This document shows, one piece after another, positions 1 through 64,000 of a DNA stretch of 64,000 nucleotides (position 1 is the first letter of the stretch; each line of letters opens with the position of its first letter). Where the stretch lies: assembly GCA_965261715.1 (NCBI GenBank), contig OZ253471.1, forward strand, positions 560,763 through 624,762, written 5' to 3'. The notes under the pieces are model-generated. The model was not told where the DNA came from and did not search any database. It was given only the letters and a program-made list of their open reading frames with translations. Both the position numbers and the translations under genes were made by a program. Origin of the DNA: Dehalococcoidia bacterium. GTDB taxonomy: Bacteria > Chloroflexota > Dehalococcoidia > Bin125.

Positions 1-93
1 GACTTCGGCGAGTACGTGTTGGCGATGGTCAACGACTCGACCCTGGACGCTCGTTGGACGACGGCGATTGAAGCCGTACGTGTCGGCGCGTAG
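1..93 (+). CDS. 3' end of an unidentified upstream CDS (partial; continues left of the window)
   Basis: Open frame running in from the window edge to TAG at 91-93. Only 30 codons are visible and there is no recognisable domain. Confidence 0.3.
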   Translation, partial: DFGEYVLAMVNDSTLDARWTTAIEAVRVGA

Positions 94-111
94 AGGATCA
101 CAGGTCTACTC

Positions 112-738
112 ATGGCTGACTCAGTTCGAGTCGAGCGTGCCCGAGCGGAGCGTGCCGAGGCTGGACGCAAAGCAACAGTAATTCGGGCGGACTCGCTTGA
201 GGACCGTGCAAAAAAGTCCGAGAAACAGGCGCGAGACCTGCGTGGGCATCTCGACATGCTTGCCGGCCGCCTGTCGAAAGCCGGCGAGGAAGTCGAGCCG
301 CTGCGCAACGAGCTGCGCGAGGTCAAGACCGAGCTGGAGTCCCTGCGCACGCAAGCTGCTGAGGCGACCGCGTCGGCGGAGTCCGCCAAGGCGCAACTGG
401 CCGAACTGAGCGCGCGCGCTGAATCGGCAGAGCTGGAGCGAGACCGCCTGCGCGGCGAACATCAGGCGCTGACCGAGAAGTCGACCTTCTACGAACAGGC
501 GGCCAAGGAGTCAACGTCCTCATTGGCCGCGGCGTCGGCGGCGCAGGTTGAGGCGGAGAGCAAAGCGAAGGAATTGCAATCGACCCTCGACGAGCGGCAC
601 GAGGAGTTCCGCCAGGAACGCAATCGTCTGAGCCGGGAGAATGAGCGGCTGCAAAAGCAAGTCGAACAGCTAGAGGCCGAAGTCGAAGCGTCGAAGGGCG
701 GACTGGGCGGCGTATTGCGTCGTCGATTTGGCGGTTAG
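112..738 (+). CDS. Coiled-coil hypothetical protein
   Basis: 208 aa that is highly A/E/R/L/K-rich throughout, consistent with a long coiled coil. No enzymatic motif seen. Confidence 0.5.
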   Translation: MADSVRVERARAERAEAGRKATVIRADSLEDRAKKSEKQARDLRGHLDMLAGRLSKAGEEVEPLRNELREVKTELESLRTQAAEATASAESAKAQLAELSARAESAELERDRLRGEHQALTEKSTFYEQAAKESTSSLAAASAAQVEAESKAKELQSTLDERHEEFRQERNRLSRENERLQKQVEQLEAEVEASKGGLGGVLRRRFGG

Positions 739-814
739 CGCTGCCCTCAGCCCATTGTGTAGCCCATTGTGGTAGCGCGATACTGCCGGGTGTCGGTTCG
801 GTAGTTACGATCAG

Positions 815-3800
815 TTGATGCAACGTCCCGACTTACGCACTGCCGCTGCCGAGCGTGTCATCGTGCTCGATGGCGCGACCGGCACGGGTTTGCAACTCCT
901 GGGTCTGTCACTTTCCGACTTCGACGGCCTCGAAGGCTGCAACGAAATTCTCAACATCTCGCGGCCCGACGCGGTGGCGTCGTTGCATGAGTCCTATCTC
1001 GAGGCGGGCGCCGACGCCGTTCTGACCAACACGTTCGGCGCGTCGACCATCACGCTTGGGGATTACGACCTGTCAGAGCGGACGCGTGAGATCAATCGGA
1101 CATCGGCAACCATCGCGCGCGGTGTCGCCGACCGATTCTCGACATCCGAACGACCCCGATACGTGCTCGGTTCAATCGGCCCCGGGACCAAGCTGCCCAC
1201 ACTCGGCCATGTGGGCTTCGATGAAATACACGCGGCCTATCTCGAACAGGCCCGAGGATTGCTCGATGGTGGCGTCGACGCACTGCTGGTCGAGACGGTC
1301 TACGACCTGCTGCAAGGCAAGGCCGCGATTCTGGCCTGCAAAGACGCCCTGGCCGAGTTCAACAGCTCCACGCCTCTGTTCGCGACGGTCACGATCGAGA
1401 CAACCGGACAGATGCTTGTGGGCAGCGAGATCGGCGCGGCGCTCACCGCGCTGGCGCCTCTCGGTCTGGATGGCATCGGGCTTAACTGCGCGACCGGCCC
1501 CGATCTGATGCATGAGCCATTGCGTCATCTGTCGGCCAATGCCGAGACGACGCTGCTCTGCTCGCCCAACGCCGGCCTGCCTCGCACCGAGAACGGGCAG
1601 ATGGTGTACGACCTGACCCCGTCGGCATTGGCCGAAGCTCATCGGACGTTCGTCAGCGAGTATGGCGTCGGCATTGTCGGCGGATGCTGCGGCACGACGC
1701 CGGAACATGTTCGCGCGATGCGCGAGGCGATGAACGGACTCAAGCCTGTCGAGCGACATCCGCAGCCGGAGGCCGGTGCTGCATCGTTATTCGTCTCGAC
1801 TCCGTACCGACAGGATGCGTCATTCCTGATCGTCGGCGAGCGCGCCAACGCGAACGGATCGCGGCGATTCAAGCGATTGCTGCAGAACGAGGAATGGGAG
1901 CAGATGGCGAATGTCATCCGCGACCAGGCCGCCGAAGGCGCGCACATCGCCGATATCTGCGTCGACTTCGTCGGCCGCGACGGTACGCCGGATATGGCCG
2001 AACTGGTCTCACGGGCGCGGGGTTTGTCGACGCTGCCACTGATGCTCGACTCGACCGAGCCGCAGGTGCTGGAGGCGGGGCTGAAGCAGTTGGGTGGCAA
2101 GGCGCTGGTCAACTCGATCAACCTCGAGGACGGCGGCAAGCGGCTCGATCAGACCCTCTCCACCGCGATCCGGTTTGGCGCCGGCGTGGTGGCGTTGGTG
2201 ATCGATGAAGTGGGCCAGGCGCGCACCTGCGAGCGCAAGCTGGAAATCGCGCGTCGGCTGTACAGAATCGCGACCGAGGACTACGGACTCGCGCCCGAGG
2301 ACCTGTTCTTCGACGCGCTAACACTACCGGTCAGTACTGGGCAAGACGACCTGCGCAAAGACGGCCTTGAGACCCTCAACGCCGTCGAGGCAATCTCGCG
2401 AGAGTTTCCGCGGGCTCAGACGATCCTCGGGATCTCCAACATTTCATTCGGCCTCAATCCGGCCGCCCGACAGGTGTTGAACTCTGTCTTCCTGCACGAT
2501 GCCGTGGAGCACGGTCTCAAGGCGGCCATCGTCCACGCGGCGCAGATTCTGCCGATCAATCGGATTCCAGAGGAACAGCTCAAAGCCGCGCGCCGATTGA
2601 TCCTTGATGAATGGGCCAAAGGCCCGGAAGGTCTCGTCGATCCACTTCAGGCGTTCATGGCGCTGTTCGAGGATCAGCAGGCGACCACGCAAGAGCGCGA
2701 CCGCCTTGAGGACCTGCCGCTGGACGAGCGATTGCACCGCCGAATCGTCGATGGCCAACGCGAGGGCCTGGAAGACGATCTCAACGAGGCGCTACAGAAG
2801 CGCGAAGCGATTCCGATCATCAACGATCTGCTGCTGCCGGCGATGCAGGAAGTCGGCGACCTGTTCGGCGCAGGTGACATGCAGCTGCCGTTCGTTTTGC
2901 AATCGGCGCAGACGATGAAGAAGGCAGTCGCCCATCTCGAGCCGCACATGGACAAGCTGGAATCGACCAGCAAGGGTTCCATCGTGCTGGCGACCGTGCG
3001 CGGCGACGTCCACGACATCGGCAAGAACCTGGTCGAGATCATCCTCTCGAACAACGGCTTCACGACGATCAATCTCGGTATCAAGCAGCCGATCTCAAAC
3101 ATCATCGAAGCGGCGATCGAACATAACGCCGACGCGATTGGCCTGTCGGGATTGTTGGTCAAGTCGACGCTGGTGATGAGAGAAGACCTGGAAGAGCTAA
3201 ACCGTCGCGAGCTGTCCGACCGCTGGCCGGTCCTGCTGGGCGGCGCGGCGCTGACCCGCAAGTACGTCGAGTGGGACCTGCGCAACACGTTCCACGGCGA
3301 CGTGTTCTACGGGTCGGACGCGTTCGAGGGTCTCAGGATCATGAACGCGATGAGCGATGGGATCGAGTTGGATACTGAGCCTGTCAAACCAGTAGTTACT
3401 GGTAGTGCTGGCCGGGTTCGATGGGGGGCCGATGCAAGAGGTGCAGTTGGGGTGGCTATGCCTCGTACGGCAACGATTCCTGACGCTCCATTCTTAGGGA
3501 CACGCGTGATACGTGGTCTGCCGCTGTCCGATATTTTCCCCTTCATCAATCGCACTGCGCTGTTGCGAGGACAGTGGGGGTTCAAAGGTCGCGATGCTGA
3601 GACGGTCACTCGGGCTGACCAGGTTCTCTCCGAAATCCAGCAGCAAGCGTTGCGCGACGGCATCCTTGAGCCTGCGGTCGTCTATGGATATTTCCCTGTT
3701 CAGTCCAAGGGCAAAACTCTGATTGTTTACGACACCGACGGCTCAGGCTCGCCGCTGCTCCAATTCTCGTTCCCCCGTCAACAAGGCAAGCAGGGACGCT

Positions 3801-4249
3801 GCCTGGCCGATTATTTCCACTCCGTCAAATCGGGCGAGATGGACGTGATCGGCTTCCACGTGGTCACAATGGGCCCGAGAGTCGGTGAATATGCTCAGCA
3901 GCTCTACGCCGATGACCGTTACCAGGACTATCTCTACTGGCACGGATTCGGCGTTGAGATCGCCGAGGCGCTGGCCGAGTACTGGCATCGGCGAATCCGG
4001 CAGGAGCTGAAGATCGATGGCTCCGACGGCGCGACGCCCGAGGAAATGATCAAGACGAACTACCAGGGCGCGCGCTATTCATTCGGGTATCCCGCCTGTC
4101 CCAACCTCGAGGACCAGGCCCTGCTCTGGCAATTGCTCGACCCGGAACGAATCGGCGTCTCGCTCAGCGACGAGTTCCAGATGCACCCGGAGCAATCGAC
4201 CTCTGCGATGATCGTGCATCATCCCGAAGCGCGATATTTCAGTATCTAG
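815..4249 (+). CDS. metH: B12-dependent methionine synthase (5-methyltetrahydrofolate-homocysteine methyltransferase)
   Basis: 1144 aa with all MetH modules in order. Homocysteine S-methyltransferase domain (GCCGTTP). Pterin-binding domain. B12-binding cap and Rossmann region (DVHDIGKNLV). C-terminal AdoMet reactivation domain. Confidence 0.95.
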   Translation: MMQRPDLRTAAAERVIVLDGATGTGLQLLGLSLSDFDGLEGCNEILNISRPDAVASLHESYLEAGADAVLTNTFGASTITLGDYDLSERTREINRTSATIARGVADRFSTSERPRYVLGSIGPGTKLPTLGHVGFDEIHAAYLEQARGLLDGGVDALLVETVYDLLQGKAAILACKDALAEFNSSTPLFATVTIETTGQMLVGSEIGAALTALAPLGLDGIGLNCATGPDLMHEPLRHLSANAETTLLCSPNAGLPRTENGQMVYDLTPSALAEAHRTFVSEYGVGIVGGCCGTTPEHVRAMREAMNGLKPVERHPQPEAGAASLFVSTPYRQDASFLIVGERANANGSRRFKRLLQNEEWEQMANVIRDQAAEGAHIADICVDFVGRDGTPDMAELVSRARGLSTLPLMLDSTEPQVLEAGLKQLGGKALVNSINLEDGGKRLDQTLSTAIRFGAGVVALVIDEVGQARTCERKLEIARRLYRIATEDYGLAPEDLFFDALTLPVSTGQDDLRKDGLETLNAVEAISREFPRAQTILGISNISFGLNPAARQVLNSVFLHDAVEHGLKAAIVHAAQILPINRIPEEQLKAARRLILDEWAKGPEGLVDPLQAFMALFEDQQATTQERDRLEDLPLDERLHRRIVDGQREGLEDDLNEALQKREAIPIINDLLLPAMQEVGDLFGAGDMQLPFVLQSAQTMKKAVAHLEPHMDKLESTSKGSIVLATVRGDVHDIGKNLVEIILSNNGFTTINLGIKQPISNIIEAAIEHNADAIGLSGLLVKSTLVMREDLEELNRRELSDRWPVLLGGAALTRKYVEWDLRNTFHGDVFYGSDAFEGLRIMNAMSDGIELDTEPVKPVVTGSAGRVRWGADARGAVGVAMPRTATIPDAPFLGTRVIRGLPLSDIFPFINRTALLRGQWGFKGRDAETVTRADQVLSEIQQQALRDGILEPAVVYGYFPVQSKGKTLIVYDTDGSGSPLLQFSFPRQQGKQGRCLADYFHSVKSGEMDVIGFHVVTMGPRVGEYAQQLYADDRYQDYLYWHGFGVEIAEALAEYWHRRIRQELKIDGSDGATPEEMIKTNYQGARYSFGYPACPNLEDQALLWQLLDPERIGVSLSDEFQMHPEQSTSAMIVHHPEARYFSI

Positions 4250-4324
4250 GCCGTCGGCGCGATAGGATGCGTTCGGTTGAACTCGACGCTACAGGGGGAC
4301 TGAGGCTGATGACGCAGGCGCTCC

Positions 4325-5677
4325 ATGGCTGATCTCTTCCGACCGCGTTGGCGCGAGGGCAACGACCCATTCCGCCGGCTGGTCGTACAGACCACGCTGC
4401 GATTCATGGAGGTTGAGGCCGCCGGCGGCATCGTCCTGGTGTTTGCCGCCGTCGTGGCGATGATCTGGGCCAACGTCGACTTCCACGCCTACGAGTCCTT
4501 CTGGCACGCACACATCAAGCTCGACCTGGTGATCTGGTCATTCGACCAGTCGCTGCAGCACGTCGTCAACGACGTGCTAATGGTCGTCTTCTTCCTCGTC
4601 GTCGGCGCCGAGATCAAACGCGAGGTCACCCACGGCGAGTTGCGCAGTGTTCGCCAGGCGGCGTTGCCGATCATCGCCGCGCTCGGTGGCATGTTGGTAC
4701 CGGCCGGCCTCTACGCGATCCTCAACGCAGGCGGCGACGGCTCCTCGGGTTGGGGCATTCCTGTGGCGACAGACATCGCCTTCGCGCTGGGCGTCCTGGC
4801 GCTGGTTGGACGCGGCGTACCTGTTCAACTTAAGATTTTCCTGCTCACGCTCGCCGTCGCCGATGACGTCGGCGGCATTCTGATCATCGCCATCTTCTAC
4901 TCGGAGTCGATCAAGTTCGAGTGGCTGTTGGGCATGGTTGGAGCGGTGGCGTTCCTGCTCCTGCTGAAGCAGTTTGGATTCCGCCACTTCGGCATTCATG
5001 CGCTCGGCGGTGTGTTCCTCTGGTTGACGCTCTGGGAGGCCGGCGTCCACGCGACGCTGGCCGGCGTCATTCTTGGCCTGATCGTCCCCGCCGACGCCCT
5101 GTATAACACCAAAGGCACGGGTCGGCGCATCGACTATCTACTTCAGCGACTGAGATATGTGGAAGAGGACCCTGACCCAGTGGTGCGTGAGCGGGACGCC
5201 CAGGAAACGCTGAGTAACATCCGGCATGTATCCCATGAAGCGACGAGTCCGCTCGAGCGTCTTGAGGAGGGCATGGCGCCGATCTCCGCGTTCATCGTGG
5301 TGCCAATCTTCGCCCTGGCCAATGCGGGAATCCACATCACCGGAGATAGTATTGAGGCGGCGCTCAGCTCCAACATTGCCTGGGGCATATTCATCGGCCT
5401 CTTGCTTGGCAAGTTTGTCGGGATTCTGGGCGTCTCCGCGCTGGCAATCAAACTGGGCATCGCATTCAAGCCGGAGCAACTGCGCTGGTCGCATCTGGCG
5501 GGTGCGGCGCTGCTGGCGGGTATCGGATTCACCGTGGCCATCTTCATCGCCAATCTCAGTTTCGACGCAGAGCAGACCGAGCTGCTCGAGGCGGCCAAGA
5601 TCGGTATCTTCGCGGCGTCCATCGTGGCGGCGGTATTGGGCTTCTCGGTCCTGCGTGGAGTCAAGCCACGTTTTTGA
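4325..5677 (+). CDS. nhaA: Na+/H+ antiporter NhaA
   Basis: 450-aa polytopic membrane protein. The N-terminal 'GGIVLVFAAVVAMIWAN' region and the overall NhaA-family pattern (FFLVVGAEIKRE, AVADDVGGILIIAIFY) match. Confidence 0.85.
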   Translation: MADLFRPRWREGNDPFRRLVVQTTLRFMEVEAAGGIVLVFAAVVAMIWANVDFHAYESFWHAHIKLDLVIWSFDQSLQHVVNDVLMVVFFLVVGAEIKREVTHGELRSVRQAALPIIAALGGMLVPAGLYAILNAGGDGSSGWGIPVATDIAFALGVLALVGRGVPVQLKIFLLTLAVADDVGGILIIAIFYSESIKFEWLLGMVGAVAFLLLLKQFGFRHFGIHALGGVFLWLTLWEAGVHATLAGVILGLIVPADALYNTKGTGRRIDYLLQRLRYVEEDPDPVVRERDAQETLSNIRHVSHEATSPLERLEEGMAPISAFIVVPIFALANAGIHITGDSIEAALSSNIAWGIFIGLLLGKFVGILGVSALAIKLGIAFKPEQLRWSHLAGAALLAGIGFTVAIFIANLSFDAEQTELLEAAKIGIFAASIVAAVLGFSVLRGVKPRF

Positions 5678-5887
5678 CCCGCGCCCTGGCCAATCTGAAA
5701 CAGGCCCATTGATGAGGGAAGAAGAAACGACGCCCAGCGCCGAGAACACAGGCGCAGAGTAATATTGCGCTACACTTCCGACGGCTAACCGCCGTTCGCG
5801 TCTCTGTGCGCGACCGCGATCTGGCCCTGATCGATATCAACAAGAACGAGCGCCGAAGAGCGCTGGACCAAACAGGAGGCGGAATTC

Positions 5888-6754
5888 GTGCAAGCGGTGA
5901 AATATGCCCGCGCCGGCAGCGTGGAAGAGGCAGTTAGCCTCCTGCAAAACGGAGGCGAAACCGCACGTCCGTTGGCAGGCGGAACCGATGTCATCGTGCA
6001 GGCGCGCGAGCGCACGCGGGACATCAACCTGTTCGTCGACATCAAGCACATACCCGAGCTGATGAATATTGAGTACTCAGCCGATTCCGGTCTCACCATC
6101 GGCGCGGGGACTCCGTGTTACCAGCTCTACGGCGACTCCACCATTTCGGATCTTTATCCGGCGCTGGTCGACTCGGCCTCGCTAATTGGTGGCACGGCAA
6201 TTCAGGGCCGTGCTTCTCTGGGCGGCAACCTGTGTAACTCCTCACCGGCAGCCGACGGGATTCCGTCGCTGATCGTGCTCGAGGCTCAGGTGGAAATTGC
6301 CGGGCCAAACGGTCGGCGGACCGTCGCGGTTGAGGACTTCTGTACCGCTCCCGGCCGCAACGTGCTGGAGGCCGGCGAAATCGTCGTCAAGCTCCACTTC
6401 CCGGTACCGGCCGAGGGCTCGGGCGCGCGATTCCTGCGCTTCATTCCTCGCAACGAGATGGACATTGCCGTCGCCAACGCCGCGACGCAGGTTCGCTTCG
6501 ACGGTGACGGGACTGTGACCTGGGCCCGCGTCTCACTCGGCGCGATTGCACCGACGCCATTGCTGGTCTCCGAGGCCGCCGCCGCGCTGGTCGGTCAGCC
6601 GCTCAGCGATGAGACGATCGCGGCTGCTGCCGCGGCGTCGAGCGCTGCGGCCAAACCAATCACCGACATGCGCGGCAGCATTCGCCAGCGGGTCCATCTC
6701 GCCGGCGTGCTCACCGAGCGCACCATCCGACAGGCCGCCGAGCGCGCCGCCTGA
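5888..6754 (+). CDS. Molybdenum hydroxylase FAD-binding (medium, CoxM/XdhB-like) subunit
   Basis: 288 aa with the FAD-binding PCMH-type fold motif 'AGGTDVIV'. It sits first in an M-S-L gene order. GTG start preceded by AGGAGG. Confidence 0.85.
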   Translation: MQAVKYARAGSVEEAVSLLQNGGETARPLAGGTDVIVQARERTRDINLFVDIKHIPELMNIEYSADSGLTIGAGTPCYQLYGDSTISDLYPALVDSASLIGGTAIQGRASLGGNLCNSSPAADGIPSLIVLEAQVEIAGPNGRRTVAVEDFCTAPGRNVLEAGEIVVKLHFPVPAEGSGARFLRFIPRNEMDIAVANAATQVRFDGDGTVTWARVSLGAIAPTPLLVSEAAAALVGQPLSDETIAAAAAASSAAAKPITDMRGSIRQRVHLAGVLTERTIRQAAERAA

Positions 6755-6792
6755 GCCATCAGATTCGATCGATTAACGGAGGAACATCTTCC

Positions 6793-7275
6793 ATGCCCAG
6801 CACCGAACACATCGTCGTGAGCTGCACCATCAACGGCGAGCAGCAAGTCTTTCTGGCCAACGAGCGCGACTCCCTGCTCGAGGCGCTGCGTGACCGGATC
6901 GGACTGACCGGCGCCAAAGAGGGTTGCAACAACGGCAACTGCGGCGCTTGCTGCGTCAACATGGACGGCCGGATCGTCAATAGCTGCCTCGTGATGGCAG
7001 CCGAATGCGAAGGCGCTGAGATCCGCACCGTCGAGGGACTGGCCACTGGCGACCAACTGTCGCCGTTGCAGAACGCCTTCCTTGAGCAGGCCGCGCTGCA
7101 GTGCGGCATCTGCACGCCGGGATTCCTCGTCGCTGCTGAATCGCTGCTCGAACAGAACTCCGACCCGACGGAACACGAGATCCGCTACTGGCTGGCCGGC
7201 AACCTCTGTCGCTGCACCGGCTACGACAAGATCATCAAGGCCGTCCAGCAGGCCGCTGGCCAGAGCGTCGTCTAA
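6793..7275 (+). CDS. Molybdenum hydroxylase [2Fe-2S] small (CoxS-like) subunit
   Basis: 160 aa carrying two cysteine clusters (CNNGNCGACCV and CGICTPGF...CRCTGY) typical of the CoxS/XdhC iron-sulfur subunit. Confidence 0.9.
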   Translation: MPSTEHIVVSCTINGEQQVFLANERDSLLEALRDRIGLTGAKEGCNNGNCGACCVNMDGRIVNSCLVMAAECEGAEIRTVEGLATGDQLSPLQNAFLEQAALQCGICTPGFLVAAESLLEQNSDPTEHEIRYWLAGNLCRCTGYDKIIKAVQQAAGQSVV

Positions 7276-7353
7276 CACCGACGGCTACACGCCGTCCGAT
7301 ATCGACGGTCATAGGCCGTCACACGTTGAGCACCACAAGAGAGGACTCCTCGC

Positions 7354-9654
7354 ATGGTCACCGCACAGTCGCAACCACAGTCCAGGGAAACCGAGCAGTA
7401 CAACGTCATCGGGACCCGACCGATCCGGCACGACGGTGTCGACAAGGTCACCGGCGCCGCGCAGTACGGCGCGGATCTGAGCCTGCCCGGCATGCTCGCC
7501 GGCCGCGTCCTGCGCAGCCCGCATGCCCACGCACGAATCGTCAGCATTGATACGTCCAAGGCCGAGGCTCTGGAGGGCGTGTTGGCAGTGATCACCAACG
7601 CCGACTTCCCCCGCGCCTCCGACGAGGTGATCGACACCGGCGAAGGCAGCGCTCAGCTCAACTGGGTGCTGGACAACGTCATCGCCTCGACCAAGGTGCT
7701 CTACAAGGGCCACGCGGTAGCAGCCGTCGCCGCGACCGACCACCACATCGCCGAGGACGCGCTCGAACTGATCGACGTCGAGTACGAGTTGCTCACGCCG
7801 GTCCTCGACGTCCGCGACGCCATGGTCGACGGTTCGCCGCTGCTCCACGACAGCCTGCACACGGGCGAAATGGACGGCTCCAAAAGCGACAACGCCAGCA
7901 ACACCGCGTCGCACCTACAGTTCGCCAAGGGTGACCTGGATGCAGGCTTCGCAGATGCCGACGTGGTCATCGAGCGCGAGTTCGAGACCTCGATGGCGCA
8001 CCAGGGCTACATCGAGCCACACAACGGCACCGCCTACTACCGCGCCGACGGCACGCTCGATATCTGGACCTCGACCCAGGGCGCATTCGTCGTCCGCGAC
8101 TCCGTTGCGCCGCTGCTCCAGCTTTCACCGTCGCGGGTGAAGGTGACGCCGATGGAGATCGGCGGCGGCTTCGGCGGCAAGATTCCCGTCTACCTCGAGC
8201 CACTGGCGGCGCTGCTCTCGCAGAAGACCGGCCGCCCGGTCCAGCTGACGATGAACCGCGAGGAAGTGCTGCTCGCCACAGGCCCGACCTCGGGCACCTA
8301 CATGCGGGTGCGCATGGGCGCGAAGCGCGACGGCACGCTGACTGCCGCCGACGTTCACCTGGCATTCGAGGCCGGCGCCTACCCTGGCTCGCCGGTCGGC
8401 GCCGGCGCGATGTGCGCCCTCGCCCCCTACGACATTCCCAGCCAGCGGATCGACGGCTACGACGTGGTCGTGAACAAGCCGAAGACCGCCGCCTACCGCG
8501 CACCCGGTGCGCCACAATCCGAGTTCGCCACCGAATCGGTGCTCAACGAGCTCGCCGAAGAGTTGGGCATCGACCCGCTTGAGATTCGGTTGCAGAACGC
8601 CTGCGAAGAGGGCGCTCAGCGTGCCGACGGCTTCACCTACGGCGTGATCGGCAATGTCGAGTGCATGACCGCTGCCCAGGAGTCGCCGCACTGGCAGTCG
8701 GAGCTCGAAGGCCCCAACCGCGGACGCGGCGTGGCCCACGGCTTCTGGTTCAACATCGGCTTCGAGTCCTCCGCTTACGCGCAGGTCAACGACGACGGCA
8801 CCGTTCCTCTGGTGCTCGGCTCGACCGACATCGGCGGCACACGAGCCTCGCTCGCGATGCAACTGGCTGAAACCCTCGGCATTTCGGCTGAGGAAGTGCG
8901 ACCGCACGTGGTCGACACCAACTCCGTCGGCTACACGCAGGTCACCGGCGGCAGCCGCACGACCTTCGCCGGTGGCTGGGCCGCCTACGAGACCGCCATG
9001 GACATCCGTCGCCAGATGGAAGAGCGCGCCGCCGTGATCTGGGAGTGCGACGCTGCGGACATCACCTACGGCGACGACGCGATCGTCCGCGGACCGGCCG
9101 ACGAGGATGGCAACGACCGCCAGTTCACCTTCAAGGAGCTCGCTGGCCAGCTCGCCTCGACCGGTGGCCGCATCGTTGGCCGTGCGGACGTCAACAAGAC
9201 CTCCAGCGGTCCCGCCTTCGCGACGCACATCGTCGATGTCGAAGTTGATCCCGAAACAGGCAAGGTGGATGTCCTTCGTTACACCGCGGTCCAGGACGCC
9301 GGCACCGCGATTCACCCCGCATACGTCGAGGGACAGATGCAGGGCGGCGTCGCGCAGGGCGTCGGCATGGCGCTGAACGAGGAGTACTACTACGACGACT
9401 CCGGCGATCTCAAGAACGCCAGCCTGCTTGACTACCGCATGCCGACCGCGCTCGACCTGCCGATGATCGAGCCGATCATCGTCGAGGTCCCGAACCCCGG
9501 TCATCCCTACGGTGTGCGCGGCGTCGGCGAAGTCCCGATCATTCCGCCGGCCCCGGCCATGCGCGCCGCCATCGCCAACGCGATCGGCGTGCACATGTCA
9601 GCGCTGCCGATGTCGCCGCGCGCCATCCTCGAAGCGACCGTGCTCGAGGAGTAA
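7354..9654 (+). CDS. Xanthine dehydrogenase-family molybdopterin-binding large (CoxL-like) subunit
   Basis: 766 aa with aldehyde oxidase/xanthine dehydrogenase a/b hammerhead and MoCo-binding regions. It has AYRAPG rather than the form-I CODH VAYRCSFR loop, so substrate is not assigned. Confidence 0.9.
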   Translation: MVTAQSQPQSRETEQYNVIGTRPIRHDGVDKVTGAAQYGADLSLPGMLAGRVLRSPHAHARIVSIDTSKAEALEGVLAVITNADFPRASDEVIDTGEGSAQLNWVLDNVIASTKVLYKGHAVAAVAATDHHIAEDALELIDVEYELLTPVLDVRDAMVDGSPLLHDSLHTGEMDGSKSDNASNTASHLQFAKGDLDAGFADADVVIEREFETSMAHQGYIEPHNGTAYYRADGTLDIWTSTQGAFVVRDSVAPLLQLSPSRVKVTPMEIGGGFGGKIPVYLEPLAALLSQKTGRPVQLTMNREEVLLATGPTSGTYMRVRMGAKRDGTLTAADVHLAFEAGAYPGSPVGAGAMCALAPYDIPSQRIDGYDVVVNKPKTAAYRAPGAPQSEFATESVLNELAEELGIDPLEIRLQNACEEGAQRADGFTYGVIGNVECMTAAQESPHWQSELEGPNRGRGVAHGFWFNIGFESSAYAQVNDDGTVPLVLGSTDIGGTRASLAMQLAETLGISAEEVRPHVVDTNSVGYTQVTGGSRTTFAGGWAAYETAMDIRRQMEERAAVIWECDAADITYGDDAIVRGPADEDGNDRQFTFKELAGQLASTGGRIVGRADVNKTSSGPAFATHIVDVEVDPETGKVDVLRYTAVQDAGTAIHPAYVEGQMQGGVAQGVGMALNEEYYYDDSGDLKNASLLDYRMPTALDLPMIEPIIVEVPNPGHPYGVRGVGEVPIIPPAPAMRAAIANAIGVHMSALPMSPRAILEATVLEE

Positions 9655-9673
9655 TACCAGACGTAGGCGGCAC

Positions 9674-9937
9674 GTGGTCACCGTCCTCATCCCTCAGCCG
9701 CTCAGGACCCTCACCAACGGTGAGGCTGTCCTGACGGCTGAGGGTCACAACATCCGCGCAGTCATCCGAGACCTCGCCCCGAAGTACCCCAAACTCGCCG
9801 AACGCCTGGTCAACGAAGGCAAAATCGGACGTGGCATCTCACTAGCCATCAACGGAGACGTAGTCTCAACGGGTCTAATCACCAAGGTCCCTGAGGGAGC
9901 CGAGATCGCAATCGTCCCGCAAATCAGCGGCGGCTAG
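9674..9937 (+). CDS. MoaD/ThiS-family sulfur-carrier protein (C-terminal Gly-Gly)
   Basis: GTG at 9674 begins about 87 aa ending in '...IVPQISGG*'. Small beta-grasp-like sequence lying 19 nt downstream of the Mo-enzyme large subunit. Confidence 0.65.
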   Translation: MVTVLIPQPLRTLTNGEAVLTAEGHNIRAVIRDLAPKYPKLAERLVNEGKIGRGISLAINGDVVSTGLITKVPEGAEIAIVPQISGG

Positions 9938-10569
9938 AGGAGGCGGGGCTGGTAGCCACGATCCCTCAAAGAGGCAATGTGAAGTCCAAAGACCAGAGAC
10001 GACCATGGGTCCATGCGTTTGCGCAACGAATGGAGTTCTGGTTCGCGGCATAGCAGTCCTGCATACTTGGAATTCGCCGAGAACTCTTCGGCTGCCGTGG
10101 GACGCACTGCGCCTGCAACTACAACTTCATGGACGATACCGATGTGTCGCGACGATTGGGGGGTGGCGCCATCGACGACCACGCCGATCGGTTCAACGCA
10201 TTTCGGCGGCTCGGTCGCCAACTCCTCAGAGATTTCGCGCAGAAGCGTGGAACGGACGAGATAGGAGAATCCTGGATTCCCAGGTTCCCAATCGATGTGT
10301 CCGCCAACCACCATGCTGATCCTCGACTGCAAGTCGGAGCGGCCCTCTCGGATTCGGCGGAAGACGTAGTACCCGCCGTTCATGCCGCGCACGAGTGCAC
10401 ACGGGATCGGCTGAACGAATTCGTCAGAAGATTCGGCCTCGTGTCTGGGCAGCCAGATCATGCCCGCGTCAGCTGCCTCAATGAGCCATTCAGCGGATGC
10501 CCAAGGAGTGAAGGCAGGCCGGTCCGTCAGCCAGAGACGGGGTAGACAGAGAACTTGCTGCTGAGCCAT
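9934..10569 (-). CDS. Nudix-like hydrolase (degenerate Nudix box)
   Basis: 211 aa. 'GGHIDWEPGNPGF...LLREISEELA' resembles the G-x5-E-x7-REUxEExGU Nudix signature but with non-canonical spacing. Its stop overlaps the convergent MoaD-like stop (CTAG). Confidence 0.45.
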   Translation of the reverse strand: MAQQQVLCLPRLWLTDRPAFTPWASAEWLIEAADAGMIWLPRHEAESSDEFVQPIPCALVRGMNGGYYVFRRIREGRSDLQSRISMVVGGHIDWEPGNPGFSYLVRSTLLREISEELATEPPKCVEPIGVVVDGATPQSSRHIGIVHEVVVAGAVRPTAAEEFSANSKYAGLLCREPELHSLRKRMDPWSSLVFGLHIASLRDRGYQPRLL

Positions 10570-10577
10570 GGCAACGC

Positions 10578-11318
10578 CTAGCCTTCCTCAATCGGGCTGG
10601 TCTCGAAAATGTTGAGGATGGTGTCTACGACGCCAGTAGCGGTCGTCAACGGCGTTGTCTCCTGTGTGCTGCTCGTGTCGATTCTCGTGAAGCCACTGAA
10701 AGAACTAGAGAATCTGCGTTCGACCTCCGCATACGCTTCATTCAGCTGCGTCAGAAACGTCTCGTTCATCGCTTGGCCAGGTTCGTCAATGAGTTTGTCG
10801 CTGTTCTCTCGGATCATTGATGTTTGGGGATCGGTAGTGAACAGCAACACGGCATCGATTTTCTTGCGCCAATGCTCGATTTGCAGAAAGCTCTGCACCT
10901 GGTCGCGTTCCTGCTCTGTGATTGTGTTTCGGGTCGCGAGCAGTTCGAACCATGCGAGCGCATCGAACAATCCGCGGTCCAAGATTGCTAGCGCGTACTG
11001 GTCGGAGCCGTGAAGTCCCTCAAGAACGTGCATCAGCGCGTAGGAAGCAGACCACGTGTTGAAGGCCATGAGATCGTCCTTCAAGAAGTAAGGAGTTCTC
11101 CTGGAAGCGCCCTCTGCCGGAGCCAGCACCTTGATGTCGCAGCGGCGGAAGAAATGGCGAACGATCTCAATGCATGAACTCTTTCCGCTCTTCGGCGTTC
11201 CTGCAAACTCCACAAAGACAGGTTGGGTTCGAGGATGGGCTTTCAACTGGCTCGAGACAGCTTGGGCGCGTTCTACGAGCTCCACTTTGTCCGTCATCGA
11301 GTGCTCCGCCTCAGGCAA
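10578..11318 (-). CDS. P-loop NTPase, probable nucleoside/nucleotide kinase-like protein
   Basis: 246 aa with Walker A 'GTPKSGKSS'. A later 'ILDRGLFDALAWF' segment is reminiscent of the ERS/DR motifs of dNK-type kinases. Sits 9 nt upstream of the Nudix-like gene on the same strand. Confidence 0.55.
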   Translation of the reverse strand: MPEAEHSMTDKVELVERAQAVSSQLKAHPRTQPVFVEFAGTPKSGKSSCIEIVRHFFRRCDIKVLAPAEGASRRTPYFLKDDLMAFNTWSASYALMHVLEGLHGSDQYALAILDRGLFDALAWFELLATRNTITEQERDQVQSFLQIEHWRKKIDAVLLFTTDPQTSMIRENSDKLIDEPGQAMNETFLTQLNEAYAEVERRFSSSFSGFTRIDTSSTQETTPLTTATGVVDTILNIFETSPIEEG

Positions 11319-11375
11319 CTTGTGCTCTCAAGTCTACTAGCACAAGCGGTCTTATTGTTGCGTGCTTTGCCAATT

Positions 11376-12608
11376 TCATTTCGAATTACTGGTCAGCACC
11401 GCGATTGAGGCTGTGAATCCGTGGAGGTAGTTTTCTCCTCCGACTGGTCCGATTTCTCCGTTGCAGAAGAAGCCGGCGGTTGGCACGGGACCGAAGATAT
11501 CGGACAGCGCCGTCGCGTCGTGATCGGGCTCACCGAAGAGCCCTCGGCCGCGGCCGTTGCAGGAGCAGAGCAGCGCTCCCAGAACCTCTTCCTCGGGATT
11601 GAGCGCGTCGCGCAAGTCTGACAAGCGGGTTCGCAAGTCATCATCGGCGGCCTGGGCGTCACGGAACTGGAATTGGAAGGTCTGGCCGACTCTGGGGATC
11701 GCGTTAATCGCGACGGTCCCTGCCTCGCGGTCGGCGCCCATGACGTTTCGGATCAGGAAGTCGCCGCGTTCGTGCGATTCCTTGTACTCGTCCATGGCCA
11801 GACCGACGAGCAGGTTGCGGGCAGCTCGCTCGCGAGTGGATTCATCCAGCGCAGAGAGAGTTTCTTGCAGCACTTCCAGCGCCGGGCGCGAGCCTAGCGA
11901 TTTGACGGTGTTCGCCTCGCATTCGGTCACGATCCACGGCTGACCAAGCGGCTCCGCACCTTGCGCGACCACGGGGCGCACTGAGACGCCTCGGAGTCCC
12001 ATCATCGCCGCCCCGGCCATGAGCGCTTGGTCGTCGATGAATACCGCGCAACCCTGCTGTTGTCGATGGGACGACGCCATCCCGCCGAGCAGCACGATCT
12101 CCGGTCGCAGCTTCTGCAGGTGCGAAACGAGCTGGTCGGTCATGATTGTGAACGGATTGCTGAACAGCAACCAGACTTCGGGGCCGTCCTCGATCGGAGC
12201 AAAGAGGTCGTCGGGCATGGTCTCGGGATCAATGGCAATCGGCGTCAGTTCTGCTCCGGGCAGCGACAGTCCCAACACGGCGATCGCCGAGCCCTCTTCC
12301 GCCTCCAGCGACGACCCGATCACGCTCTGACCCGACGCGCCGATCAGGTGGCGAGCGCCTGTCTCTTGCTTCAGTCGCGCGATAATTTCCGCGTAATGGC
12401 CGGTGTGGCGCGAGTCGACGAACACCAACAACAGGTCCGGAGTGGTCGTCAGATCCATGCCGCGCAAGGCGGAGTCGCAGGCTGCTTCCCACTCTGCTTC
12501 GAAGGCGACTGCGGCCGATGCTCCTGCGGTCGACATCTGCACTGTGGCCTGTCCAGGACCGCTCGAGCGACGAATCGTCTCGTCGGATGTTGACGGTTGG
12601 TTAGACAT
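11376..12608 (-). CDS. FIST-domain signal-transduction protein
   Basis: 410 aa whose overall pattern is FIST_N / FIST_C-like (...LLLVFVD..., ...FFCNGEIGPV...). This is a sensory-domain-only protein. Confidence 0.65.
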   Translation of the reverse strand: MSNQPSTSDETIRRSSGPGQATVQMSTAGASAAVAFEAEWEAACDSALRGMDLTTTPDLLLVFVDSRHTGHYAEIIARLKQETGARHLIGASGQSVIGSSLEAEEGSAIAVLGLSLPGAELTPIAIDPETMPDDLFAPIEDGPEVWLLFSNPFTIMTDQLVSHLQKLRPEIVLLGGMASSHRQQQGCAVFIDDQALMAGAAMMGLRGVSVRPVVAQGAEPLGQPWIVTECEANTVKSLGSRPALEVLQETLSALDESTRERAARNLLVGLAMDEYKESHERGDFLIRNVMGADREAGTVAINAIPRVGQTFQFQFRDAQAADDDLRTRLSDLRDALNPEEEVLGALLCSCNGRGRGLFGEPDHDATALSDIFGPVPTAGFFCNGEIGPVGGENYLHGFTASIAVLTSNSK

Positions 12609-12664
12609 TTGAACGTTCCGTTCGCTGAGGGTGCAGCTAGCAATCCAAAGGGTAACCTGCGGGT

Positions 12665-13672
12665 ATGACTACCATGACCGATACTTCCGAACCAACCGAC
12701 AAATCAGATTTATCCGACTTGCCTGATCAACCGCTGCCCCCCGGCGACGATCTTGATGAAATAGCCAAAGCCGCGCGAGCCCTCGCGCAGCGCGGCGGCG
12801 ACATCCTGATGGACCGCTTCCACGCCACAATCGAGATCTCATTCAAGGGCCAGAACGCTCACGACCCCGTGACTGAGGTTGACCACGCGATCGAAGACAT
12901 GATCCGCGACGAGGTGCATCGCACGTTCCCTGAGCATGGAGTGCTCGGTGAAGAGCGAGACAACGGCGGTCCACTTGACGCCGAAATTGTGTGGGTGGTT
13001 GATCCGCTCGACGGCACAACCAACTTCATCAATGGCATCGGCCTGTTTGCATGTTCGATCGGGATTCTTCACAACGGGACGCCGATCGCGGGAGCGCTTT
13101 GGCTACCGACCAATCGGTTCCTGACTCCTGGCGTGTACCACTCCAAAACAGGATACGGTCTGATGTTCAATGGCGAACTGGTGGACTGCGGCGCGCCGGC
13201 GCTCCAGGCAGCCTCGCGATTGAGCACTGTGCCTGCCGGAACCGGCGGCGTGACTGGTCCTGCGGGGCGACGCTTCGGCATCGCCCGAACATTCGGCAGC
13301 ACAGCGACCGAGTTGGCGCTGGCGGCCGAGGGCTCAGTGCAGATGGCGTTGTTCGATGGCGCGCGGATCTGGGATGTCGCCGGTGGTGTTTCCTTATGCG
13401 TTGCTGCAGGAAGGGCCGTCTACACCAAGACGAGACGCAGCGAAGAACGTTGGCGACCGTTCACGCGGTTCTGCGACAGAATCGACGGTCCGCCCCACAT
13501 GGAGCAGCTACGCAAGTGGAGCGATCCGCTGGTTGCGGGCGACCCGTCGGTGCTGCCGGAATCGGCGACGGCGCTGAAGAAGGAGCAGAGCGTCGCGGCG
13601 ACCGCCAAGCGGGCGGCCGTCAAGAGCGTGAAGCGAGCCTTCCCGAATCTGCCGCTGCCGTCGTATCCCTAG
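12665..13672 (+). CDS. Inositol monophosphatase-family protein
   Basis: 335 aa with the metal-binding motifs 'WVVDPLDGTTNFINGIGLFA' and 'WDVAGG' characteristic of the IMPase/SuhB family. Confidence 0.8.
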   Translation: MTTMTDTSEPTDKSDLSDLPDQPLPPGDDLDEIAKAARALAQRGGDILMDRFHATIEISFKGQNAHDPVTEVDHAIEDMIRDEVHRTFPEHGVLGEERDNGGPLDAEIVWVVDPLDGTTNFINGIGLFACSIGILHNGTPIAGALWLPTNRFLTPGVYHSKTGYGLMFNGELVDCGAPALQAASRLSTVPAGTGGVTGPAGRRFGIARTFGSTATELALAAEGSVQMALFDGARIWDVAGGVSLCVAAGRAVYTKTRRSEERWRPFTRFCDRIDGPPHMEQLRKWSDPLVAGDPSVLPESATALKKEQSVAATAKRAAVKSVKRAFPNLPLPSYP

Positions 13673-13699
13673 CGCCGCGTTTCCGCTCAGAGAGCTCTT

Positions 13700-14040
13700 T
13701 GCGTAAGTCCCCTTCTCCCCCCTTGCGGGGGAGATGCCGAAGGCAGAGGGGGGGACTCCCCATCTCAATGCCTGTCTGGTCGCTGGCCGAGCCCCCCCTC
13801 TCTGTCACTCCGTGACAACTCCCCCCGCAAGGAGACCTTTGAATAAGTCCCCTTCGCCCCCCTTGCGGGGGAGATGCCGAAGGCAGAGGGGGGGCTCCCC
13901 ATCTCAAGGCCTATCTGGTCGCTGGCGGCGGACCCCCCCTGTCACTCCGTGACATCTCCCCCCGCAAGGGGGGGAGAGGGGAATCATGAGTTTTTCGAAG
14001 GTCTCCGCAAGGGGGGAGAGGGGATAGGCGAGTTTTGCAA
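13700..14040. repeat. GC-rich palindromic tandem repeat (140-bp unit, about 2.4 copies)
   Basis: The unit 'ccccttgcgggggagatgccgaaggcagaggggggg(a/c)tccccatctcaa...gtcactccgtgaca(a/t)ctccccccgcaagg...' is seen directly. Exact 140-bp spacing (13721 vs 13861). Contains perfect hairpins with GCAA/TTGC loops. Lies between convergent gene ends. Confidence 0.8.
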
Positions 14041-14048
14041 AGGCCTCT

Positions 14049-14972
14049 TCAGGCGTGGACGACCGGTAGGACCTCATCGAACAGGCGCTGGGACTGATAC
14101 ATGATCGCGTCGTCGCCGCGAGCTAGCGGCCGCATGATGAACTTGCTGACCCCAGCTTCGCGATATTCGTTGACTCTGCTCAGAATGTCCTCGGCGCTGC
14201 CGACAGCCAGGTAGGTGTCCGGGTTGATCTCGGGCAGTCGAGCCTTGATTCCGGCGATCTGCGCCTGCACATCGTGGTCGTCCCACGAGCCGAAGTGGTA
14301 GCCGAAGCCGGCGCCGAAGTGGTCTGGCTCATAGTCGGTGCGGCCCGCCTCAGCGAGCGCGGCCTTGATCTGGTCGATCACGGGCTTGACTTCGTGCGCC
14401 GACTGAATCCCCGCGACCCAACCGGTTCCGATCCGCGCGGTCCGGCGGATCGCCGCTTTGCTCGCGCCGCCGATCCAGAGCGGCAGCGGGTCCTGCACCG
14501 GTCGCGGCGAGATCGAGGCATTGTCGTATTGGAAATGCTCGCCGTGATAGGTGAACGATTCCTCGTTCCACAGTCCGTTGATGACGTCCAGCATCTCGTC
14601 GGCGATCGGGCCGCGACCGCGCATCGTACGGTTGGTCACTTTCCATTCCGGGGCGAACGCGCCACCCACGCCGAACGCCGGCAGCATGCGACCGTTGGAG
14701 AGAAAGTCAATCGTCGCGCACTGCTTGGCCAGCACCAGCGGGTCGCGGAAGCCGACGACGACGACGTTCATGCCAAACTTCAGCTTCTCGGTCCGCGCGG
14801 CCATCGCGGCCATGAAGGTCATCGACTCGAGCATCGGCTGGGTCGAGATCAGGCGGTCGGTTTGCCAGATCGAATCGACATTGTGCTCTTCGCAGAGGTC
14901 GATCCAGCGCCACATGGTGGCCACGTCGGAGAAGGGGAAGTTGGCCAGTCCCATTCCGATCCGGTCGCTCAT
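14049..14972 (-). CDS. LLM-class (luciferase-like) flavin-dependent oxidoreductase, probably F420-dependent
   Basis: 307 aa. The TIM-barrel LLM pattern is present (GMGLANFPF..., GRMLPAFGVGG, KFIMRP). Confidence 0.8.
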   Translation of the reverse strand: MSDRIGMGLANFPFSDVATMWRWIDLCEEHNVDSIWQTDRLISTQPMLESMTFMAAMAARTEKLKFGMNVVVVGFRDPLVLAKQCATIDFLSNGRMLPAFGVGGAFAPEWKVTNRTMRGRGPIADEMLDVINGLWNEESFTYHGEHFQYDNASISPRPVQDPLPLWIGGASKAAIRRTARIGTGWVAGIQSAHEVKPVIDQIKAALAEAGRTDYEPDHFGAGFGYHFGSWDDHDVQAQIAGIKARLPEINPDTYLAVGSAEDILSRVNEYREAGVSKFIMRPLARGDDAIMYQSQRLFDEVLPVVHA

Positions 14973-14999
14973 GGTCGGTACCTCCAGCTTTGCTTTTGT

Positions 15000-15689
15000 T
15001 TATGCCTTCAGGCTAAACGGTGGGTAGCGGTCGGTGATCAGCATGGCCATGTAAGCCCCGACGCGGATCGCGTAGCGATTGACTCCCACCACGTAGTCGA
15101 ATAGCTGTCGGGGATACCGCCCCGTCGCCAGGATCGCGAACCAGGCAACGATGATCGCCAGCAGCGCGACCACCCCTGCAATGACCAACACGACGTAATG
15201 CGGAATGGCAAGTAGCCACTTGACGATGGGAAGGAAACGGTTCAACTGTTCCGCGTCAGGATAATCCAGATCCAGATGTACCGACTGCTCGTCGTCCGTT
15301 GCCGGATACTTGTCGGTGAGCAGCGAGGCGTAGGCCAGGATCCGCGTCTCAAAGCGCATCAGCTCGAGCAGGAAGTCGAACCACCAGCGCGGGTACTTGC
15401 CTCGGAACAGCAGCATCAGGACCAACGGCAGGAAGAAGGCGGCCGCGTAGCCGCCGCTCCAGTCGTCGCCTGATATCCAGCCTTCGGATGCAAAATAGAG
15501 GAAAATCGCCGGCGCCGCGGGCAACAGCGCCGAGACAATCAGAATCGGAATGATGAACGGGAGTCGCAGCAGGGTGCTGAGACGTTCCAGGCTCTCGGGA
15601 TAGTCGACTTCCAGTCGGGCCGGATACCGGTCGGGTGAGTGTTCCACAGAGTGTTCCTCCCTGTCGGCTGACGCGGGGTTATCACGCAC
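15000..15689 (-). CDS. Membrane protein with repeated (G/D)RYP motifs (DUF4389-like, from memory)
   Basis: 229 aa with two hydrophobic segments and three 'K/RYP' motifs (DKYPATDD, GRYPRQLFDY, DRYPPFSL). The domain name is a recollection, not a search result. Confidence 0.45.
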   Translation of the reverse strand: MRDNPASADREEHSVEHSPDRYPARLEVDYPESLERLSTLLRLPFIIPILIVSALLPAAPAIFLYFASEGWISGDDWSGGYAAAFFLPLVLMLLFRGKYPRWWFDFLLELMRFETRILAYASLLTDKYPATDDEQSVHLDLDYPDAEQLNRFLPIVKWLLAIPHYVVLVIAGVVALLAIIVAWFAILATGRYPRQLFDYVVGVNRYAIRVGAYMAMLITDRYPPFSLKA

Positions 15690-15744
15690 AGCGTGTGAGC
15701 GGGAGCCAAAGGTAACAGGAGCGCGGCAGCAGTTGGCAGCACGG

Positions 15745-16155
15745 CTAGGGAAGGGGACGGATCACGGACAGGAACCGTCGCCAGCTGCGCCGCGGCGATT
15801 CCCCACATCGTTGGAAGGTTGGAATCTGATCGAGCAGCGACGATAGCTTGACGTTCTCCAAACGGCCGATCTGTTTCTTCAGCCGAGTACGTTTGACCGT
15901 GATGATCTTGTCGATCATGAGCCAACTCAGCCTGTCGAGGCCGTTTTGTTGCGTCGGCTGAACCGGCTGGCGAAAGAGCGGAGCTTCTTGAGAGTCAGGA
16001 TTGCTCGTGAAGAGACAGACTGTCACCGACTCAAGAGCCGAAAAGTACTCATGTTGAAGCACGACGCCCGGTCGTCCTTTGGACGTGTAGTCGCCGCCGC
16101 CTTCTACGAACCAGATCTGACCGCAGGTCGCGGGATCCCTGGTCGATTGGTTCAT
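15745..16155 (-). CDS. PemK/MazF-family endoribonuclease toxin homolog
   Basis: ATG at 16155 gives 'MNQSTRDPATCGQIWFVEGGGDYTSKGRPGVVLQHEYFSALESVTVCLFTSNP...IDKIITVKRTRLKKQIGRL', which matches the MazF/Kid pattern (GxIwxVdf...K.RPxvVlq...TvvvxplTS...idqirTvdk.RL.k.iGxL). The ORF track's TTG start at 16167 is replaced by the in-frame ATG. Confidence 0.65.
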   Translation of the reverse strand: MNQSTRDPATCGQIWFVEGGGDYTSKGRPGVVLQHEYFSALESVTVCLFTSNPDSQEAPLFRQPVQPTQQNGLDRLSWLMIDKIITVKRTRLKKQIGRLENVKLSSLLDQIPTFQRCGESPRRSWRRFLSVIRPLP

Positions 16156-16416
16156 TAAGGCTGTCAACGAACGCTACATCCTCTGCCTCCTGCGGGCTAT
16201 GAGCGATCAGCATCGATTGGCGGCGGGCTTCCACGGCGAATGCGGGGTGAGCTGGGTCGGGCAATCTTGGATCGGCTACGCGGGACCGGCGGCTGAATAG
16301 ACGCGAGAACCGTTCGCGTCCACGCCGGAGGGACAGTATCGCGTTCGGGTAAACGGCCACTGGACTCTCCTTAACTGCCGATGCTTGTCGAACGTACGCC
16401 TGCACAAATGCCGATG

Positions 16417-16968
16417 TCAAGAAGTCCCATCGGTGTCCAGGCGCATCGGACGCTGCCAGAATCCGACATCCCAATAACGGTCGAACTTGCGACCGGCTTC
16501 CTTCCATACGCCTGTGAGCGCGTATCCGCGACTCTCGGTCAGGGCGACTGAGGCTTCGTTGGGCAGTGTGATCAGGGCGAACAATTGATGCAGTTCATCG
16601 ACCTTAAGCAGTTCGTCATACAGCGCACTCCAGAGCCTGGTTCCGAGGCCGCGGCCGACCACACCCGGCAACAGGTACACGCTGGTCGCGACGCTGCTGT
16701 TGTATGCGGCCTTGGGATAGAGCGGGCTGGAATAGGAGTGGCCGACGATGCGGCCGTCCGTCTCGACGGCGACCATGACACGATACGGCCCGGTATCGGA
16801 ATAGTTCGCGAACCACTGGCGCTTGGTCTCGACCGTGTGCGGCTCGGTGTCGAAGGTCGCCGGTGAGGTGAGAATGTAGTGGTTGTACAACTCGGCGAGT
16901 TGTTGCACGTCGGCGTCGACGGCTGAGCGGATCGTGAGAGCGTCGGTCATGGGAGCATCCGTGTGCAT
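16417..16968 (-). CDS. GNAT N-acetyltransferase (phosphinothricin acetyltransferase-like)
   Basis: 183 aa. 'IRSAVDADVQQLAELYNHYI...TFDTEP' and 'VGRGLGTRL' (acetyl-CoA binding Q/RxxGxG/A) are typical of the PAT/bar-type GNAT family. Confidence 0.8.
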   Translation of the reverse strand: MHTDAPMTDALTIRSAVDADVQQLAELYNHYILTSPATFDTEPHTVETKRQWFANYSDTGPYRVMVAVETDGRIVGHSYSSPLYPKAAYNSSVATSVYLLPGVVGRGLGTRLWSALYDELLKVDELHQLFALITLPNEASVALTESRGYALTGVWKEAGRKFDRYWDVGFWQRPMRLDTDGTS

Positions 16969-17034
16969 AGAAACGCGAAACGGCGGATCCGCAGATCCGC
17001 CGTCAGCGTAAGTGAACTGCGATTGGTCGACGAA

Positions 17035-17943
17035 TTACCCGCCGACGACGTTGCCGGCTTCGATCGCGGGTCGGAAGACGCGTTCCATTTCCTCGGCAGC
17101 GCGTTCGACCGTCCACATCTCGGTGCCGCTCAATTCGCGGATCAATTTGTACTGGCTGTAGAGTCCGATGTCGTAGCCCATCGCACGGATGACCTGGCCG
17201 TTAAGCCAGTCCGACTGATCGGAAGCCATGTAGGCGATCGGAACCGCGACGTTGGCCGGTGAGCGGCGCGGGTCGACGATGGCCTCAGAGTCTTCGTCGA
17301 AGCCGCGGCTGCGCCGCTCCTCGGGCACCGTGTCGGTCATCCGCGTCGATGCGCCTGGGCCGATCGCGTTCGAGGTCACGCCGTAGCGTCCGAGTGCGTT
17401 GGCGCAGCTATAGGTGAAGCCAACGATGCCGAGCTTGGCCGCGGCGTAGTTGGGCTGACCAGGAGCGCCGTGCAAGCCCGAGCCGGACGTGAAGTTAATC
17501 AGCCGGTAGTGGCCCTCGCGGTTCGCGCGCCAGTAGATCGAGGCGTACTTCGTCGTGTTGAAGGTGCCCTTCATATGCACCGCGACGACGGCGTCCCATT
17601 CCGCTTCGGTCATGTTGAAGACCATGCGGTCGCGCAGGTTGCCGGCGACGTTGACCAGGATGTCCAGCCGACCATACTCATCCAGCGCTTGTTGGATGAT
17701 GCCTTCGGCTGCGTCGTAGTCGGCGACCGAGTTGTAGTTGGCGACGGCGTCGCCGCCGGCGTCGCGGATCGCTGCGACGGTTTCGTCGGACGGGCCGGCC
17801 TCGCCGCCCGTGCCGTCAACCGCTCCGCCGAGGTCGTTGACGACGACCTGGGCCCCGTTGGCGGCAAGCAGTTTGGCGACTTCCGAACCGATCCCGCGAC
17901 CGGCGCCGGTCACGATTGCGACACGATTGTCAAGCAATGCCAT
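17035..17943 (-). CDS. SDR-family oxidoreductase (MFE-2 dehydrogenase-like), paralog 1
   Basis: 302 aa with TGAGRGIG Rossmann motif and YxxxK catalytic motif (YAAAK). Confidence 0.85.
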   Translation of the reverse strand: MALLDNRVAIVTGAGRGIGSEVAKLLAANGAQVVVNDLGGAVDGTGGEAGPSDETVAAIRDAGGDAVANYNSVADYDAAEGIIQQALDEYGRLDILVNVAGNLRDRMVFNMTEAEWDAVVAVHMKGTFNTTKYASIYWRANREGHYRLINFTSGSGLHGAPGQPNYAAAKLGIVGFTYSCANALGRYGVTSNAIGPGASTRMTDTVPEERRSRGFDEDSEAIVDPRRSPANVAVPIAYMASDQSDWLNGQVIRAMGYDIGLYSQYKLIRELSGTEMWTVERAAEEMERVFRPAIEAGNVVGG

Positions 17944-17980
17944 GATGTTGATTCCTTCCCATTGCTCCGAACAGAATCGA

Positions 17981-18889
17981 CTAACCGAAGAATCCGCCGC
18001 CGCCTGCGACGGCCGGCTTGAACAGTTCTTCCATCTGCTCGCCCGCGCCTTCGACGCTCCAGCGCTCGGTGCCGCGCACCTGGCGAATCACGGCGGGCTT
18101 GTTGAAGAGCTGCAGCTCGTACCCTGAAGCGCCGATGATCTGACCGTTGAGCCAGTCCGACTGCTCGGAGGCCATGTAGACCAGCGGCACCGCGACGTTC
18201 GCTGGTGAGCGCTCCGGGTCTTCCTCGGTCGAGTCGCCGATGTCGCTGCCCGCGCGCCGTCGATCCTCGGGAACGGTGTCGGTCATACGGGTCGAGGCGC
18301 CCGGCGAGATCGCATTAGCGGTCGCGCCGTAGCGCGGCAGCGCGTTGGCGCAGCTATAGGTGAAGCCGACGATGCCCATCTTGGCCGCCGCGTAGTTGGG
18401 CTGGCCGGGTGCGCCGAAGATGCCGGAGACCGACGAGAAGTTGATCAGTCGGTAGTGACCCTTGCGCTCGGAGCGCCAGTGGATCGAGGCGTACTTGGCC
18501 AGGTTGAAGTGACCCTTCATGTGCACATCGACAACGGCGTCCCATTCCGCCTCGGTCATGTTGAAGACCATGCGGTCGCGCAGGATACCCGCCGTGTTGA
18601 CAACGATGTCGAGGTCGCCGAAGTTGTCCAGCGCATCCTTGACGATGCTCTCGGCGGCGTTGTAGTCGGCGACCGAGGCGTAGTTGGCGACGGCTTCGCC
18701 GCCTGCGTCGCGGATGGCCGCAACCACTTCATCGGCGGGCGCCGCAGCGCCGCCGGAACCGTCAACGGCGCCACCGAGGTCGTTGACCACGATCTTCGCG
18801 CCTTGTGAAGCAAACAGCTTGGCCGTCTCGGCCCCAATTCCACGTCCGGCGCCGGTGACAATCGCCACTCGGCCGTCAAGCATCCCCAT
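17981..18889 (-). CDS. SDR-family oxidoreductase, paralog 2 (tandem duplicate)
   Basis: 302 aa that can be aligned end-to-end with 17035..17943, about 70% identical by eye. Same TGAGRGIG and YAAAK motifs. Confidence 0.85.
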   Translation of the reverse strand: MGMLDGRVAIVTGAGRGIGAETAKLFASQGAKIVVNDLGGAVDGSGGAAAPADEVVAAIRDAGGEAVANYASVADYNAAESIVKDALDNFGDLDIVVNTAGILRDRMVFNMTEAEWDAVVDVHMKGHFNLAKYASIHWRSERKGHYRLINFSSVSGIFGAPGQPNYAAAKMGIVGFTYSCANALPRYGATANAISPGASTRMTDTVPEDRRRAGSDIGDSTEEDPERSPANVAVPLVYMASEQSDWLNGQIIGASGYELQLFNKPAVIRQVRGTERWSVEGAGEQMEELFKPAVAGGGGFFG

Positions 18890-19020
18890 GTGGTGTTCCT
18901 CTCAGCCCGCAGCGCTATTTATTGAAGCTCGCGGAAAAAATTCACAGGTGGGCACAGGTTACCATCGCGCGTTCGACTTCCCCCTTGGAGGCTGTCCAGG
19001 AAGTCGTCATACCTCAAATT

Positions 19021-19173
19021 CCGTCATACCCGCGCTCCGCCGCCGGTATCTCGCTGTGCTTGGCACGAAAGTCAGGAACCTGCTGTGAGATCGAATCGGG
19101 CGCAGTTCCTCGGATGCGAGCGTCGGTGCAGCACTCGGCGAGATTGCCGCGACGGAGCGCGGCAATGACGGAG
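19021..19173. mobile_element. MITE-like element, copy A (about 153 bp)
   Basis: Left end 'CCGTCATACCCGCGCTCCGCCGCCGGTATCTCGC' and right end '...GCGAGATTGCCGCGACGGAGCGCGGCAATGACGGAG' form imperfect terminal inverted repeats of about 34 bp, each itself containing a hairpin. Three more copies are in the window. Confidence 0.6.
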
Positions 19174-19189
19174 TTGATTTGGGCATCTG

Positions 19190-19549
19190 TTAGTGCCGAG
19201 GGCCGCGCCGATTCGGATCAGGCATCGAGTCAGACAACTTGCGTGAGCCGGGCGTCTCTTCGATCACCGGCTCGAACAACCCGAGCTGGGGTGGACCCGT
19301 CAGCACGCCGGCCAGCGTGCCCTGAGCGTGACCCCTGCGGAACGCATCCGATTGCGTCCAGGCATGAAAGGCCGACACGTCTTCCCACGCCGAGTAAGAG
19401 ATGTAGTCGCCGGGTTCCGCGCCGCGGAGGAGCATGAATTGCACGAATCCCGGGACCTCCTGGAGATAGCTTTCGCGCTCTTTCCAGATCTGCTCCCACT
19501 CGGCCTCACGCTCGACAGTGACACTGAAGCGGTTCATCGCCAGATACAT
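19190..19549 (-). CDS. Antibiotic-biosynthesis-monooxygenase (ABM) domain protein
   Basis: ATG at 19549 (GAGG upstream) gives about 119 aa starting 'MYLAMNRFSVTVEREAEWEQIWKERESYLQEVPGFVQFMLLRG...YISYSAWEDVSAFHAW', a ferredoxin-like ABM pattern. The ORF track's 5' extension is Arg-rich and rejected. Confidence 0.6.
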   Translation of the reverse strand: MYLAMNRFSVTVEREAEWEQIWKERESYLQEVPGFVQFMLLRGAEPGDYISYSAWEDVSAFHAWTQSDAFRRGHAQGTLAGVLTGPPQLGLFEPVIEETPGSRKLSDSMPDPNRRGPRH

Positions 19550-19627
19550 GGTTCGCCTCAAATTCAGAAGAAATTCAAAGGGGTTGCGCCGTTCCGCGGA
19601 TCCGCCCGGCGCATAGACTGAGTCTAA

Positions 19628-19999
19628 ATGAAGCGCCGAATCCTCCTGTTCGCATTTCTCACAGCGGCGGTAGCAGTAGCGGTCCTCCTGCGGACGGCGT
19701 CTCCCAACGACGAATCCACGACAGTCGCTCAGCCCGCCCCACTCGTGGATCAAGCGACTGCTCTCGCCCTTGTCGACGATTGTGCCATCGCGCCCGAGCA
19801 GGCGCCGCAGTTGGCCTCGTCCGACGCGGCGCAGCCCATCCCTGTGTCGCCGCTCGCGGTCGCCGACATGGCCGTGTCGCGCACTGCCGATATCCGTGCC
19901 GAGACGGTCGCCCCCACGCCCGAAGCGACAGTCCCACGACCACAACGTCAGTCCCTCCGCATCACGATTCGGCCCCCTCCCGCGTCATCCTCTGCGTAA
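19628..19999 (+). CDS. Secreted hypothetical protein (signal peptide, Ala/Pro-rich)
   Basis: 'MKRRILLFAFLTAAVAVAVLL' signal-like N-terminus. No other similarity recognised. Confidence 0.35.
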   Translation: MKRRILLFAFLTAAVAVAVLLRTASPNDESTTVAQPAPLVDQATALALVDDCAIAPEQAPQLASSDAAQPIPVSPLAVADMAVSRTADIRAETVAPTPEATVPRPQRQSLRITIRPPPASSSA

Positions 20000-20056
20000 C
20001 CGCTTTCCCGGACCCTGCACGGACGAACCGTGCAGCGAAAGTGTGACTCTGTGAAG

Positions 20057-20587
20057 ATGCTCTTGCCTGTGACGGCATTGCTGGCGCTCGCGATTGGGCT
20101 CAGCGCCTGCTCGGGGACGAATTCAGCCGCCATCGACCAACTCCGAGCCGACACTGCACGCGCCACTGAGGCCGCCCAGCGAGCCCAGGTGCTGGCGGCG
20201 TTGGAGCCGCTCAATCCGCTGCAATACCACCAGCTCGACCGGATGATCCTCGAAGACCAACACATCGCCGCCGACGCCGTGATCTGGGCAACCAGGGCTC
20301 GTGAAGCGCTGGCATGGGTCGACTGGCCGCACGAGCTCCAGGACCACGTCAAGCAATACGCCGAGTGGCTTGATGCGCTGCTCGCCAGGTTCCGCGAAGA
20401 CGATGCGATCTCTGCCTCGGAGCCGTCCAAGATCGTTCACGCGCTGGCCCATACCTTCGAGGCGACGCTCGAAGCCTGGCTCAACAATGAATCCCTCCCT
20501 GCCGTTCCGGCTCTAGCCGGACTGGAGCCTCCGATGCACAGCGATAGTCATAACGACAATGGCCAAGTCGACGAACACAGCGAATAA
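20057..20587 (+). CDS. Lipoprotein, hypothetical
   Basis: 'MLLPVTALLALAIGLSACSG' shows a lipobox (LSAC). The rest is helical with no recognised domain. Confidence 0.45.
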   Translation: MLLPVTALLALAIGLSACSGTNSAAIDQLRADTARATEAAQRAQVLAALEPLNPLQYHQLDRMILEDQHIAADAVIWATRAREALAWVDWPHELQDHVKQYAEWLDALLARFREDDAISASEPSKIVHALAHTFEATLEAWLNNESLPAVPALAGLEPPMHSDSHNDNGQVDEHSE

Positions 20588-21233
20588 GTGGCGTCTGCTC
20601 GCAGCGCTCGTACTGGGAGCGGCCGCCTGCTGGTTGCTCGCGCCTAGTGCGTCGGCGCATGCCGCGTTTGAGTCGTCCAACCCGGGGTTTGCCGAAATCC
20701 TCGCGGAGTCTCCATCCGAGATCAGCGTCCGTTTCACCCAGGAGCTATTTCGTCGAGAAGGCGCGAATTCGCTCGAATTGCAACAGGTCCACGGCGATGT
20801 CGTAGACGAATGGGATCTGCCGGGAACGGAAATCAGCAACGATGATCGTCATGTGATGCGACTCACCGTTGACGTCGAGCTGCCTCCAGGTCGATATCTC
20901 GTGTCCTGGAGAAACCTGTCCGCAGAGGATGGGGATTCGGATTCCGGACTCTATCCGTTCTACGTGTCGAAAGGACCGACGGCAGAGGAGAGCGAATCGG
21001 ATCGCCAACTCGCTGCGGAGCTGCTGATCACCTATCCAGGCGACGAGGTCGAGCAATCGGAGTCTGAGGTCGCGAGTCCCACAGCACCTCCGATTGTCGT
21101 GAGAGCCGAGTCGCCGAGCGATGCGAGTCTCGGTGTTGGACCAGTTATCTGGTTCATCGTCGGCATCGTTGCCGCGCTCACACTCTTGGCGACCCTGATA
21201 CTCCACCGAATCAACCGCAGGCAAGTCGAATGA
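20559..21233 (+). CDS. CopC-domain copper-binding protein with C-terminal membrane anchor
   Basis: Signal peptide then mature N-terminal His ('ASA|HAAFESSNP'). CopC-like beta-sandwich pattern (ISVRFTQEL...YLVSWRNLSAEDGDS). C-terminal TM helix. Confidence 0.6.
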   Translation: MAKSTNTANKWRLLAALVLGAAACWLLAPSASAHAAFESSNPGFAEILAESPSEISVRFTQELFRREGANSLELQQVHGDVVDEWDLPGTEISNDDRHVMRLTVDVELPPGRYLVSWRNLSAEDGDSDSGLYPFYVSKGPTAEESESDRQLAAELLITYPGDEVEQSESEVASPTAPPIVVRAESPSDASLGVGPVIWFIVGIVAALTLLATLILHRINRRQVE

Positions 21234-22240
21234 GCCTGCGATCTGTCACGCTGTCGCTGTTCGCGCTGGCAACCCTGTTCGCGGCATGCGGCGGAGGCGG
21301 TGACACAGACGTCGAGCGACGAATCCCCGCTCCGGGGACCTTCATCTTCACGCAAGGCGTCGACCTGTGGATCCAGGACGAACAGGGCGCCCGACTCCTC
21401 ATCGCTGCCGGACAGGATCAACAGCTCCTGCAACCTGCAATCTCGCCCGACGGCACGCGCGTGGCATACATCGTCTTCCAACTGACCCAGGCTGAAGGCG
21501 CGACGATCGGCGCCGATCTTGCCATCGCGGCTCTCGACGATCCCAAACAAGAGATCGTCGTTCAACATGCGCGACAAGCAGAGTTTGTCTGGAATCCGCG
21601 CTGGACGCCCGATGGCGGATCGCTCATCTTCACACACGAACCGGGCGAGCTGCTGATCCGGGTCGCACGGCTCGATCTGCAGCGTCGCGAGGTGGAAATC
21701 GTGCGCGAAGACGCGCGAGACGCTGATATCTCGCGGGACGGCGCCATGCTCGTCTTCGTCAACGCCCCGTACAGCGGCGATCCACACCTCGTTGTGCGGG
21801 ATCTGATGGACGGCTCGGAGACCGTGCTCGATCCGGACCGGGAATGGCAACCGAGACCCTTCCGCATTCCTCGTTTCATGCCGGACGGAGACGCCGTCGT
21901 CTTCACGGCGGGACAGTTCCTGCCCCAGGTGTCCACCAAGGTTCTCGGTTTCAACGGACCTGAGGACATCTGGCTGGTCGATCTCGACACTCTCCAGCTA
22001 CTTCAGATCGCCGCGATTGGCGAGGACCAACCCGATTTCGCGCTATCCGACGACGGACGCCATGTGCTCGTGATGGGAGCATTCGGCATCTATCTCGTCG
22101 CCACAGATGCTGCCGATCCGCCCTACGCCATTGCACCGGGCGAGTTTCACGGCGGCGTCGATTGGGTCGGCAGCGTCGGTGAAGAGGAGTGGGCAAGGAT
22201 TCGCGAGTCTGTCTTCGAGGTTCAGGACTCCTCGCGATGA
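21230..22240 (+). CDS. TolB-like beta-propeller lipoprotein
   Basis: Lipobox 'LFAACGGGG'. Repeated 'SPDG/TPDG/SRDG/MPDG...V(F/Y)' PD40-type propeller blades. Its ATG overlaps the upstream stop (ATGA). Confidence 0.6.
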   Translation: MSLRSVTLSLFALATLFAACGGGGDTDVERRIPAPGTFIFTQGVDLWIQDEQGARLLIAAGQDQQLLQPAISPDGTRVAYIVFQLTQAEGATIGADLAIAALDDPKQEIVVQHARQAEFVWNPRWTPDGGSLIFTHEPGELLIRVARLDLQRREVEIVREDARDADISRDGAMLVFVNAPYSGDPHLVVRDLMDGSETVLDPDREWQPRPFRIPRFMPDGDAVVFTAGQFLPQVSTKVLGFNGPEDIWLVDLDTLQLLQIAAIGEDQPDFALSDDGRHVLVMGAFGIYLVATDAADPPYAIAPGEFHGGVDWVGSVGEEEWARIRESVFEVQDSSR

Positions 22241-24438
22241 AACGCCCGGGCTTGCTCGCTCTGGTGGCGGCGGCGTCAATCGCCGTGATGCTCGTGTTCT
22301 CCGGCCATGCCGAGGCCCACGCGCTCCTCTCGCGCGCCGACCCGCCGATCAACGCCTCGCTGCGCGAGTCGCCGACGCGGATCACCCTGTTCATGACCGA
22401 GCGACTGCAGCGCAGCCACAGCTCGGTGAGGATTCTCGATAGCTCCGCTCAGCGCCGCGAAATCGGCGAAACCGAGTTCTCCGACGCCGTGCCGACACAG
22501 ATGAGTGTCCGCGTACTGCGACTCGATCCCGGCGTCTACACCGTGGTCTGGGAGACGCTATCCGAGGTAGATGGTCATACGTGGACCGGCTCGTACGTGT
22601 TCTCGGTGCTGAATCCCGACGGATCGGCTCCCGCAGGCAGCGGCGTGACCGTCGACCTCAATCGTCCCGGCCCACCGGTTGCGGCCGACGCCGTCGTGAA
22701 GGCAGTTGGACTAACGGCCCTGGTGCTCTTTGTTGGCGCGGTGGCGATGTCGTTCATCCTGCGACCCTCGCCGCTATCGACGCTCCTGCCACTGATTGCC
22801 ACGACCGTCGTGATCGGCGTCGCAACAACAGGCTACGAAGCAATCGCGGGAGCGCTGCGTTTGGGCGACGTGGGCTTTCTCGGAGATGTCCTCTTCGACA
22901 CGCGCAATGGACTCTGGCTCCAGCAGCGCTGGTACACGCTTGTTGTCGCGGCGCTGGCGCTGAGCTTGCGCTTCATCCGTCCGGCGGCGCTCAACGACCT
23001 CAGATTGCGCTCGCTCCTGTTCGTGCTGGCTATTGTCTGGCTGGCGTCCACTTCCGCGATCTCGCACGGCGCGGCCGTCGGCTCAGGCTGGATCTGGGGC
23101 ACGCTGTTTGATGCATTGCATCTGTCAGCCGCTGCGATCTGGATCGGTGGTCTCGTCAGCCTGCTCCTGACCCTCAGAACACACCCGGACCACCGCGTTG
23201 AGATGGTCCGGCGATTCTCCATTGTGGCCGCCGCAACTGTGCCAATCCTCGCCGCGGCTGGCCTGCTCTCGGCATTGATCCAGATTCCACAGGTCGATGG
23301 CATCTTCGAGACCGATTGGGGCCTGGCGTTCCTGGTCAAGATCGGTGTCCTGATTGCGCTCTTCGCTGCCGCCGGCGCAAACGCGTTCCTGTTGCGACCC
23401 CGCGACGCTGCGTCGGACGGCCGTAACAACGTGCTCAAAGAGCGTTTCGCGCGGCTCATGCGCGTTGAAGCCGTGTTGGGTCTGGCGGTGATCGCCGCCT
23501 CCGCCGCATTGACCCAACTGCCATCGCCGGCCAGCGCTCAGCCCGATGTCGAGCAGAAGGACAACACGGTCGTCGAAACCGTGGCTCGCGGCGACATCGT
23601 CGCGTCGCTGGAGATCTCGCCCAATCTGGTCGGATTCAACACATGGACCGCGACGATCGATGGTCCGCAGGACAACCCGGTAGAAGATCTGTTGCTGCGC
23701 TTCCGCTACCAGGACCCGAGCGTCGGGCCGGTCACGGTGGCGGCTGAATCTGTTGGCGATGGACACTTCCGACTTGAGGGCGCGTACTTCGGTCTGCCCG
23801 GCGAGTGGACCATCGAGATGGAGATGCGTCGGGCGTCGGGCGACGATCTCGTCGTCGCTCTCCTGAGCGACGTGGAATCCAGCTTCCAGGCGTCGCCGTT
23901 TGCCGTCGATAGCGGTGGCGCGCTGGGATTGCCGCTGACGCAAATGGATTGGAACGGCGTCGGCGCGCTGTGGGCGTTCGTGATTGGCGGATTGGCCTGG
24001 ATCAATCGCCCTCGCCTTCGTTCCGCGTTCGGACCGCGAGCCGCCGACGGCGCGTTCGTGATGGGCTTGCTCGGCCTCATTCTGGCGGTCGTGCTGCTGA
24101 CCGGCTTGCATGTCGAGCCCGGTCGAACCTTGGCCAATCCGGTCCAGCAAACGGCCGATTCCGTGCAGCGGGGATCGGCATTGTTCGCCGCCAATTGCGT
24201 GTCCTGTCACGGAGATACCGGCGCCGGCGACGGTCCGTTGGCCGATTCCTTGCCAGCCCCTCCGGCCAACTTCACGGTGCATGTCCCATTCCATCCGGAC
24301 GGGGTGCTCTTTGCCTGGATCACGGACGGGATTCGCGGTACCGGGATGCCCGCCTGGTCACCGCAACTCTCGGACCAGGAGCGCTGGGATCTGGTCAACT
24401 TCTTGCGGGACAACTTCGATGTTCCCGTCCCTCAGTGA
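22237..24438 (+). CDS. CopC-CopD fusion with C-terminal cytochrome c domain (copper resistance/uptake)
   Basis: Signal peptide then 'A|HALLSRADPP' CopC domain. Eight or more TM helices form a CopD-like region. C-terminal 'CVSCHGDTGAGDGP' is a CxxCH heme c motif. ATG at 22237 overlaps the previous stop (ATGA). Confidence 0.8.
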   Translation: MKRPGLLALVAAASIAVMLVFSGHAEAHALLSRADPPINASLRESPTRITLFMTERLQRSHSSVRILDSSAQRREIGETEFSDAVPTQMSVRVLRLDPGVYTVVWETLSEVDGHTWTGSYVFSVLNPDGSAPAGSGVTVDLNRPGPPVAADAVVKAVGLTALVLFVGAVAMSFILRPSPLSTLLPLIATTVVIGVATTGYEAIAGALRLGDVGFLGDVLFDTRNGLWLQQRWYTLVVAALALSLRFIRPAALNDLRLRSLLFVLAIVWLASTSAISHGAAVGSGWIWGTLFDALHLSAAAIWIGGLVSLLLTLRTHPDHRVEMVRRFSIVAAATVPILAAAGLLSALIQIPQVDGIFETDWGLAFLVKIGVLIALFAAAGANAFLLRPRDAASDGRNNVLKERFARLMRVEAVLGLAVIAASAALTQLPSPASAQPDVEQKDNTVVETVARGDIVASLEISPNLVGFNTWTATIDGPQDNPVEDLLLRFRYQDPSVGPVTVAAESVGDGHFRLEGAYFGLPGEWTIEMEMRRASGDDLVVALLSDVESSFQASPFAVDSGGALGLPLTQMDWNGVGALWAFVIGGLAWINRPRLRSAFGPRAADGAFVMGLLGLILAVVLLTGLHVEPGRTLANPVQQTADSVQRGSALFAANCVSCHGDTGAGDGPLADSLPAPPANFTVHVPFHPDGVLFAWITDGIRGTGMPAWSPQLSDQERWDLVNFLRDNFDVPVPQ

Positions 24439-24527
24439 ACTCTGGCTAGCTGGTACGCTGGAGCCAACCGATCCAGACGGACGCTGCTCGAATCCTGGGC
24501 TGCGCTGTCCCCTGACAGGAACAGATC

Positions 24528-25562
24528 ATGGTCTCCGCGATTGAGAACCCGGGCCTCAACCTTGACTGGCTGAACCTCGAGACCGACGATGATTTCGATA
24601 TCCAGGTGGGACGCAAGGGCGTCACGCTGCAGTCGATCAACCAGCGCATGGCTGGCGTCGAAGGCGTTGACGAAGCGAACTGGCGCTCATTCGCGCCTCG
24701 CGGCATCGAGGCCGACCCGCGCTCCAACGCGCACGCGCGGCAGTACCGCGACAAAGGCGATGTCTGGTCCGAGTCGGCGATGCTGCTCTACGAAGAGGCG
24801 CTGCAGCGCCAGTGGTCGTCGGCCCGTGACATTCCCTGGGACACGATCGGCGACCAGCCCGACGACATCGAAAAGGCAATGTGCACCCTGTGTACGTTCC
24901 TGACTCAGGTCGAATTCATCGCCGGCGACGTCCCCGGTCGGTTCCTTGAGTCTGTGCACCCCGACTTCTTCGAGTCGCAGCTCTTCCTCGGCACCCAGTT
25001 GATGGACGAAGCCCGACACCTCGACGTCTTCCGCAAGCGCGTACTGGTCAACGGCGGCGGCATGTCGCCGGCCGGACTCGGCGCAGTCGGCCTGCTCGCG
25101 ATCGACGACTTCACCGAGATGACCACAATCCTCCACCTCTTCGCGGAGGGTCTGGTCCAGTCACTGTTCCGCATGGGTGAGCTGATTGGTCAGAACGAAG
25201 CCGAGAAGCGCATGTTCCGACTCTCCGCGCAGGACGAGTCGCGGCACCTCGCCTTTGGCGTCACGCACACCAAGTACACCGTCGAGACGCAGCCCTGGCG
25301 CAAGGAAGAACTGCACCACTACCTCGACATCAACGAGGTTGTGCAGAACACGCAGGCCGGCCTGACCACCAACCCGATCACGGGCGAGGCCCTGGCCGTG
25401 CTCGCCGGCGGTGGCATCGAGCACCTGGACGAGGGTTACAACCTCGTCATGCTGATGCGCAAGAAGCAGATCAACGAGTACTACCACCGCCTACAGGTGG
25501 TCGGCCTCGGTGACCGCCTCCACCGGATGTCGCCCGACATGCGGGCGCTGATCACCGTATAG
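24528..25562 (+). CDS. AurF-like ferritin-fold diiron oxygenase
   Basis: 344 aa containing two E...DExRH diiron motifs: 'LTQVEF...LMDEARHLDVF' and 'LFAEGLVQ...AQDESRHLAFG'. Confidence 0.7.
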   Translation: MVSAIENPGLNLDWLNLETDDDFDIQVGRKGVTLQSINQRMAGVEGVDEANWRSFAPRGIEADPRSNAHARQYRDKGDVWSESAMLLYEEALQRQWSSARDIPWDTIGDQPDDIEKAMCTLCTFLTQVEFIAGDVPGRFLESVHPDFFESQLFLGTQLMDEARHLDVFRKRVLVNGGGMSPAGLGAVGLLAIDDFTEMTTILHLFAEGLVQSLFRMGELIGQNEAEKRMFRLSAQDESRHLAFGVTHTKYTVETQPWRKEELHHYLDINEVVQNTQAGLTTNPITGEALAVLAGGGIEHLDEGYNLVMLMRKKQINEYYHRLQVVGLGDRLHRMSPDMRALITV

Positions 25563-25565
25563 CCC

Positions 25566-25661
25566 CGAACAAGCGCAGATTTGTCGGAACGTTGCCGAAC
25601 ATGTTCTGCTGAAAACCGAACAAAACCGAACAAAACCGAACAGAATCGAACGAATCTGAAC
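25566..25661 (+). repeat. Phased 10-bp direct-repeat array, (C)CGAACA unit, 8-9 copies
   Basis: 'cgaac' occurs at 25566, 25586 (ggaac), 25596, 25617, 25627, 25637, 25647 and 25657 (tgaac), a strict 10-bp period. The stretch is A/C-rich and G-poor and lies 41-136 nt upstream of the ATG at 25702. Confidence 0.7.
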
Positions 25662-25701
25662 GCGTCAAGAGCAGATCACCCCGAAGAAGACGGGAAATTC
25701 C

Positions 25702-26976
25702 ATGCCGCCTCTCTCTCCTGCCCAGAACATGCGCGCCCAGGTCCGCGGTTGGCCCGCCGAGCTGATCAAGCGGGTCGAGAACTCGAGCACCTCGGGACGC
25801 CAGATCGACAACATCCTCAACATCTCGATCGAACCGGATCGGGTCAGCAAGTGGCTTGAGTTCATCGAGAACAATCCTGAGCACCCGTTAGCGGGAGCGC
25901 AGTTCATCATGTTCGAGGACGGTGGCGAGACAGGACTCAAGCCAACGGCGTCCGAAGACGGCATGCGCCTCAGCGACGTCGACATCGGCTCCTACGGCCA
26001 CGTGCCGGATGTCTGGAAGTTCCGCAACGATCTGCCACGTGGCACTCGTCCGGTTCCCGGCATGTACATGCCCGCGGGATACGCGATTTACGACCGAGCC
26101 GAAGTCTGGGCCGAAGGCGTCTCCGACCTGTACGAAGACGCGATCCGCGACCGCTGGATTCCCGCGACTGACCTCGATTGGGATAACCGCGAAGAACTAG
26201 CGCCAGAGGTCGAACGCGCCACCGGTCAGATCTGCGCGGTCTATTCCACCTATGGCATCGCCGAGCAGAAAGTGATCTCAAAGTGGCTGGAGGAGATCTC
26301 CTACGGCTTCCACGAGGTCAAGCTGTTCCTGGCGACGCAGGTCTACGATGCCGGCCGCAAGGTCGAGGCATTGCGCAAGCGCGCGCTGCACGGCTCCGGG
26401 ATCATCGGCAAAGCGCCGCTCTCGGATGTCTCCGAAGCCTGGTACAACGCCCTGACCTTCACCGACATGATTATCGCGCTTGACGTGGTCTACAAGTCCT
26501 ACGAGTTGACCGCCTTCGAATGCGCGACCGACTGGGCTCGCTCCGACTTCGACCGCGACCTCTTCGCCCGACTCGCCGAGGACAGCAAGCGTCACCTCGA
26601 CTACGGCCTCAAGCACCTCCAGTGGTACAACCGCTACGCCGAACGAGCCGAGATGGAACTGCCGATTTTCTTTATCAAGGCTGAAGGCGGTCTCGCCTCC
26701 GAGATGGCGCAGTCGCCGCTCGAGCGCGAAGCGCTGGCCGTGCTCTACGCGGACGGCGTGGAGCGGCTCGACGCCGGCGTCGAGGGCTTGCGCAAGCTGC
26801 GCGAGAAGCAGTACCAGGATTACCTGCATCGCCTACACGAGCACGGCTTCAACCGGATCGGCGAGGTCGCGGGCATTCTTGGTCTGGCGACCCAGGACCC
26901 GCTGCTCAAGGCGCTGACTCCAGAAGCGCTGACCGAAGGCGCGGCCGCCGGTACCACGGCCACGGATCGCGACTAG
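25702..26976 (+). CDS. AurF-like diiron protein paralog with a degenerate first metal motif
   Basis: 424 aa that align with 24528..25562. The second motif is intact (LAEDSKRHLDYG) but the first is replaced (VYDAGRKVEAL, no His). Confidence 0.6.
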   Translation: MPPLSPAQNMRAQVRGWPAELIKRVENSSTSGRQIDNILNISIEPDRVSKWLEFIENNPEHPLAGAQFIMFEDGGETGLKPTASEDGMRLSDVDIGSYGHVPDVWKFRNDLPRGTRPVPGMYMPAGYAIYDRAEVWAEGVSDLYEDAIRDRWIPATDLDWDNREELAPEVERATGQICAVYSTYGIAEQKVISKWLEEISYGFHEVKLFLATQVYDAGRKVEALRKRALHGSGIIGKAPLSDVSEAWYNALTFTDMIIALDVVYKSYELTAFECATDWARSDFDRDLFARLAEDSKRHLDYGLKHLQWYNRYAERAEMELPIFFIKAEGGLASEMAQSPLEREALAVLYADGVERLDAGVEGLRKLREKQYQDYLHRLHEHGFNRIGEVAGILGLATQDPLLKALTPEALTEGAAAGTTATDRD

Positions 26977-27014
26977 CCTGGTCCGGGCGCCAGGCCTCCG
27001 CGTATCATTGCGCC

Positions 27015-27809
27015 GTGAATCAGCCCGAGATTGAGCTGAACTACGAGATCGCCGGCCCGGCCGACGGGATGCCGGTGCTGTTCGTCCACGGCATCCTGAC
27101 CTGTCGTGCGCATTGGTTGCTGAACCTTCCCGCGTTTCACGATGCGGGATACCGCAGTATCACCGTCGATCTGTTCGGTCACGGTTCCTCGCCCGCGCCG
27201 GAAGATGAGGACGCCTACCACCCCGACCGCTACATCAATCGCTTCAGCGCGCTACGAGAGTCGGTCGAGGCAGAGCGGTGGTTTGTGGTTGGACAGTCCC
27301 TCGGCGCTGCGTTGACGCTGAACTACGCCATGTCCAGGCCCGATGAGGTGATCGCACACGTGGTCACCAACTCGCACTCCGCATTCGGTGAACCGAACCG
27401 AATCGGCAACCCGGAAGCAGCGCGGGAGCGCGCCCAAATGATGATCGACGGCGGCATCGACGCCGTCATGAAGCATCCACTCAATCCGCGTCGGGCCAGG
27501 GCGTTCGATGCCCAGCGTCGGCTGCAGTTCGACGACGCCATGTTGCTCAGCACACCAATCGGCATCGCTCGGACGATGCTGCACACATCGCCGTACACAC
27601 CGTTGCGACATCGACTACCGTCGAATCCGGTGGACACGCTCCTGGTCGCCGGCGATCGCGAAGAAGCATTCATGCCGGCGCGCGAGTGGGTTGAGGCAAA
27701 CGCCGCAAACTTCCGTGTCGAGCGAGTGTCGGCGACCCATGCGGTCAACATCAGCGCCGCCGACGATTTCAATCGAATTTCCTTAGAATTCTTGGGTGAG
27801 TACATGTAA
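27015..27809 (+). CDS. Alpha/beta-fold hydrolase
   Basis: 264 aa. 'PVLFVHGIL' oxyanion region and nucleophile elbow 'VVGQSLGAAL' (GxSxG). Confidence 0.75.
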   Translation: MNQPEIELNYEIAGPADGMPVLFVHGILTCRAHWLLNLPAFHDAGYRSITVDLFGHGSSPAPEDEDAYHPDRYINRFSALRESVEAERWFVVGQSLGAALTLNYAMSRPDEVIAHVVTNSHSAFGEPNRIGNPEAARERAQMMIDGGIDAVMKHPLNPRRARAFDAQRRLQFDDAMLLSTPIGIARTMLHTSPYTPLRHRLPSNPVDTLLVAGDREEAFMPAREWVEANAANFRVERVSATHAVNISAADDFNRISLEFLGEYM

Positions 27810-27837
27810 CTGAGCGGCGGGGCTGGAAGGTGGACGC

Positions 27838-29772
27838 GTGGAGGAAGCCGTAGATTTCACGCCCCTGCTCCTGGTCAGCTTGCTGGCAGTGGTAGTTCCT
27901 TTCGTTGCCTGGCGACTGACAGGGGGATTGCTACCCGCAGTCGCCGGTGAGGTGCTGGTTGGAATCATCTTCGGCGAGCCGCTACTGGGCTTCATCACCG
28001 GCGACAACGAATGGCTGACATTTCTTGCGCTGTTCGGCTTCGCCTATCTGATGTTTCTCTCCGGGCTTGAGATAAACCTCAGCTTGCTGGGTCAGTCGCC
28101 GGGGCGTCGCTGGTACATACCGCGGGTCGCGCTGAGGCATCCCCTGATCTCTGGCGCAGTGCTGTTGGTGTTGGTTGTTGCGTTCACGTTCGTGGCGTTG
28201 CGTCTCATGAGCGCGGTCGGGTTGATCACCTCGAATCAAATTCCCATGCTGCTCTTCATCCTGATCGCCACAGCGGTCGGCGTCATTGTGCCGGTGTTGA
28301 AGGATCGTCCGGATCTGGGCCGGATGGGACAATCGCTTCTGGTCGGTGGCTTCCTGCTCGAGTTTGTAGCGATCGTCGGGGTCGGTGTAGTTGCCGCGCT
28401 TGAACGGGAGGGGATCAGCTGGAAGATCATCCTCATTCTGGCCGTCCCCGCAGCGCTGGTGCTGATGATCTGGTTGTCGAGAGTTGGGAGCGGGCGGTTT
28501 CCCATCATCCCGCGGACGATGCACGAGCTCGCCCAGACCTCTTCCCAGCTAAAGATCCGCGCGTCGCTGGCGTTGCTCGTCATCTTTGTCGCGTTGTCAC
28601 AGGTCGCTGGTACCGAGATGGTCCTGGGCGCCTTCGTGGCCGGTCTGGCGGTGACGGTCGTGTCACCGCGGCACGGGTCTTCGTTGCGCGGCAAGCTCGA
28701 CGCGCTCGGCTACGGGTTCTTTGTTCCCATCTTCTTTATCCACGCCGGCGCGACACTCGACCTGGGCGCTGTCTTTGACTCAACGGACTCGTTGATCCTG
28801 GTGCCCGTGTTGCTTCTGGTCGCGTTCGGGGCCAAGCTGGCGCCGTCATTGTTGGGACTAGTGCCGGCCTGGGGCTTCCGCTCAGGCCTCGCCGGAGGCT
28901 TCTTGCTGAGCGCCAATCTCTCCCTCGTGCTTGCGGCGGGAGCGATCGCGGCTGATCTGGGCGTGATTGACGGAGGTCTACACGGCGCGCTGTTGCTGAT
29001 GGCCCTGCTCACGACCGTGCTGGCCCCGCTGATGTTCTCGACCATCGCCGGTCGGGCTCCGGCGCAGGAAGATGGACACACACTGATCATTGGCGGCGGA
29101 GAGCTCGCGAAGACTCTGACCGAGCGACTGTTGGCGGCGGGACAGCGGGTCATCGTGCTGGATCGTGATCCAAACGCCGCGGCGCGTTGGGCGCCGCTCG
29201 GCGTGGAGAGCGTGGTCGGCGATCCTCTGGATGCACTGACGCTGGTCAGCGTGCGGCTGTTACATACGGACGTGGCGGTTATTGTCGACTTCGACCATCC
29301 CGACCAGGTGGTTGGCTACACCAGATCGATGCGGCGGATTCACCCCACGCTGCGCGTCGTGACCTGGGTCTCGGAACCCGATCTTCAATACGACCACCTC
29401 GATGTCGAGGCGTACCTGTTGTCGGATGTCACCGCGTTGGCGCTGGAGGAAGCCGTGCTGCGGCCGTCGTTGCACGCGGCCCGCAGCGATCCCGACTCTG
29501 GCCTGGTCGAGGTGTCAATGCTGAATCGCGAAATGGATGGACAGACTCTGAGCGAAATCGACTTCGAAGGCGATGTCCGAGTGCTGGTCGTGATGCGGTC
29601 AGGCGAGATTACGGTCGCTAAGGGCGATACGGCGATCTTCCTGCACGATCGGTTGACCCTGGCTGGCGAGCCCCACGCAGTGGCGCTCATGAGCAGCCGA
29701 TTCCGGCAGCGCAGCAAGTATCGCTGGCTGATCGACGTGCGAGCAGTTCGCAGGTTCGAGCGCGAAGTCTAG
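27838..29772 (+). CDS. Cation:proton antiporter (CPA-type) with C-terminal RCK/TrkA domains
   Basis: 644 aa. N-terminal 12-TM Na+/H+ exchanger-like region followed by 'LIIGGGELAKTLTERLLAAGQRVIVLDRD' (TrkA-N Rossmann) and a TrkA-C-like tail. Confidence 0.8.
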   Translation: MEEAVDFTPLLLVSLLAVVVPFVAWRLTGGLLPAVAGEVLVGIIFGEPLLGFITGDNEWLTFLALFGFAYLMFLSGLEINLSLLGQSPGRRWYIPRVALRHPLISGAVLLVLVVAFTFVALRLMSAVGLITSNQIPMLLFILIATAVGVIVPVLKDRPDLGRMGQSLLVGGFLLEFVAIVGVGVVAALEREGISWKIILILAVPAALVLMIWLSRVGSGRFPIIPRTMHELAQTSSQLKIRASLALLVIFVALSQVAGTEMVLGAFVAGLAVTVVSPRHGSSLRGKLDALGYGFFVPIFFIHAGATLDLGAVFDSTDSLILVPVLLLVAFGAKLAPSLLGLVPAWGFRSGLAGGFLLSANLSLVLAAGAIAADLGVIDGGLHGALLLMALLTTVLAPLMFSTIAGRAPAQEDGHTLIIGGGELAKTLTERLLAAGQRVIVLDRDPNAAARWAPLGVESVVGDPLDALTLVSVRLLHTDVAVIVDFDHPDQVVGYTRSMRRIHPTLRVVTWVSEPDLQYDHLDVEAYLLSDVTALALEEAVLRPSLHAARSDPDSGLVEVSMLNREMDGQTLSEIDFEGDVRVLVVMRSGEITVAKGDTAIFLHDRLTLAGEPHAVALMSSRFRQRSKYRWLIDVRAVRRFEREV

Positions 29773-30599
29773 GCGGAGCGAAGAGTGTGCTCGGAGCCGA
29801 TGCCAGCGAGGTGTCCCAGATAGATCGGGACAAGCGGCAGCACGCAAGGACTGATGAAGCTGACAAAGCCGCCGGCGAACGCGATTGCGGCGGAACCGGC
29901 GTTGAGATCGAGCATACTGGTCGACGATCCGTCCGATCCGGCCAGCACATCGACGCCGAAACTGCCCAGCGCTTCATTGAGCACGACGACCCGGTCAAGA
30001 GCAATCAGCATCCCGACAAAGACGAGCAGCACGCCCGAGACGACCCCAATCAGCGGCATCCAGCGGTTTAACTTGCGCAAGAATTTAGTTGACGCGCCGA
30101 AGGTGGCGCCGACAATCAGGAATGGGATGCCGAGCCCGGCGGCGTAGCAGATCAGCAGGATGATGGCCTGGAGGAGCGAGGCGGAATCGAGCGCGAGCAC
30201 GAGGATGCCGGCCAGAATCGGTCCGACGCATGGAGTCCAGCCGACTGAGAAGGCCACGCCGACAACGACGGAGCGGCCGTAGTCAGCGGCGGCGCGTGTG
30301 CGTGAAGCCTCACCGATTGGCGCGGCACTGGAGCCTGCGGGTCCACCGACCTGGAAACTGCGGTACAGCAGCGGGATGGTGATCACCTCGGCAAGGTGCA
30401 GCCCGAGGATGACCAACAGGACGCCCGCGACACGCTGGAACCAGATCAGTTCCTCCTGGAAGGCGGAACCGAGTGCGCCAAGCAGAGCGCCGAGGGCGAC
30501 AAAGACAACGCTGAAGCCGAGCACGAACGAAGCCGCATGGAGAAAGACGACTCGTCGTGCTGTGGTCTGTCCGCCTACGGCCCCGGTCGCAATAGCCAT
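29769..30599 (-). CDS. ccdA: Cytochrome c biogenesis protein CcdA (DsbD-family thiol-disulfide transporter)
   Basis: 276-aa polytopic membrane protein with 'FVSFISPCVLPLVPIY' and 'SVGWTPCVGPILAGIL', the two conserved CcdA Cys motifs. Confidence 0.8.
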   Translation of the reverse strand: MAIATGAVGGQTTARRVVFLHAASFVLGFSVVFVALGALLGALGSAFQEELIWFQRVAGVLLVILGLHLAEVITIPLLYRSFQVGGPAGSSAAPIGEASRTRAAADYGRSVVVGVAFSVGWTPCVGPILAGILVLALDSASLLQAIILLICYAAGLGIPFLIVGATFGASTKFLRKLNRWMPLIGVVSGVLLVFVGMLIALDRVVVLNEALGSFGVDVLAGSDGSSTSMLDLNAGSAAIAFAGGFVSFISPCVLPLVPIYLGHLAGIGSEHTLRSA

Positions 30600-30644
30600 A
30601 CGGTCAGTCTACGCCAACTCCGAGGCCTCAGAGGCGGGCTGCGT

Positions 30645-31523
30645 CTAGTGCGAAACGCCCGCGTCCTCCTCGGCCGACAGCAGCGTCGCCATCACCGACT
30701 TCATACCAAGCCCGCGATTCTTGGCGCGATTCAGCGTGTCGCTGGCGGCTGACGCGATCGGTGAGGGAATACCAGCCTCGCGCGCCACTTGCACGGCCAG
30801 CGAGACATCCTTGGCCGCCCACTTGAGGAAGAATGACGCGTCGTCGAAGTTGCGCTCCAGCAGCGTCGGCATGTTGCGAACGTGCTGCTGGGCGGAAGCG
30901 ACGCTCATCACTTCGTACGCCTTGTGCGCATCGAGTCCGCCCGCTTCGGCGATCACCGTCGCCTCGATCAGCACCTGCATCGTGGCGATGCTGACCATGT
31001 TGTTAGCGATCTTGGTCAGCGCGCCCATGCCGAGTTCGCCCATGTAGAAGACGTGGTTGCCGATGCATTCGAGGACGGGCCTGTACTTGTCGAAGGCGGC
31101 CTTGTCGCCACCGACCATCACCGCGAGCTTCGCGTCGATCGCGCCCTGCACGCCGTTGGAGACCGGCGAATCGAGGAACGTCACGCCCCGTTCGGCGGCT
31201 CGCTCGGCGAGTAACTTCACGGTCGATGGCAGGTTGGTGGAGAGGTCGAAGCACACCAGCCCCGGCTGCGCGCCTTCCAGCAGACCATCGACGCCTCGCA
31301 GGACGGTCGTGACCTCAGCCGGACCTGGCAGCGATAACAGCGTGACCTCAGTCTGCGATGCGACTTCGGCGGGTGAATCTGCCCACGTTGCGCCGAGCTC
31401 AATCAAGTTCGCGGCGTGTTCCTCGACCAGGTCATTGACGACGACCCGATGTCCGCCCTTGATCACGTTCGCGCACATGGGGTTGCCGATATTGCCCACA
31501 CCGATGAAACCAACGTCCGCCAT
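30645..31523 (-). CDS. NAD(P)-binding 3-hydroxyisobutyrate dehydrogenase-family oxidoreductase
   Basis: 292 aa with 'VGFIGVGNIGNPMCANV' dinucleotide-binding motif and 6-phosphogluconate-dehydrogenase-like C-terminal domain. Confidence 0.8.
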   Translation of the reverse strand: MADVGFIGVGNIGNPMCANVIKGGHRVVVNDLVEEHAANLIELGATWADSPAEVASQTEVTLLSLPGPAEVTTVLRGVDGLLEGAQPGLVCFDLSTNLPSTVKLLAERAAERGVTFLDSPVSNGVQGAIDAKLAVMVGGDKAAFDKYRPVLECIGNHVFYMGELGMGALTKIANNMVSIATMQVLIEATVIAEAGGLDAHKAYEVMSVASAQQHVRNMPTLLERNFDDASFFLKWAAKDVSLAVQVAREAGIPSPIASAASDTLNRAKNRGLGMKSVMATLLSAEEDAGVSH

Positions 31524-31580
31524 GCTGGTGTCCTCTCTGCGCCGAACTCAACTTGGGGTTGCAGGGTACTCGCAGAATTT

Positions 31581-32003
31581 TCAGCCGTGCCGGTTGCGAT
31601 AGTGGCGGTCGTCGGGCATGGGCAAGTCGGGCGGCAGCGTTCGATGCGCTTTGTCGAGTAATGCAAACAGCTCAAGGGTGGCATCGAGTTTGTCGGTCAG
31701 TCCTTCAAGTAACAGACGGTCCTCATAGAAATTTTGGTGCGCGTCGTTGGCGGCTCCGAACAGGTCGACGATGCGTCGATCTCCGGTCTGTCTTCGTAGA
31801 TATTGGATGATCGACCAGCCGTCGGTGTGGCTCTCGTTGGGCCAGTTGCGCTCGGCGGCGATCTGTTTGACCCGGTGAGCGGCTGCGCCCCAGATTTTCT
31901 CCGAAGCTTGCAGCCGGTCGCCCTGCGCGATCATTTCTGCCGCGTGGTCCAGCATCCGCTGGCTGTGAACCGCGTGGCTCTCAATCGGTTCAGTCGTGGT
32001 CAT
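31581..32003 (-). CDS. Hypothetical alpha-helical protein
   Basis: The ORF is open to 32060. ATG at 32003 ('MTTTEPIESHAVH...') is preferred because it leaves a 77-bp divergent intergenic region. No domain recognised. Confidence 0.35.
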   Translation of the reverse strand: MTTTEPIESHAVHSQRMLDHAAEMIAQGDRLQASEKIWGAAAHRVKQIAAERNWPNESHTDGWSIIQYLRRQTGDRRIVDLFGAANDAHQNFYEDRLLLEGLTDKLDATLELFALLDKAHRTLPPDLPMPDDRHYRNRHG

Positions 32004-32080
32004 TCGTTTGCTCCGGCTCTCACTGGTCACCACGATACGAGATATGGGGTGCTGAGGCATGTCAGCGGTATCCTGCCTCG

Positions 32081-33289
32081 GTGAGTGAGCGTGAGCCTGA
32101 AGCAGCAGCGGCAGTAGGGACGTTGGATGGCGTCCGCGTGCTGGAACTGTCGGAAACCGCAGCGGGCGGCTATTGCGGAAGACTGCTGGCAGGTCTCGGC
32201 GCAGAGGTGACGATGCTGGAGCCGCATTCCGGCTCAGCGCTCAGACGCAAGGGCCCGTTTCGAGACGATGTGCCCGACCTTGAGGGCGGCGCGACGCATC
32301 TGCATCTCAATCGACGCAAGGGATCATTGCGCGTCGACCTGCGCACCGCGGCAGGTCGCCGGCTGCTCGACTCTCGGTTGGAAGAGGTTCAAGTGCTGAT
32401 TGTCGACGTGGACCGGCGTCGCTGGCGCGAGTTCGGACTGGATTTCGACGCCATTCGCACCACCCACCCAGACCTCCATCTCTGTTCGATCACGCCGTAC
32501 GGCATCGAGGGACCGAAGGCCAACTGGCTCGGTTCGGAGCTGACGCTGTACGCAGCGGGCGGCTACCTGCGAATCGGCGGAGAGCCCGATCGCGAGCCGG
32601 TCAAGGCGTGGGGCGAGCAGGGTCATCTGCAGGCTGGATTGCATGCAGCGTTGGGCATCGTCTCTGTGCTGTACGCCGATTCCCGTGGACAGCAAGTTGA
32701 CACGGCGATCTACGAGGCGCTGGCCTTTTTGCTGGGCGGGGGTTACCAACACGCGTGGTTCTCGGATTCAGAGCCGATGCGCAACGGAGCGCGACTGGTC
32801 GGATTTGGTCCCGGTCACCTCTATCCATCGACAATCCGGCCCTGCGCCGACGGCTGGGTACACGCACATTGCAACAATCGCTATCCCGAGGCCATGGCAG
32901 TGCTCTTCGATCAGCCACGACTCGCCGAGCCAAACCTGTTGGCGAGTCTGATGGGTCATGCGGACGAAGTGGATGAGTTGATGGCGCCGGTGCTGATGCA
33001 GACGCCACGCCGGGACGTGGTGAAGCGCGCCCAAGAGATCCGCATTCCCTTCACCGAAGTGTTGGCCCCATCGGAAGTCATGGCCGACGCCGACGGTCAC
33101 CATGCATCGAGAGACTTCTGGCAGACCATCGAGCATCCTCGAGGAGGCGAGTATCAGGCGTCAGGTCCGGCAGTGAGGTTTGGCAAGTCGAAGTGGGTCG
33201 ATGGCACGGCGCCGCACCTGGGCCAGGACAACGAGCGCCTCGGTTCGCCGGAGGAACGTGTTCGCTGGAGGCGCGCCGGTGTTGCCTGA
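32081..33289 (+). CDS. Family III CoA-transferase (CaiB/BaiF-type)
   Basis: 402 aa. 'GVRVLELSETAAGGYCGRLLAGLGAEV' N-terminal Rossmann region typical of the CaiB/BaiF family. Confidence 0.85.
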   Translation: MSEREPEAAAAVGTLDGVRVLELSETAAGGYCGRLLAGLGAEVTMLEPHSGSALRRKGPFRDDVPDLEGGATHLHLNRRKGSLRVDLRTAAGRRLLDSRLEEVQVLIVDVDRRRWREFGLDFDAIRTTHPDLHLCSITPYGIEGPKANWLGSELTLYAAGGYLRIGGEPDREPVKAWGEQGHLQAGLHAALGIVSVLYADSRGQQVDTAIYEALAFLLGGGYQHAWFSDSEPMRNGARLVGFGPGHLYPSTIRPCADGWVHAHCNNRYPEAMAVLFDQPRLAEPNLLASLMGHADEVDELMAPVLMQTPRRDVVKRAQEIRIPFTEVLAPSEVMADADGHHASRDFWQTIEHPRGGEYQASGPAVRFGKSKWVDGTAPHLGQDNERLGSPEERVRWRRAGVA

Positions 33290-34565
33290 ACCTCAGCTGG
33301 CGCCTTACGCCGACTCGCCCTGTCGCCCGTTGAGTGGGATTCGGGTGCTTGACTTGACGACTGCGGTGGCTGGACCGGTTGCCGCCTTGTTGTTGGGGGC
33401 GCTCGGAGCGGAAGTGCTGCGGATTGAGACTCCCTGGGCCCGACCTCCGCACCCGGCCTCGGCATTGCCGCACCGCGGCGATGGTCCCGATGAGCCCTGG
33501 AATCGTGAAGCGCGGCTGAACGAACTGGCCAACAGTAAGCGGTCGGTAGCGCTCAACTTGACCACTCCGGCCGGGCGCGAGGTCTTCCTGGATCTGGTCG
33601 AACACTCCGACGTTGTGCTAGAAAACTACTCGCCGCGGGTGATGGGCAACTTCGGACTCGAGTGGGACACGCTGAGCGCGCGCAATCCCCAGATCATCTA
33701 CGTGGCAATGCCGGCGTTCGGCAAGTCGGGTCCCTGGCGCGACCGCATCTCCTATGGACCGGGCATCGATGCGATGAGTGGACTGTCCTGGCTGACCGGC
33801 TATGCCGATGGCTCGCCGCTCAAGCCGGGCAACTTCTACTGCGACCAGAACGCCGGCCTGCATGCGGCGCTGTCGACGGTCGCTGCGATTCTGGCACGCT
33901 GCCGTGTCGGTGGACAGACCGTCGAATTGGCGATGCTTGAAGGCGAGCTGCAGCTCATCGGCGAGGCGATGGTGGGCCAGCAACTGTCAGGCCGGGAGCC
34001 GACGCGGATTGGCAATGAACACACCTCGGCAGCGCCGCATGGCGTCTATCCGGCGAAGCCAGTGCTCGATGATCCCGACTCATGGATTGCGATTGCCTGT
34101 CGCGACGACGCCGAGTGGGAGGCGCTGCTCAGCGTTTGGCAGGATCAAGCAGTGTCTTGCGACCTACGGTTCGCGACCGGACTTCGGCGTTGGCGACATC
34201 GAAGCGACCTCGATGCGCTGCTTCGCGAGTGGACGATGTTGTTCAATCCGATGGAATTGGCCAGTCGATTGCAGGACGCCGGTGCTCCTGCGTCGCCGGT
34301 GATGGGCGCCAGGACGCTGTTGCGTGACGAGCAGGTGCTGGCGCGACAATCGGTCGGTGGGCTGGCTCATCCGCAGGTTGGACTGTCGCCGGCGCCGCAG
34401 GCGGCCTATCGGATGTCCGAGACTCCGGCGCCGCCCAAGAACGCCGCGCCGCTGTTTGCGGTCGATACGGTCCCCGTGTTGCAGCAAATCTTGGGATACT
34501 CCGAAGAGCGGATCGCTGAACTGATCGAATCAGGTGCAGTCAGCGACCGATTGCGGCCCCGCTAA
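33279..34565 (+). CDS. Family III CoA-transferase (CaiB/BaiF-type), second copy
   Basis: 'GIRVLDLTTAVAGPVAALLLGALGAEV' aligns with the upstream paralog. Start placed at GTG 33279 (or 33258), overlapping the upstream stop. The ORF track's 5' extension is rejected. Confidence 0.8.
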   Translation: MLPEPQLAPYADSPCRPLSGIRVLDLTTAVAGPVAALLLGALGAEVLRIETPWARPPHPASALPHRGDGPDEPWNREARLNELANSKRSVALNLTTPAGREVFLDLVEHSDVVLENYSPRVMGNFGLEWDTLSARNPQIIYVAMPAFGKSGPWRDRISYGPGIDAMSGLSWLTGYADGSPLKPGNFYCDQNAGLHAALSTVAAILARCRVGGQTVELAMLEGELQLIGEAMVGQQLSGREPTRIGNEHTSAAPHGVYPAKPVLDDPDSWIAIACRDDAEWEALLSVWQDQAVSCDLRFATGLRRWRHRSDLDALLREWTMLFNPMELASRLQDAGAPASPVMGARTLLRDEQVLARQSVGGLAHPQVGLSPAPQAAYRMSETPAPPKNAAPLFAVDTVPVLQQILGYSEERIAELIESGAVSDRLRPR

Positions 34566-34587
34566 CCGACAAGAGAGGGAGGTGTTG

Positions 34588-34986
34588 ATGCCAATTCGAA
34601 AACCTTGGATTCAGCCGAGCGAAGAGTCGATTCGTGCGATTCCCGCCGTCCTCGGCGTCTATGAGATCGCCGACGCCGAGGGCAACTTGATCTACATCGG
34701 ACAGGCCGGAGGTCGCGAGCCGTTCGGTCTGCGCACCAGGATGGCGCTGCACTTCGGCGGCGACGATCCGAATCTAGTGTTGCGAGAGCGAGCGGCGCAA
34801 TTTCGCTGGGAGTCGAACCAGCAATACACGTCGAAGCGACTCGAGATGCTGATGCAGTTCCAGCGCGACGAAGGCGTTGAATGGCCGCCGGCGCATCCGG
34901 CGGGGGACTGGCGCGATACGCCGCAGCTCGGTCGGCTGCGTCGCTCACAGCCCCTCCGGCAATCGAGCGAGCAATCGAGCGAGTAA
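34588..34986 (+). CDS. Small GIY-YIG-domain protein
   Basis: 'VLGVYEIADAEGNLIYIGQAGG...RTRMALH...RWE' fits the GIY-x(9-11)-YIG ... R ... H ... E pattern of GIY-YIG nucleases. About 132 aa from ATG 34588. Confidence 0.5.
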   Translation: MPIRKPWIQPSEESIRAIPAVLGVYEIADAEGNLIYIGQAGGREPFGLRTRMALHFGGDDPNLVLRERAAQFRWESNQQYTSKRLEMLMQFQRDEGVEWPPAHPAGDWRDTPQLGRLRRSQPLRQSSEQSSE

Positions 34987-35030
34987 TCGAGCGGGCAATT
35001 GAGTGGGCATTTTAGTGGGAAGTGGAGGAT
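34960..35030 (+). repeat. Decaying 12-bp tandem repeat (caatcgagcgag x about 5)
   Basis: Seen directly: 'caatcgagcgag caatcgagcgag taatcgagcggg caattgagtggg cattttagtggg aagtggagga', ending in the acd ribosome-binding site. Confidence 0.5.
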
Positions 35031-35034
35031 TCCG

Positions 35035-36204
35035 ATGGATGTCTTGATGTCGGAAGAACAGCGGATGATCACGCAGGCCGTGAAGCGATTCGTGCGCGAG
35101 GAGGTGCAGCCGCTGGAGCGCGATCTCGATCCCGACGCGGTAGAACTCCCGCCGGGGGAGCTGGATCGGCTCAAAGGCATCGTCCAGCAGATGGGTTTGT
35201 ACCACATTGACGTGCCCGAGGACTATGGCGGGCCCGGTATGCCGCTCACCACGCGCGGTCTCGTGGCCGAGGAGATGTCTCAGCATCGGGCGGGCTTATA
35301 CCTGCCCTGCTACGGGGCCTTCGGCTCAGCCGGACTGGCACAGCTGTATGCCGCCACCGACGATCAGAAGGACCGCTACCTCTATCCGATGCTCAATGGC
35401 GAGAAGCGCGCCTTCTTCGGTCTGACCGAGCCGTCGGGCGGATCGGACCCGGCGCGCGCGATTCAGACCAAGGCCGTAAAGGACGGCGACGACTGGATCC
35501 TGAACGGGTCGAAGCTCTTCAGTTCGGGCGCTGACCGCGCCGACTTCGGCCTGGTCTTCGCCCGCACCGATCCGTCCAAAGGGCGGCGAGGCATCTCCGC
35601 GTTCCTTGTGGACACGGACTCGCCCGGCTTCGAAGTCCGCCGCGTCGTGCACACCCTGCGCTCGGCAAACTATGGGACCGAGTTGTCGTTCGACGATATT
35701 CGGGTTCCGGCGGCAAATCTCCTCGGCGAGGAGGGCGGCGGATTCTCGTTGGCCAACGCCAATCTGACACGCCAACGGATTCCCTACTCGGCCACCTGCA
35801 TCGGCATCGCAGTCGCGGCGCAGGCGATGGCGATTTCGTACTCGCAGCAACGAGAGACATTCGGCGCCGCGCTTGCGTCGCGACAGGCGATCCAATGGAT
35901 GATCGTGGACAACGAGATCGACATCCGCACCGGCCGCATGATGTATCTCGCCGCCGCCGAAAAGTCCGAGCAGGACGAACCCTTCCGCTTCGAGGCGGCG
36001 ATGGCCAAGCTGACCTCAACCGAGGGCGCGAGCCGCGTCGTTGACCGCGCAATACAAATTCACGGCGGCATCGGCGTGACCAAAGACCTGCCGCTCGAGC
36101 GTTGGTATCGCGAGATGCGGATTCGCAGAATCGGTGAGGGTCCGTCCGAGGTGCAACGGATCATCATGGCGCGCGACCTGCTGGGTCGCGGTAGCAGCGG
36201 ATAG
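35035..36204 (+). CDS. Acyl-CoA dehydrogenase
   Basis: 389 aa from 'MDVLMSEEQRMI'. ACAD N/M/C domains present with catalytic-base region '...IQIHGGIGVTKDLPLERWYRE'. Confidence 0.9.
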   Translation: MDVLMSEEQRMITQAVKRFVREEVQPLERDLDPDAVELPPGELDRLKGIVQQMGLYHIDVPEDYGGPGMPLTTRGLVAEEMSQHRAGLYLPCYGAFGSAGLAQLYAATDDQKDRYLYPMLNGEKRAFFGLTEPSGGSDPARAIQTKAVKDGDDWILNGSKLFSSGADRADFGLVFARTDPSKGRRGISAFLVDTDSPGFEVRRVVHTLRSANYGTELSFDDIRVPAANLLGEEGGGFSLANANLTRQRIPYSATCIGIAVAAQAMAISYSQQRETFGAALASRQAIQWMIVDNEIDIRTGRMMYLAAAEKSEQDEPFRFEAAMAKLTSTEGASRVVDRAIQIHGGIGVTKDLPLERWYREMRIRRIGEGPSEVQRIIMARDLLGRGSSG

Positions 36205-36249
36205 TCTGCACAGGTTGCCGACGCTCGTACAGCGAGTCTGGAGTATGTG

Positions 36250-37011
36250 ATGAGCGAAATAATTGAAGTAGCGGTCGACGGCGCAGTGCGCACGGTGACC
36301 CTGAACCGGCCTGAGAAGCGAAACGCGCTCAACAGCGAAATGCTCGTTGAGCTTCACGCAGCATTCTCAGGCGAGCCGTCGCCGGAGGAACGCGTCGCCG
36401 TGATCCGCGCCAACGGATCGGTCTTCTGTGCCGGACTTGACCTCCGAGAGCGCGAAGAAGGGCTTCCCGGTGGCGATGTGTCAATCGAGCAGATGCTCGA
36501 CGCGATTCAGCACTGGCCACTGCCGGTGGTCGCGGTCGTCCAGGGTGACGCCATCGCCGGCGGTAACGAACTCGCGCTGCACTGCGACTTCGTCGTCGCC
36601 GATGTCGAAGCGAAGTTTGGTATGTCACTCGCGCAAATCGGTCTCGCGCCCTCGTGGTTCCTGGCCAAGAAGCTGTTGGAAGTCGCCGGACCGGTGGCCA
36701 CGCGAGAAATCCTGTTGCTTGGGGATCGAATCCCCGCCCGGCGAATGCACGAATGGGGTGTGATCGCAAGAGTGGCGCCGGACGGGGAACTGGAAGAGTC
36801 CGCTGACGCGATGATCGACCGCTTGAGTAAGAACGCGCCGCTCAGTCTCAGGGCAATGAAGGCGCTGATCGTGAGAGAGATGGATTTCCGCGATCACATC
36901 CCACACGAGGATGTCGACAAGCTGGTCGCGGCTACCCGGGTGTCGTCGGACGCGAAAGAGGGCATCCGAGCCTTGTTCGAGCGTCGACCGCCGGCGTTCG
37001 TCGGGGAGTGA
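36250..37011 (+). CDS. Enoyl-CoA hydratase/isomerase (crotonase fold)
   Basis: 'VAVIRANGSVFCAGLDL' and 'AVVQGDAIAGGNELALHCDF' crotonase signatures. Confidence 0.85.
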   Translation: MSEIIEVAVDGAVRTVTLNRPEKRNALNSEMLVELHAAFSGEPSPEERVAVIRANGSVFCAGLDLREREEGLPGGDVSIEQMLDAIQHWPLPVVAVVQGDAIAGGNELALHCDFVVADVEAKFGMSLAQIGLAPSWFLAKKLLEVAGPVATREILLLGDRIPARRMHEWGVIARVAPDGELEESADAMIDRLSKNAPLSLRAMKALIVREMDFRDHIPHEDVDKLVAATRVSSDAKEGIRALFERRPPAFVGE

Positions 37012-37162
37012 TTGACAATTCGTTGAGCCGGACGTACATTCATCGTGCGCGCTGCGGCTGAGGGCTAGCCGGCAACATGCCCAACAGGCCGTACACTTTG
37101 GCCATGCCCCGCTCTCCGGGTTTAGCGCACCGGACGCGGGGCCTTTTCACGAGCGTGCGATT

Positions 37163-37975
37163 TTGCTTCGAGTGTCAGTGTTTATCGACTATCAAAATGT
37201 GTATCAGCAGGCGAGAAGTACATTTCACGGCAATCGCTTAGAGAACAGCAAGGGTTCTCTTGGTCAAATCTCACCGACACGTTTGGGCAATTTGCTGTGC
37301 ACGCGGCATACTCCATTTCGTCCCTCTACTGACGTCATATTGAACGACGTGCGTGTGTACAGAGGCATGCCAAGTCCCAATAATCGAAGGACGTTCGAAG
37401 CTTGGGAGCGTCAGAGAAACAGCTGGAATCGAGACGGAGTAAGTTTGGTCACGCGACCAGTTGGCGGTTCAAGGACCGAACCGAGGGAGAAAGGAATAGA
37501 TGTGGAATTAGCTTTGGACTTCTTTGCAGGAGCCATCGACAAGTTATTCGACATAGGAATCTTGTTCTCTATGGATCGCGACCTAGCCCCTGCCGTCGAG
37601 AAGGCAAGCGCGCGGAATCCAAACTTAACGATTGAAACGGTTACGTGGTCGAATAGCTCTCCCGGGCGTGCATTCTCACTGGTAGATCAGGAATTACGGC
37701 GACAGCGGCGCATCTGGAACCATGTACTCGAGTTCGGTGACTATGACTCCGTGAGAGACACGACGAACTACACACTAACGAAGGGAAGCCGCAACCGCTG
37801 GCCCCGATCGTTCCCATCTGTAACGGCCCACGCGAGCGACGGCGTGAGCCGAGCAGACTTCATTCCAGCTAGGAGCCAAGAACTGGATCGCCCGGACGAC
37901 GGAAGGCGAAGCCTCCTGAGCTTCCGTCGAAGGCTCCTTCGACCACTGACGCTGTCGGAACAACTGATTGATTGA
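37163..37975 (+). CDS. NYN-domain (LabA-like, PIN-fold) protein
   Basis: 'MLRVSVFIDYQNVY...', 'EKGIDVELALDFF' and 'ILFSMDRDLAPAV' are the conserved acidic motifs of the NYN/LabA fold. 270 aa with a low-complexity C-terminal tail that overlaps the convergent hydrolase gene. Confidence 0.7.
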   Translation: MLRVSVFIDYQNVYQQARSTFHGNRLENSKGSLGQISPTRLGNLLCTRHTPFRPSTDVILNDVRVYRGMPSPNNRRTFEAWERQRNSWNRDGVSLVTRPVGGSRTEPREKGIDVELALDFFAGAIDKLFDIGILFSMDRDLAPAVEKASARNPNLTIETVTWSNSSPGRAFSLVDQELRRQRRIWNHVLEFGDYDSVRDTTNYTLTKGSRNRWPRSFPSVTAHASDGVSRADFIPARSQELDRPDDGRRSLLSFRRRLLRPLTLSEQLID

Positions 37976-39761
37976 CTACCGGTAGCAGCAGACGCGCGGC
38001 GCCTTCCCCTCCGACCATGACCGTGAGCGTGGCCTCGTCTCCCTGCGTCGGCACGACGAGGTTCTCGGCGTCGGCGCCGCTGATTGTGAGGCGCAGTCGT
38101 TCACCGACTCTCACGATGGCTGAGACCGGGTATAACTCCAGGCCGAGTCGCATCGGGTCGCCGGGTATGACCGGTGCGAGGTCGGCTTTGCTCCAGCTAT
38201 GCCAGAACGGGCCTTCGTGACCTCCGGGATCGTCGCCCACGCGGCGGTATTCGAAGTTGAGGAAGCCTTCCGAGAGATAGGCCGCGCCGCCGTCGGATGA
38301 GATCTGTTCGAGGGTGACCACAATCGCGCCGCGATCGGAATCCGTGGCGAGCTCCAGCTCCAGCGCTGGCCAGCCGGTGATTTCGATGTCCTCCGCCAGC
38401 GGCTCGGTGGTGAAGGAGAGACAGTGCTCCGCCCTGGCGTTGAGGTCGGTGGTGTTGATGTACATGTCATCGACGTAGTAGCTGTGGCGGGTCATCGGGC
38501 CCAGGCTGACGTCGTGATCGACCTCATACTCGATCAGGTCGGCGTCGGCCGGGTATGACTCCGACAGCCGTCCGTCAGATTTCAGCCAGTGGCTGCGATA
38601 GCGGGCTTCGGGCAGGGGCAGTCGAGGCGCCGCTTTCCACAGCGTCTCACCGGACGGTTCGCTGGCGGCGTAGTGGACCGGCGGTTCCTCCATGATCCCG
38701 TTGTCGATGTCCTTGAGCCAGAAGTCGAACCAGCGACGCAGCTCAGGGTCGCCACCCTGGCCGTGATTCCAGGGACCGACGATCAACTTCTTGGGCACGT
38801 CGAGCCGGTTGAACGCGTCGATCAGATAGCCCGGGAACGTGAGGTCCCACCAGCCGGTGACGATGTAGGTGGGCACGCCGCTGTCGTTGATCAGATCGCA
38901 GGAGTCGAACCAGCCGCTGGCGACCTCGCCCAGGCCAAGATCGGGACGGGGCCGACGGCGGGTCAGGCCATCGAACGACGACATTCGCGTGACATCGCGC
39001 GGGTCCATCTCTGAGAAGGTCTCAACCCAGCGGTAGCGATCGGGTGATCGCTCAGACTCGGCTTCTTCTCGCAGACGTTCGCCATCGGGCCCGTCAACCG
39101 GCGCCGCTGGTTCGTTCTCGGAAATGCCCTTGTGCAGCCGTTCCCAGACTCGGGCGAAGCTGCTGATCGCCAGGCCGCCGTCGACATAACAATGCGGCAA
39201 GCCGGGATACTGCGGGGCGATGCATTTGAGTCCCTTGGGCCGATTCGCAGCGGTGAAGAACTGCATCATGCCCTCGTAGGAGATACCAACCATCCCGACC
39301 CGGCCCGACGACCAGGTTTGCTCGCAGATCCAGTCGATCACCGCCGCCATGTCCTGCCCGGCTAACCAGGAGTCGCCGTATTCGGCGCCGAAGGACGCGC
39401 CGGTGCCGCGAATGTCGACCGAAACGAAGCGGTACCCGTGATGGATCAGATCGCGGGCGATGGGCCGCTCCTCGTATTGCGTGATCAGCTCTCCCGGCTC
39501 CCTGCCGCGCAATTCCTCGGCATAGCGGGCCACTGCCTTGCCGCCTTCGGCAACCTCGAAGGCGCGGCGGTAGGGCGTCGCGTGCAAGACCGTTGCTGTC
39601 TGCCCATCCAGCACTTGTCCGTTGATGGTCGGGTGCAGCACGTCAATCGCAATGCGACAGCCGTCCTTCATGGTGAGATAGAGGGACTCTCGTTCGTAGC
39701 CGTCCGCAACCTGCTCCGTGAATCTGTCATACACGCCGAGCATTGAACGCTTTGTAGTCAT
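37869..39761 (-). CDS. CocE/NonD-family (S15 X-Pro dipeptidyl-peptidase-like) alpha/beta hydrolase
   Basis: 630 aa. N-terminal alpha/beta hydrolase with nucleophile elbow 'MVGISYEG'. C-terminal beta-sandwich as in CocE/NonD. Confidence 0.8.
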   Translation of the reverse strand: MTTKRSMLGVYDRFTEQVADGYERESLYLTMKDGCRIAIDVLHPTINGQVLDGQTATVLHATPYRRAFEVAEGGKAVARYAEELRGREPGELITQYEERPIARDLIHHGYRFVSVDIRGTGASFGAEYGDSWLAGQDMAAVIDWICEQTWSSGRVGMVGISYEGMMQFFTAANRPKGLKCIAPQYPGLPHCYVDGGLAISSFARVWERLHKGISENEPAAPVDGPDGERLREEAESERSPDRYRWVETFSEMDPRDVTRMSSFDGLTRRRPRPDLGLGEVASGWFDSCDLINDSGVPTYIVTGWWDLTFPGYLIDAFNRLDVPKKLIVGPWNHGQGGDPELRRWFDFWLKDIDNGIMEEPPVHYAASEPSGETLWKAAPRLPLPEARYRSHWLKSDGRLSESYPADADLIEYEVDHDVSLGPMTRHSYYVDDMYINTTDLNARAEHCLSFTTEPLAEDIEITGWPALELELATDSDRGAIVVTLEQISSDGGAAYLSEGFLNFEYRRVGDDPGGHEGPFWHSWSKADLAPVIPGDPMRLGLELYPVSAIVRVGERLRLTISGADAENLVVPTQGDEATLTVMVGGEGAARLLLPVVNQSVVPTASVVEGAFDGSSGGFAFRRPGDPVLGS

Positions 39762-39856
39762 CAGGCCCCTCGTATTCTTCGCTGTGGAGGTTCGAACGGA
39801 TTGGTAATCTCAAGCTGCAAGGTACTCCGGCGCCGCAGTGTTCACGGGAGGGCGTC

Positions 39857-41134
39857 ATGACAACTTCAATGCCGGCAGCGCCTCAATCGCTGGATGAAGT
39901 AGACATCACGTCAACCGACGCCTTCGTGCAGAATGGCTATCCCTATCCGCACTGGGCCTACCTGCGAGAACATGCGCCCGTCTACTGGTACGAGCGGCCG
40001 GGCATCGCGCCGTTCTGGGCAATCACCAAGTACCACGACATCCAGCGCATCTCGCGTGACCCCAAAACGTTCTCCAACGACACAGACATCACGATTCGCG
40101 CTGATCCTGAGGAAATCGACCAAACCGGTTCCACGCAGACGCATCACCTGCTTCAGATGGACCCGCCCGAACACGCCGAGTACCGCTCGTTGGTCAATCG
40201 CCGGTTCACGCCGCGCGGTTTGAGCATCCTCGAAGACCGTATCGACGAAATTTCGTCCGGCATTGTTGATCGAGTCGCCGCTGAGCTGATTGACGAGATC
40301 TCGCATCGCGGACAAGCGGAGTTCGTAGCCGACGTGTCCGCCCGACTGCCGTTGACGGCGATCTGCGAGCTGTTGGGCGTTCCTCGCGAACGCTGGGACG
40401 ACATCCATGTCTGGACCGACGAAACGATCGGAGCTTCGGACCCGGAGTTCCAGAAGGGTCGCACGCGGCGAGAGACCGCGCGAGGCGGCGCGCAAGCTCT
40501 GTTCGGTTACTTCATGCAACTCGCAGAACAGAAGCGCCGGCAACCCGCCGACGACCTGATGACTACCCTCGTCCAGGCCGAACTCAACGGCGAACCGCTC
40601 AATGCCGTTGACCTGCTCTCCTACGCCTTCATTCTCATCCTCGGCGGCAACGAGACTACGCGAAACGCCACCAGTGGCGGCCTGCTGGCTCTGATCGAGA
40701 ATCCTGAACAGATGCAGAGGCTGCGGGCTGATCGATCCCTAATCGACAGCGCTGTCGAAGAGATCCTCCGCTGGACCTCACCGATCATCCACTTCGGACG
40801 CCTGGTCACCGAGGACGTCGAGATCGGTGGGCAGCACATCGCCGCCGGCGAAAAGGTAGTGATGTGGTATCCGTCGGGCAATCGGGACGAAGAGGTCTTC
40901 GACGATCCTGACCAATTCAATGTCGGCCGAGATCCGAACGAACACATTGCATTTGGCGGGTTCGGCGAACATTTCTGTCTGGGCGCTAACCTGGCCCGGC
41001 TGGAGCTGCGCTCGATCTTCACTCACATCCTCGACCGGCTCGACGAGATTGAACTCAGCGGTGATGTGGAACGCCTGCGGTCGGGTTTCGTCGGCGGGAT
41101 CAAGCATCTGCCGATCAGCTTCACCGCTGCCTGA
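39857..41134 (+). CDS. Cytochrome P450
   Basis: 425 aa. Heme-thiolate loop 'FGGFGEHFCLGANLARLE', ExxR 'EEILRW', I-helix 'ILGGNETT'. Confidence 0.9.
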   Translation: MTTSMPAAPQSLDEVDITSTDAFVQNGYPYPHWAYLREHAPVYWYERPGIAPFWAITKYHDIQRISRDPKTFSNDTDITIRADPEEIDQTGSTQTHHLLQMDPPEHAEYRSLVNRRFTPRGLSILEDRIDEISSGIVDRVAAELIDEISHRGQAEFVADVSARLPLTAICELLGVPRERWDDIHVWTDETIGASDPEFQKGRTRRETARGGAQALFGYFMQLAEQKRRQPADDLMTTLVQAELNGEPLNAVDLLSYAFILILGGNETTRNATSGGLLALIENPEQMQRLRADRSLIDSAVEEILRWTSPIIHFGRLVTEDVEIGGQHIAAGEKVVMWYPSGNRDEEVFDDPDQFNVGRDPNEHIAFGGFGEHFCLGANLARLELRSIFTHILDRLDEIELSGDVERLRSGFVGGIKHLPISFTAA

Positions 41135-41216
41135 TCCGTCCGGTCGTCGTTGATGCCGTCGATTTCGATACGCTGAACTCAAGCAGGCACAGAGTTCCCA
41201 GTGAAGGGATCACGCC

Positions 41217-42488
41217 ATGACGACGATGACGAGCGCGCTCGATCAGATCGATCTGGTCACGCCCGAGCTCTATGGACAGCGCGGCTATCCGTGGGAGGAC
41301 TGGGCGCTGTTGCGTCGCGAAGCGCCGATCTATTGGTACGACCGGCCCGACGTGACGCCATTCTGGGCAATCACCAAGTACGACGACATTCAGCACATCT
41401 CTCGCGATCCCGAGACCTTCATCAGCAGCAAGCGTCTGGTCATCCGCTCGGCGGGTTCGGGCGACGGCGGCGCTAATGATCCGTCGCTGACCGTCCCCAA
41501 CCTGATCAACATGGACCCACCCGAGCACGGCAAGTACCGCTCGGCGACCAATCGTCGGTTTTCGCCTCGCGGAATGCGATTGTTGGAGGACCGAATCGAT
41601 CAGATCGGCGAACAGGTAGTTGACGAGGCGGCCGCTCACCTGGTCAATCAACTGACTGACCGTCGCTCGGCCGACTTTGTCCGAGATGTCGCGGCCAAAA
41701 TGCCGATGGCGGCCATCTGCGAGCTACTCGCAGTCGAGCGCGATTCGTGGGAGGACATCTTCCGTTACACGAACGAGTTCCTGGGTTCGGAGGATCCTGA
41801 GTATCAGCAAGGTCGTACGCGTCGCGAGACGTGGCAAGCCGGGATGCGTGGCTTGCAGGTTTACTTCACGGAGCACATCGCTAGAAAGCGTCGCGAGCCG
41901 GATGACAGCGTGATGACCACGCTGGTGCAGGCGGAGATCGACGGCGAGCCGATTCCGGATCACGAGATCCTCTCGTACGCCGTCTTGCTGATCCTCGCCG
42001 GCAACGAAACGACGCGAAACGCGACCTCGGGCGGGCTGCAGGCGTTGATCGAGCATCCCGAGCAATATGAGCGACTTCGCGACCAGCCGGAGTTGCTCGA
42101 CAGCGCGGTCGAGGAAATGCTGCGCTGGACGTCGCCGGTCGTCCACTTCGCCCGGACCGTGACCAAGGACACCGAAGTGAGCGGCGTCCCGATGAAAGCC
42201 GGCGAGACGCTGGCCATGTGGTATCCGTCGGCCAACCGCGACGAGGACGTGTTCGAGAATCCGGACGACTTCGACATCGCACGGACGCCGAATGAGCACG
42301 TGGCCTTCGGTGGCTTCGGAGAGCACTTCTGCCTCGGGGCAAACCTGGCACGTCTGGAGATGCGTTCAGTCTTTCGCCACCTGATTCGACGAATGGACGA
42401 CTTCGAGATCGATGGAGAGGTCGAGCGGTTGTCGTCGGGGTTGATCGGTGGGATTAAGCGTCTGCCCGTGTCGTACTCGGTGCGCTAG
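41217..42488 (+). CDS. Cytochrome P450 (tandem paralog)
   Basis: 423 aa that can be aligned throughout with 39857..41134 (same FGGFGEHFCLGANLARLE loop, 'EEMLRW', 'ILAGNETT'). Confidence 0.9.
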   Translation: MTTMTSALDQIDLVTPELYGQRGYPWEDWALLRREAPIYWYDRPDVTPFWAITKYDDIQHISRDPETFISSKRLVIRSAGSGDGGANDPSLTVPNLINMDPPEHGKYRSATNRRFSPRGMRLLEDRIDQIGEQVVDEAAAHLVNQLTDRRSADFVRDVAAKMPMAAICELLAVERDSWEDIFRYTNEFLGSEDPEYQQGRTRRETWQAGMRGLQVYFTEHIARKRREPDDSVMTTLVQAEIDGEPIPDHEILSYAVLLILAGNETTRNATSGGLQALIEHPEQYERLRDQPELLDSAVEEMLRWTSPVVHFARTVTKDTEVSGVPMKAGETLAMWYPSANRDEDVFENPDDFDIARTPNEHVAFGGFGEHFCLGANLARLEMRSVFRHLIRRMDDFEIDGEVERLSSGLIGGIKRLPVSYSVR

Positions 42489-42496
42489 GAATCCTC

Positions 42497-42596
42497 TGAA
42501 TAACTGCCATCGGTAGCCGCTCGGGGACCCCCCCTTCAGCCTTCGGCAGCTTCCCCCGCAAGGGGGGAAGCGGGAATCAGAGTTATTCAGAGCATT
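42497..42596. repeat. Small palindromic GC-rich element (about 100 bp) with terminal inverted repeats
   Basis: Flanks 'tctgaataact...agttattcaga' are inverted repeats. Core 'cttcccccgcaaggggggaag' is a perfect GCAA-loop hairpin. Related to the 13700 and 45530 repeat family. Confidence 0.5.
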
Positions 42597-42813
42597 CCTA
42601 GTGGTTCAGTTCCGTCCTTTGCTAGAGAGCGCCGTGCGGGGTTTGGCTTCACGCACGACCACGGTTCCTGTTTGACAGCCTGAGAAGCCATACGTACGAT
42701 CGTGTTGCGCGCTGCGGGTGCGATGGTCGTGACTGTCGTCAGCCTGCGCAATTGAGTACCCCGTCATCCGGCGTAGCGCACAGGAGGACGGGGATTTTCT
42801 TTATGCGGAGGCG

Positions 42814-43368
42814 ACATGATTCAGCGCGTGTCGCTGTTCGTCGACCTACAGACTTTCTATCACGGTGCGCGTCGGGCGTTCCATCGAGACATTGTGTGCC
42901 AAATCGACTCCAGCCCCTCTTGCCGATGAGCGGTTGCTGAGTGAGGTACGCGTGTATCGCGGAACGCCTCGATTGGGTGCTCCTGGATACGACGCGGTTC
43001 AACGCCAGCATGCGAGTTGGACGAACGACGGAGTGACTGTCGTCACTCGTCCACTTCGCCATAGAAACTATCGGTGGGTCGAAAAAGGAATCGATGTTGA
43101 GCTTGCACTCGACATCGTCCTTGGTGGAGTTGAAGGCCGATTCGATGTTGGAATTATATGTTCGGCCGACACCGACATGCTTCCGGCAATAGAGAAGATT
43201 CAGCGGCGAACCGACCTGATTTCGGCCCGCGTCGAAGCAGCCAATTGGTGGAATCCGCCTGAGCTTCAATTCCAGCTTGGCAGCGAAGCAGGAATCTGGA
43301 CGCATCGGCTTGACTCGCAGGACTACGAAAAGGTGCGAGATCCTCGCAACTACACTCGCCGGCGATAG
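42814..43368 (+). pseudogene. NYN-domain paralog disrupted by a frameshift
   Basis: ATG 42814 encodes 'MIQRVSLFVDLQTFYHGARRAFH...' (aligns to the N-terminus of 37163..37975) and stops at about 42919. The remainder ('VRVYRGTP...EKGIDVELALDIV...IICSADTDMLPAIEK') continues in the +1 frame to 43368. Confidence 0.6.
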
Positions 43369-43402
43369 TGCCCAAATGTCTTAGGAACGATTGGGCATGC
43401 AG

Positions 43403-44170
43403 CTACAATGTTGCGCCGCCGTCGACGGTGATTGTTTGGCCTGTGACGAAGACGTTTCGCTCGATGAGCGCGACGATGGCGTCGGCGCAGGTTTCGGGTG
43501 TCGCGACGCCTCTGAGTGGCGCGGTCTCTCCGAGTCTTTTGCGGCCGGCTTCGTAGGTGTCTTCTCCCAGACCTCCTCGTAGCCAGCGACCTTCGATGAA
43601 ACCGGGCGCGATGGTGTTGATTCGGATTTCGGGGCCCAGGACTCGGGCCAGGGATTTCGTGATCACGTTGACGCCGGCCTTGCTCGCCGCGTAGGGGATG
43701 CTGGAGCCTCCGCCTCCCGCGCCGGCGACACTGCTGACGTTGACGACTGCTCCTTCTCCGGCAGCTCGCATATGCGGTGTTGCTGCTCGGGTGCAGTTGA
43801 AGACGCCTCGCAGATTGGCCCCGATGATGTCGTCCCAGACTTCGTCGGTGACGGCTTCGAGATCGTTGTGGGCGATGAAATGGGTCATGCCGGCGTTGTT
43901 GACCAGGATTTCGAGGTGCCCGAACTCGTCAACCGCGGACTGGATTAGCCGGCGACAGTCTGCGTCGGAGCGGACATCTGCCTGGACGGCGATCGCAGCG
44001 CCGCCGTTGGCCTGGATCTCATCGACGACAGCTTGCGCCGCGTCGGCGCCGTGCATGTAGTTGACGACGACCGACGCTCCCAGCGAGGCGAGCAGTTTGG
44101 CGGTTGCGGCTCCCACGCCCGATGATGATCCGGTGACGACTCCGACTTTGCGATTGATGTCCATGACCAA
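43403..44170 (-). CDS. SDR-family oxidoreductase (FabG-like)
   Basis: 'VGVVTGSSSGVGAATA' Rossmann motif, 'NNAG' motif and 'YAASKAG' catalytic motif. Confidence 0.85.
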   Translation of the reverse strand: MVMDINRKVGVVTGSSSGVGAATAKLLASLGASVVVNYMHGADAAQAVVDEIQANGGAAIAVQADVRSDADCRRLIQSAVDEFGHLEILVNNAGMTHFIAHNDLEAVTDEVWDDIIGANLRGVFNCTRAATPHMRAAGEGAVVNVSSVAGAGGGGSSIPYAASKAGVNVITKSLARVLGPEIRINTIAPGFIEGRWLRGGLGEDTYEAGRKRLGETAPLRGVATPETCADAIVALIERNVFVTGQTITVDGGATL

Positions 44171-44220
44171 CCCTTCAATTGCACATGCAAGAGGCCGCTC
44201 CCGAAGAAGCGGCCTCTCGT

Positions 44221-44280
44221 GATTTGCGGGCCCCCTCCGTCACTTCGTGACACCTCCCCCAGAGGGGGAGGTTTGAGATG
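44221..44280. repeat. Palindromic GC-rich element (single unit)
   Basis: 'gtcacttcgtgac' and 'cctcccccagagggggagg' perfect hairpins. Same architecture as the 13700 and 45530 repeats. Confidence 0.5.
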
Positions 44281-44282
44281 GT

Positions 44283-45482
44283 CTAGTCGCCGCCGCCGGC
44301 TGCTGCGGCTGCTGCGAGACCCTGGGGCATGACTTCGGGGATGTCGATGTTGTAGAGCTTGGCCGAGTTCCCCCAGAGAATCTTGCGGCGAACCTCTTCC
44401 GACTGCCCTTCGAGGCCGTCTTCGATCGTCTCCTGCACGTTGCCGTAGAGGCAGGTCGGGTGCGGGAAGTCGGTCTCGAAGAGGATGTTGTCTTCGCCGA
44501 TGTCTTCGATCAGCTTGCGCGGGGCAATCTTCTCGAACCAGTAGCAGGCGGAGACCTGTCGGCGGAAGTAGTCCGACGGCATCATTTCGAACTCGGGGCG
44601 GGCCTTGCGCACGTCGGCGGCGAGGAAGTGGTAGTCGCAGCTTTCGAGGACGAACGGCACCCAGCCGATGCCGGACTCGACCGAGATGAACCTCAGCTCG
44701 GGGAATCGCGGCAGCACACCGGAGAGCAGCAGGTCGGTCAACTGCAGGCCGTTGGCCATGAAGAGGACGGTCGAGGTGCGGGCGTAGGTGACCTCCGGGC
44801 CGTCAACAGCGAGCCGGTCGGGCGTGAAGCCGTCGGTGAAGTCGCCGGAGCCGATGTGGAACGAGATTGGCAGGCCGGTGTCGGTCGCGATGTTCCACAG
44901 CGGATCCCAATGGTGGTCGCCGAGGAAGGGCTGGCCGTGCGACTGCGGGTCGCCGGTGAAGAGGATGCCGCGCATGCCCTTCTGGGCGACGCGCTCAATC
45001 TCCTTGACCGACTCCTCAATGTCCCAGAAGGGGATCGAGGCGTTGGCGACGAAGCGCTCTGGCGCGACGGAGATCCAGTCGATCTGGAAGTCATTCCAGG
45101 CGCGGACGCACTCAAACATCAGCTCGGGGTCCTTGAGCGAGAGGAATCGCTGCGAGGCAAAGCCGGCAACGTTCGGGTAGAGGACCTGCGCATAGACGCC
45201 GGTCTCGTCCATCAGCTTGATTCGCTCGTGGATGTCGAACGAGGCGGGGTGAGCTTCTTCGTAGGTCGGCGGCGAGCTGGGGAACTTGCCTTTCCAACCC
45301 GCGAAGACGCCGGAGGGCGCGGCCGCCACCTTCTCATCAGCGACGAACCAGGAGTTGATCCCCTTGTCGTCCTGCTTGACGTGCAACACCCGGTCGCCCC
45401 ACTTGGAGGAGACTCGGGACGTCCAAAGGTCGGCAGGTTCGGTGATATGGGTGTCGGCGTCGATAAATGTCTGGAACGCCAT
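44283..45482 (-). CDS. Amidohydrolase-2 family metal-dependent hydrolase/decarboxylase
   Basis: 399 aa. 'FIDADTHITEP' N-terminal metal-binding HxH-type motif and the TIM-barrel amidohydrolase pattern (ACMSD-like). Confidence 0.75.
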   Translation of the reverse strand: MAFQTFIDADTHITEPADLWTSRVSSKWGDRVLHVKQDDKGINSWFVADEKVAAAPSGVFAGWKGKFPSSPPTYEEAHPASFDIHERIKLMDETGVYAQVLYPNVAGFASQRFLSLKDPELMFECVRAWNDFQIDWISVAPERFVANASIPFWDIEESVKEIERVAQKGMRGILFTGDPQSHGQPFLGDHHWDPLWNIATDTGLPISFHIGSGDFTDGFTPDRLAVDGPEVTYARTSTVLFMANGLQLTDLLLSGVLPRFPELRFISVESGIGWVPFVLESCDYHFLAADVRKARPEFEMMPSDYFRRQVSACYWFEKIAPRKLIEDIGEDNILFETDFPHPTCLYGNVQETIEDGLEGQSEEVRRKILWGNSAKLYNIDIPEVMPQGLAAAAAAGGGD

Positions 45483-45529
45483 GCGAACTCCTTCGGATCA
45501 AGGCGCGAATCTGGATTGTGAACAGTGTA

Positions 45530-45956
45530 ACGACAGAGACAGTTCCTCGCTCCCCCTGCATGGAGACCTTTGCGTAACTCCTCTTCTCCGCTCTCGCGGA
45601 GACTTGCGCGTAAATCCCCTTCTCCCCCCTTGCGAAGACCTTTGAAAACTCCCCTTTGCCCCCCTTGCGGGGGAGATGCCGTAGGCAGAGGGGGGGCTCC
45701 CCATCCCCTGGCCTATCTAGTCGCTGTGCGCGGACCCCCCCTCTGTCACTCCGTGACATCTCCCCCCGCAAGGGGGGGAGAGGGGATTCGGGAGTTTTGC
45801 AAAGGTCTCCTTGCAGGGGAGATGCCGTAGGCAGAGGGGGGGCTCCCCATCCCCTGGCCTATCTAGTCGCTGTGCGCGGACCCCCCCTCTGTCACTCCGT
45901 GACATCTCCCCCCGCAAGGGGGGGAGAGGGGATTCGGGAGTCTTGCAAGGGTCTCC
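45530..45956. repeat. GC-rich palindromic tandem repeat (about 157-bp unit, about 2.5 copies)
   Basis: 'gagatgccgtaggcagagggggggctccccatcccctggcctatctagtcgctgtgcgcggaccccccctctgtcactccgtgacatctccccccgcaagggggggagaggggattcgggag' is repeated with a 157-bp period (45662 vs 45819). Same family as 13700..14040. Confidence 0.8.
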
Positions 45957-47666
45957 CTATGGAATCACCGGTTCGCCCGAGACGGCCTTGATGATGTCGA
46001 AATAGCTGATTACGACGATGAAGATCAGCAGCGCCGCGAAGCCCGCCATGTGGACCAGGCCCTCGCGCTCGGGGCTGATGCGCTTGCCGCGCCGGGCGAT
46101 CTCGATGAGCACGAACATGATCCGGCCGCCGTCGAGCATCGGTAGCGGCAGGATGTTGATGATTGCGAGGTTGAGCGAGATCAGGGCGGCCAACTCGATC
46201 AGGCGCGACCATCCAGCACGGTCGACGACCTCGCCGGTGACTCGGGCAATGCCGACCGGACCGGAGAGTTCGATCGGTTCACCACCGGCGATCCAGGAGC
46301 GGATGCGGTTGCGCACGAGGACGAACGTGTCGCGCGTTTGCGTCCATCCGGCGCTGACCGATTCTCCGAACGATGGACTGTCGCGGGCGGTGAGTCGCGA
46401 GGCGTTGGCGATGCTGATGCCGGTCGCTCCCTGGGGGACAGAGACTTTGAGACCCGGAGGCGGGAAGACCGGGTCGATGTCGAGCGCCGCATAGACGGCA
46501 GCCATGCGGACCGACTCTTCGATCGCGATGCTCAGCATCGTGTCGCCTTCCTCGGTGACGTACGTGACTCCACCGGGAAGGGCGAGCTCGATGCCCGCCC
46601 TGAGTTCCTCGGTCTCGATGCCCCAGGCGGCAATCACCGAGGAAGGTGGAACACCGAGGTTGTCGGAAATGTCGTGGACGGAGTCTCCCGGTTGGACGAC
46701 ATGAGTAAGCGGCTCGGGAGCGAGACGGGCGTGGACCGTGACGTCGAAGCGTTCTGACTCTCTCGACGCGCGGCTCGCCGTTAATGACGCGGCGGGTGGC
46801 CGTTCGATCGAGACCACCAGTTCTTCGCCCAGGTTCAACTGAATGGCTCGCGAGAGATCGCCGGCGTTCTGAATTGGATCGCCGTTGATCGCCACAATGC
46901 GGTCGCCGGCGCGAATGCCGGCCTGATGCGCCGGCGCTTGCTCGATGGTGCTGGTCACCAGCGCTGGACCGACCGAGACGTTGTCGGGAATCAGTGCGCC
47001 GACCGTGAACAGGATGATCGGCAAGACGGCATTGACGCCCGCGCCGGCGGCGAGGATGCCGATCCGCGTAAGACGCGACTTCGCTCCGAGCGATCGTGGA
47101 TCGATGCCAACGGTCAGTCCAAGGATTGAGGCTTCCCCATTGTCCTCAAGCAGAGACTTCCGATGCTCAGCCGTGGTTTTGTAGTTTTGTCGCGGCGGCG
47201 CATTCGTTTCATCGTCGCGCGGAGCCATGCTGAAGGTCCACGAGGTTTTGCGTCCGTCAGCCTCGTTGTGGTCGTACGAGATCTCCAGCTTGGGCTCACC
47301 GAAATTGCGGAGCACCTGTTCCAGGAACTGATCGGGGCTGACCACACGCTTGCCATTGATCTTGTGGATGCGGTCACCCGGGGCGAAGTGCTCGATCAGT
47401 CGGCTCTCGGGATCGACCTTGGTGATCAGCAGGCCTGATGCTTCCTCGCCGGTCAGCCGGACGAATCCGCCGATCGGCAACCAGTTCAAGGAGTAGACCG
47501 TCTCGCCAAATTGCCATCCCTTGCCAATCCGAGGCGGCAATCCGACACCAAACTCCTCGACGCGAACGCCGGCCAGTTTGGCGGCGACGAAGTGACCAAG
47601 CTCATGCAGGACCACGAGTCCAAGCAGTACGCCAATGAACGGGAGGACCGTGTTGATCAGGACCAT
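45957..47666 (-). CDS. rseP: RseP-like M50 site-2 zinc metalloprotease with PDZ domains
   Basis: 'VVLHELGHFVAAK' HExxH motif near the N-terminus, internal PDZ-like regions and C-terminal TM helices. Sits immediately downstream of dxr as in many bacteria. Confidence 0.85.
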   Translation of the reverse strand: MVLINTVLPFIGVLLGLVVLHELGHFVAAKLAGVRVEEFGVGLPPRIGKGWQFGETVYSLNWLPIGGFVRLTGEEASGLLITKVDPESRLIEHFAPGDRIHKINGKRVVSPDQFLEQVLRNFGEPKLEISYDHNEADGRKTSWTFSMAPRDDETNAPPRQNYKTTAEHRKSLLEDNGEASILGLTVGIDPRSLGAKSRLTRIGILAAGAGVNAVLPIILFTVGALIPDNVSVGPALVTSTIEQAPAHQAGIRAGDRIVAINGDPIQNAGDLSRAIQLNLGEELVVSIERPPAASLTASRASRESERFDVTVHARLAPEPLTHVVQPGDSVHDISDNLGVPPSSVIAAWGIETEELRAGIELALPGGVTYVTEEGDTMLSIAIEESVRMAAVYAALDIDPVFPPPGLKVSVPQGATGISIANASRLTARDSPSFGESVSAGWTQTRDTFVLVRNRIRSWIAGGEPIELSGPVGIARVTGEVVDRAGWSRLIELAALISLNLAIINILPLPMLDGGRIMFVLIEIARRGKRISPEREGLVHMAGFAALLIFIVVISYFDIIKAVSGEPVIP

Positions 47667-47837
47667 ACGCTCAGCGTACTAGTGGATGTCGTAGAGCGAT
47701 TGCTAGGGAAATCGAGGCTTGTATCGGAGTGAGAACGGGGACGGAGTATTTCGCCTATATCCTGTCGAGGCCTGACGGCGAACCTGTAGGGGCGTCCGTT
47801 GTGAAGGTGTCTCAGATGTCTCGCAACCCTCCGATTC

Positions 47838-47989
47838 CGTCATTCCCGCGCTCCGTCGCGGGAATCTCGCCGAGTGCTGCACCGGCGCACGAACCTCGGG
47901 AACCTCGCTCGCTTCCATCGCTCTGTCGGTTCCTGACTTTCGCGCCGAGCGCAGCGAGATACCCGCGGCGGAGCGCGGGTATGACGGAG
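47838..47989. mobile_element. MITE-like element, copy B (about 152 bp)
   Basis: 'CCGTCATTCCCGCGCTCCGTCGCGGGAATCTCGCCGAG...GCGAGATACCCGCGGCGGAGCGCGGGTATGACGGAG'. Both termini contain perfect 7-8 bp hairpins. The internal segment is inverted relative to copy A. Confidence 0.6.
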
Positions 47990-48030
47990 GTAGAGACTCT
48001 GCGACTGGAGTGAGCAGCCAGCCAGCACGG

Positions 48031-49203
48031 TCAAACGGCGGCGGCGATTCTTCCTGTGGTGAACCCGCGAGCCCAGGCGTCGGCGGCGTCGATGGCTTCG
48101 ATGTTGGGATTCTTTGTGCTGCGGTGTGCGTCCATGGTCTGGTTCACGTAGTCGGCGATTTCTGTGAACCCGATCCGACGCTCAAGGAAGGCCTCGACCG
48201 CGATCTCGTCGGCTGCCGCCATCGCGGCTGGGTAGGTTCCGCCGGCTCGGCCAGCCTGTTGCGCAAGCTTGAGGCACGGGTAGCGGTCAAGGTCCGGCCG
48301 CGAGAAGTTGAGCGTGCCCACAGAGGCGAGGTCAAGCGGCTCAACTGTTGGCTCCAGCCGTTGCGGATATGAGAGCGCGAGCTGGATCGGGAGCTTCATG
48401 TCAGGATAGCCAAGCTGCGCCTTGACCGAGCCGTCTCCGAATTCCACAAGCGAGTGAACGATTGATTCGGCGTGCTGCACGATCTCCACGCGCTCGTAAG
48501 GGACGTCAAAGAGCCACTTGGCCTCGATCGTCTCCATGCCTTTGTTCATTAGCGTGGCGCTGTCGATCGTGATCTTGTCGCCCATGTTCCAGGTGGGATG
48601 GTTGAGCGCCTGCTCGGGCGTGACATCGGCAAGTTGGTCGGCAGGCAGGTGACGCAGCGCGCCGCCGGACGCCGTCAGCAGGATGCGGCGGATCTCATGG
48701 CCGTCCTCGCCCCACAGGCACTGCCAGATGGCCGAGTGCTCGGAGTCGACCGGTCGCAGTTGGCCGCCGCCGCGATCAACAGCGTCGCGGACGAGCTGCC
48801 CGGCCATCACGACGACTTCCTTATTGGCCAGCGCGACCGCGCCGCCTCGTTCCAGTGACATCAGCGTTGGTTCCAGGCCTGCGCGTCCAGCAGTACCGAC
48901 GACCAGGACATCTCCGTCTGGATCTTCTGCCATGGCGTCCATCGGCGTGACGGTCGTCCCGCTGTCGGTGGCGATCTGTGACAGTCGCTGTTCGTCCTCA
49001 CTGGCCGCCCAGAGATATGTCGGGTGAAACTCGTGCGCCTGCGCTTCGAGCGCATCGAGGTTGCGTCCGGCGGCGAGTCCGAGGACGTTGAAGCGTCCAG
49101 GCATGGCGCGCACGACGTCCAGCGTCTGCCGGCCGATGCTGCCGGTCGAGCCAAGCAGTACGAGATTGATCGGAGCGTCGGTCACGATAGTTACGCCGTC
49201 CAT
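48031..49203 (-). CDS. dxr: 1-deoxy-D-xylulose 5-phosphate reductoisomerase
   Basis: 'LVLLGSTGSIGRQTLDVV' NADPH-binding N-terminus. Full-length Dxr pattern. Confidence 0.9.
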   Translation of the reverse strand: MDGVTIVTDAPINLVLLGSTGSIGRQTLDVVRAMPGRFNVLGLAAGRNLDALEAQAHEFHPTYLWAASEDEQRLSQIATDSGTTVTPMDAMAEDPDGDVLVVGTAGRAGLEPTLMSLERGGAVALANKEVVVMAGQLVRDAVDRGGGQLRPVDSEHSAIWQCLWGEDGHEIRRILLTASGGALRHLPADQLADVTPEQALNHPTWNMGDKITIDSATLMNKGMETIEAKWLFDVPYERVEIVQHAESIVHSLVEFGDGSVKAQLGYPDMKLPIQLALSYPQRLEPTVEPLDLASVGTLNFSRPDLDRYPCLKLAQQAGRAGGTYPAAMAAADEIAVEAFLERRIGFTEIADYVNQTMDAHRSTKNPNIEAIDAADAWARGFTTGRIAAAV

Positions 49204-50087
49204 TGCAAGAAGAAGAATACGACGGGCAGTCCGAAGAGGAGCGAGTCGAGCCGGTCGAGCACGCCGCCATGTCCGGGAATGAGATTGGAGGAGTCCTTGA
49301 CGTCCATCGCTCGCTTGAACAGCGATTCCGCCAGGTCGCCAATCTGTGAAGCGATCGGCAGCACAATGGCGAGCAACACGAGCGGCCAGATTTCAGCATC
49401 GAGGTTGAGGATCTGGTCTAACGCGATCGTCGCCCCGAACCCGCCCAGCCAACCAAAGATCGCGCCTTCGACGGTCTTGTTTGGAGAGACCGAGGGCGCA
49501 AGTTGGTGTCGACCAAGCAGGCGACCGCCGGCATAGGCAGAAGCGTCGGTGGACATGATGGCCAGCACGGCCAGGAGCATCCAGTCGGTTCCTTGCTCTG
49601 AACCGCGAACGGCGATGAACGTCGCGCCGGGGATGGCGAGGTACGCGGTCGCCGCAAGCATCGCGAGTCCACGATTGAGGATTGGCTGGAGCTGGTCAGG
49701 GCGCGGTTGTTCAACCGTGCGGACGGCGGCGGTTGTCGTGACCGCGGCGATACCGATGATCCCGGCGAGGATCGGCCAGAGCAGTGGGATGTTGGCGTCG
49801 GCCGTGGCGACCCCGATGATCGCGCCAGTCGCCGCGACGGCAACGAGGAACAGCGCGCTGCGAATCTTGAGTTTTACGATGACCGCGATCTCGCCCAGCG
49901 CAACGACCAGACTCAACGCCATCAACGCTGAAAACAGCGGTCCACCGATCAAGATGGCAGCGATGATAATCGGCATTCCGACCGCCGCGCTGGCCAACCG
50001 TAGACCGAGGCTGCTGCCGAACAGGCGGTCACGCATCGCGGTCGCCTTCGTCGTCAACCTCGTCGTCCGCCGAACGTCGCTGGCCAA
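49191..50087 (-). CDS. cdsA: Phosphatidate cytidylyltransferase
   Basis: 298-aa polytopic membrane protein with C-terminal 'GHGGVLDRLDS' CTP-transferase signature. Confidence 0.8.
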   Translation of the reverse strand: MASDVRRTTRLTTKATAMRDRLFGSSLGLRLASAAVGMPIIIAAILIGGPLFSALMALSLVVALGEIAVIVKLKIRSALFLVAVAATGAIIGVATADANIPLLWPILAGIIGIAAVTTTAAVRTVEQPRPDQLQPILNRGLAMLAATAYLAIPGATFIAVRGSEQGTDWMLLAVLAIMSTDASAYAGGRLLGRHQLAPSVSPNKTVEGAIFGWLGGFGATIALDQILNLDAEIWPLVLLAIVLPIASQIGDLAESLFKRAMDVKDSSNLIPGHGGVLDRLDSLLFGLPVVFFFLQWTA

Positions 50088-50173
50088 GAATGACCCCGAT
50101 CACCGTAAAGACGAGCGCGTAGCAACCGCCCGGGCCGGGCGCCATGATTTCTTGTCGTCTTGCGTGAGGTGGG

Positions 50174-50974
50174 TTAATCGCCATTGGCGGGTCGTCCGCC
50201 GAAGTTTCTGGTCCGATTCGCGTACTCGGCCAGGGCATGATCCACGTCTTGCTCGCGGAAATCGGGCCAGAAGGTGTCGGAGAAGACGTACTCCGCATAG
50301 GCGGCCTGCCAGAGCAGGAAGTTGGAGATGCGTTGATCCCCGCCGGTGCGGATGATCAGGTCGGGGTCGGGCAGCTCGCAGGTGTAGAGGTAGTCGGAGA
50401 GGGTGCGTTCACTGATGTCTTCCGGCCGGACGCCATCTGCGACGATGCGGCGCACTGCATCGACGAGCTCCGCGCGGGCGCCGTAGTTGAAGGCGACACA
50501 GACGGTCATCCGGTTGTTGTGTTGCGTCAGCTGGATCGCTTCGTCGATCTTGCGGCGGAGGCGAGCGTCGAGTGCATCGATTCGGCCGATGTATTGCAGC
50601 TTGACGCCGGCCTCGTGCAGCGGCTTGACCTCGCGGTCGATGGTCGAGGAGAGGATGCGCATCAGTCCCCGTACCTCGGGCCGCGGGCGCTTCCAGTTCT
50701 CGGTGGAGAAGGCGAACAGCGTGAGACAGCGGACGCCGCGTTCGGCGAAGGACTCGATGGCGGCGCGAATGTTCTCAGTTCCGGCGCGGTGCCCGTCGGT
50801 TGGGCGCAGCCCGCGCTGAGCTGCCCAGCGACCATTGCCGTCCATAATGACGGCGACGTGCTCGGGGATGTGAGCCTCAGCCAAGCTCTCCGCGGCGTGG
50901 ACGCCATTGGTGGAGGGTGTGATGACGGCGTGACTGGTTGGCAGAGTGATGGTAGAACCGGATCGATTTGACAC
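50174..50974 (-). CDS. uppS: Isoprenyl transferase (undecaprenyl-diphosphate synthase)
   Basis: 'HVAVIMDGNGRWA' and 'LTLFAFSTENWKRP' cis-prenyltransferase signatures. Confidence 0.9.
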   Translation of the reverse strand: MSNRSGSTITLPTSHAVITPSTNGVHAAESLAEAHIPEHVAVIMDGNGRWAAQRGLRPTDGHRAGTENIRAAIESFAERGVRCLTLFAFSTENWKRPRPEVRGLMRILSSTIDREVKPLHEAGVKLQYIGRIDALDARLRRKIDEAIQLTQHNNRMTVCVAFNYGARAELVDAVRRIVADGVRPEDISERTLSDYLYTCELPDPDLIIRTGGDQRISNFLLWQAAYAEYVFSDTFWPDFREQDVDHALAEYANRTRNFGGRPANGD

Positions 50975-50977
50975 GTA

Positions 50978-51550
50978 CTAAACCTCGAGGAGCTCTTGCT
51001 CCTTCTGACTGCCCACAGCATCAACTTTAGCGATGAACTGGCTGGTCAGAGTGTCGAGTTGGGTTTCTGCTCGGTGTTCCTCGTCCTGGGACAGGTCGCC
51101 ATCTCGCTGCATATGGCGGAGGTCGTCGTGGATGTGGCGTCGCACATTGCGGATAGCAACGCGCGACGCTTCAGACTTCTGGTGCACCACCTTGACCAGG
51201 TCACGTCTTCGCTCCTCGGTCAGCTCGGGCAACGCGAGCCGAATCAGGATGCCGTCGGACTGTGGATTGATTCCGATGTCGGAGGTCTGGATGGCTTTGG
51301 TGATCGGGTCGAAGGCGTTCTTGTCCCACGGCTGAATCGCAATCAGGCGGGCCTCCGGGGTGGAGATTGTCGCCAGTTGATTCAGTGCCATGGTGGTTCC
51401 GTAATAGTTGATTCGCATCTGGTCGACGAGCGAGGTGTGGGCCCGACCGGTGCGCACAGCCATCAGGTCCTGTTGCAGTGCGCTCAGCGCGCCGGTCATG
51501 CGGGAGTTCGCGTCGTCGAACGCCAGGTCAAGGAGCTCGTTGTCGGACAT
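50978..51550 (-). CDS. frr: Ribosome recycling factor
   Basis: 190 aa with the full RRF pattern ('...VRTGRAHTSLVD...IRNVRRH...'). Confidence 0.9.
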   Translation of the reverse strand: MSDNELLDLAFDDANSRMTGALSALQQDLMAVRTGRAHTSLVDQMRINYYGTTMALNQLATISTPEARLIAIQPWDKNAFDPITKAIQTSDIGINPQSDGILIRLALPELTEERRRDLVKVVHQKSEASRVAIRNVRRHIHDDLRHMQRDGDLSQDEEHRAETQLDTLTSQFIAKVDAVGSQKEQELLEV

Positions 51551-51582
51551 GTCGCGCTCCTGTGGATGGTTCGGCGGGATGG

Positions 51583-52341
51583 TCAGCCGGCCAAGACGGT
51601 GGCTCCATGATCGACGCGCGTACCGGCCAGTTTAAGGTCGGGGCCGTCGATCACCGTGCTCACGATAGCGTTAGGCGCTTCGATGTTGAACACGACGATG
51701 GGCAGCGAATGTTCTTCGCAGAGTGCCAGCGCCGAGGCGTCCATCAAGACCCCAAGATTCTGCTGCAACGCCTCCCGATAGTTGAGTCGTGCGTAACGCT
51801 TGGCGTCGGGATACAGGGCCGGATCGGCGGTATAGACGCCGTCGGTGCCGTGCTTGCCCATCAGCAGTTGGTCGGCGTCGAGTTCAATGCCACGCAGCGC
51901 CGCGGCAGTGTCGGTGGTGACATAGGGATTGCCGGTTCCACCGACGCAGAGCACGATGCGCCCCTTTTCCAGGTGACGAATCGCGCGGCGGCGAATGAAG
52001 ATCTCCGCCACCTGGCGGACTTGTAGCGCCGACATCGTCCGCACTTCGCAGCCGGTCGCTTCGATCGCGTCCTGAAGCGCGAGCCCGTTGATGATGGTGG
52101 CAAGCATGCCGGCGTAGTGCGCGGTCGCCTCAGTCATGCCCAGCTCGCTGGCCAGCCGGCCGCGGAAGAGATTGCCGCCACCGACCACGACGCCGATTTC
52201 GACGCCGCGATTGCGGCATTCGACAATCTGCCGGGCGACCTCGTTGAGTGCATCCGAATCGATTCCGGAGTCGCGCTGTCCCTGTAGCGATTCACCGGAG
52301 ACCTTGAGGACGACTCTCGGCGTTTGCCGTTGGTCGGTCAC
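51583..52341 (-). CDS. pyrH: UMP kinase
   Basis: GTG at 52341 gives 'VTDQRQTPRVVLKVSGESL...GVVVGGGNLFRG'. The ORF track's 100-codon 5' extension is Arg-rich and rejected. Confidence 0.9.
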   Translation of the reverse strand: MTDQRQTPRVVLKVSGESLQGQRDSGIDSDALNEVARQIVECRNRGVEIGVVVGGGNLFRGRLASELGMTEATAHYAGMLATIINGLALQDAIEATGCEVRTMSALQVRQVAEIFIRRRAIRHLEKGRIVLCVGGTGNPYVTTDTAAALRGIELDADQLLMGKHGTDGVYTADPALYPDAKRYARLNYREALQQNLGVLMDASALALCEEHSLPIVVFNIEAPNAIVSTVIDGPDLKLAGTRVDHGATVLAG

Positions 52342-52391
52342 TGCGCGCCCCGATTCGCTGAGTCCAACAGATACGGGTCGAAGATGATCTG

Positions 52392-52886
52392 CTACTCGCC
52401 CATCTCGTAACGGGTGAAGCGGGCCACTTCGATTCTCTCGCCGATCGAGGCGATCACATCGTTGATTCGGTCGGCGATGGTCTGCGAGCCGTCGCGGATG
52501 AACTCCTGGTCGAGCAGCGCGACGGCGTCTTCGCTCGCGTCCGTCGGCATGTCGTCGGTGCTGACGGCGGTTGGGTTCATCGAGGCGATCTGCATGGCAA
52601 TGTCGTGAGCGAGATCCTTGAACGGCTCGGTCTTGGCGACGAAGTCGGTCTCGCAACGCAGGTCGACCAGGACGCCGATGCGTCCACCGTGGATGTAGCT
52701 ATGGATCAGCCCCTGGCTGGTGGCCCGGTCGGCTCGCTTGTTGGCAGTGGCGATGCCCTTTTCGCGCAGCACGAGACGGGCGCGTTCGATGTCGCCGTTC
52801 GTCTCGGTCAGGGCCTGGCGACAGTCCATGACGCCGGCGCCGGTTTCGGCACGAAGTTCCTTGATTTGATCAATCGTTACGGGCAC
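52392..52886 (-). CDS. tsf: Elongation factor Ts (short form)
   Basis: 'ITIDQIKELRAETGAGVMDCRQAL' UBA-like N-terminus and 'DFVAKTEPF' core motif. Confidence 0.8.
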   Translation of the reverse strand: MPVTIDQIKELRAETGAGVMDCRQALTETNGDIERARLVLREKGIATANKRADRATSQGLIHSYIHGGRIGVLVDLRCETDFVAKTEPFKDLAHDIAMQIASMNPTAVSTDDMPTDASEDAVALLDQEFIRDGSQTIADRINDVIASIGERIEVARFTRYEMGE

Positions 52887-52981
52887 GTTGCTGGCTCCTC
52901 AGGTAGTTGGTTGGGCTTGGAGTTGGATTGCCACTGGACATGCAAGTGGGCATGCAAGTGGCGTGATGTGTGTCTTGTGAC

Positions 52982-53737
52982 TCAGTTCGCGGCAACAGGC
53001 TCCGCGGACGACATCTCTTCGTAGGCTTCTTCACCCTCAACTGCGCTCTGTAGCATCATGCCGCCGGACTGCGCCGCTTCGGCAATCTGCGAGGTCAGCA
53101 GCCGGACGGCGCGAATCGCGTCATCGTTAGACGGGATCGGGTAGTCGACGAGGTTGGGGTCCGAGTTGGTGTCACAGACGGCGATGATTGGAATCTTCAG
53201 CCGGCGAGCCTCGGCGATTGCGATGTGTTCTCGCGGGACATCCACGACGAAGAGTGCGCCTGGCAAGGTGGTCATATCGCGCAGACCGCGCAGGTAGCGG
53301 TGCAGACGCGTGAGCTTGTCGCGCAGTTTCAGCGCTTCCTTCTTGGGCAGGAGGTCGAGTTGACCGGCCTCTTCGCGCCGTTCGAGCTCGATCATGTAGT
53401 CAACGCGCTTGCGAATCGTCTGGAAATTGGTCAGCGTGCCGCCGAGCCAGCGCGTGACCACGTACGGCATGTTGGCGCGATCGGCCTCGTTGCGGATCAC
53501 ATCCTGAGCCTGTCGCTTGGTGCCGACGAACAGAACCTGTTGTCCCGACGCGGAGAGTTCGCGCGCGAACTCGGTGGCGTCGTCAAGCCGGGTCACGGTC
53601 TGGGCGAGGTCGAGGATGTGTACGCCGTTGCGCGCGCCGTAGATGTACGGCGCCATTTTTGGATTCCAGCGTCCGGTCTGGTGACCGAAGTGGACTCCGG
53701 CTTCCAGCAGGTCGCGCATTGAGATCGATGTCGTCAT
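52982..53737 (-). CDS. rpsB: 30S ribosomal protein S2
   Basis: 'SMRDLLEAGVHFGHQTGRWNPKM' N-terminus, with start placed at ATG 53737. rpsB-tsf-pyrH-frr synteny. Confidence 0.9.
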   Translation of the reverse strand: MTTSISMRDLLEAGVHFGHQTGRWNPKMAPYIYGARNGVHILDLAQTVTRLDDATEFARELSASGQQVLFVGTKRQAQDVIRNEADRANMPYVVTRWLGGTLTNFQTIRKRVDYMIELERREEAGQLDLLPKKEALKLRDKLTRLHRYLRGLRDMTTLPGALFVVDVPREHIAIAEARRLKIPIIAVCDTNSDPNLVDYPIPSNDDAIRAVRLLTSQIAEAAQSGGMMLQSAVEGEEAYEEMSSAEPVAAN

Positions 53738-53904
53738 CCGGCTCCTCAGATGGTTCAGTCGTAGAGTCACGTCGAACTGGTCCCGCAGGCGGGCATTCGC
53801 ATCAAGTATAGGGGTGTGGTCGCAATACGCGCACCGAATCCGGCTTCGTGATAACTTGCAGGTGTTGTCTGATATCGCATGGTGTTTTTGCGCGGAGGAA
53901 GTAC

Positions 53905-54222
53905 GTGCCCCGCTACGTCTACGAGTGTTTTGAATGTGGCCACACGGTTGAAAAGTTGGAGGGATGGAATGCGCCCGCGCAGCAACCCTGCACGGAGTGC
54001 GAGCACACCCTCCAGCGAATCCCGGTCGCCCCAGCGATCGTCTTCAAGGGTTCCGGCTGGTACTCGACCGATAGCAGGAAGAGCAACTGGAAGTCGCGAC
54101 GCGACGAAGATCGCGGCGAAGACGGCGGCTCTGAGTCGGACGGCAGGTCCGAGTCGGATGGCGACTCTTCGAGCGAATCCGACTCCGGCGAGCGAGAAGC
54201 ATCGGCCGCTGCGGCGGACTAG
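53905..54222 (+). CDS. FmdB-family zinc-ribbon protein
   Basis: GTG 53905 (GGAGGA at -12) gives 'MPRYVYECFECGHTVEK...QPCTECEHTLQR', a CxxC...CxxC zinc ribbon with a D/S/E-rich tail. Confidence 0.7.
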   Translation: MPRYVYECFECGHTVEKLEGWNAPAQQPCTECEHTLQRIPVAPAIVFKGSGWYSTDSRKSNWKSRRDEDRGEDGGSESDGRSESDGDSSSESDSGEREASAAAAD

Positions 54223-54273
54223 CCTCCTCAATCCCAGCATTTCTTCACGAAGCAGCTCTTCAGGGCCCCGTCC

Positions 54274-54738
54274 ATGAGGATCGTGTTGCAGCGCGTGACA
54301 CAGGCGTCAGTGTCCGTCGACGGCGAAATCGTCGGCGCCATTGATCGCGGTCTGTTGATTCTGGTCGGGGTCGCCGAGGGCGACGAAGGGGCGCAAGCCG
54401 AAGCGCTGGCCCGGAAGGTGGCGGGCCTGCGGATCTTCGCGGACGGAGAGGGTCGCTTCAACGAGAGCCTCCTGGACATCCGTGGTTCGGCACTGGTCGT
54501 CAGCCAGTTCACACTCCACGCGGACGTGCGCAAAGGCCGGCGTCCGAGCTTCACCGGGGCGGCGCGACCAGAAGCTGCGGAGCCGCTGGTTGATTACTTC
54601 GCGGGGTCGCTGCGAGAGCAGGGAGTCCCGGTCGAGACTGGCGTGTTTGGCGCGATGATGTCGGTGGCGCTCGTCAACGACGGACCGTTCACCGTCGTGA
54701 TTGATTCGGCTGATCTTGAGCGACCGCGTCGCAGCTAA
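54274..54738 (+). CDS. dtd: D-aminoacyl-tRNA deacylase
   Basis: '[17 protein letters not shown]...LLILVGV...SQFTLHAD...GPFT' is the Dtd signature (SQFTL, NDGPFT). Confidence 0.9.
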
Positions 54739-54746
54739 CTCGATTC

Positions 54747-54899
54747 CCGTCATTCCCGCGCTCCGCCGCGGGAATCTCGCCGAGTTCTGCACTCCACGTC
54801 CATCAGGCGCCCAACCTTCCAGCCACAATCATCCAGCCGCCAAGCGGCATCCGAGTTGCTTGCAGCGAGATACCCGCGGCAAGCGCGGGTATGACGGAG
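54747..54899. mobile_element. MITE-like element, copy C (about 153 bp)
   Basis: 'CCGTCATTCCCGCGCTCCGCCGCGGGAATCTCGCCGAG...GCGAGATACCCGCGGCAAGCGCGGGTATGACGGAG' lying between the dtd stop and the nadC stop. Confidence 0.6.
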
Positions 54900-54934
54900 T
54901 GGAGACGGATATGAGGGAGCCTTATGAACAGCCC

Positions 54935-55846
54935 CTAGTCCGGTGCGATCTCGAGGGCGATGTCCAATGCGATATCGAGCGACGGAGCTGAGTGCGTGAG
55001 TGCGCCCAGAGAGATGTAGTCGACTCCGGCGCGGGCGATGGCGGGAATTTGCTCGATCGTGATGCCGCCGCTGGCCTCGGTCTTGGCGTTGTAGACGCGG
55101 GCGACTTCTACGGCCGGTGGCAGGTCGTCGATCGCGAAGTTGTCGAGCAGCAACGAGCTTGCTCCGGCGTCTAGAGCCTCACGCGCCTCGTCGAGATTGA
55201 CGACTTCGACTTCAACGCCGGTGGCGGGACCGACGTTGGCGATGGCTGCCGCGACGGCGTCGGCGAGAGTGCCGCCGGACTGCCGGACCGCGGCGATGTG
55301 GTTGTCCTTGATTAGCACGCCGGACGCCAGTGAGTCGCGATGATTGAGTCCGCCACCGCAACGTACGGCGTATCGCTCGGCGGGACGGAGGCCGGGCGTG
55401 GTCTTTCGAGTGTCGAGAATCTTGGTCCGTGAACCGGCGGCGGCGACTGCCTGAGCAGTAAGCGTCGCTGTCCCGCTCAGGCGCTGTAGCCAGTTGAGCG
55501 CGGTGCGCTCCGCTCGCAGCAGAGGATCCAGTTGACCGCCGACAATGGCGATCTGCTGACCGGCCGAAATTCGGTCGCCATCGCTCACTTCAGGCAGGAA
55601 GCGCACGTCTGGATCGAGCGCGGCGAATGCTGCCAGAGCGAAATCGAGCCCGCAGACCACACCGTCGGCGCGCGCCGTGAGGTGGGCATTGCCCTGTCGC
55701 CAGTCGATCCATCTGCTGAGCGAACTGGTCGTGACGTCGAAATCGGCCCGATCCTCGGCGAGGGTCGCGTCGACCAGGCGTTGGACGATGGTGAGATCTA
55801 AAGCGGTCATTCGTGGGCCAACTGCCAATAGCTGTGTTGTTGCCAA
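54935..55846 (-). CDS. nadC: Nicotinate-nucleotide pyrophosphorylase (carboxylating)
   Basis: 'GVLIKDNHIAA' and the QPRTase pattern. Overlaps nadB upstream. Confidence 0.9.
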   Translation of the reverse strand: MATTQLLAVGPRMTALDLTIVQRLVDATLAEDRADFDVTTSSLSRWIDWRQGNAHLTARADGVVCGLDFALAAFAALDPDVRFLPEVSDGDRISAGQQIAIVGGQLDPLLRAERTALNWLQRLSGTATLTAQAVAAAGSRTKILDTRKTTPGLRPAERYAVRCGGGLNHRDSLASGVLIKDNHIAAVRQSGGTLADAVAAAIANVGPATGVEVEVVNLDEAREALDAGASSLLLDNFAIDDLPPAVEVARVYNAKTEASGGITIEQIPAIARAGVDYISLGALTHSAPSLDIALDIALEIAPD

Positions 55847-57303
55847 GCCGTGTCCGACTGGGGATGGTCAAGACGCAGGTGAGCTCCACGAGTTTCGGTT
55901 CGGCGCAGCGCTGCCTCGGTGATCAGACGGGCCGTGAGCGTGGCCAGCGGGAGCGATGGATCGGCCGACTCATCGCTCGAGTGGGACCACTCGCCGAAGC
56001 GGTCAACGGCGGTTTGCAGACCGTTGGCGGTTCGCGTGATCCCGACACACTCGTTCATCGTGGTGCGCAGGTCATCCCACGACGGTGCGGCAGATAGTCG
56101 ATGCCAGCGAGTTAAGTGAACGTCCTCCGGGCGCGCTGTCGCCCGCCCTGGGTCGCGGCGAATCGCATTGACGGCGCGTGTCGAGAAGACCGCTGCCTCG
56201 AGCAGCGAGTTGGAGGCAACGCGGTTCGCTCCATGAGCGCCGGTCGAGGCGCACTCTCCGGCTGCGTAGAGTCCATGCACGGTCGTTCGGCCATCAATGT
56301 CCGTGTAGACGCCGCCCATGTGGTAATGCGCCGCAGGTGCAATCGGAATCGGGCCGGCTGTGATGTTGTGTCCATGTTCAAGCGCTCCGCGATAGACCCC
56401 AGGGAAGCGTTGACGCAGGTAGTCGGGATCGCGGTGTGAGATGTCGAGCATCACATGGTCTGTGCCATCGCGTCGCATGATCTCCGTGATGGCCTGCGCG
56501 ACGACTGAACGCGGCGCCAGCTCGGCGTCGGGATGGACTTGAGTCATGAATTGGTCGCCGACCGCGTCAAGCAGCACCGCTCCGTCGCCTCGCAGCGCTT
56601 CGGAGATCAGAAATGCGCTGCCCTCGCTGACCAGCGTCGTTGGGTGAAACTGCACAAACTCGACATCGCGAACCACCGCGCCGGCGCGGAAGGCCAGCGC
56701 GACACCGTCGCCGGTTGCGTTGGCGGGGTTCGTTGTGGTTCGATACAGCGCGCCCGCGCCGCCGGTCGCGAGGATGACCGCGTCGGCGAGGACGGATTCG
56801 TGCTGGTCGGTGATTGCGCCGACACAGCGCCCAGCCTCAATCGCCAGGTCCGTCACGGCTACGTCGGTTCGGACATCGACATTGGCCTCCGACAGGCGCT
56901 TCGAGAGGGCGGACTGAATATGCAGACCCGTCTGGTCGCCGCCTGCGTGCAGGACTCGGGGGGTGGAGTGCGCTCCCTCATTCGCGAGCGCCAACCGGCC
57001 ATCTCGGTCCCGGTCGAATTCGACTCCAAGATCCAACAGACGATCGATAGCCGCCGCGCCGTCGGCGGTCAGTGTCTGGACGGCGACCGGGTCACAGAGT
57101 CCGGCGCCGGCGCGAATGGTGTCGGCCGCATGAATGGCCGGATCGTCGAGAGCGGTGACGGCCGCGGCGATACCGCCCTGTGCTCGCTGGGTGTTGGTTT
57201 CTTCCAGCGCAGACTTGCTGAGCAGCGTGACATCGGCAAATTCTGACGCCAATAGCGCGGCATTGATGCCGGCCAGCCCGCTGCCGATGATCAGGATTCG
57301 CAT
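55807..57303 (-). CDS. nadB: L-aspartate oxidase
   Basis: 'MRILIIGSGLAGINAAL' FAD-binding N-terminus and 'HYHMGGV' flavoprotein motif. Confidence 0.9.
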   Translation of the reverse strand: MRILIIGSGLAGINAALLASEFADVTLLSKSALEETNTQRAQGGIAAAVTALDDPAIHAADTIRAGAGLCDPVAVQTLTADGAAAIDRLLDLGVEFDRDRDGRLALANEGAHSTPRVLHAGGDQTGLHIQSALSKRLSEANVDVRTDVAVTDLAIEAGRCVGAITDQHESVLADAVILATGGAGALYRTTTNPANATGDGVALAFRAGAVVRDVEFVQFHPTTLVSEGSAFLISEALRGDGAVLLDAVGDQFMTQVHPDAELAPRSVVAQAITEIMRRDGTDHVMLDISHRDPDYLRQRFPGVYRGALEHGHNITAGPIPIAPAAHYHMGGVYTDIDGRTTVHGLYAAGECASTGAHGANRVASNSLLEAAVFSTRAVNAIRRDPGRATARPEDVHLTRWHRLSAAPSWDDLRTTMNECVGITRTANGLQTAVDRFGEWSHSSDESADPSLPLATLTARLITEAALRRTETRGAHLRLDHPQSDTAWQQHSYWQLAHE

Positions 57304-57342
57304 CGCGTCGTCTGTATTGGGTCGTAGCTGGGTCGCGGCCGA

Positions 57343-58560
57343 CTAAGTGATCGCCAGCATGCGATCGAGCGCAACGCCGGCCCACTCGCGGGTCTCGTCG
57401 TCGACTGTGATCGGATTGACCACGCGGCCCTCGACCAGCGATTCGGTCACCCAGGCCAGGTATGCAGGATGAATCCGGTACATCGTCGCGCAGGGGCAAA
57501 TGACGGGGTCGAGGCAGAAGACGGTTTTGCCCTCGTGGGCAACCTCTTCGTTCAGTCGGTGGACCAGGTTGATCTCGGTGCCGACGGCGTAGACGCCGGG
57601 AGGCCCGTTGCGGACGTAGTTGATGATGAACTCTGTTGAACCGTCGGCGTCGGCTGCGGCGACGACGGGTTCGGTGCATTCGGGGTGCACCACGACGCGG
57701 ACGCCAGGGTGCTCTTGCCGCGCACGTTCGATCTGTTCGACGCGGAAGCGGATGTGGACCGAGCAGTGACCCTGCCAGAGCAGGATCTTGCTATCGGTGA
57801 TTCGCTTCTCAGTCAGGCCGCCCAGTGCTTTGCGCGGACTCCAGACAGCAGTCTGCGTCCTCGGGTCGATACCCAGGCGCTTGCCGGTGTTGCGTCCGAG
57901 GTGCTGGTCGGGGAAGAAGAGCACCTGGTCGCCCTGCTCGAAGGCCCACTCAAGGACGGCAGTCGCGTTCGATGACGTGCAGACCGCTCCACCGTTCTTG
58001 CCAACGAACGCCTTCAGCGACGCGGCGGAGTTCATGTATGTGATTGGGATGACACGGTCCGTGTCAACAACCTCGCTGAGGTCATCCCAGGCGTCGTAGA
58101 CGTCCTCGGGCCGAGCCATGTCGGCCATCGAGCAGCCAGCAGCGAGGTTTGGCAGGATGACGGTCTGCGCAGGGGTCGTCAGGATGTCGGCGCTTTCGGC
58201 CATGAAGTGGACGCCGCAGAAGATGATGTAGTCGGCCTCGGAGCTGTTGGCTGCTTGCTGCGCCAGCTTGAATGAGTCGCCGCGGAAATCGGCGAACTCG
58301 ATGATGTCATCGCGCTGGTAGTGATGACCGAGGATCACGAGTCGGTCGCCAAGCTTGGCGCGTGCGGCGCGGATCCGCTCTCGGAGCTCGTCGCCGGACA
58401 GCTTCAGATAGTGCTGCGGAATCTCCGGCTGCCAGTCGGGCAGGTGCGGCTCGGCGGCGAGCGGGATGGTGGCAATGTCGGTTTCGCAGGCTTCGTCGGG
58501 CAGGTTCGGCGGGAGAATCTCCGGGACGAAGTTGGTCTCGACGACGACGGCTTCAGTCAT
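57343..58560 (-). CDS. nadA: Quinolinate synthase
   Basis: 'ILGHHYQRDDIIEFADFRGDSFKLA' and 'IFCGVHFMAESADI' NadA signatures. Long-N-terminus type. Confidence 0.9.
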   Translation of the reverse strand: MTEAVVVETNFVPEILPPNLPDEACETDIATIPLAAEPHLPDWQPEIPQHYLKLSGDELRERIRAARAKLGDRLVILGHHYQRDDIIEFADFRGDSFKLAQQAANSSEADYIIFCGVHFMAESADILTTPAQTVILPNLAAGCSMADMARPEDVYDAWDDLSEVVDTDRVIPITYMNSAASLKAFVGKNGGAVCTSSNATAVLEWAFEQGDQVLFFPDQHLGRNTGKRLGIDPRTQTAVWSPRKALGGLTEKRITDSKILLWQGHCSVHIRFRVEQIERARQEHPGVRVVVHPECTEPVVAAADADGSTEFIINYVRNGPPGVYAVGTEINLVHRLNEEVAHEGKTVFCLDPVICPCATMYRIHPAYLAWVTESLVEGRVVNPITVDDETREWAGVALDRMLAIT

Positions 58561-58583
58561 GGCTGGCTCTCAGACCGGTTACT

Positions 58584-58619
58584 TAGTGTCAGAGTGACAC
58601 TATCAATGACAAATAGTGT
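58584..58619. promoter_or_regulatory. Two overlapping palindromes in the nrtR-nadA intergenic region (candidate NrtR operator)
   Basis: Seen directly: AGTGTCA-gag-TGACACT (58584..58600) and ACACTAT-caatgacaa-ATAGTGT (58597..58619), lying 24-59 bp upstream of the nadA start codon. Confidence 0.45.
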
Positions 58620-58715
58620 TGCAAATCTGGGCCGCACTTGTCAAGAGTTGACAAACGAATCGTGCGAGATCGTGGAGTGATTCGCTCTCGACATAAGACC
58701 GGATATGGCTGCCGA

Positions 58716-59390
58716 TCAGGAACGGTTGCTGAATTGGTAGAGACGCGCCGGACGGTGTCGTCCGTCGGTCCGCATCTCCGACGTGGCGCTAATGAAGTCG
58801 GTTGCCAGCAGGCGCCGGCGGAAGTTTCGCTTGTCGAGCGGGCGACCGAGGATCGCCTCGTACACCTCCTGCAATTCGCGCATCGTGAACTGGGGAGCCA
58901 GCAACGAGTAAGCGGCGTCGGTGTATTGAAGCTTGTTGATTAGCCGCGTGCGGGCGACATCAAGCACCTGCTCATTGTCGAACGCCAGGGGTGGGACGTG
59001 GTCCAGGTTCCACCAGGCCGGGCGCCAGGCGGTGCGCTGGGCCAGCCGCACGCGGGAGGGATCGACCAGCGCGAACCAGGCCACGCCGACGCTGCCGTCA
59101 TCGGACGCAGGGTCGAGGTCGCCAAAGGTATAGAGCTGCTCCAGGAACAAATCGGTGACGCCGGTCTCCTCCGCCAGCTTGCGCACAGCCGCCTGCTCAA
59201 GCGACTCGCCGTGTTGCAATGCGCCTCCGGGGATCGCCCATTGGCCTTCCTCCGGCGGAGCGGATCGCTCGATCAGCAGCACCTGCAGCGCACCGTCAAG
59301 GACCGTGAATATGACAACCAGAACAGCGACGGCGGGCCGTCGCGCATCCGTCCGTAGTGTGTCGTGCGCGCGCGTGGTCTCGGTGGTCAT
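58716..59390 (-). CDS. nrtR: NrtR-type Nudix-related transcriptional regulator of NAD metabolism
   Basis: N-terminal Nudix domain ('GGALQHGESLEQAAVRKLAEETGV'). C-terminal about 90 aa helical region ('...LQEVYEAILGRPLDKRNFRRRLL...') as in NrtR wHTH domains. Adjacent to nadABC. Start set at ATG 59390 ('MTTETTRAH'). Confidence 0.7.
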   Translation of the reverse strand: MTTETTRAHDTLRTDARRPAVAVLVVIFTVLDGALQVLLIERSAPPEEGQWAIPGGALQHGESLEQAAVRKLAEETGVTDLFLEQLYTFGDLDPASDDGSVGVAWFALVDPSRVRLAQRTAWRPAWWNLDHVPPLAFDNEQVLDVARTRLINKLQYTDAAYSLLAPQFTMRELQEVYEAILGRPLDKRNFRRRLLATDFISATSEMRTDGRHRPARLYQFSNRS

Positions 59391-59394
59391 CGGA

Positions 59395-60807
59395 CTATGT
59401 CTTGGCCGGCTGGCCCTGCAAGCTTCCCAGGGCTGCCTGGCCGGCCAAGCTGCCCAGAGCCGGCTGGCCCTGCAGACTCCATGCTCCGACGCGAGTGACA
59501 GCAACGGTGAGCATGTCGCCTGCCCGATACTCGCCAATCGGCGCGTCGAAGTGGACCAGCTTCATTGTTCGGGTGCGACCGGTGTGACGTTCCATGCCGT
59601 CGGCGTCGGATGGCTTGGTCGATTCCAGCAGGACTTCGACATCGCTCAGCAAGTAGCGATTGTTGATCCGGAACGAAATCTCGCGCTGCAACTCCTCGAC
59701 CCGGTGAAAGCGCTCCATCTTGATCTCGTGCGGTACGTCGTCGGGCTGGTTCTTCTGAGCGAAGGTCCCGGTGCGCGGGCTGTACGCGGCGACATGCACC
59801 TTGTCGAAGCTCAGCTCCTCAAGCAGGTCATAGGTGTCCTGGAAATCGGACTCGGACTCACCTGGGAAGCCAACGATGACGTCGGTCGAGATGCTCACAT
59901 CCGGCCAGAGCGAACGGACCTTGTCCACGCGCTCGCGGAACTGCACGACGCTGTAGCCGCGTCGCATGTTGGTCAGGACATCGTCCGATCCGGCCTGGAC
60001 CGGCAGTGAGAACGCTTCGCAGACCTTTGGCAGTGCGGCCATGCCTTCGAGGATGCGGTCGGTCATGTCGGGCGGATAGCTGGTCAACTGTCGGATGCGC
60101 TGCAGGCCGGGCAGGTCGTGGATGGCGCGCATGAGGTCCGACAGGTCGGCGTGGTCAGTGTCGGGGTCAACCGGCGGCTGGTCCTTGCCGTACGCCTCGA
60201 CGGTCTGTCCGAGCAGCGTCACCTCGCGCACGCCGCGCTGAGTATGCGCCTCGATCTCGCGGGCGATCTCATCGATCGATCGGGAACGCTCGCGTCCGCG
60301 CCGCAGCGGGACGATGCAGTAGGTGCAGAACTTGTCGCAGCCCTCGACTACGGGCACGAACGCAGTCGGACGGGTCTCATCCGGAAACACGTCGGCCCAA
60401 CCTGCCGGCCAGAACTCGCCGCCGTCATCCTCGACCTCGGGCAGACCCGGCAGGTCGAGCAGATTGACGACCTGATCGAATCGCTGCGGCTGGGCCCAGG
60501 CGTCGACGAAGGGGAACCGTTTGGTGATCGGGTCGTCGCCGCGAGCGGTGTGCGGTCCGACCATGCAGCCCATGACGGCGATGCGCAGGTCGGGGTTGGC
60601 TCGCTTGAGGTGCTTCAGTGAGCCGAGCTTGGCCTGCGCTTTGTCCTCGGCGTGCTGGCGTATCGCGCAGGTGTTGAGCACGATCAGATCGGCATCGCGG
60701 GGCTGATCTGTGGGGTCCATGCCCAGGCGTCGCAGGCCGGCCGCCAGCTTGGCGGAATCGGCCGTATTGACCTGGCAACCGACGGTCCAGATGTGGTACT
60801 GAGGCAT
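59395..60807 (-). CDS. miaB: tRNA-i6A37 methylthiotransferase
   Basis: 'CQVNTADS' (MTTase N-terminal Cys) and radical-SAM 'CDKFCTYCIVP'. TRAM C-terminal region followed by a repetitive GQ(P/A)ALGSL tail. Confidence 0.9.
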   Translation of the reverse strand: MPQYHIWTVGCQVNTADSAKLAAGLRRLGMDPTDQPRDADLIVLNTCAIRQHAEDKAQAKLGSLKHLKRANPDLRIAVMGCMVGPHTARGDDPITKRFPFVDAWAQPQRFDQVVNLLDLPGLPEVEDDGGEFWPAGWADVFPDETRPTAFVPVVEGCDKFCTYCIVPLRRGRERSRSIDEIAREIEAHTQRGVREVTLLGQTVEAYGKDQPPVDPDTDHADLSDLMRAIHDLPGLQRIRQLTSYPPDMTDRILEGMAALPKVCEAFSLPVQAGSDDVLTNMRRGYSVVQFRERVDKVRSLWPDVSISTDVIVGFPGESESDFQDTYDLLEELSFDKVHVAAYSPRTGTFAQKNQPDDVPHEIKMERFHRVEELQREISFRINNRYLLSDVEVLLESTKPSDADGMERHTGRTRTMKLVHFDAPIGEYRAGDMLTVAVTRVGAWSLQGQPALGSLAGQAALGSLQGQPAKT

Positions 60808-60839
60808 GATTTCTCGGTGCTAGTTTGTGGCGGTTCGTC

Positions 60840-60929
60840 TGGCGGAGGGTGAGGGATTCGAACCCTCGACGGAGTTTCCCCCGAACCCGCTTAGCAGGCG
60901 GGCGCACTAGGCCACTATGCGAACCCTCC
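60840..60929 (-). tRNA. tRNA-Ser (anticodon GCT)
   Basis: Reverse complement folds as a cloverleaf: GGAGGGT acceptor, GG in the D-loop, anticodon stem CCCGC/GCGGG with loop CTGCTAA (GCT), long variable arm, GGTTCGAATCC T-arm, encoded CCA. 90 nt. Confidence 0.85.
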
Positions 60930-61015
60930 ACCTATGAGATTAGCAGCGGGCGAGCCATATGCTGCGCTGAAGACTGTACTAAGCAGCTCAGGGAGCACTT
61001 TGCGCGATTGGTGGT

Positions 61016-61984
61016 TTGATGATGCGGGAACGTCTCAGCAGACTCGTAGGCAACCTCGGCGGATTGCTCCGCGTCCCCGAACCGAGGCATGTGCAGGCGC
61101 TGCTGTCGAATCGCTGGATGCCGATGATCGGAGCGTTCCTCGCGATTGTGGTTGCTCTGGCCGTCGCGGTGCCTCTGGCGTTGGGGACGAAAAGCGATGA
61201 GAACGATCCATTCGTGCTGAAGTCGGAGGACGGCGCGCGATTCGTGGCCGAGGTCAACGGTTCTGGCGAAAACTGGGTACTGCTGGGCCACATGTATCGG
61301 ACTAAAAACACGAACCCGACCAATCGACGCATCTGGGACAAGCTCGCCGAGCGCCTCGTCACTGAGGGCTATCGAGTGCTGCGCTGGGACTTCCGTTGCC
61401 ACGGCGCCACGCCCTGCGTCTACAGCAAGCGCCAGATCGAGGATGTGCCGGATATCTACCTCGAATGGGAGGCCGCGATTGACTACGCGGTGGACGAGGG
61501 CGCCGAACAGATCTTTGGCATTGGCGTCAGCATGGGCGGCACCAGCCTGATGCAGGTGGCGGCCTATCGGACAGAGTTCACCGCAGTCAGCGCAATCTCG
61601 AGTCCCAACATCTTCCCCAACAAAGCGCCGAAAGACTCAGATCGCGGCGGCGATGATTTCGATCGACTCGACGGACTCGCCAACGTCGCCGATATCCAGG
61701 TACCCAAGCTGTACATGGTCGGGGCCAGGAATCAGTGCTCATACTGGCAGTCGAATCGCTATTTCAAACGCGCAGGTGAGCCCGTGCGGCTAGTGATCTT
61801 CGAGACGGATTTACATGGCACGGAACTCCTTGACGAGGAAGAGATCGGTCCAGATGCGGTGCGAGAGGTTGTAAATTTCCTCGATAATCCGCACGGAATC
61901 ATCGGCAAAGAAAAGCGAAACGAAGCGCCGGACGCCGATCCCAGCGACGAGTGCTGGCCGCCTGAGGACGAAGAAGATGACTAA
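61016..61984 (+). CDS. Membrane-anchored alpha/beta hydrolase-fold protein
   Basis: 322 aa with an N-terminal TM helix, 'GIGVSMGGTS' nucleophile elbow and an acidic C-terminal tail. Confidence 0.5.
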   Translation: MMMRERLSRLVGNLGGLLRVPEPRHVQALLSNRWMPMIGAFLAIVVALAVAVPLALGTKSDENDPFVLKSEDGARFVAEVNGSGENWVLLGHMYRTKNTNPTNRRIWDKLAERLVTEGYRVLRWDFRCHGATPCVYSKRQIEDVPDIYLEWEAAIDYAVDEGAEQIFGIGVSMGGTSLMQVAAYRTEFTAVSAISSPNIFPNKAPKDSDRGGDDFDRLDGLANVADIQVPKLYMVGARNQCSYWQSNRYFKRAGEPVRLVIFETDLHGTELLDEEEIGPDAVREVVNFLDNPHGIIGKEKRNEAPDADPSDECWPPEDEEDD

Positions 61985-62009
61985 ACGGGTGTCTCAGATC
62001 TGCAAGATT

Positions 62010-62160
62010 CGTCATTCCCGCGCCCTGTCGCGGGAATCTCGACGAGTCCGGCGCCGACGCTCGAACCTGAGGAACCGCGCCCGTTTCAATCGCTCAGCCG
62101 ACTCCTGGCTTTCGTGACGAGCACTGCGAGATACTCGCGGCGGAGCGCGGGTATGACGGA
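62010..62160. mobile_element. MITE-like element, copy D (about 151 bp)
   Basis: 'CGTCATTCCCGCGCCCTGTCGCGGGAATCTCGACGAG...GCGAGATACTCGCGGCGGAGCGCGGGTATGACGGAG'. Confidence 0.6.
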
Positions 62161-62282
62161 GATCGATATCGGGCGGCCTTTAAGACGCTTTCAAGATCGC
62201 AATGCCGTCTTGCTGATTCGATCGCCCAGGCGCCCGTAGAGCCGGATTGCTCCAGCGTGTTCGCCGACCACGTCAAGCGTGA

Positions 62283-62489
62283 TCAGGACTGGTCGCGGCG
62301 GCGATTGAGGATTCTGTGTATGAGCGGAACCAGCACGATCACGGCAACGGCGCCGACGATGACGCCGACCACGACATCGATCGTCAGGCTGAGGATGACC
62401 ATCAGCGCGATTCCGACCAGCGGGGCGAGGAATCCGGCTTTGGCGGCGATCTGGCCCTGTCGTTTTGGACTGAGCGGATCGTCGCTCAT
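62283..62489 (-). CDS. Small membrane protein, hypothetical
   Basis: 68 aa with one strong TM segment ('LVGIALMVILSLTIDVVVGVIVGAVAVIVLV'). It lies 9 nt downstream of sucD. Coding status is uncertain. Confidence 0.35.
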   Translation of the reverse strand: MSDDPLSPKRQGQIAAKAGFLAPLVGIALMVILSLTIDVVVGVIVGAVAVIVLVPLIHRILNRRRDQS

Positions 62490-62498
62490 GAAGCTTGC

Positions 62499-63419
62499 CT
62501 ACTCCGCTGCGCCTGGAGGTTGGTACTTGTCCGCCTCTTCGAGAACGCGGCGCATCGTCGAGCCGATCTCTGCGGGGCTGCGTGAGATCACCGCTCCGGC
62601 TGCTTCGAGCGCGGCGAGCTTTGCTTCGGCGGTGCCGGCCTCGCCCTCGATGATGGCGCCGGCGTGTCCCATCCGCCGTCCTGGAGGCGCAGTCGCGCCC
62701 GCGATGAATGCGACGACCGGCTTGGTCATACTGCGCTTGATGTACGCGGCCGCGGCCTGTTCGGCCAGTCCGCCGATCTCACCGATCAGCACGACGGCGT
62801 CGGTGTCGGGGTCGTTCTGGAATCGGCGCAGGATGGCCTGTTGTTGTTCACCGATGATCGGGTCGCCGCCAACCCCAACGCAGGTCGACTGGCCGATGCC
62901 CGCGCGGGTCAACTGATCGACCGCCTCGTAGACCAGCGTGCCGGAGCGCGAGACGACGCCGACGTTGCCGGACATGAAGACATCGGGTGGGTGAATCCCC
63001 ACGCGGCACTTCGACGCCGGCTGAATGATCCCCGGGCAGTTGGGGCCGATCAGTTTGCTCTTGGAGCCGGCCAGCGCGGTGCGCACGCGGATCATGTCGT
63101 GGACCGGCACGCCCTCGGTGATGCAGACGATCAGCGGCACCTCAGCAGCGATGTTCTCGAGGATCGCGTCGGCCGCGCCGGGGGCGGGCACGTAGATGAT
63201 CGAGCAGTTGGCCTGCGTCTTCTCAACTGCTTCAGTGACCGTGGCATAGACCGGGAAGATGTGATTGGCGTGGGCGAAGTTTTCGCCACCGCGGAATCCC
63301 GGATGCACGCCCACGACCACCTTCGTGCCGTAGTCGAGAGAGCGTCGAATTTGGTTCTGACCCTCGTTACCGAGGCCCTGGATCATCAGTCGGGTGCGGT
63401 TGTTGAGAAGAATGCTCAT
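62499..63419 (-). CDS. sucD: Succinyl-CoA synthetase alpha subunit
   Basis: '[12 protein letters not shown]' N-terminus, the CoA-binding motif, and the phospho-His loop 'GHAGA'. Confidence 0.9.
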
Positions 63420-63431
63420 GCGCCGGTTCCT

Positions 63432-63490
63432 CGTTCGGGAGTGTTCGGTCTTGTTCGGGTTTGTTCGGATTTGTTCGATGCTGTTCGAAC
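63432..63490 (-). repeat. Phased 10-bp direct-repeat array, (C)CGAACA unit in sucD sense, 6 copies
   Basis: 'gttcg' occurs at 63432, 63442, 63452, 63462, 63472 and 63482 (exact 10-bp period). In sucD sense this reads ...UCGAACAGCA UCGAACAAAU CCGAACAAAC CCGAACAAGA CCGAACACUC CCGAACGAGG AACCGGCGC AUG. Confidence 0.7.
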
Positions 63491-63508
63491 CCAGCTACGA
63501 ACCGTTTG

Positions 63509-64000
63509 CTAGTTGTTGGACCGTGTTCGGCGCTTGCCGGACTTGGCCGCCTCGACCGCGAGCTCGGCCGCGTCACCAAGTTCGTCCGACGTCTGAATGT
63601 CGATGCCGGAATCGTGCAGCACTCGGCGGCCTTCCTCGACGTTGGAGCCGTTCAGCCGCACGACCAGCGGCTGCCGGATGTCGAGCTCCGTGACCGCGTC
63701 AACGACGCCCTCGGCAACGATATCCACGCGCGCGAGTCCGCCGAAGATGTTGATGAAGATCACCTTCACGTCGGGGTCGTTGACGATGATCCGCAAGGCT
63801 TCGATCACGCGGTCTTTGCGGTTGACCGTGCCGATGTCGAGGAAGTTGGCCGGCTCGCCGCCGTACAGCTTGAGCGTGTCCATCGTGGCCATGGCCAGGC
63901 CGGCGCCGTTGACGACGCAGCCGATGTTGCCGTCGAGCTTGATGTAGGAACCGATGTTGGCCTCTTCGGCCTCAATCTCGGTCGGATTCTCCTGAGAGCG
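63509..64000 (-). CDS. sucC: Succinyl-CoA synthetase beta subunit (partial; 5' part lies beyond the window)
   Basis: C-terminal part of SucC ('...[14 protein letters not shown]...'). It reads from the window edge down to the stop at about 63509. Confidence 0.85.

What the first reader, a model, noticed from the sequence alone, without database searches (positions are those of the whole stretch)
9934..12608. FIST sensor / P-loop kinase / Nudix-like hydrolase three-gene run of unknown function
Three same-strand genes with 57-nt and 9-nt gaps. First, a stand-alone FIST-domain protein (a ligand-sensing domain with no output domain). Second, a 246-aa P-loop protein (Walker A GTPKSGKSS, dNK-like 'DRGLFD' segment) that I cannot place in a characterised kinase family. 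Third, a 211-aa protein with a recognisable but irregular Nudix box.

A kinase plus a nucleotide pyrophosphohydrolase under a sensor domain looks like a small nucleotide-modifying or signalling module. Possibilities include NAD/nucleoside salvage (NadR-like kinase plus Nudix) or a nucleotide-based stress or defence function. The exact combination is not one I recognise as described.

The Nudix stop overlaps the convergent MoaD-like stop (CTAG).
Basis: partly seen in the sequence, partly recalled or inferred. Interest (0 to 1): 0.55.

Follow-up and report, generated by a model that had tools for sequence, protein, structure and literature searches.

The report
Split nucleotide kinase–YmaB-type Nudix enzyme
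Two of the three genes form a conserved pair, fused into one protein in other phyla, that joins an uncharacterised deoxynucleoside-kinase-like enzyme to a Nudix hydrolase of the YmaB/TM1382 family and probably manages deoxynucleotide pools; the FIST "sensor" gene is only a local neighbour.

Summary
The three minus-strand genes exist as described: FIST 11376-12608, P-loop 10578-11318 and Nudix-like 9934-10569. Only the last two form a unit.

- **Pairing.** In 41 of 42 Chloroflexota/Dehalococcoidia genomes that carry the kinase, the Nudix gene lies directly downstream.
- **Fusion.** In most of the 27 loci from other phyla, the two are one ~450-aa protein. So are 77 of the 150 best family representatives.
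- **FIST.** It is adjacent in only 4 of 42 loci, all close relatives.
- **Kinase.** It matches no Pfam, NCBIfam or PADLOC model. A confident model and profile searches place it nearest deoxynucleoside and thymidylate kinases.
- **Nudix protein.** It is a full-length homologue of Bacillus YmaB, the fourth gene of the ribonucleotide reductase operon nrdI-nrdE-nrdF-ymaB. It is also homologous to Thermotoga TM1382 and to phage proteins in replication and thymidylate modules.

Best reading: a split bifunctional enzyme acting on deoxynucleotides, combining dNTP pyrophosphohydrolysis with (deoxy)nucleoside or nucleotide phosphorylation. The substrate is inferred, not shown.

Rivals are NAD/nicotinamide-riboside salvage and an AvcD-like anti-phage nucleotide-depletion system. 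One fused clade always carries a 4-TM partner gene, which favours the second. The pairing appears undescribed.

The parts
10578..11318 (-). P-loop kinase of an unmodelled family, dNK/TMK-like. It is 246 aa from the TTG at 11318; the likely true start is ATG 11297 (239 aa). Residues invariant across the family: E37, G40xPKxGK46, E69, F86-N87-x-W89, I112-LDRGLFDA-120, W123, R170-E171, G181, M184.
   Evidence: ORF. No Pfam, NCBIfam or PADLOC hit. 519 homologues. AF2 model with pLDDT 87.9. The Foldseek top 50 are all dNK/TMK-type kinases. In profile searches, the near-full-length PDB matches are almost all dNKs. Invariant residues come from the split plus fused alignment.
9934..10569 (-). Nudix-fold protein of the YmaB/TM1382 family (phrog_8902), 211 aa. 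The catalytic R111-E112-x-x-E115-E116 is kept. An 8-residue insertion sits inside the Nudix box.
   Evidence: ORF. Profile versus PDB 3e57, E=8e-7. AF2 pLDDT 90.7 and Foldseek to 3e57, E=8e-10, TM 0.72/0.83. phrog_8902, E=1.8e-15. hhalign against the YmaB/phage family: 99.2%, E=7e-20 over 186 columns. The family HMM hits the nrdIEF-linked YmaB orthologue at E=3.5e-20.
10570..10577 (-). 8-nt spacer between the kinase stop and the Nudix start. A GAGGAAGG sits in the kinase 3' end, consistent with translational coupling.
   Evidence: Sequence read. The same tight spacing recurs in 41 related loci.
11319..11375 (-). Intergenic region upstream of the kinase. It holds GACCGCTTGTGC (11351-11340), a degenerate copy of a GTAC/GAAC-N4-GTTC element conserved at this position in other lineages, followed by a TAGACT -10-like hexamer. 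This is the likely own promoter/operator of the pair.
   Evidence: Upstream comparison of 41 loci. No consensus sigma-70 promoter or terminator was found by the simple scan. No Rfam match.
11376..12608 (-). Stand-alone FIST_N+FIST_C protein. It is an adjacent, possibly co-transcribed neighbour in this lineage, but NOT part of the conserved module.
   Evidence: Pfam. Adjacent to the pair in only 4 of 42 loci.

Best explanation
The conserved unit is the two-gene pair, not the triplet. It is the split form of a bifunctional enzyme that most other lineages encode as one ~450-aa polypeptide, with the kinase at the N terminus and the Nudix domain at the C terminus.

**Inferred chemistry.** The Nudix half belongs to the YmaB/TM1382 family and most likely hydrolyses (deoxy)nucleoside triphosphates to monophosphates plus pyrophosphate. 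The kinase half has a dNK/TMK-like fold and an intact ATP site, DR motif and LID Arg-Glu. It most likely uses ATP to phosphorylate a deoxynucleoside or a dNMP.

**Inferred role.** Working on the same nucleotide species, the two activities form an opposed or bracketing couple. This would resemble dUTPase/dCTPase plus dNMP kinase around thymidylate or modified-nucleotide synthesis, or the kinase/nucleotidase substrate cycles that set dNTP levels. The couple would control the size, balance or cleanliness of a deoxynucleotide pool.

**Shown here:** gene pairing and fusion, fold assignments, family membership of the Nudix half, and retention of catalytic motifs.

**Inferred only:** the substrates, the direction of flux and the physiological role.

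FIST is a lineage-specific neighbour.
For: **Pairing and fusion**
- The Nudix gene lies directly downstream of the kinase in 41 of 42 Chloroflexota loci.
- Both domains sit in one ORF in most of the 27 loci from Verrucomicrobiota, Acidobacteriota, Proteobacteria, Myxococcota and others.
- Of the 150 best family representatives, 77 are fusions and 44 have stand-alone length.

**Kinase**
- The model is confident.
- The top 50 PDB matches are all deoxynucleoside or thymidylate kinases plus AbmG. Viral structure matches are the same kinds.
- The near-full-length profile matches in PDB are almost all dNKs. ILDRGLFDA aligns with the dNK ERS/DR motif, and R170-E171 aligns with the LID.

**Nudix**
- Homology to the YmaB orthologue that follows nrdI-nrdE-nrdF is full-length.
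- Phage relatives sit beside DNA polymerase, primase, helicase, dUTPase, thioredoxin and guanylate kinase.
- In Pseudomonas phage phiK7B1 the order is RNR-beta, thymidylate synthase, DHFR, YmaB-like gene, then a P-loop 'thymidylate kinase' whose start overlaps the preceding stop.
- PMC5960316 reports preliminary dNTP pyrophosphohydrolase activity for YmaB.
- REUxEE is invariant in the Dehalococcoidia family.
Against: - No substrate has been shown for either family. TM1382 is listed as 'undetermined', and the YmaB activity is only preliminary.
- Kinase similarity to dNK/TMK is remote: 11-18% identity, TM 0.55-0.62, profile E about 1e-3. P-loop kinases with other substrates share this fold.
- 16 of 22 fused proteins give weak AAA_28 (NadR-type) hits.
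- No RNR, thymidylate or other nucleotide gene is linked to the pair in any cellular locus.
- A kinase plus a pyrophosphatase acting on one nucleotide would be futile unless regulated.
- The family is rare and patchy: 69 loci in 185,579 species genomes. That fits an accessory role better than core housekeeping.
- In Myxococcota-type fusions the Nudix box is degenerate.
Confidence: 0.5

Rival explanations
1. Anti-phage or conflict system that works by nucleotide depletion. It would be analogous to DcdV/AvcD, where a P-loop kinase domain is fused to a deoxycytidylate deaminase. Here the kinase-like domain would gate or feed a Nudix dNTP pyrophosphatase that starves replication on infection. In one clade a small 4-TM protein would be a membrane effector.
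For: - The DcdV/AvcD precedent: both the kinase and the deaminase domain are required, dC nucleotides are depleted, and phage is blocked.
- Distribution is rare and patchy across phyla.
- In 5 of 5 members of the proteobacterial-type clade (L044, L059, L065, L066 and IMG/VR contig L084), a conserved ~165-aa 4-TM protein lies immediately upstream.
- In Methylobacter the two-gene cassette sits between gnd and zwf-pgl, like an insertion.
- One instance is on a contig classed as viral.
Against: - No PADLOC model hits the split or the fused proteins.
- Flanks are metabolic genes, not defence islands.
- In Verrucomicrobiota the gene lies inside the nuo operon.
- Dehalococcoidia members have no TM partner. 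They are strongly conserved (55-73% identity for the kinase) and partly syntenic.
- Only 3 hits in 2.9 million viral contigs.
Confidence: 0.2
2. NAD/nicotinamide-riboside salvage. The kinase would be a NadR-type ribosylnicotinamide kinase, and the Nudix domain an NAD(H)/ADP-ribose pyrophosphatase, as in NadM-Nudix.
For: - AAA_28 hits in 16 of 22 fused relatives (best 1.3e-7) and NUDIX hits in 15 of 22.
- NadR-like viral structures appear among the lower-ranked matches.
- A weak NCBIfam hit to NMNAT/Nudix.
- Insertion between nuoG and nuoH in Verrucomicrobiota.
- NadR and NadM domain logic (PMC9503650).
Against: - The window kinase itself has no AAA_28 hit.
- dNK/TMK matches outrank NadR in both structure libraries.
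- No NMNAT domain or NAD gene is linked.
- The Nudix half is a YmaB-family member, and that family's contexts are RNR and phage DNA-replication or thymidylate modules.
Confidence: 0.12
3. One reading: a three-gene signalling module in which the FIST protein senses a ligand and controls the kinase and the Nudix enzyme.
For: Same strand, short gaps, and no predicted terminator between the genes in this genome and in three or four close relatives.
Against: - FIST is adjacent in only 4 of 42 loci and absent from 35.
- Fused forms never carry or neighbour FIST.
- A conserved operator-like element lies between FIST and the kinase.
Confidence: 0.04
4. Another cofactor or nucleic-acid function, for example CoA turnover (dephospho-CoA-kinase-like enzyme plus CoA pyrophosphatase) or RNA 5'-end processing (polynucleotide kinase plus decapping-type Nudix).
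For: - A weak hit of one fused protein to CoA pyrophosphatase (E=0.0017).
- The GxPxSGKS-type P-loop resembles PNK, KTI12 and APS-kinase loops.
Against: These matches cover only the P-loop or fall far below family thresholds. No CoaE or PNK structures appear among the top 50 matches.
Confidence: 0.06

Closest known systems
YmaB (Bacillus nrdI-nrdE-nrdF-ymaB operon), Thermotoga TM1382 (PDB 3E57) and phage family phrog_8902
   Same: Full-length homology of the 211-aa protein, including the N-terminal strand, the extended Nudix box with intact REUxEE and the C-terminal (D/E)xWS motif. Similar length, about 205-215 aa.
   Different: It is not linked to ribonucleotide reductase or replication genes. 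It is coupled, and elsewhere fused, to a P-loop kinase that Bacillus and most phages lack. About 24% identity to YmaB-type sequences.
Deoxynucleoside kinases and thymidylate kinases (Drosophila dNK 1J90, Mycoplasma dAK/dGK 2JAS/2JAQ, TMKs)
   Same: P-loop NMP-kinase-like fold, Walker A, a Glu after strand 2, a DR motif after strand 3 and an Arg-Glu in the LID. These are the best structural matches and almost the only near-full-length profile matches.
   Different: No Pfam dNK or TMK hit. Only 11-18% identity. It has an extra N-terminal helix, its own invariant motifs (FNxW, ILDRGLFDA, GxxMN) and a single LID arginine. The substrate is unknown.
DcdV/AvcD (P-loop kinase domain + deoxycytidylate deaminase; anti-phage dNTP depletion)
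   Same: Architecture logic: an N-terminal nucleotide-kinase-like domain joined to a C-terminal domain that degrades deoxynucleotides.
   Different: The C-terminal domain here is a Nudix hydrolase, not a deaminase. There is no detectable sequence match to defence models. No sRNA antitoxin was found and there is no defence-island context.
NadR (NMNAT + ribosylnicotinamide kinase) and NadM-Nudix
   Same: Bifunctional nucleotide enzymes that use an AAA_28-type kinase or a Nudix domain. Fused relatives give weak AAA_28 hits.
   Different: There is no adenylyltransferase domain. Kinase and Nudix are joined directly, and the Nudix belongs to a different subfamily.
Phage T4 dCTPase/dUTPase (gp56) with dNMP kinase (gp1), and the dUTPase-ThyA-TMK route (from established knowledge)
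   Same: A dNTP pyrophosphatase and a dNMP kinase act at the two ends of a monophosphate-level conversion. A phage example of a YmaB-like gene next to a TMK-like gene was seen in phiK7B1.
   Different: The enzyme families differ, and no modifying enzyme is linked to the pair here.

Membership tests
Nudix hydrolase superfamily (PF00293) | Nudix alpha/beta/alpha fold | tested here: met
   AF2 pLDDT 90.7. 59 PDB Nudix-type matches at E<=1e-3.
Nudix hydrolase superfamily (PF00293) | Canonical Nudix box Gx5Ex7REUxEExGU, scoring above the Pfam threshold | tested here: inconclusive
   G89/G90...E95 and R111-E112-I-S-E115-E116 are present, but the spacing is 15 residues rather than 7. Pfam score is 17.7 against a 21.1 cut-off.
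Nudix hydrolase superfamily (PF00293) | Pyrophosphohydrolase activity | not testable with these tools
   Needs an enzyme assay.
YmaB / TM1382 family (phrog_8902) | Full-length profile homology to YmaB orthologues and phage members | tested here: met
   hhalign 99.2%, E=7e-20, 186 columns. HMM E=3.5e-20 to the nrdIEF-linked protein P0283. phrog_8902 at 1.8e-15.
YmaB / TM1382 family (phrog_8902) | Structural match to TM1382 (3E57), including the N-terminal extension | tested here: met
   Foldseek E=8e-10, TM 0.72/0.83, 194 columns.
YmaB / TM1382 family (phrog_8902) | Linkage to ribonucleotide reductase or DNA-replication genes | tested here: not met
   No such genes in the window flanks or in any of the 69 loci.
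Deoxynucleoside kinase / thymidylate kinase families | P-loop NMP-kinase-like fold with Walker A and a DR/ERS motif after strand 3 | tested here: met
Deoxynucleoside kinase / thymidylate kinase families | Match to the curated family models (Pfam dNK or Thymidylate_kin) | tested here: not met
   No Pfam or NCBIfam family at E<=1 for the window protein. Fused relatives hit only phrog_761 'thymidylate kinase', at E of about 2e-3.
Deoxynucleoside kinase / thymidylate kinase families | Arg-rich LID (RxxxRxRxEE) and phosphorylation of dN or dNMP | tested here: inconclusive
   Only R170-E171 are invariant in the LID. Activity is not testable here.
NadR-type ribosylnicotinamide kinase (AAA_28) | AAA_28 model match and an associated NMN adenylyltransferase | tested here: not met
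   The window protein has no hit. Fused relatives are mostly sub-threshold. No NMNAT domain was found anywhere.
DcdV/AvcD-type defence enzyme | Kinase domain fused to a zinc deaminase; recognised by defence-system models | tested here: not met
   The C-terminal domain is Nudix. No PADLOC hit.
FIST-coupled signalling module | Conserved adjacency or fusion of FIST with the output genes | tested here: not met
   4 of 42 loci adjacent, 35 without FIST.

The most novel reading that the evidence does not exclude
The kinase-Nudix family is a previously unrecognised nucleotide-pool-manipulating system. It would be a switchable dNTP pyrophosphatase gated by a kinase-like domain, working like AvcD/DcdV or SAMHD1-type depletion. 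It would be used for phage defence or for damage-responsive control of replication. One clade carries a dedicated 4-TM effector. Several Dehalococcoidia lineages carry an SOS-box-like operator. The Dehalococcoidia pair would be a split variant of this system.
Probability: 0.2. Interest if true: 0.75.

Novelty: new variant of a known kind. Interest (0 to 1): 0.5.

Why it matters
YmaB has sat unexplained in the Bacillus ribonucleotide reductase operon for decades, and TM1382 is a structural-genomics orphan. A near-obligate kinase partner, fused in most lineages, is a Rosetta-stone clue. It says this Nudix family works on a substrate that also needs phosphorylating.

The kinase half defines a sizeable protein family (about 700-1000 clusters at 50% identity) that has no Pfam or NCBIfam model. 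It is therefore invisible to annotation.

If the couple controls dNTP pools, it is a new way for bacteria to regulate or deplete DNA precursors. That would be relevant to replication fidelity, the SOS response and phage defence. It would also affect the poorly understood marine and soil Dehalococcoidia (SAR202-type) lineages that carry it.

Tried and rejected
- **Family libraries.** Pfam, NCBIfam and PADLOC scans of the kinase returned nothing usable.
- **Sequence search of PDB.** A single-sequence search was uninformative. Hits to SRP GTPases, APS kinase and MobB cover only the P-loop region and were discarded.
- **Nmad2.** The sub-threshold hit occurs in 1 of 22 fused proteins and was treated as noise.
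- **Neighbourhood clustering.** No third conserved gene was found across all clades.
- **Unusual-length family members.** They showed no informative extra domains.
- **phiK7B1 'thymidylate kinase'.** It is not detectably a member of this kinase family.
- **RNA and signals.** No Rfam family, consensus promoter or minus-strand terminator in 9000-13500.
- **LexA motifs in other phyla.** A check for phylum-specific LexA motifs upstream of fused genes found nothing. It was technically weak, because some start offsets were mis-assigned.
- **Literature.** Searches for TM1382, COG4112, YmaB and kinase+Nudix combinations found no description of the pair.
- **Viral contigs.** Only 3 loci, so this is not a phage-borne family.
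Full report
**1. The observation**

The window is about 62% G+C. It is 98% identical to a Dehalococcoidia MAG chromosome, OZ253456.1 (L001).

- The 410-aa protein is FIST_N plus FIST_C and nothing else.
- The 246-aa protein has GTPKSGKSS and DRGLFD.
- The 211-aa protein has GGHIDWE followed by REISEEL. The catalytic half of the Nudix box is intact, but it is separated from the glycine-rich half by 15 residues instead of 7. It therefore scores just under the Pfam threshold.

Gaps are 57 nt and 8 nt. The Nudix stop and the convergent stop of a ThiS/MoaD/CysO-type carrier share CTAG.

Alignment with homologues and an upstream GAGG suggest that the kinase really starts at ATG 11297.

**2. What is conserved**

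The kinase has 519 database homologues and no family annotation. I scanned one genome per species (185,579 species) with patterns built on its invariant peptides. This found 69 loci.

In the 42 Chloroflexota loci:
- 41 have the Nudix gene immediately downstream on the same strand. The exception, L039, holds only a kinase fragment.
- FIST is adjacent in four loci, all among the closest relatives. It is 5 kb away or inverted in three more and absent from 35.

In the 27 loci from other phyla (Verrucomicrobiota, Acidobacteriota, Gemmatimonadota, Proteobacteria, Latescibacterota, Myxococcota), the kinase and Nudix domains lie in one ORF of about 450 aa in most cases.

An exhaustive profile search of 1.84 billion representative proteins found 688 family members at E<=1e-10. 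Of the best 150, 77 are kinase-Nudix fusions, 44 have stand-alone length, 17 are fragments and 12 are other.

All-against-all clustering of flanking ORFs found no other family shared by more than 11 of 69 loci.

The unit is therefore kinase plus Nudix. The Dehalococcoidia pair is a split version of a bifunctional protein.

**3. The kinase**

No Pfam, NCBIfam or PADLOC model matches it.

An AlphaFold model built on 20 homologues is confident (pLDDT 87.9).
- Its 50 best PDB matches are all deoxynucleoside kinases, thymidylate kinases or the nucleoside kinase AbmG (E about 2e-6, TM 0.55-0.62 on the query and up to 0.74 on the target).
- Its best viral matches are of the same kinds.

I built a profile from both split and fused members.
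- Near-full-length PDB matches are almost all dNKs: Drosophila dNK and Mycoplasma dAK/dGK, E about 1e-3.
- The one exception is the uncharacterised 1rz3 (query 2-139).
- Matches to SRP GTPases, APS kinase and MobB cover only the P-loop.
- In these alignments ILDRGLFDA falls on the dNK ERS/DR motif, and R170-E171 falls on the LID.

Several residues are invariant across phyla at about 30% overall identity:
- E37
- GxPKxGK
- E69
- F86-N87-x-W89
- the nine-residue ILDRGLFDA
- W123
- R170-E171
- G181 and M184

That argues for a conserved active enzyme with a defined small-molecule pocket.

It is dNK/TMK-like, but I cannot file it in either family.

**4. The Nudix protein**

The family profile hits one PDB entry, TM1382 (3E57), at E=8e-7. 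The confident model (pLDDT 90.7) superposes on it over 194 columns (TM 0.72/0.83). TM1382's function is listed as undetermined.

The protein matches phrog_8902 (E=1.8e-15). Phage members occur in SPbeta-like phages, SP-15, Listeria LIS04, Geobacillus GR1, Staphylococcus 6ec-like phages, and Pseudomonas and Ralstonia jumbo phages.

A Bacillus glycinifermentans member (P0283) lies at miaA-hfq-nrdI-nrdE-nrdF-[gene]-...-cwlC. From established knowledge, this is the position of ymaB in B. subtilis. The SP-15 record also annotates its copy as similar to BSU17400, which from my own knowledge is ymaB.

Profile-profile comparison of the Dehalococcoidia family with the YmaB/phage family gives 99.2% probability and E=7e-20 over 186 columns. 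The Dehalococcoidia HMM alone hits the YmaB orthologue at 3.5e-20.

The protein is thus a member of the YmaB family.

Phage copies lie among DNA polymerase, primase, helicases, dUTPase, thioredoxin and guanylate kinase. In phiK7B1 the copy lies between thymidylate synthase/DHFR and an overlapping P-loop 'thymidylate kinase'.

PMC5960316 reports preliminary dNTP pyrophosphohydrolase activity for YmaB. It proposes that YmaB makes dAMP from dATP for NrdE.

**5. Mechanism**

Both halves independently point to deoxynucleotides. The kinase does so by fold and motif resemblance to dNK/TMK. The Nudix does so by family membership and by the contexts of its relatives. Fusion implies that they act on the same or successive metabolites.

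My best reading has two parts:
- The Nudix domain converts (d)NTP to (d)NMP plus pyrophosphate.
- The kinase phosphorylates a deoxynucleoside or a dNMP.

This gives a regulated couple that sets or cleans a deoxynucleotide pool, or that brackets a conversion made at the monophosphate level. The logic would be that of dUTPase-ThyA-TMK, or of T4 dCTPase with dNMP kinase (established knowledge).

None of the chemistry is demonstrated. I put this at about 0.5.

**6. Rivals**

*(a) A conflict system of the DcdV/AvcD type.* In DcdV/AvcD a P-loop kinase domain and a dC deaminase are both needed to deplete deoxynucleotides and block phage.

Points in favour:
- The family is rare and patchy.
- In all five members of the proteobacterial-type clade, a conserved 4-TM protein of about 165 aa lies immediately upstream. 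It carries the motifs FYxRKLYK and RPxFA. One of the five is on an IMG/VR contig.
- In Methylobacter the cassette sits between gnd and zwf-pgl.

Points against:
- No PADLOC hits.
- Flanks are metabolic genes.
- Verrucomicrobiota carry the gene between nuoG and nuoH.
- Dehalococcoidia copies have no TM partner.
- Only three viral-contig hits.

*(b) NAD or nicotinamide-riboside salvage.* This rests on weak AAA_28 hits and on the nuo linkage. It is contradicted by the better dNK/TMK matches and by the YmaB affiliation.

*(c) The FIST-sensor triplet.* Neighbourhood analysis does not support it.

*(d) CoA or RNA-end functions.* These rest only on P-loop-level or far sub-threshold hits.

**7. Regulation lead**

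Ten of 41 Dehalococcoidia loci carry a match with at most one mismatch to GAAC-N4-GTTC within 200 nt upstream of the kinase. This is the Gram-positive-type LexA core, which from my own knowledge is also used by Dehalococcoides. The background rate is 6.2% of 200-nt windows.
- CGAGCAAATGTTCG is perfectly conserved in three loci whose flanks have diverged.
- GTACAC(A/T)TGTTCGCAT is shared by L007 and L010.
- The window has a degenerate copy, GACCGCTTGTGC, at 11351-11340.

The hits fall into only about six lineages, so this is a lead, not a result. It does show that the pair has its own upstream control region, separate from FIST.

**8. Novelty and verdict**

I found no description of this kinase family or of the kinase-YmaB pairing.

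It is built from known folds and follows a known logic, that of bifunctional nucleotide enzymes. I therefore rate it a new variant of a known kind, of moderate interest.

It gives the long-unexplained YmaB/TM1382 family a near-obligate partner and defines an unannotated kinase family. It could turn out to be a new dNTP-control or defence mechanism.

Noticed in passing
L044:5447-5962, L059:1546-2100, L065:5475-5951, L066:5402-5902, L084:5268-5960: A conserved ~165-aa four-TM protein (motifs FYxRKLYK and RPxFA, no Pfam hit) lies immediately upstream of the fused kinase-Nudix gene. This holds in all five members of the proteobacterial-type clade, one of them on an IMG/VR contig. It is absent from Dehalococcoidia and from the window.
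   Followed up: partly
L009, L013, L015 (~5966-5980); L007 5947; L010/L040 5925; L030 5914; L032 5899; window 11351-11340 (- strand): LexA/SOS-box-like palindromes (GAAC/GTAC-N4-GTTC; best is CGAGCAAATGTTCG) occur upstream of the kinase in 10 of 41 Dehalococcoidia loci, against a 6% background. The window copy is degenerate. A TAGCCT -10-like hexamer recurs 20-30 nt before the start codon.
   Followed up: partly
L053:2816-8388 (also L043, L062): In the Verrucomicrobiota locus L053, the fused kinase-Nudix gene sits inside the complex I operon, between nuoG and nuoH and after nuoF. L043 and L062 have flanking ORFs of the same sizes and positions, but I did not annotate them.
   Followed up: partly
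L056, L067, L069 (fused proteins, Nudix domain): In deltaproteobacterial and Myxococcota fusions the Nudix catalytic motif is degenerate (TRLKSDL, SRLQSDL, DRVRGDL instead of REUxEEL), while all kinase motifs are intact. The Nudix domain may be a non-catalytic ligand-binding domain there.
   Followed up: no
L078:4914-6178 (Pseudomonas phage phiK7B1): The gene order is RNR beta, thymidylate synthase, DHFR, a YmaB-like gene, then a P-loop 'putative thymidylate kinase' whose start overlaps the preceding stop. This is an independent case of a YmaB-type Nudix next to a small nucleotide-kinase-like protein. That kinase is not detectably in the window's kinase family.
   Followed up: yes
window 13683-14052: Intergenic cluster of G+C-rich repeats. 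There are two ~140-bp direct copies (85-92% identity) plus a 42-bp tandem pair, all containing CCCCCCTTGCGGGGG-type hairpins, some in inverted orientation. It looks like a REP/MITE-type element. Similar hairpins appear upstream of the pair in L013, L015 and L025.
   Followed up: partly
window 5888-9937: Upstream, on the plus strand, are three ORFs (5888-6754, 6793-7275, 7354-9654). From their translations they look like a xanthine-dehydrogenase/CO-dehydrogenase-type cluster: FAD-binding, 2Fe-2S and large molybdopterin subunits. No profile search was run on them. A ThiS/MoaD/CysO-type sulfur carrier ending in GG follows at 9674-9937 (PDB 3dwg_C, E=2.5e-10). This block is syntenic with the pair only in the closest relatives.
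   Followed up: partly
L039-L042, L063, L068: The kinase reading frame is broken into two or three pieces in several loci, mostly long-read MAG assemblies. These are either homopolymer assembly errors or pseudogenes.
   Followed up: no
window 11297-11318: The annotated TTG start of the kinase is probably not used. Homologues begin at the residue aligned with M8 (ATG 11297), which has a GAGG 6-14 nt upstream.
   Followed up: yes

What the first reader, a model, noticed from the sequence alone, without database searches (positions are those of the whole stretch)
13700..14040. Second dispersed repeat family: GC-rich palindromic tandem units with GNRA-loop hairpins
A 140-bp unit is tandemly repeated about 2.4 times at 13700-14040. 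A closely related 157-bp unit is repeated about 2.5 times at 45530-45956. Single related units sit at 42497-42596 (flanked by TCTGAATAACT/AGTTATTCAGA inverted repeats) and 44221-44280.

Every unit carries the same nested perfect hairpins: GTCAC-TCC-GTGAC; TCTCCCCCC-GCAA-GGGGGGAGA (GCAA is a GNRA tetraloop); CCCC-TTGC-GGGG; and GGGGAG...CTCCCC.

All four loci lie at gene ends (convergent or tail-to-head). They could therefore act as bidirectional U-tract-less terminators or mRNA-stabilising REP-like elements. They are unrelated in sequence to the MITE family above.
Basis: seen in the sequence. Interest (0 to 1): 0.55.

Follow-up and report, generated by a model that had tools for sequence, protein, structure and literature searches.

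The report
Nested MITEs carrying triplex-type hairpin modules
The "tandem GC-rich repeats" are copies of a ~177-bp non-coding mobile element with IS5-type ends that have inserted into each other's hairpin loops. Each copy carries two hairpin modules of the kind known to fold single-stranded DNA into a triple helix, so this is an unusual variant of known selfish DNA, not a demonstrated terminator.

Summary
The repeats are real and confined to four gene-end spacers, but they are not simple tandem repeats.

**Structure.** At 13687-14052 and 45550-45956, full-length ~177-nt elements sit inside the 4-nt apical loop of a hairpin of another copy, with that loop duplicated (GCAA, TTGC). The periods are 140 and 146 nt, not 157.

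**Mobility.**
- Each element has 20-bp terminal inverted repeats (GGAGACCTTTGMAAAACTCC) and short target duplications.
- Four relatives have an empty site of 9-14 nt where the window has 376 nt.
- The same ends flank an IS5-family transposase gene: an intact-length IS in a metagenome contig, and a truncated copy in the closest relative.
- I conclude it is an IS5-type MITE.

**Cargo.** Each element carries two inverted ~45-nt modules: C-rich arm, loop, G-rich arm, small GNA-loop hairpin, then a mirrored G-rich block. The three-way covariation obeys purine-motif triplet rules. This matches BoxC/PIT/TM intrastrand DNA triplex motifs (Holder 2015), except that a hairpin replaces the short second loop. 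Modules of this design occur in repeats of many phyla.

**Function.** The terminator or mRNA-stabiliser idea is untested. There is no U tract, and published work found no terminator activity for PIT motifs. Targeting of hairpin loops is enough to explain why the elements lie at gene ends.

The parts
13687..13690 (.). Left copy of the 4-bp target duplication TCAG of the outer element u1.
   Evidence: TCAG occurs at 13687 and 14049. The empty site in relatives has this sequence once, as CTGA on the other strand.
13691..13830 (+). Outer MITE copy u1, left 140 nt: left terminal inverted repeat AGAGCTCTTTGCGTAAGTCC, left module, spacer, and the right module up to its GCAA loop.
   Evidence: Joined to 14011-14048 it gives a 180-nt element that aligns end to end with other copies.
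13714..13754 (+). Triplex-type module, class II order on the + strand: TCTCCCCCC / TTGC / GGGGGAGA / T / GCC-GAA-GGC / A / GAGGGGGGG.
   Evidence: Coordinates. Architecture and triplet statistics.
13792..13830 (-). The part of u1's right module left of the insertion (class II order on the - strand): mirrored C-block, hairpin GTCAC-TCC-GTGAC, C-rich arm ACTCCCCCC and loop GCAA. Its G-rich arm lies at 14011-14019, beyond the nested insertion.
   Evidence: The mirror block has decayed in this copy (extra CT).
13827..13830 (.). Left copy of the target duplication GCAA, which is the hairpin loop hit by u2.
   Evidence: GCAA occurs at 13827 and 14007, flanking 13831-14006.
13831..14006 (+). Nested MITE copy u2 (176 nt), complete, running GGAGACCTTTGAAT...CGAAGGTCTCC. 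It contains modules 13854-13894 (+) and 13933-13977 (-).
   Evidence: nhmmer match over model positions 1-178, 195 bits. It is 93% identical to the copy in L118 but only 84% identical to its neighbour u1.
14007..14010 (.). Right copy of the target duplication GCAA.
14011..14048 (+). Outer copy u1, right 38 nt: G-rich arm GGGGGGAGA followed by the right terminal inverted repeat, ...GAGTTTTGCAAAGGCCTCT.
14049..14052 (.). Right copy of the target duplication TCAG. It overlaps the stop codon (TCA, which reads TGA on the - strand) of the luciferase-like oxidoreductase gene 14049..14972.
42485..42601 (+). A different composite element. A ~21-bp outer inverted repeat (CTAGGAATCCTCTGAATAACT / AGAGTTATTCAGAGCATTCCTAG) encloses one triplex-type module at 42528-42576: CCCCCTTCA / GCC-TTC-GGC / A / GCTTCCCCC / GCAA / GGGGGAAGC.
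   Evidence: The TT change is present in all three blocks. No upstream Watson-Crick partner for the mirror block is seen.
44231..44272 (-). Single module: CCCCCTCC / GTCAC-TTC-GTGAC / A / CCTCCCCC / AGA / GGGGGAGG(T). The class II order lies on the - strand, which is the mRNA-sense strand here.
   Evidence: It is kept at the orthologous site in L118 and L119. L119 shows the compensatory change GTCAC/GTGAC to GTCGC/GCGAC. All 8 triplets are canonical.
45550..45597 (+). Remnants of older copies: C-rich arm plus loop CTCCCCCTGCAT (45550-45561), and a 36-nt left end GGAGACCTTTGCGTAACTCCTCTTCTCCGCTCTCGC (45562-45597). Their right-hand partners are missing.
45598..45633 (+). Outer MITE copy B, left 36 nt: terminal repeat GGAGACTTGCGCGTAAATCC, C-rich arm and loop TTGC. 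The loop (45630-45633) is the left copy of the target duplication.
   Evidence: This arm is nearly identical to the left end of the truncated IS5-type element in L118.
45634..45810 (+). Nested MITE copy A (177 nt), complete, with modules 45656-45696 (+) and 45735-45781 (-).
   Evidence: nhmmer match over model positions 3-177, 192 bits, with TTGC on both sides. In its right module 9 of 9 triplets are canonical.
45811..45814 (.). Right copy of the target duplication TTGC.
45815..45956 (+). Outer copy B, right 142 nt: the rest of its left module (45815-45842), the spacer, right module 45881-45927 (-), and the right terminal repeat. It ends at GGTCTCC directly against the stop codon (CTA, which reads TAG on the - strand) of the M50 peptidase gene 45957..47666.

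Best explanation
The finding is a family of ~177-bp non-autonomous transposable elements (MITEs) in a Chloroflexota genome, probably of class Dehalococcoidia.

**Anatomy.** Each element is a long imperfect palindrome made of:
- 20-bp terminal inverted repeats of IS5 type;
- two inverted ~45-nt modules;
- a ~35-nt unique spacer.

**Mobilisation (inferred).** An IS5-family DDE transposase that recognises the terminal repeats moves the elements in trans. Insertion leaves a short target duplication: 4 bp where it can be read unambiguously, up to 6 bp where the ends are ambiguous.

**Target preference (shown).** More than half of the copies whose two ends can be read sit in the apical loop of a C-rich/G-rich hairpin.

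**Self-nesting.** Every element carries two such hairpins, so copies insert into each other. That produces the pseudo-tandem arrays at 13687-14052 and 45550-45956. Recombination between nested copies then reshapes the arrays.

**The module (shown as sequence pattern).** It has the signature of a class II purine-motif intrastrand DNA triplex, the BoxC/PIT/TM type. The order is C-rich arm, loop, complementary G-rich arm, then a second G-rich block that mirrors the first. The difference is that the short second loop is replaced by a small hairpin with a GNA or GNNA loop.

**The fold (inferred).** It would form only on transiently single-stranded DNA, and it may be what attracts the transposase. 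No host function is required to explain the gene-end location.
For: **MITE features**
- The elements are 176-180 nt long.
- The 20-nt terminal repeats co-vary between two subfamilies: 16.4 and 14.5 of 20 matches within a subfamily, 11.8-12.6 across.
- Direct repeats flank the window copies: TCAG, GCAA and TTGC.
- Direct repeats also flank copies in other genomes: L031 TCGC, L047 TTGG, L046, L058b and L076.

**Insertion polymorphism**
- The convergent spacer is 9-14 nt in four relatives whose oxidoreductase is 88-95% identical, against 376 nt in the window. The junction is clean: CTGA|CCGAAAACGCGGCG becomes CTGA[363 nt]CTGAgCGGAAACGCGGCG.
- The spacer after the M50 gene is 474 nt in the window, 293 nt in L118 and 82 nt (empty) in L119. 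The window and L118 differ by 181 nt, which equals 177 + 4.

**Link to a transposase**
- The same 20-mer ends a 1228-bp element in L144. That element encodes DUF772 + DDE_Tnp_1 and matches NCBIfam NF033581 'IS5 family transposase' at 200 bits (cut-off 140).
- The closest relative, L118, holds a truncated IS5-type gene (DUF772, 74 bits) between the same arms. It sits in a TTGC hairpin loop with TTGC duplicated.

**Loop targeting**
- Insertions lie in loops of CTCCCCC...GGGGGAG-type hairpins in W u2, W A, L020, L031, L046, L047, L058b, L076, the L118 IS, L133/L161, L156 and L127/L153.
- In L076 the host hairpin belongs to a single module of another type.

**Triplex signature**
- 90.6% of triplet positions are G.G-C, A.A-T, T.A-T or T.C-G in register, against 53-70% when slid. 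At the level of sequence types the value is 0.832 against 0.734 +/- 0.008 for shuffles.
- A mirrored purine block lies 3' of the G-rich arm 209 times. Controls give 30, 7 and 1.
- 166 of 200 long linkers are flush hairpins.
- There are 61 different hairpin cores, and 44 of them have GNA or GNNA loops on the G-rich strand.
- Holder 2015 showed by CD and NMR that the short-loop version forms a stable DNA triplex.
Against: - The window contains no transposase with these ends. An intact partner in this genome is therefore not shown.
- The target-duplication length is ambiguous (4-6 bp), because the element ends (GG...CC) resemble the target.
- Some copies lack clear duplications: L062, L003 and L006.
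- Remnants 45550-45597 have no right-hand partners.
- The best alignment of L118 to the window removes the two halves of copy B rather than copy A. Recombination or gene conversion, not only insertion, therefore shapes the arrays.
- Triplex folding is inferred from sequence only.
- For the known short-loop motif, in vivo DMS footprinting did not detect a stable triplex.
- Older copies (u1, u2) have decayed mirror blocks. Selection on the fold in this genome is therefore weak.
- The gene context relies on my own GC3-based gene caller.
Confidence: 0.75

Rival explanations
1. REP-like RNA elements. Transcribed into mRNA 3' ends, the stable hairpins terminate transcription without a U tract or block 3' exonucleases. 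Selection for that role keeps them at gene ends.
For: - All four loci are at gene 3' ends.
- Modules are 5 times denser in convergent than in divergent spacers.
- Both strands fold very stably.
- Single modules in Chloroflexota co-directional spacers lean to one orientation, 18 vs 4.
Against: - The scan found no terminator-like site (no U-rich tail) in the elements.
- Overall orientation is unbiased, 48 vs 40. The 18 vs 4 count may come from incomplete detection of the second half of dimers.
- Close relatives have only a 9-14 nt spacer at the same gene pair, without the insert.
- The GNA-loop and purine-motif signatures belong to DNA. Holder 2015 states that purine-motif triplexes do not form in RNA and that PIT motifs had no terminator activity.
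- Mirror blocks decay in older copies.
Confidence: 0.12
2. Local tandem amplification. The arrays arose by replication slippage or unequal crossing-over of 140/146-nt and 36-nt units, as in BIME-like clusters, and not by insertion of one element into another.
For: - TRF reports a 146-nt period with 2.0 copies at 97%, and a 36-nt array.
- The L118-window difference aligns best as loss or gain of both halves of copy B.
- Remnants without partners lie at 45550-45597.
Against: - Both outer copies reconstruct to full length once the inner copy and one 4-nt loop are removed.
- u2 is closer to a copy at another locus (93%) than to its neighbour u1 (84%).
- The same element sits in loops of unrelated hairpin types in other genomes, with duplicated loop bases.
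- A transposase-bearing relative sits in the same kind of loop with TTGC duplicated.
- The size difference of 181 nt equals 177 + 4.
Confidence: 0.08
3. A REPIN/RAYT-type system. Inverted pairs of REP-like hairpins are moved as single-stranded DNA by a domesticated IS200/IS605-like Y1 (HUH) transposase.
For: - The elements are inverted dimers of hairpin modules separated by a spacer.
- The signatures point to single-stranded DNA.
Against: - There is no GTAG or CGTC tag.
- The elements have terminal inverted repeats and target duplications, and the associated transposase is of the IS5 DDE type. Y1 transposases make no target duplication (my own knowledge).
- No Y1 gene was looked for genome-wide.
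Confidence: 0.03
4. A structured non-coding RNA gene family.
For: The fold is strong, with invariant core positions across 16 copies.
Against: - No Rfam family matches at curated thresholds in the window or in 18 loci. Below them only generic weak sub-threshold matches appear, mostly to long hairpins such as miRNA precursors.
- Both strands fold equally well.
- The copies are nested, carry target duplications, and are absent from close relatives.
- The alignment fold shows almost no compensatory change in the core.
Confidence: 0.02

Closest known systems
BoxC / PIT (potential intrastrand triplex) / TM_ECO motifs: class II purine-motif intrastrand DNA triplexes (Hoyne et al. 2000; Holder et al. 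2015, PMC4666352)
   Same: - Same block order on one strand: C-rich arm, loop, complementary G-rich arm, then a mirrored G-rich block. The triplets are G.G-C, A.A-T and T.A-T.
- Both are intergenic, multi-copy and often palindromic dimers, and both lie in regions that vary between close relatives.
- A genuine short-loop BoxC-like copy (CCCTCTCCC TCT GGGAGAGGG TTA GGGTGAGGG) occupies an orthologous spacer in relative L121.
   Different: - The second loop is a 9-17 nt hairpin with a GNA or GNNA loop, not 1-6 nt. The published finders (loops of at most 6 or 10 nt) would miss it.
- The block sequence differs: TCTCCCCCC/GGGGGGAGA rather than CCCTCNCCC/GGGNGAGGG.
- TM_ECO was reported from 262 proteobacterial genomes. 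This design appears here in Chloroflexota, Clostridia, Negativicutes, Bifidobacterium, Riflebacteria and a Paceibacteria MAG, as well as in Alphaproteobacteria.
- Here the modules are the cargo of a MITE. Holder et al. found no link between TM_ECO and mobile elements.
IS5-family insertion sequences and their MITEs
   Same: - 20-bp terminal inverted repeats identical to those of a 1228-bp IS that encodes an NF033581 IS5-family transposase.
- A short (about 4 bp) target duplication.
- Many MITEs of 68-221 nt share the same ends but carry unrelated cargo.
   Different: - The target is not the YTAR/CTAG-type sequence that I recall for IS5 itself (my own knowledge). It is mostly the apical loop of C-rich/G-rich hairpins.
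- The cargo is a pair of triplex-type modules.
Insertion sequences that target REP/BIME palindromes (IS1397, ISKpn1, ISRm22, ISPpu9/10; Tobes & Pareja 2006, PMC1525189)
   Same: Insertion is specific to intergenic palindromic repeats. For ISRm22 it falls exactly at the palindrome axis and leaves direct repeats.
   Different: In the window and in most other copies the inserting element is a MITE. Its target hairpin is also part of the MITE, so the family nests into itself. That paper lists IS5 among five REP-targeting families, but not this lineage or this target.
BIMEs of E. coli and RIMEs of rhizobia (mosaic intergenic repeat clusters)
   Same: They are mosaics of palindromic units in alternating orientation at gene ends, and their copy number varies.
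   Different: Here the mosaic is explained by nested transposition with target duplications. The units are triplex-type modules rather than GTAG-tagged REPs. I did not compare sequences with RIME1 or RIME2.

Membership tests
MITE (non-autonomous derivative of a DDE transposon) | Short (tens to a few hundred bp) and without a transposase gene | tested here: met
   The elements are 176-180 nt. tblastn finds no match to the IS5-type (L144) transposase in the window.
MITE (non-autonomous derivative of a DDE transposon) | Terminal inverted repeats | tested here: met
   The ends are 20 nt, with 15-18 of 20 matching within a copy. They co-vary between two subfamilies.
MITE (non-autonomous derivative of a DDE transposon) | Target-site duplication | tested here: met
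   TCAG, GCAA and TTGC flank the window copies. TCGC, TTGG, TTGC, TGCG and TGCA flank copies elsewhere. The length is ambiguous, 4-6 bp.
MITE (non-autonomous derivative of a DDE transposon) | Presence/absence polymorphism at orthologous sites | tested here: met
   Empty sites occur in L122-L125 (9-14 nt against 376 nt) and in L119 (82 nt against 474 nt).
MITE (non-autonomous derivative of a DDE transposon) | Ends shared with an autonomous element that encodes a transposase | tested here: met
   L144 holds a 1228-bp IS with the same 20-mer and an IS5-family transposase. L118 holds a truncated copy. An intact partner in the window's own genome was not found.
MITE (non-autonomous derivative of a DDE transposon) | Mobilisation in trans by the transposase | not testable with these tools
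   This needs a transposition assay.
Class II intrastrand triplex motif (BoxC/PIT/TM) | Three blocks on one strand in the order pyrimidine arm, purine arm, second purine block | tested here: met
   A mirrored block lies 3' of the purine arm 209 times, against 1 on the 5' side.
Class II intrastrand triplex motif (BoxC/PIT/TM) | The third block is antiparallel to the purine arm and obeys G.G-C, A.A-T and T.A-T | tested here: met
   90.6% of positions are canonical in register, against 53-70% when slid. At the position next to the hairpin the counts are A.A-T 83, T.C-G 34 and G.G-C 23. That T.C-G counts as an accepted triplet is my own recollection.
Class II intrastrand triplex motif (BoxC/PIT/TM) | Short loops (1-6 nt in ITxF; 0-10 nt in Hoyne et al.) | tested here: not met
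   The second linker is 10-18 nt, peaking at 14, and 166 of 200 are flush hairpins. This limit is a search setting, not a physical requirement.
Class II intrastrand triplex motif (BoxC/PIT/TM) | TM_ECO consensus CCCTCNCCC N3-6 GGGNGAGGG N3 GGGNGAGGG | tested here: not met
   The window modules are TCTCCCCCC..GGGGGAGA..GAGGGGGGG. The consensus form is seen only in relatives (L121, L106, L112).
Class II intrastrand triplex motif (BoxC/PIT/TM) | Triplex formation by the isolated strand | not testable with these tools
   ViennaRNA does not model triplexes. This needs CD, NMR or melting experiments.
REP / REPIN-RAYT | GTAG or CGTC tag at the foot of the palindrome | tested here: not met
   No such tag is seen at the foot of the hairpins in the sequences. 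The tag definition is from PMC3733652.
REP / REPIN-RAYT | Association with a Y1 (IS200/IS605-like) transposase gene | not tested
   No genome-wide search was possible. The transposase found between these arms is of the IS5 DDE type.
Intrinsic (Rho-independent) terminator | GC-rich hairpin followed by a U-rich tract | tested here: not met
   There are 0 sites in 13400-14300 and none inside the elements in 42300-46200.
Any Rfam RNA family | A match at the family's gathering score | tested here: not met
   The window yields only one tRNA elsewhere. The 18 loci yield nothing on the modules. The permissive search gives only matches far below gathering scores, mostly to long hairpins such as miRNA precursors.

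The most novel reading that the evidence does not exclude
Triplex-type hairpins (BoxC/PIT motifs and the hairpin-bridged form described here) are structure-specific landing pads for a lineage of IS5-family transposases and their MITEs.

When extruded or single-stranded, the C-rich/G-rich hairpin, stabilised by the mirrored G block, presents its loop to the transposase. MITEs that carry such hairpins therefore create their own targets and nest.

This would give a mechanism for the unexplained 'genomic instability' around triplex motifs reported in E. coli. It would also help explain why one module design recurs across bacterial phyla.
Probability: 0.3. Interest if true: 0.7.

Novelty: new variant of a known kind. 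Interest (0 to 1): 0.5.

Why it matters
- **Annotation.** Apparent GC-rich "tandem repeats" in Chloroflexota spacers are nested MITEs. This matters for genome annotation, for assembling MAGs across such arrays, and for avoiding spurious small ORFs.
- **Scope of triplex motifs.** Intrastrand-triplex motifs now include a hairpin-bridged form that published finders cannot see, and it occurs well beyond Proteobacteria.
- **A testable link.** The function of these motifs has stayed unknown since the 1990s; Holder et al. 2015 later linked them to local genome variability. Here they are the preferred insertion point of an IS5-type element family, which can be tested directly.
- **Limits.** If the link fails, the finding is still a clean example of self-targeting selfish DNA. 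It is not a new regulatory system.

Tried and rejected
- **Rfam.** Searches at curated and permissive thresholds on the window and 18 loci found nothing relevant.
- **Literature by sequence words.** Nothing relevant turned up. A search on RIME and Rhizobium gave no sequence to compare.
- **GTAG/CGTC REP super-families.** The tags are absent.
- **Exact-protein look-up of a flanking gene.** It is not on record, so I used homologues instead.
- **Pyrimidine-motif triplex on the C-rich strand (RNA-capable).** I considered this first. It needs odd A.C-G and A.A-T triplets and long runs of protonated C. The complementary purine-motif reading makes every recurrent variant canonical.
- **Watson-Crick partner for the mirror block.** An upstream AGAGGGGGG exists in dimers but is missing in many single modules. 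It cannot explain the mirror rule (locus 3).
- **Orientation relative to transcription.** Inconclusive.
- **Alignment fold of 16 copies.** The core is nearly invariant, so it offers no covariation test.
- **Looser regular expression for modules.** It found only one module and was dropped.
- **Transposase with these ends inside the window.** None found.
- **Orientation relative to replication.** Could not be tested with 8-kb fragments.
Full report
**1. Observation**

The window is 62.7% G+C. Four intergenic spacers carry related GC-rich palindromic sequence:

| Spacer | Flanking genes |
|---|---|
| 13673-14048 | convergent inositol-monophosphatase-family and luciferase-like oxidoreductase genes |
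| 42489-42864 | P450 gene end to NYN-domain gene start |
| 44171-44282 | amidohydrolase end to short-chain dehydrogenase start, - strand |
| 45483-45956 | M50 peptidase end to amidohydrolase start, - strand |

- Both strands of the two large spacers fold with z-scores from -7.8 to -9.1 against dinucleotide shuffles.
- The periods are 140 and 146 nt, not 157, and a 36-nt array lies at 45562-45670.
- No Rfam family matches.
- The scan finds no terminator-like site in the elements.

**2. The arrays are nested insertions**

An HMM of the unit finds complete copies of 176-178 nt bounded by GGAGACC...GGTCTCC.

- *Locus 1.* The complete copy 13831-14006 is flanked on both sides by GCAA. The sequence to its left ends in ACTCCCCCC-GCAA, and the sequence to its right starts GCAA-GGGGGGAGA. 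The copy therefore lies in the 4-nt loop of a hairpin belonging to another copy.
- *Locus 2.* Copy 45634-45810 lies in a TTGC loop in the same way.
- *Reconstruction.* Removing the inner copy and one loop copy gives outer elements of 180 and 179 nt. These align end to end with the others.
- *Outer element at locus 1.* It is itself flanked by TCAG, and the second TCAG overlaps the stop codon of the oxidoreductase gene.
- *Similarity.* The inner copy u2 is 93% identical to a copy at another locus of a relative but only 84% identical to its neighbour. This argues against local duplication.

**3. Mobility**

Homologues of two flanking proteins gave orthologous loci.

- *Convergent spacer.* In four relatives whose oxidoreductase is 88-95% identical it is only 9-14 nt. 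In L122 it reads ...gcCTGA|CCGAAAACGCGGCG|cta. The window has CTGA, then 363 nt of elements, then CTGA again, then gCGGAAACGCGGCG.
- *Spacer after the M50 gene.*

| Source | Length | Content |
|---|---|---|
| window | 474 nt | two nested copies plus remnants |
| L118 (96% protein identity) | 293 nt | one copy |
| L119 (92%) | 82 nt | empty |
| L120, L121 | 240 nt | an unrelated MITE family |

- The window and L118 differ by 181 nt, which equals 177 + 4. However, the best alignment removes the two halves of the outer copy rather than the inner one. Recombination or gene conversion between nested copies must also occur.
- The single module at 44231-44272 is retained in L118 and L119. L119 carries a compensatory change in the small hairpin, GTCAC/GTGAC to GTCGC/GCGAC.

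**4. Ends and transposase**

- The 20-nt ends are inverted repeats. Two subfamilies (GGAGACCTTTGMAAAACTCC and RGAGACYGATGCRCAACTCC) each keep their own two ends alike.
- A metagenome scan with the first 20-mer returned 36 loci.
  - The same end closes MITEs of 68, 71, 118, 123-124, 178-181 and 221 nt with unrelated cargo.
  - It also closes a 1228-bp element in L144. Its frameshifted gene encodes DUF772 + DDE_Tnp_1 and matches NCBIfam NF033581 'IS5 family transposase' at 200 bits, cut-off 140.
- In the closest relative, L118, a truncated IS5-type gene (DUF772, 74 bits) lies between the same arms. It sits inside a TTGC hairpin loop of a MITE with TTGC duplicated.
- The window itself holds no such transposase.
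- The duplications read as 4 bp where unambiguous. Because the element ends in GG...CC and the target loop is flanked by C and G runs, up to 6 bp can be read.

**5. Target**

- At least eleven independent insertions lie in the loop of a C-rich/G-rich hairpin: window u2 and A, L020, L031, L046, L047, L058b, L076, the L118 IS, L133/L161, L156 and L127/L153. In L076 the host is a single module of another sequence type.
- Other insertions do not: window u1 at a stop codon, L058a, L062, L144, L134, L151 and L158.
- Insertion of IS elements at the axis of intergenic palindromes is known for IS1397, ISKpn1, ISRm22 and others (PMC1525189).

**6. The module**

By my own estimate under uniform base composition, chance would give about 0.5. 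The loci came from Chloroflexota, Rhizobiaceae and other Alphaproteobacteria, Clostridia, Negativicutes, Bifidobacterium, Riflebacteria and a Paceibacteria MAG.

A structural search asked only for a small hairpin next to a pyrimidine arm, a loop and a complementary purine arm. It returned 223 modules.

- In nearly all of them, the 9 nt on the other side of the small hairpin, which the search did not constrain, are the mirror image of the pyrimidine arm.
- This holds across many variants: TCT|TCT, TCC|CCT, TCA|GCT, TTC|CTT, TTCC|CCTT, TTCA|GCTT, TCTCC|CCTCT, TCATCC|CCTTCT and TTT|TTT. Several variants span more than one phylum.

Read on the G-rich strand, the order is C-rich arm, loop, G-rich arm, T, small hairpin, mirrored G-rich block.

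- 90.6% of positions are G.G-C, A.A-T, T.A-T or T.C-G in register, against 53-70% when slid.
- At the level of sequence types the value is 0.832, against 0.734 +/- 0.008 when mirror blocks are shuffled among types.
- In a test that did not presuppose the small hairpin, a fully canonical mirrored block lies 3' of the purine arm 209 times. Control arrangements give 30, 7 and 1.
- The linker length peaks at 14 nt, and 166 of 200 long linkers are flush hairpins.
- The small hairpin has 61 different cores. On the G-rich strand 28 have GNA loops and 16 have GNNA loops, mostly closed by C-G. From my own knowledge, that is the type of exceptionally stable DNA mini-hairpin.

**7. What is known**

- Holder et al. 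2015 (PMC4666352), following Hoyne et al. 2000, describe BoxC = PIT = TM_ECO: 5'-CCCTCNCCC N3-6 GGGNGAGGG N3 GGGNGAGGG.
- It is a class II purine-motif intrastrand triplex and is stable in vitro by CD and NMR.
- It is always intergenic, shows no strand bias, and has no promoter or terminator activity.
- A stable triplex was not detectable by DMS footprinting in vivo.
- It is associated with variable genome regions.
- The authors state that purine-motif triplexes do not form in RNA.
- Their finder allows loops of 1-6 nt and Hoyne's allowed 0-10 nt, so the hairpin-bridged form here would be missed.
- Short-loop copies also occur in my sample (L121, L106, L112).

**8. Higher-order arrangement**

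- In Chloroflexota, Caulobacter, Hoeflea and Clostridia, paired modules face each other with their mirror blocks.
- In Rhizobiaceae they face each other with their purine arms.
- The module is therefore the common unit, and the composite elements differ between groups.
- Modules are denser in convergent spacers (2.0 per kb) than in co-directional (1.36) or divergent (0.40) spacers. They show no overall sense bias, 48 vs 40 (my own gene caller).

**9. Interpretation**

*Shown:*
- a MITE with IS5-type ends, target duplications and empty sites;
- nesting in hairpin loops;
- a module whose three blocks co-vary as a purine-motif triplex requires.

*Inferred:*
- mobilisation by an IS5-family transposase of the same lineage;
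- recognition of the extruded or single-stranded hairpin;
- actual triplex folding;
- neutrality for the host.

Older copies have decayed mirror blocks while the youngest are perfect. This fits selfish spread better than host selection. The terminator or mRNA-stabiliser reading remains possible as a side effect, but nothing supports it.

**10. Organism**

- The best protein relatives are labelled Chloroflexota or Chloroflexi MAGs.
- One relative at 82% identity lies on a contig the same length as the Dehalococcoidia chromosome OZ241375.1.
- Near-identical elements occur in Dehalococcoidia MAGs, in L020 and L047.

**11. Unexplained**

- The motif CCTATCTGGTC is conserved in the otherwise variable spacer.
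- The very same small hairpin, GTCAC-TYC-GTGAC, recurs in many phyla. It may reflect a small sequence space under the structural rules, or horizontal spread.
- Remnants 45550-45597 have no right-hand partners.

Noticed in passing
window 19010-19066, 47826-47994, 54736-54792, 61998-62166; also L120 and L121 spacers: A second MITE-like family of about 170-180 nt has sub-terminal hairpins CGTCATTCCCGCG...CGCGGGAATCTCG. The same family fills the orthologous M50-to-amidohydrolase and amidohydrolase-to-dehydrogenase spacers in relatives L120 and L121. These gene-end spacers are therefore insertion hot spots for several families.
   Followed up: partly
L126-L161 (metagenome contigs): The 20-nt arm GGAGACCTTTGNAAAACTCC closes MITEs of 68-221 nt with unrelated cargo. 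The cargo includes CGTCATTCCGGCGAAAGCCGGAAT hairpins that resemble the window's other MITE family. The same arm closes a 1228-bp IS5-family element in L144.
   Followed up: partly
L118:2100-2890: A truncated IS5-type element lies in a MITE hairpin loop. Beside it, a run of about 30 C at 2128-2155 extends the C-rich arm. This may be a real tract expansion or a long-read artefact.
   Followed up: no
L121:6228-6262 (orthologue of window 44171-44282): A classical short-loop BoxC-like motif, CCCTCTCCC TCT GGGAGAGGG TTA GGGTGAGGG, sits where the window has its hairpin-bridged single module.
   Followed up: partly
window 25612-25651 and 63433-63477: Two 10-nt tandem arrays, AAAACCGAAC x4 and GTTCGGGATT x4.5, are roughly reverse complements of each other. 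They might be repeated binding sites.
   Followed up: no
window 17296-17595 vs 18242-18541: A 300-nt direct repeat at 79% identity, spaced 946 nt apart, with further matching blocks. It most likely marks tandem paralogous genes.
   Followed up: no
window 42865-43368: A NYN-domain gene lies beside the repeats in the window and in L118. It is absent from the same neighbourhood in L119 (which has a GmrSD-like gene instead) and in L121. This is a variable region next to the elements.
   Followed up: no
window 60843-60929 (-): A tRNA gene, the only Rfam match at curated thresholds in the window.
   Followed up: no
alignment A1, columns ~80-92 (e.g. window 13908-13918, 45712-45722): The motif CCTATCTGGTC is conserved in both MITE subfamilies inside the otherwise variable central spacer. 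It is unexplained.
   Followed up: no

What the first reader, a model, noticed from the sequence alone, without database searches (positions are those of the whole stretch)
19021..19173. Four-copy ~152-bp MITE-like element with hairpin-containing terminal inverted repeats
Four intergenic copies exist: 19021-19173, 47838-47989, 54747-54899 and 62010-62160. They share about 34-bp terminal inverted repeats (CCGTCAT(A/T)CCCGCGCTCCG(C/T)CGCGGGAATCTCGC ... GCGAGATACCCGCGGCGGAGCGCGGGTATGACGG), and each terminus is itself a perfect 7-8 bp hairpin (TCCCGCG-n6-CGCGGGA).

The internal ~80 bp diverge between copies, and in copy B the internal segment is inverted relative to copy A. That is what a small non-autonomous transposable element, or a structured-RNA/REP-like element, would show.

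Four copies in 64 kb implies a high genome-wide copy number. No matching transposase is in the window. Artefactual ORFs crossing the elements all translate to '...SARFPRRSAGMTE...' or 'SYPRSAAGIS', which is a convenient search handle.
Basis: seen in the sequence. Interest (0 to 1): 0.65.

Follow-up and report, generated by a model that had tools for sequence, protein, structure and literature searches.

The report
CGTC-tagged REP hairpin pairs, Dehalococcoidia
The four repeats are real. They are inverted pairs of a small "REP"-type DNA hairpin, a known and common kind of bacterial intergenic repeat, seen here in a bacterial group (Dehalococcoidia) where I found no earlier report of this type.

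Summary
All four copies exist at the stated places, far beyond chance. Each is a 149-bp pair of inverted 32-nt hairpin units: an unpaired CGTC head, a 9-bp stem starting with A/T pairs, a 5-6 nt loop and a CTCG tail. The heads point outward and an 85-nt spacer lies between the units.

This is the anatomy of "CGTC-tagged REPs" arranged as head-outside heterodimers (Di Nocera et al. 2013). That superfamily includes Neisseria dRS3/NIME. It has no known transposase and was not reported from Chloroflexi.

An exact-match scan found more than 100 loci, all in about 11 Dehalococcoidia MAGs. Across 89 dimers:
- The two ends differ systematically (ATTCCC versus ATACCC stems), and each difference is compensated within its own hairpin.
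- The spacer has no excess structure and diverges freely, yet total length stays at 147-150 bp.
- There is no target-site duplication.
- Copies lie after gene ends: 34 convergent, 30 tandem, 5 divergent.
- Orthologous copies keep their units (95-98%) better than the flanking genes (84%).

Copy A is the whole element inverted, not an internal inversion. Copies A, B and D sit inside a 200-bp unit with an outer inverted repeat. The classical MITE and structured-RNA readings are not supported. This is a new member of a known kind, of modest interest.

The parts
19022..19170 (-). Copy A: 149-bp head-outside dimer of CGTC-tagged hairpin units, whole element on the minus strand
   Evidence: It lies 19 nt after the stop of the ABM-domain gene 19190-19945(-) and 132 nt before the start of the SDR gene 17981-18889(-).
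19139..19170 (-). Copy A, T-type unit. The stem is the variant ATTGCCGCG/CGCGGCAAT, a compensated C-G to G-C change.
19054..19138 (-). Copy A spacer (85 nt), main spacer class
19022..19053 (-). Copy A, A-type unit (ATACCCGCG / CGCCGGTAT, one C.C mismatch)
18990..19005 (-). Copy A, degenerate arm of the outer inverted repeat (GACTTCCTGGACAGCC on the minus strand)
19183..19197 (-). Copy A, degenerate arm of the outer inverted repeat (GGCACTAACAGATGC on the minus strand)
47838..47986 (+). Copy B: 149-bp dimer between the dxr stop and the rseP start, antisense to both genes
   Evidence: An orthologous dimer is present in OZ247431 (L105 9217-9364).
47838..47869 (+). Copy B, T-type unit: CGTC-AT-TCCCGCG-CTCCGT-CGCGGGA-AT-CTCG
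47870..47954 (+). Copy B spacer (85 nt)
47955..47986 (+). Copy B, A-type unit (CGAGATACCCGCG-GCGGAG-CGCGGGTATGACG)
47807..47819 (+). Copy B, left arm of the outer inverted repeat (GTGTCTCAGATGT)
48001..48019 (+). Copy B, degenerate right arm of the outer inverted repeat
54748..54896 (+). Copy C: 149-bp dimer between the convergent genes dtd and nadC, with a different spacer class
   Evidence: The site is empty in GCA_022825265 (L106), where the two genes overlap by 4 nt.
54748..54779 (+). Copy C, T-type unit
54780..54865 (+). Copy C spacer (86 nt)
54866..54896 (+). Copy C, A-type unit with the 5-nt loop GCAAG
54921..54938 (+). One-sided end (CTTATGAACAGCCCCTAG) that resembles the TIR of the GGGCCTGTTCACAT/CTAG MITE family. 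It abuts the nadC stop codon.
   Evidence: resemblance by eye.
62010..62158 (+). Copy D: 149-bp dimer 25 nt after the stop of the alpha/beta-hydrolase gene 61016-61984(+)
62010..62041 (+). Copy D, T-type unit (loop CCCTGT)
62042..62126 (+). Copy D spacer (85 nt)
62127..62158 (+). Copy D, A-type unit (ACTCGCG/CGCGGGT, one T.G pair)
61989..62001 (+). Copy D, left arm of the outer inverted repeat (GTGTCTCAGATCT)
62173..62188 (+). Copy D, degenerate right arm of the outer inverted repeat

Best explanation
**What it is.** The four elements are head-outside ('HH') heterodimers of CGTC-tagged repetitive extragenic palindromes (REPs). The basic unit is about 32 nt: an unpaired CGTC head, a 9-bp stem whose first two pairs are A-T and T-A, a 5-6 nt loop (CTCCGN or CTTGN) and a CTCG tail. 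Two units of slightly different stem type (ATTCCC/ATTGCC at one end, ATACCC at the other) face each other across a spacer. The spacer sequence is free but its length is held, at 85 nt in the main class and about 33 nt in a second class.

**Shown here.** The family is dispersed in many Dehalococcoidia genomes and sits after gene ends. Its hairpins are kept intact while the spacers decay. It has no target-site duplication and no linked transposase in the sample. Its hairpins are insertion targets and rearrangement points for other small mobile elements.

**Inferred.**
- The hairpin, not the long end-to-end stem, is the functional form.
- Units are made, copied or homogenised by a hairpin-specific enzyme acting in trans, by analogy with the RAYT Y1 transposases of GTAG REPs. 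That enzyme is unidentified, as it is for all CGTC REPs.
- Where the elements are transcribed as 3' UTRs, the hairpins act as terminator or mRNA-stabiliser elements, as REPs do in E. coli.
For: **Unit anatomy.** Of 178 units in 89 dimers, 148 have a perfect 9-bp stem, 139 have a 6-nt loop and 39 a 5-nt loop. On 103 distinct units, 98% of stem cells are paired. Stem position 3 is U-A in 59 and A-U in 41; position 4 is C-G in 93 and G-C in 7. None of 500 shuffles reaches the observed covariation.

**Ends.** T-type/A-type heterodimers make up 80 of 89 dimers. The end-to-end stem would therefore carry T.T and A.A mismatches, whereas each local hairpin is perfect.

**Context.** 34 copies lie between convergent genes, 30 between tandem genes and 5 between divergent genes.

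**Distribution.** More than 101 exact-match loci were found, all in Dehalococcoidia/Chloroflexi MAGs.

**Conservation.** In six orthologous pairs, units are 95-98% identical, flanks 84% and spacers 79% (range 56-100%). The ortholog of copy B in L105 keeps both hairpins with only 64% spacer identity.

**Negative results that fit.** There is no TSD. The spacer has no excess structure.

**Target role.** A C-rich MITE is inserted at the hairpin apex with a duplication of G+loop+CG in L061 and L050. An inversion in L103/L104 has its breakpoints inside copies B and C.

**Function, by analogy.** REP325 of E. coli acts as both terminator and stabiliser.
Against: - Most loops are 6 nt and the tail is CTC(G). 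The four described CGTC families have 4-5 nt loops and mostly CCA tails.
- I could not compare the unit with the published family consensuses, because the figures are not held.
- Similarity across phyla could be convergence on a simple GC-rich palindrome.
- The main subfamily (A, B, D) lies inside a 200-bp unit with its own outer inverted repeat. A 96-bp dimer rides inside a true MITE with a CTAG duplication. So at least some copies may have spread as cargo of ordinary transposon-derived elements.
- No trans-acting enzyme was found, and no expression data exist.
Confidence: 0.72

Rival explanations
1. Classical MITE. The elements are deletion derivatives of a DDE-transposase insertion sequence. 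That transposase mobilises them by binding the terminal inverted repeats, and each insertion leaves a target-site duplication.
For: - The ends are inverted repeats, and the elements are small, non-coding and dispersed.
- A, B and D-type copies lie in an exactly 200-bp unit with an outer inverted repeat, GTGTCTCAGAAGT.
- A 96-bp dimer sits in a MITE with GGGCCTGTTCACAT TIRs and a CTAG duplication, with a clean filled site (L015) and empty site (L005).
- Composite copies in OZ242281 are 94-97% identical in their spacers, which suggests recent spread.
Against: - There is no TSD at or near the CGTC ends in 84 elements.
- The ends are systematically non-identical, with changes compensated inside each hairpin.
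- Many spacer classes have no outer repeat.
- Single units and remnants occur.
- No partner insertion sequence with these ends, or with either outer TIR, is present in 0.89 Mb.
- Orthologous sites carry different arrangements rather than simple presence or absence.
Confidence: 0.13
2. Recombination or attachment sites. The hairpin units are substrates of a site-specific recombinase or an IS110/Piv-type enzyme, as Neisseria dRS3 is for Nf prophages. The dimers and mosaics are by-products of repeated recombination.
For: - dRS3 is itself a CGTC-1 REP, and phage integrates into it.
- Syntenic sites hold different unit arrangements in related genomes.
- Another small element inserts precisely at the hairpin apex.
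- An inversion has both breakpoints inside dimers B and C.
Against: - No recombinase or transposase lies next to units in the sampled loci or in the window.
- There is no match in IMG/VR viral contigs.
- Arrays are rare; isolated dimers of fixed length dominate.
- The apex insertions carry ordinary 8-9 bp duplications, so they look like target preference of a transposon rather than site-specific exchange.
- The inversion junctions carry IS remnants that could by themselves explain the inversion.
Confidence: 0.08
3. Functional RNA element evolved in place. This would be a small RNA, a riboregulator or a dedicated bidirectional terminator whose whole 149 nt is the functional unit.
For: - The single strand folds very stably (z = -2.7 to -9.4).
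- Copies lie after stop codons.
- REPs in E. coli act in 3' UTRs.
Against: - The folding stability comes from the inverted ends alone. The spacers fold like shuffled sequence and diverge to 30-45% identity.
- Both orientations occur relative to the flanking genes: 19 against 11 in tandem contexts.
- There are only sub-threshold hits to generic miRNA-hairpin models in Rfam.
- No T-run follows the hairpins.
Confidence: 0.05

Closest known systems
CGTC-tagged REPs (Di Nocera, De Gregorio & Rocco 2013, BMC Genomics 14:522), especially the 9-bp-stem families CGTC-3 and CGTC-4
   Same: An unpaired CGTC head, a 9-bp stem beginning with A/T pairs, a short unpaired tail, predominant head-outside (HH) dimers, frequent heterodimers, spacers that vary in sequence but keep their length, location between convergent and tandem genes, and no flanking transposase.
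   Different: The loop is mostly 6 nt (CTCCGN) rather than 4-5 nt. The tail is CTC(G) rather than CCA. The spacer is 85 nt and tightly fixed. The host phylum is Chloroflexota, which is not among the five phyla reported. Some copies are nested in larger TIR-bounded units.
Neisseria intergenic mosaic elements (NIME: dRS3 - RS - dRS3)
   Same: dRS3 is classed as a CGTC-1 REP. Palindromic ATTCCC...GGGAAT units flank many unrelated 50-150 bp sequence families. Syntenic sites differ between relatives, and the units act as insertion or recombination points.
   Different: dRS3 is ATTCCC-N8-GGGAAT, whereas here the unit is ATTCCC-N12-GGGAAT. Neisseria has long arrays, whereas here isolated dimers of fixed length dominate. 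No phage or recombinase link was found here.
REPINs and RAYTs (Bertels & Rainey 2011) and E. coli BIMEs
   Same: Two inverted REPs are separated by a less conserved spacer of characteristic length. Single units look like decayed dimers. Inheritance is mostly vertical, with long persistence. Alternating unit types (Y/Z in BIMEs) parallel the T-type and A-type units here.
   Different: Those families carry a GTAG tag and have a dedicated Y1 transposase gene flanked by REPs. Here the tag is CGTC and no such gene was found.
QMITE2 of Coxiella burnetii
   Same: It is a small TIR-bounded element that carries a REP hairpin, lies in 3' UTRs and intergenic regions, and is a hot spot for insertion of another mobile element.
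   Different: QMITE2 carries a GTAG REP and has 7-11 bp direct repeats, and IS1111 is the inserting element.

Membership tests
CGTC-tagged REP superfamily | Short stem-loop repeat tagged at one end by an unpaired CGTC (or TGTC/CCTC) tetranucleotide | tested here: met
   G4, T5 and C6 are invariant and C3 is present in at least 90% of 103 distinct units.
CGTC-tagged REP superfamily | Stem of 8-9 bp whose first and second pairs are complementary A/T residues | tested here: met
   The stem is 9 bp. Pair 1 is A-U in 101 of 103 units and pair 2 is U-A in 98 of 103. 98% of stem cells are paired.
CGTC-tagged REP superfamily | Loop of 4-5 nt (a descriptive range for the four published families) | tested here: not met
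   139 of 178 units have a 6-nt loop and 39 have a 5-nt loop. The paper itself notes exceptions with other loop lengths. I take this as a sign of a new family, not as exclusion from the superfamily.
CGTC-tagged REP superfamily | Short unpaired 3-nt tail (mostly CCA) | tested here: inconclusive
   A conserved unpaired tail exists, but it is CTC(G), present in at least 90% of units, not CCA.
CGTC-tagged REP superfamily | Mostly HH dimers (tags outside), with heterodimers common and arrays rare | tested here: met
   89 HH dimers were found against about 47 unpaired units, many of which have degenerate partners. 80 of the 89 dimers are heterodimers.
CGTC-tagged REP superfamily | Located between unidirectional or convergent ORFs, close to 3' ends | tested here: met
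   34 convergent, 30 tandem and 5 divergent contexts.
CGTC-tagged REP superfamily | No transposase gene flanked by the units | tested here: inconclusive
   None was found in 0.89 Mb of sampled loci or in the window. The complete genomes could not be scanned.
One of the published families CGTC-1 to CGTC-4 | Match to the family consensus (Figure 2 of PMC3733652) | not testable with these tools
   The figures are not held in the library. The differences in loop and tail suggest a separate family.
MITE (DDE-transposon derived) | Terminal inverted repeats | tested here: met
   The 32-nt ends are inverted, though they differ at two positions.
MITE (DDE-transposon derived) | Target-site duplication flanking each copy | tested here: not met
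   Direct repeats of 2-8 nt at the ends, or up to 3 nt outside them, occur no more often than in permuted flanks (84 elements).
MITE (DDE-transposon derived) | A related autonomous insertion sequence with the same ends | tested here: inconclusive
   Not found in the sampled loci.
REPIN/RAYT system | GTAG-tagged REPs | tested here: not met
   The tag is CGTC.
REPIN/RAYT system | A single-copy Y1 (HUH) transposase gene flanked by the REPs | tested here: inconclusive
   tblastn with IS608 TnpA, E. coli RAYT and IS200 TnpA, all recalled from memory, gave no hit better than E = 0.2 in 0.89 Mb. The best hit is a deacetylase-like ORF.
Neisseria NIME/dRS3 | dRS3 consensus ATTCCC-N8-GGGAAT | tested here: not met
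   The unit here is ATTCCCGCG-N5/6-CGCGGGAAT, that is ATTCCC-N11/12-GGGAAT.
Known structured RNA family (Rfam) | Match at or above a family's gathering score | tested here: not met
   Only a tRNA in the window reaches its threshold. The element gives sub-threshold hits to miRNA-precursor models, 34.8 bits against a threshold of 75.

The most novel reading that the evidence does not exclude
The dimers are substrates of a still unknown, dedicated hairpin-recognising enzyme or architectural protein.

- The strict spacing (149 +/- 1 bp, or 97 bp) despite free spacer sequence would reflect a protein that measures the distance between two non-identical hairpins.
- The orientation of the T-unit to A-unit axis follows local GC skew: 38 of 55 independent copies, p = 0.02. 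That would point to a single-strand, replication-linked process.

Because complete, closely related Dehalococcoidia chromosomes exist, this lineage could make the open question 'what makes and moves CGTC REPs' directly testable by phylogenetic profiling.
Probability: 0.15. Interest if true: 0.6.

Novelty: new member of a known kind. Interest (0 to 1): 0.3.

Why it matters
CGTC-tagged REPs are widespread, and they include Neisseria dRS3 and some Rickettsia palindromic elements. Unlike GTAG REPs, they have no known enzyme that makes or moves them.

A well-populated family in Chloroflexota extends the superfamily to another phylum. It also provides many closely related complete genomes in which gains, losses and candidate enzymes could be traced.

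On the practical side, these hairpin pairs generate spurious ORFs with '...AGMTE...' peptides. They mark hot spots for insertion of other small elements, and they mark an inversion breakpoint. All of this matters for annotating and comparing these MAGs.

Tried and rejected
- **RAYT / IS200 / IS608 homologues.** tblastn over all loci gave no credible hit. The best one overlapped a deacetylase-like ORF.
- **Recurrent ORFs.** All-against-all clustering of ORFs from 101 loci, to find a recurrent transposase, gave only paralogous metabolic families and ORFs created by the repeats themselves.
- **Gene-carrying elements.** Widely spaced inverted unit pairs that might enclose a gene were not found. 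The ORFs near multi-unit loci L016 and L025 encode methyltransferase, HEPN-like, PIN-like and vWA-type proteins by my reading of the translations.
- **Autonomous IS for the outer TIR families.** None was found.
- **Viral contigs.** The scan gave 0 hits.
- **Rfam.** Nothing was found at gathering or E-value thresholds beyond generic hairpin noise.
- **Spacer structure.** There is no excess folding.
- **Target-site duplications.** None were found.
- **Replichore assignment.** Locus positions and local skew did not give a clean picture, so the orientation bias stays tentative.
- **Sponge origin.** I recalled from memory that these MAGs are sponge symbionts, but could not confirm it in the paper I checked. 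I make no claim.
- **Clean filled/empty pairs for the 149-bp and 200-bp forms.** Orthologous sites are either too diverged or occupied by other repeats.

Full report
**1. Observation**

Reading the four places shows the same architecture each time. A core runs from CGTCAT to ATGACG at 19022-19170, 47838-47986, 54748-54896 and 62010-62158.

A degenerate pattern for one terminus gives 13 matches in the window against 0.00 expected from 100 dinucleotide-preserving shuffles. All 13 lie in these four elements.

- Copy A is not an element with a flipped interior. The two ends are distinguishable, and A is simply the whole element on the minus strand. One end has the stem ATTCCCGCG/CGCGGGAAT (ATTGCCGCG/CGCGGCAAT in A). 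The other has ATACCCGCG/CGCGGGTAT.
- The stems are 9 bp, not 7-8 bp.
- Copy C has an unrelated spacer class. Spacer identity is 75-79% among A, B and D and 58-66% to C.

**2. Where the window comes from**

A protein look-up places the window on a 3.53-Mb circular metagenome-assembled chromosome, ENA ERZ25071132. The region contains rpsB-tsf-pyrH-frr-uppS-cdsA-dxr-rseP.

The window is collinear with, and 95-97% identical to, the Dehalococcoidia MAG chromosome OZ253456 in shared segments.

No called gene in the window has a transposase or recombinase Pfam domain.

**3. Family size and spread**

I scanned one genome per species for the exact left terminus, CGTCATTCCCGCG-N6-CGCGGGAATCTCG. All are in Dehalococcoidia/Chloroflexi MAGs, about 11 genomes, and at least 25 stretches come from OZ253456 alone.

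**4. Anatomy across 0.89 Mb of loci**

- I found 239 units and 89 inverted pairs.
- The main size class is 147-150 bp, with 42 copies of exactly 149 bp. A second class is 93-100 bp.
- In 80 of 89 pairs one end is T-type (ATT...) and the other A-type (ATA...).
- Of 178 units in pairs, 148 have a perfect 9-bp stem. 139 have a 6-nt loop (CTCCGN) and 39 a 5-nt loop (CTTGN).
- On 103 distinct units, 98% of stem cells pair. Stem position 3 is U-A in 59 and A-U in 41. Position 4 is C-G in 93 and G-C in 7. None of 500 shuffles reaches the observed covariation.

As a single strand the whole element folds into one long stem, but with T.T and A.A mismatches exactly at the positions that are compensated inside each local hairpin. 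The conserved object is therefore the local hairpin, not the end-to-end duplex.

**5. The interior is a spacer, not a structure**

- The 85-nt spacers fold no better than shuffled sequence (median z = 0.0; 6% below -2; n = 62).
- Ungapped pairwise identity is bimodal: 60-80% within the main subfamily and 30-45% otherwise.
- Length nevertheless stays at 149 +/- 1 bp.
- Rfam has no family for the element.

**6. Not a classical MITE at these ends**

- Direct repeats of 2-8 nt at the ends, or up to 3 nt outside them, occur no more often than in permuted flanks (84 elements).
- Unpaired units mostly have degenerate or interrupted partners. About ten look like truncated dimers.
- No RAYT/IS200-like sequence, no recurrent transposase ORF and no gene-carrying element with these ends was found.

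**7. Context**

With a simple GC3-based gene call, 34 dimers lie between convergent genes, 30 between tandem genes and 5 between divergent genes. They usually lie some tens of nucleotides from a stop codon.

In tandem contexts the element is antisense to the genes in 19 cases and sense in 11, so orientation is not set by transcription.

Orientation does follow the sign of local GC skew. This holds for 46 of 63 copies (p = 7e-4), and for 38 of 55 after orthologs are removed (p = 0.02). There is no relation to gene-strand bias. I could not turn this into a clean replichore picture, so I treat it as a hint only.

**8. Evolution**

- In six orthologous pairs, units are 95-98% identical, flanking (mostly coding) DNA 84% and spacers 79%.
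- The ortholog of copy B in OZ247431 (L105 9217-9364) keeps both hairpins and the length (148 bp) with 64% spacer identity. There both units are A-type.
- The C site is empty in GCA_022825265, where nadC and dtd overlap by 4 nt. In OZ247431 the same site is filled by unrelated repeats.
- Elsewhere, the same intergenic site holds a 150-bp dimer in one genome and a 99-bp dimer in another, or a single unit in either orientation.
- Within a genome the best spacer identity between paralogous 149-bp copies is 86-88%.

The family is therefore old and mostly vertically inherited. Its hairpins are maintained by selection or by concerted evolution.

**9. Larger units and neighbours**

- A, B and D-type copies lie inside an exactly 200-bp unit bounded by GTGTCTCAGAAGT ... 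ACTTCTGAGACAC. In the window the left arms are at 47807-47819 and 61989-62001.
- A 96-bp dimer is the core of a MITE with GGGCCTGTTCACAT TIRs and a CTAG duplication, with a clean filled/empty pair in L015 and L005. Some dimers therefore travel as cargo of ordinary MITEs.
- The units are also targets. A C-rich MITE (TIR GGAGACCTTTGCGTAA...) is inserted at the apex of the A-unit hairpin. It is flanked by a perfect 9-bp duplication, GACGGAGCG, in L061 and by a diverged 8-bp duplication in L050.
- In CAXXUV01 the segment corresponding to window 48031-54743 is inverted. Both breakpoints lie inside copies B and C, and the junctions carry IS5-like (DUF772) remnants.

**10. Comparison with what is known**

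Di Nocera et al. 2013 (PMC3733652) define CGTC-tagged REPs by these features:

- an unpaired CGTC tag;
- 8-9 bp stems whose first pairs are A/T;
- 4-5 nt loops and a 3-nt tail;
- mostly HH dimers, meaning tags outside, with frequent heterodimers;
- location between unidirectional and convergent ORFs;
- no dedicated transposase.

They list five phyla, not including Chloroflexi, and they equate Neisseria dRS3 with CGTC-1. NIMEs are dRS3 pairs flanking more than 100 families of 50-150 bp sequences (PMC1797815).

The elements here meet the tag, stem, dimer, heterodimer, spacer and context features. They differ in loop length (mostly 6 nt), tail (CTC) and host phylum. I therefore file them in the CGTC superfamily, as what is probably a new family.

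The held literature contains no description of them in Dehalococcoidia.

**11. Mechanism**

*Shown:* conserved local hairpins, length-held spacers, position after gene ends, no TSD, vertical persistence, and a role as insertion and rearrangement points.

*Inferred:* hairpin-specific processing by an unknown trans-acting enzyme, by analogy with RAYTs acting on GTAG REPs. Also inferred is a 3'-UTR terminator or stabiliser effect where the elements are transcribed, by analogy with E. coli REP325.

**12. Verdict**

The feature is real and common in this lineage. It is a new member of a known kind, of modest interest.

Noticed in passing
window 13690-14047, about 42552-42567, and 45562-45956; L061 1380-1616; L050 4807-5044: A second repeat family: C-rich MITE-like elements with TIR GGAGACCTTTGCGTAA... 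In the window it includes a 146-bp unit repeated twice at 97% identity (45663-45956). In other genomes the same family is inserted exactly at the apex of CGTC A-unit hairpins. The flanking duplication consists of G + loop + CG: a perfect 9 bp, GACGGAGCG, in L061.
   Followed up: partly
window 48031-54743 versus L103/L104 (CAXXUV010000008, 92-94% identical): The dxr-to-dtd segment is inverted in a related genome. Both breakpoints fall inside dimers B and C, and the junctions carry DUF772 (IS5-like) transposase remnants plus C-rich repeats.
   Followed up: partly
L002 about 400-460, L041, L042, L086, L090, L096 and others: A 24-nt hairpin (CCGTTCAGGCCGGGGGCAGGCTCC) sits at the same position inside the 5' stem of the A-type unit in at least 10 dimers of different spacer classes. 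It is either a tiny site-specific insertion or a unit variant spread by conversion.
   Followed up: no
L015 5343-5516 (filled) versus L005 7466-7488 (empty): A MITE with GGGCCTGTTCACAT terminal inverted repeats and a CTAG duplication carries a 96-bp CGTC dimer as its core. A one-sided, similar end lies next to copy C at window 54921-54938.
   Followed up: partly
L016 3088-3240; L054 4766-4865: Tandem arrays built from half-units: a 26-nt period repeated 6 times (GGCGGGAATGACGAGAGAGGATGGGG) and a 42-nt period repeated 3 times.
   Followed up: no
window 14987-16438: A variable segment relative to OZ253456 (L034). The window carries a MazF/PemK toxin gene (15745-16167) where the relative has different DNA that includes a CGTC dimer.
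   Followed up: partly
84 oriented dimers in all loci: The orientation of the T-unit to A-unit axis follows the sign of local GC skew (38 of 55 independent copies, p = 0.02) but not gene-strand bias. This may be a replication-strand effect.
   Followed up: partly
L104 about 9165-9190: Next to the dxr stop is a unit of a different type, CGTCATTCCCGCG-AAA-GCGGGAAC. By my recollection its shorter stem and loop resemble proteobacterial CGTC repeats. It suggests that more than one CGTC family occurs in these genomes.
   Followed up: no
window 60843-60929 (-): A tRNA gene (Rfam RF00005, 56.8 bits), about 1.1 kb from copy D. No link to the element is evident.
   Followed up: no
They are artefacts of the repeat and can mislead gene callers. 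My own GC3-based caller accepted 54701-54991.
   Followed up: yes
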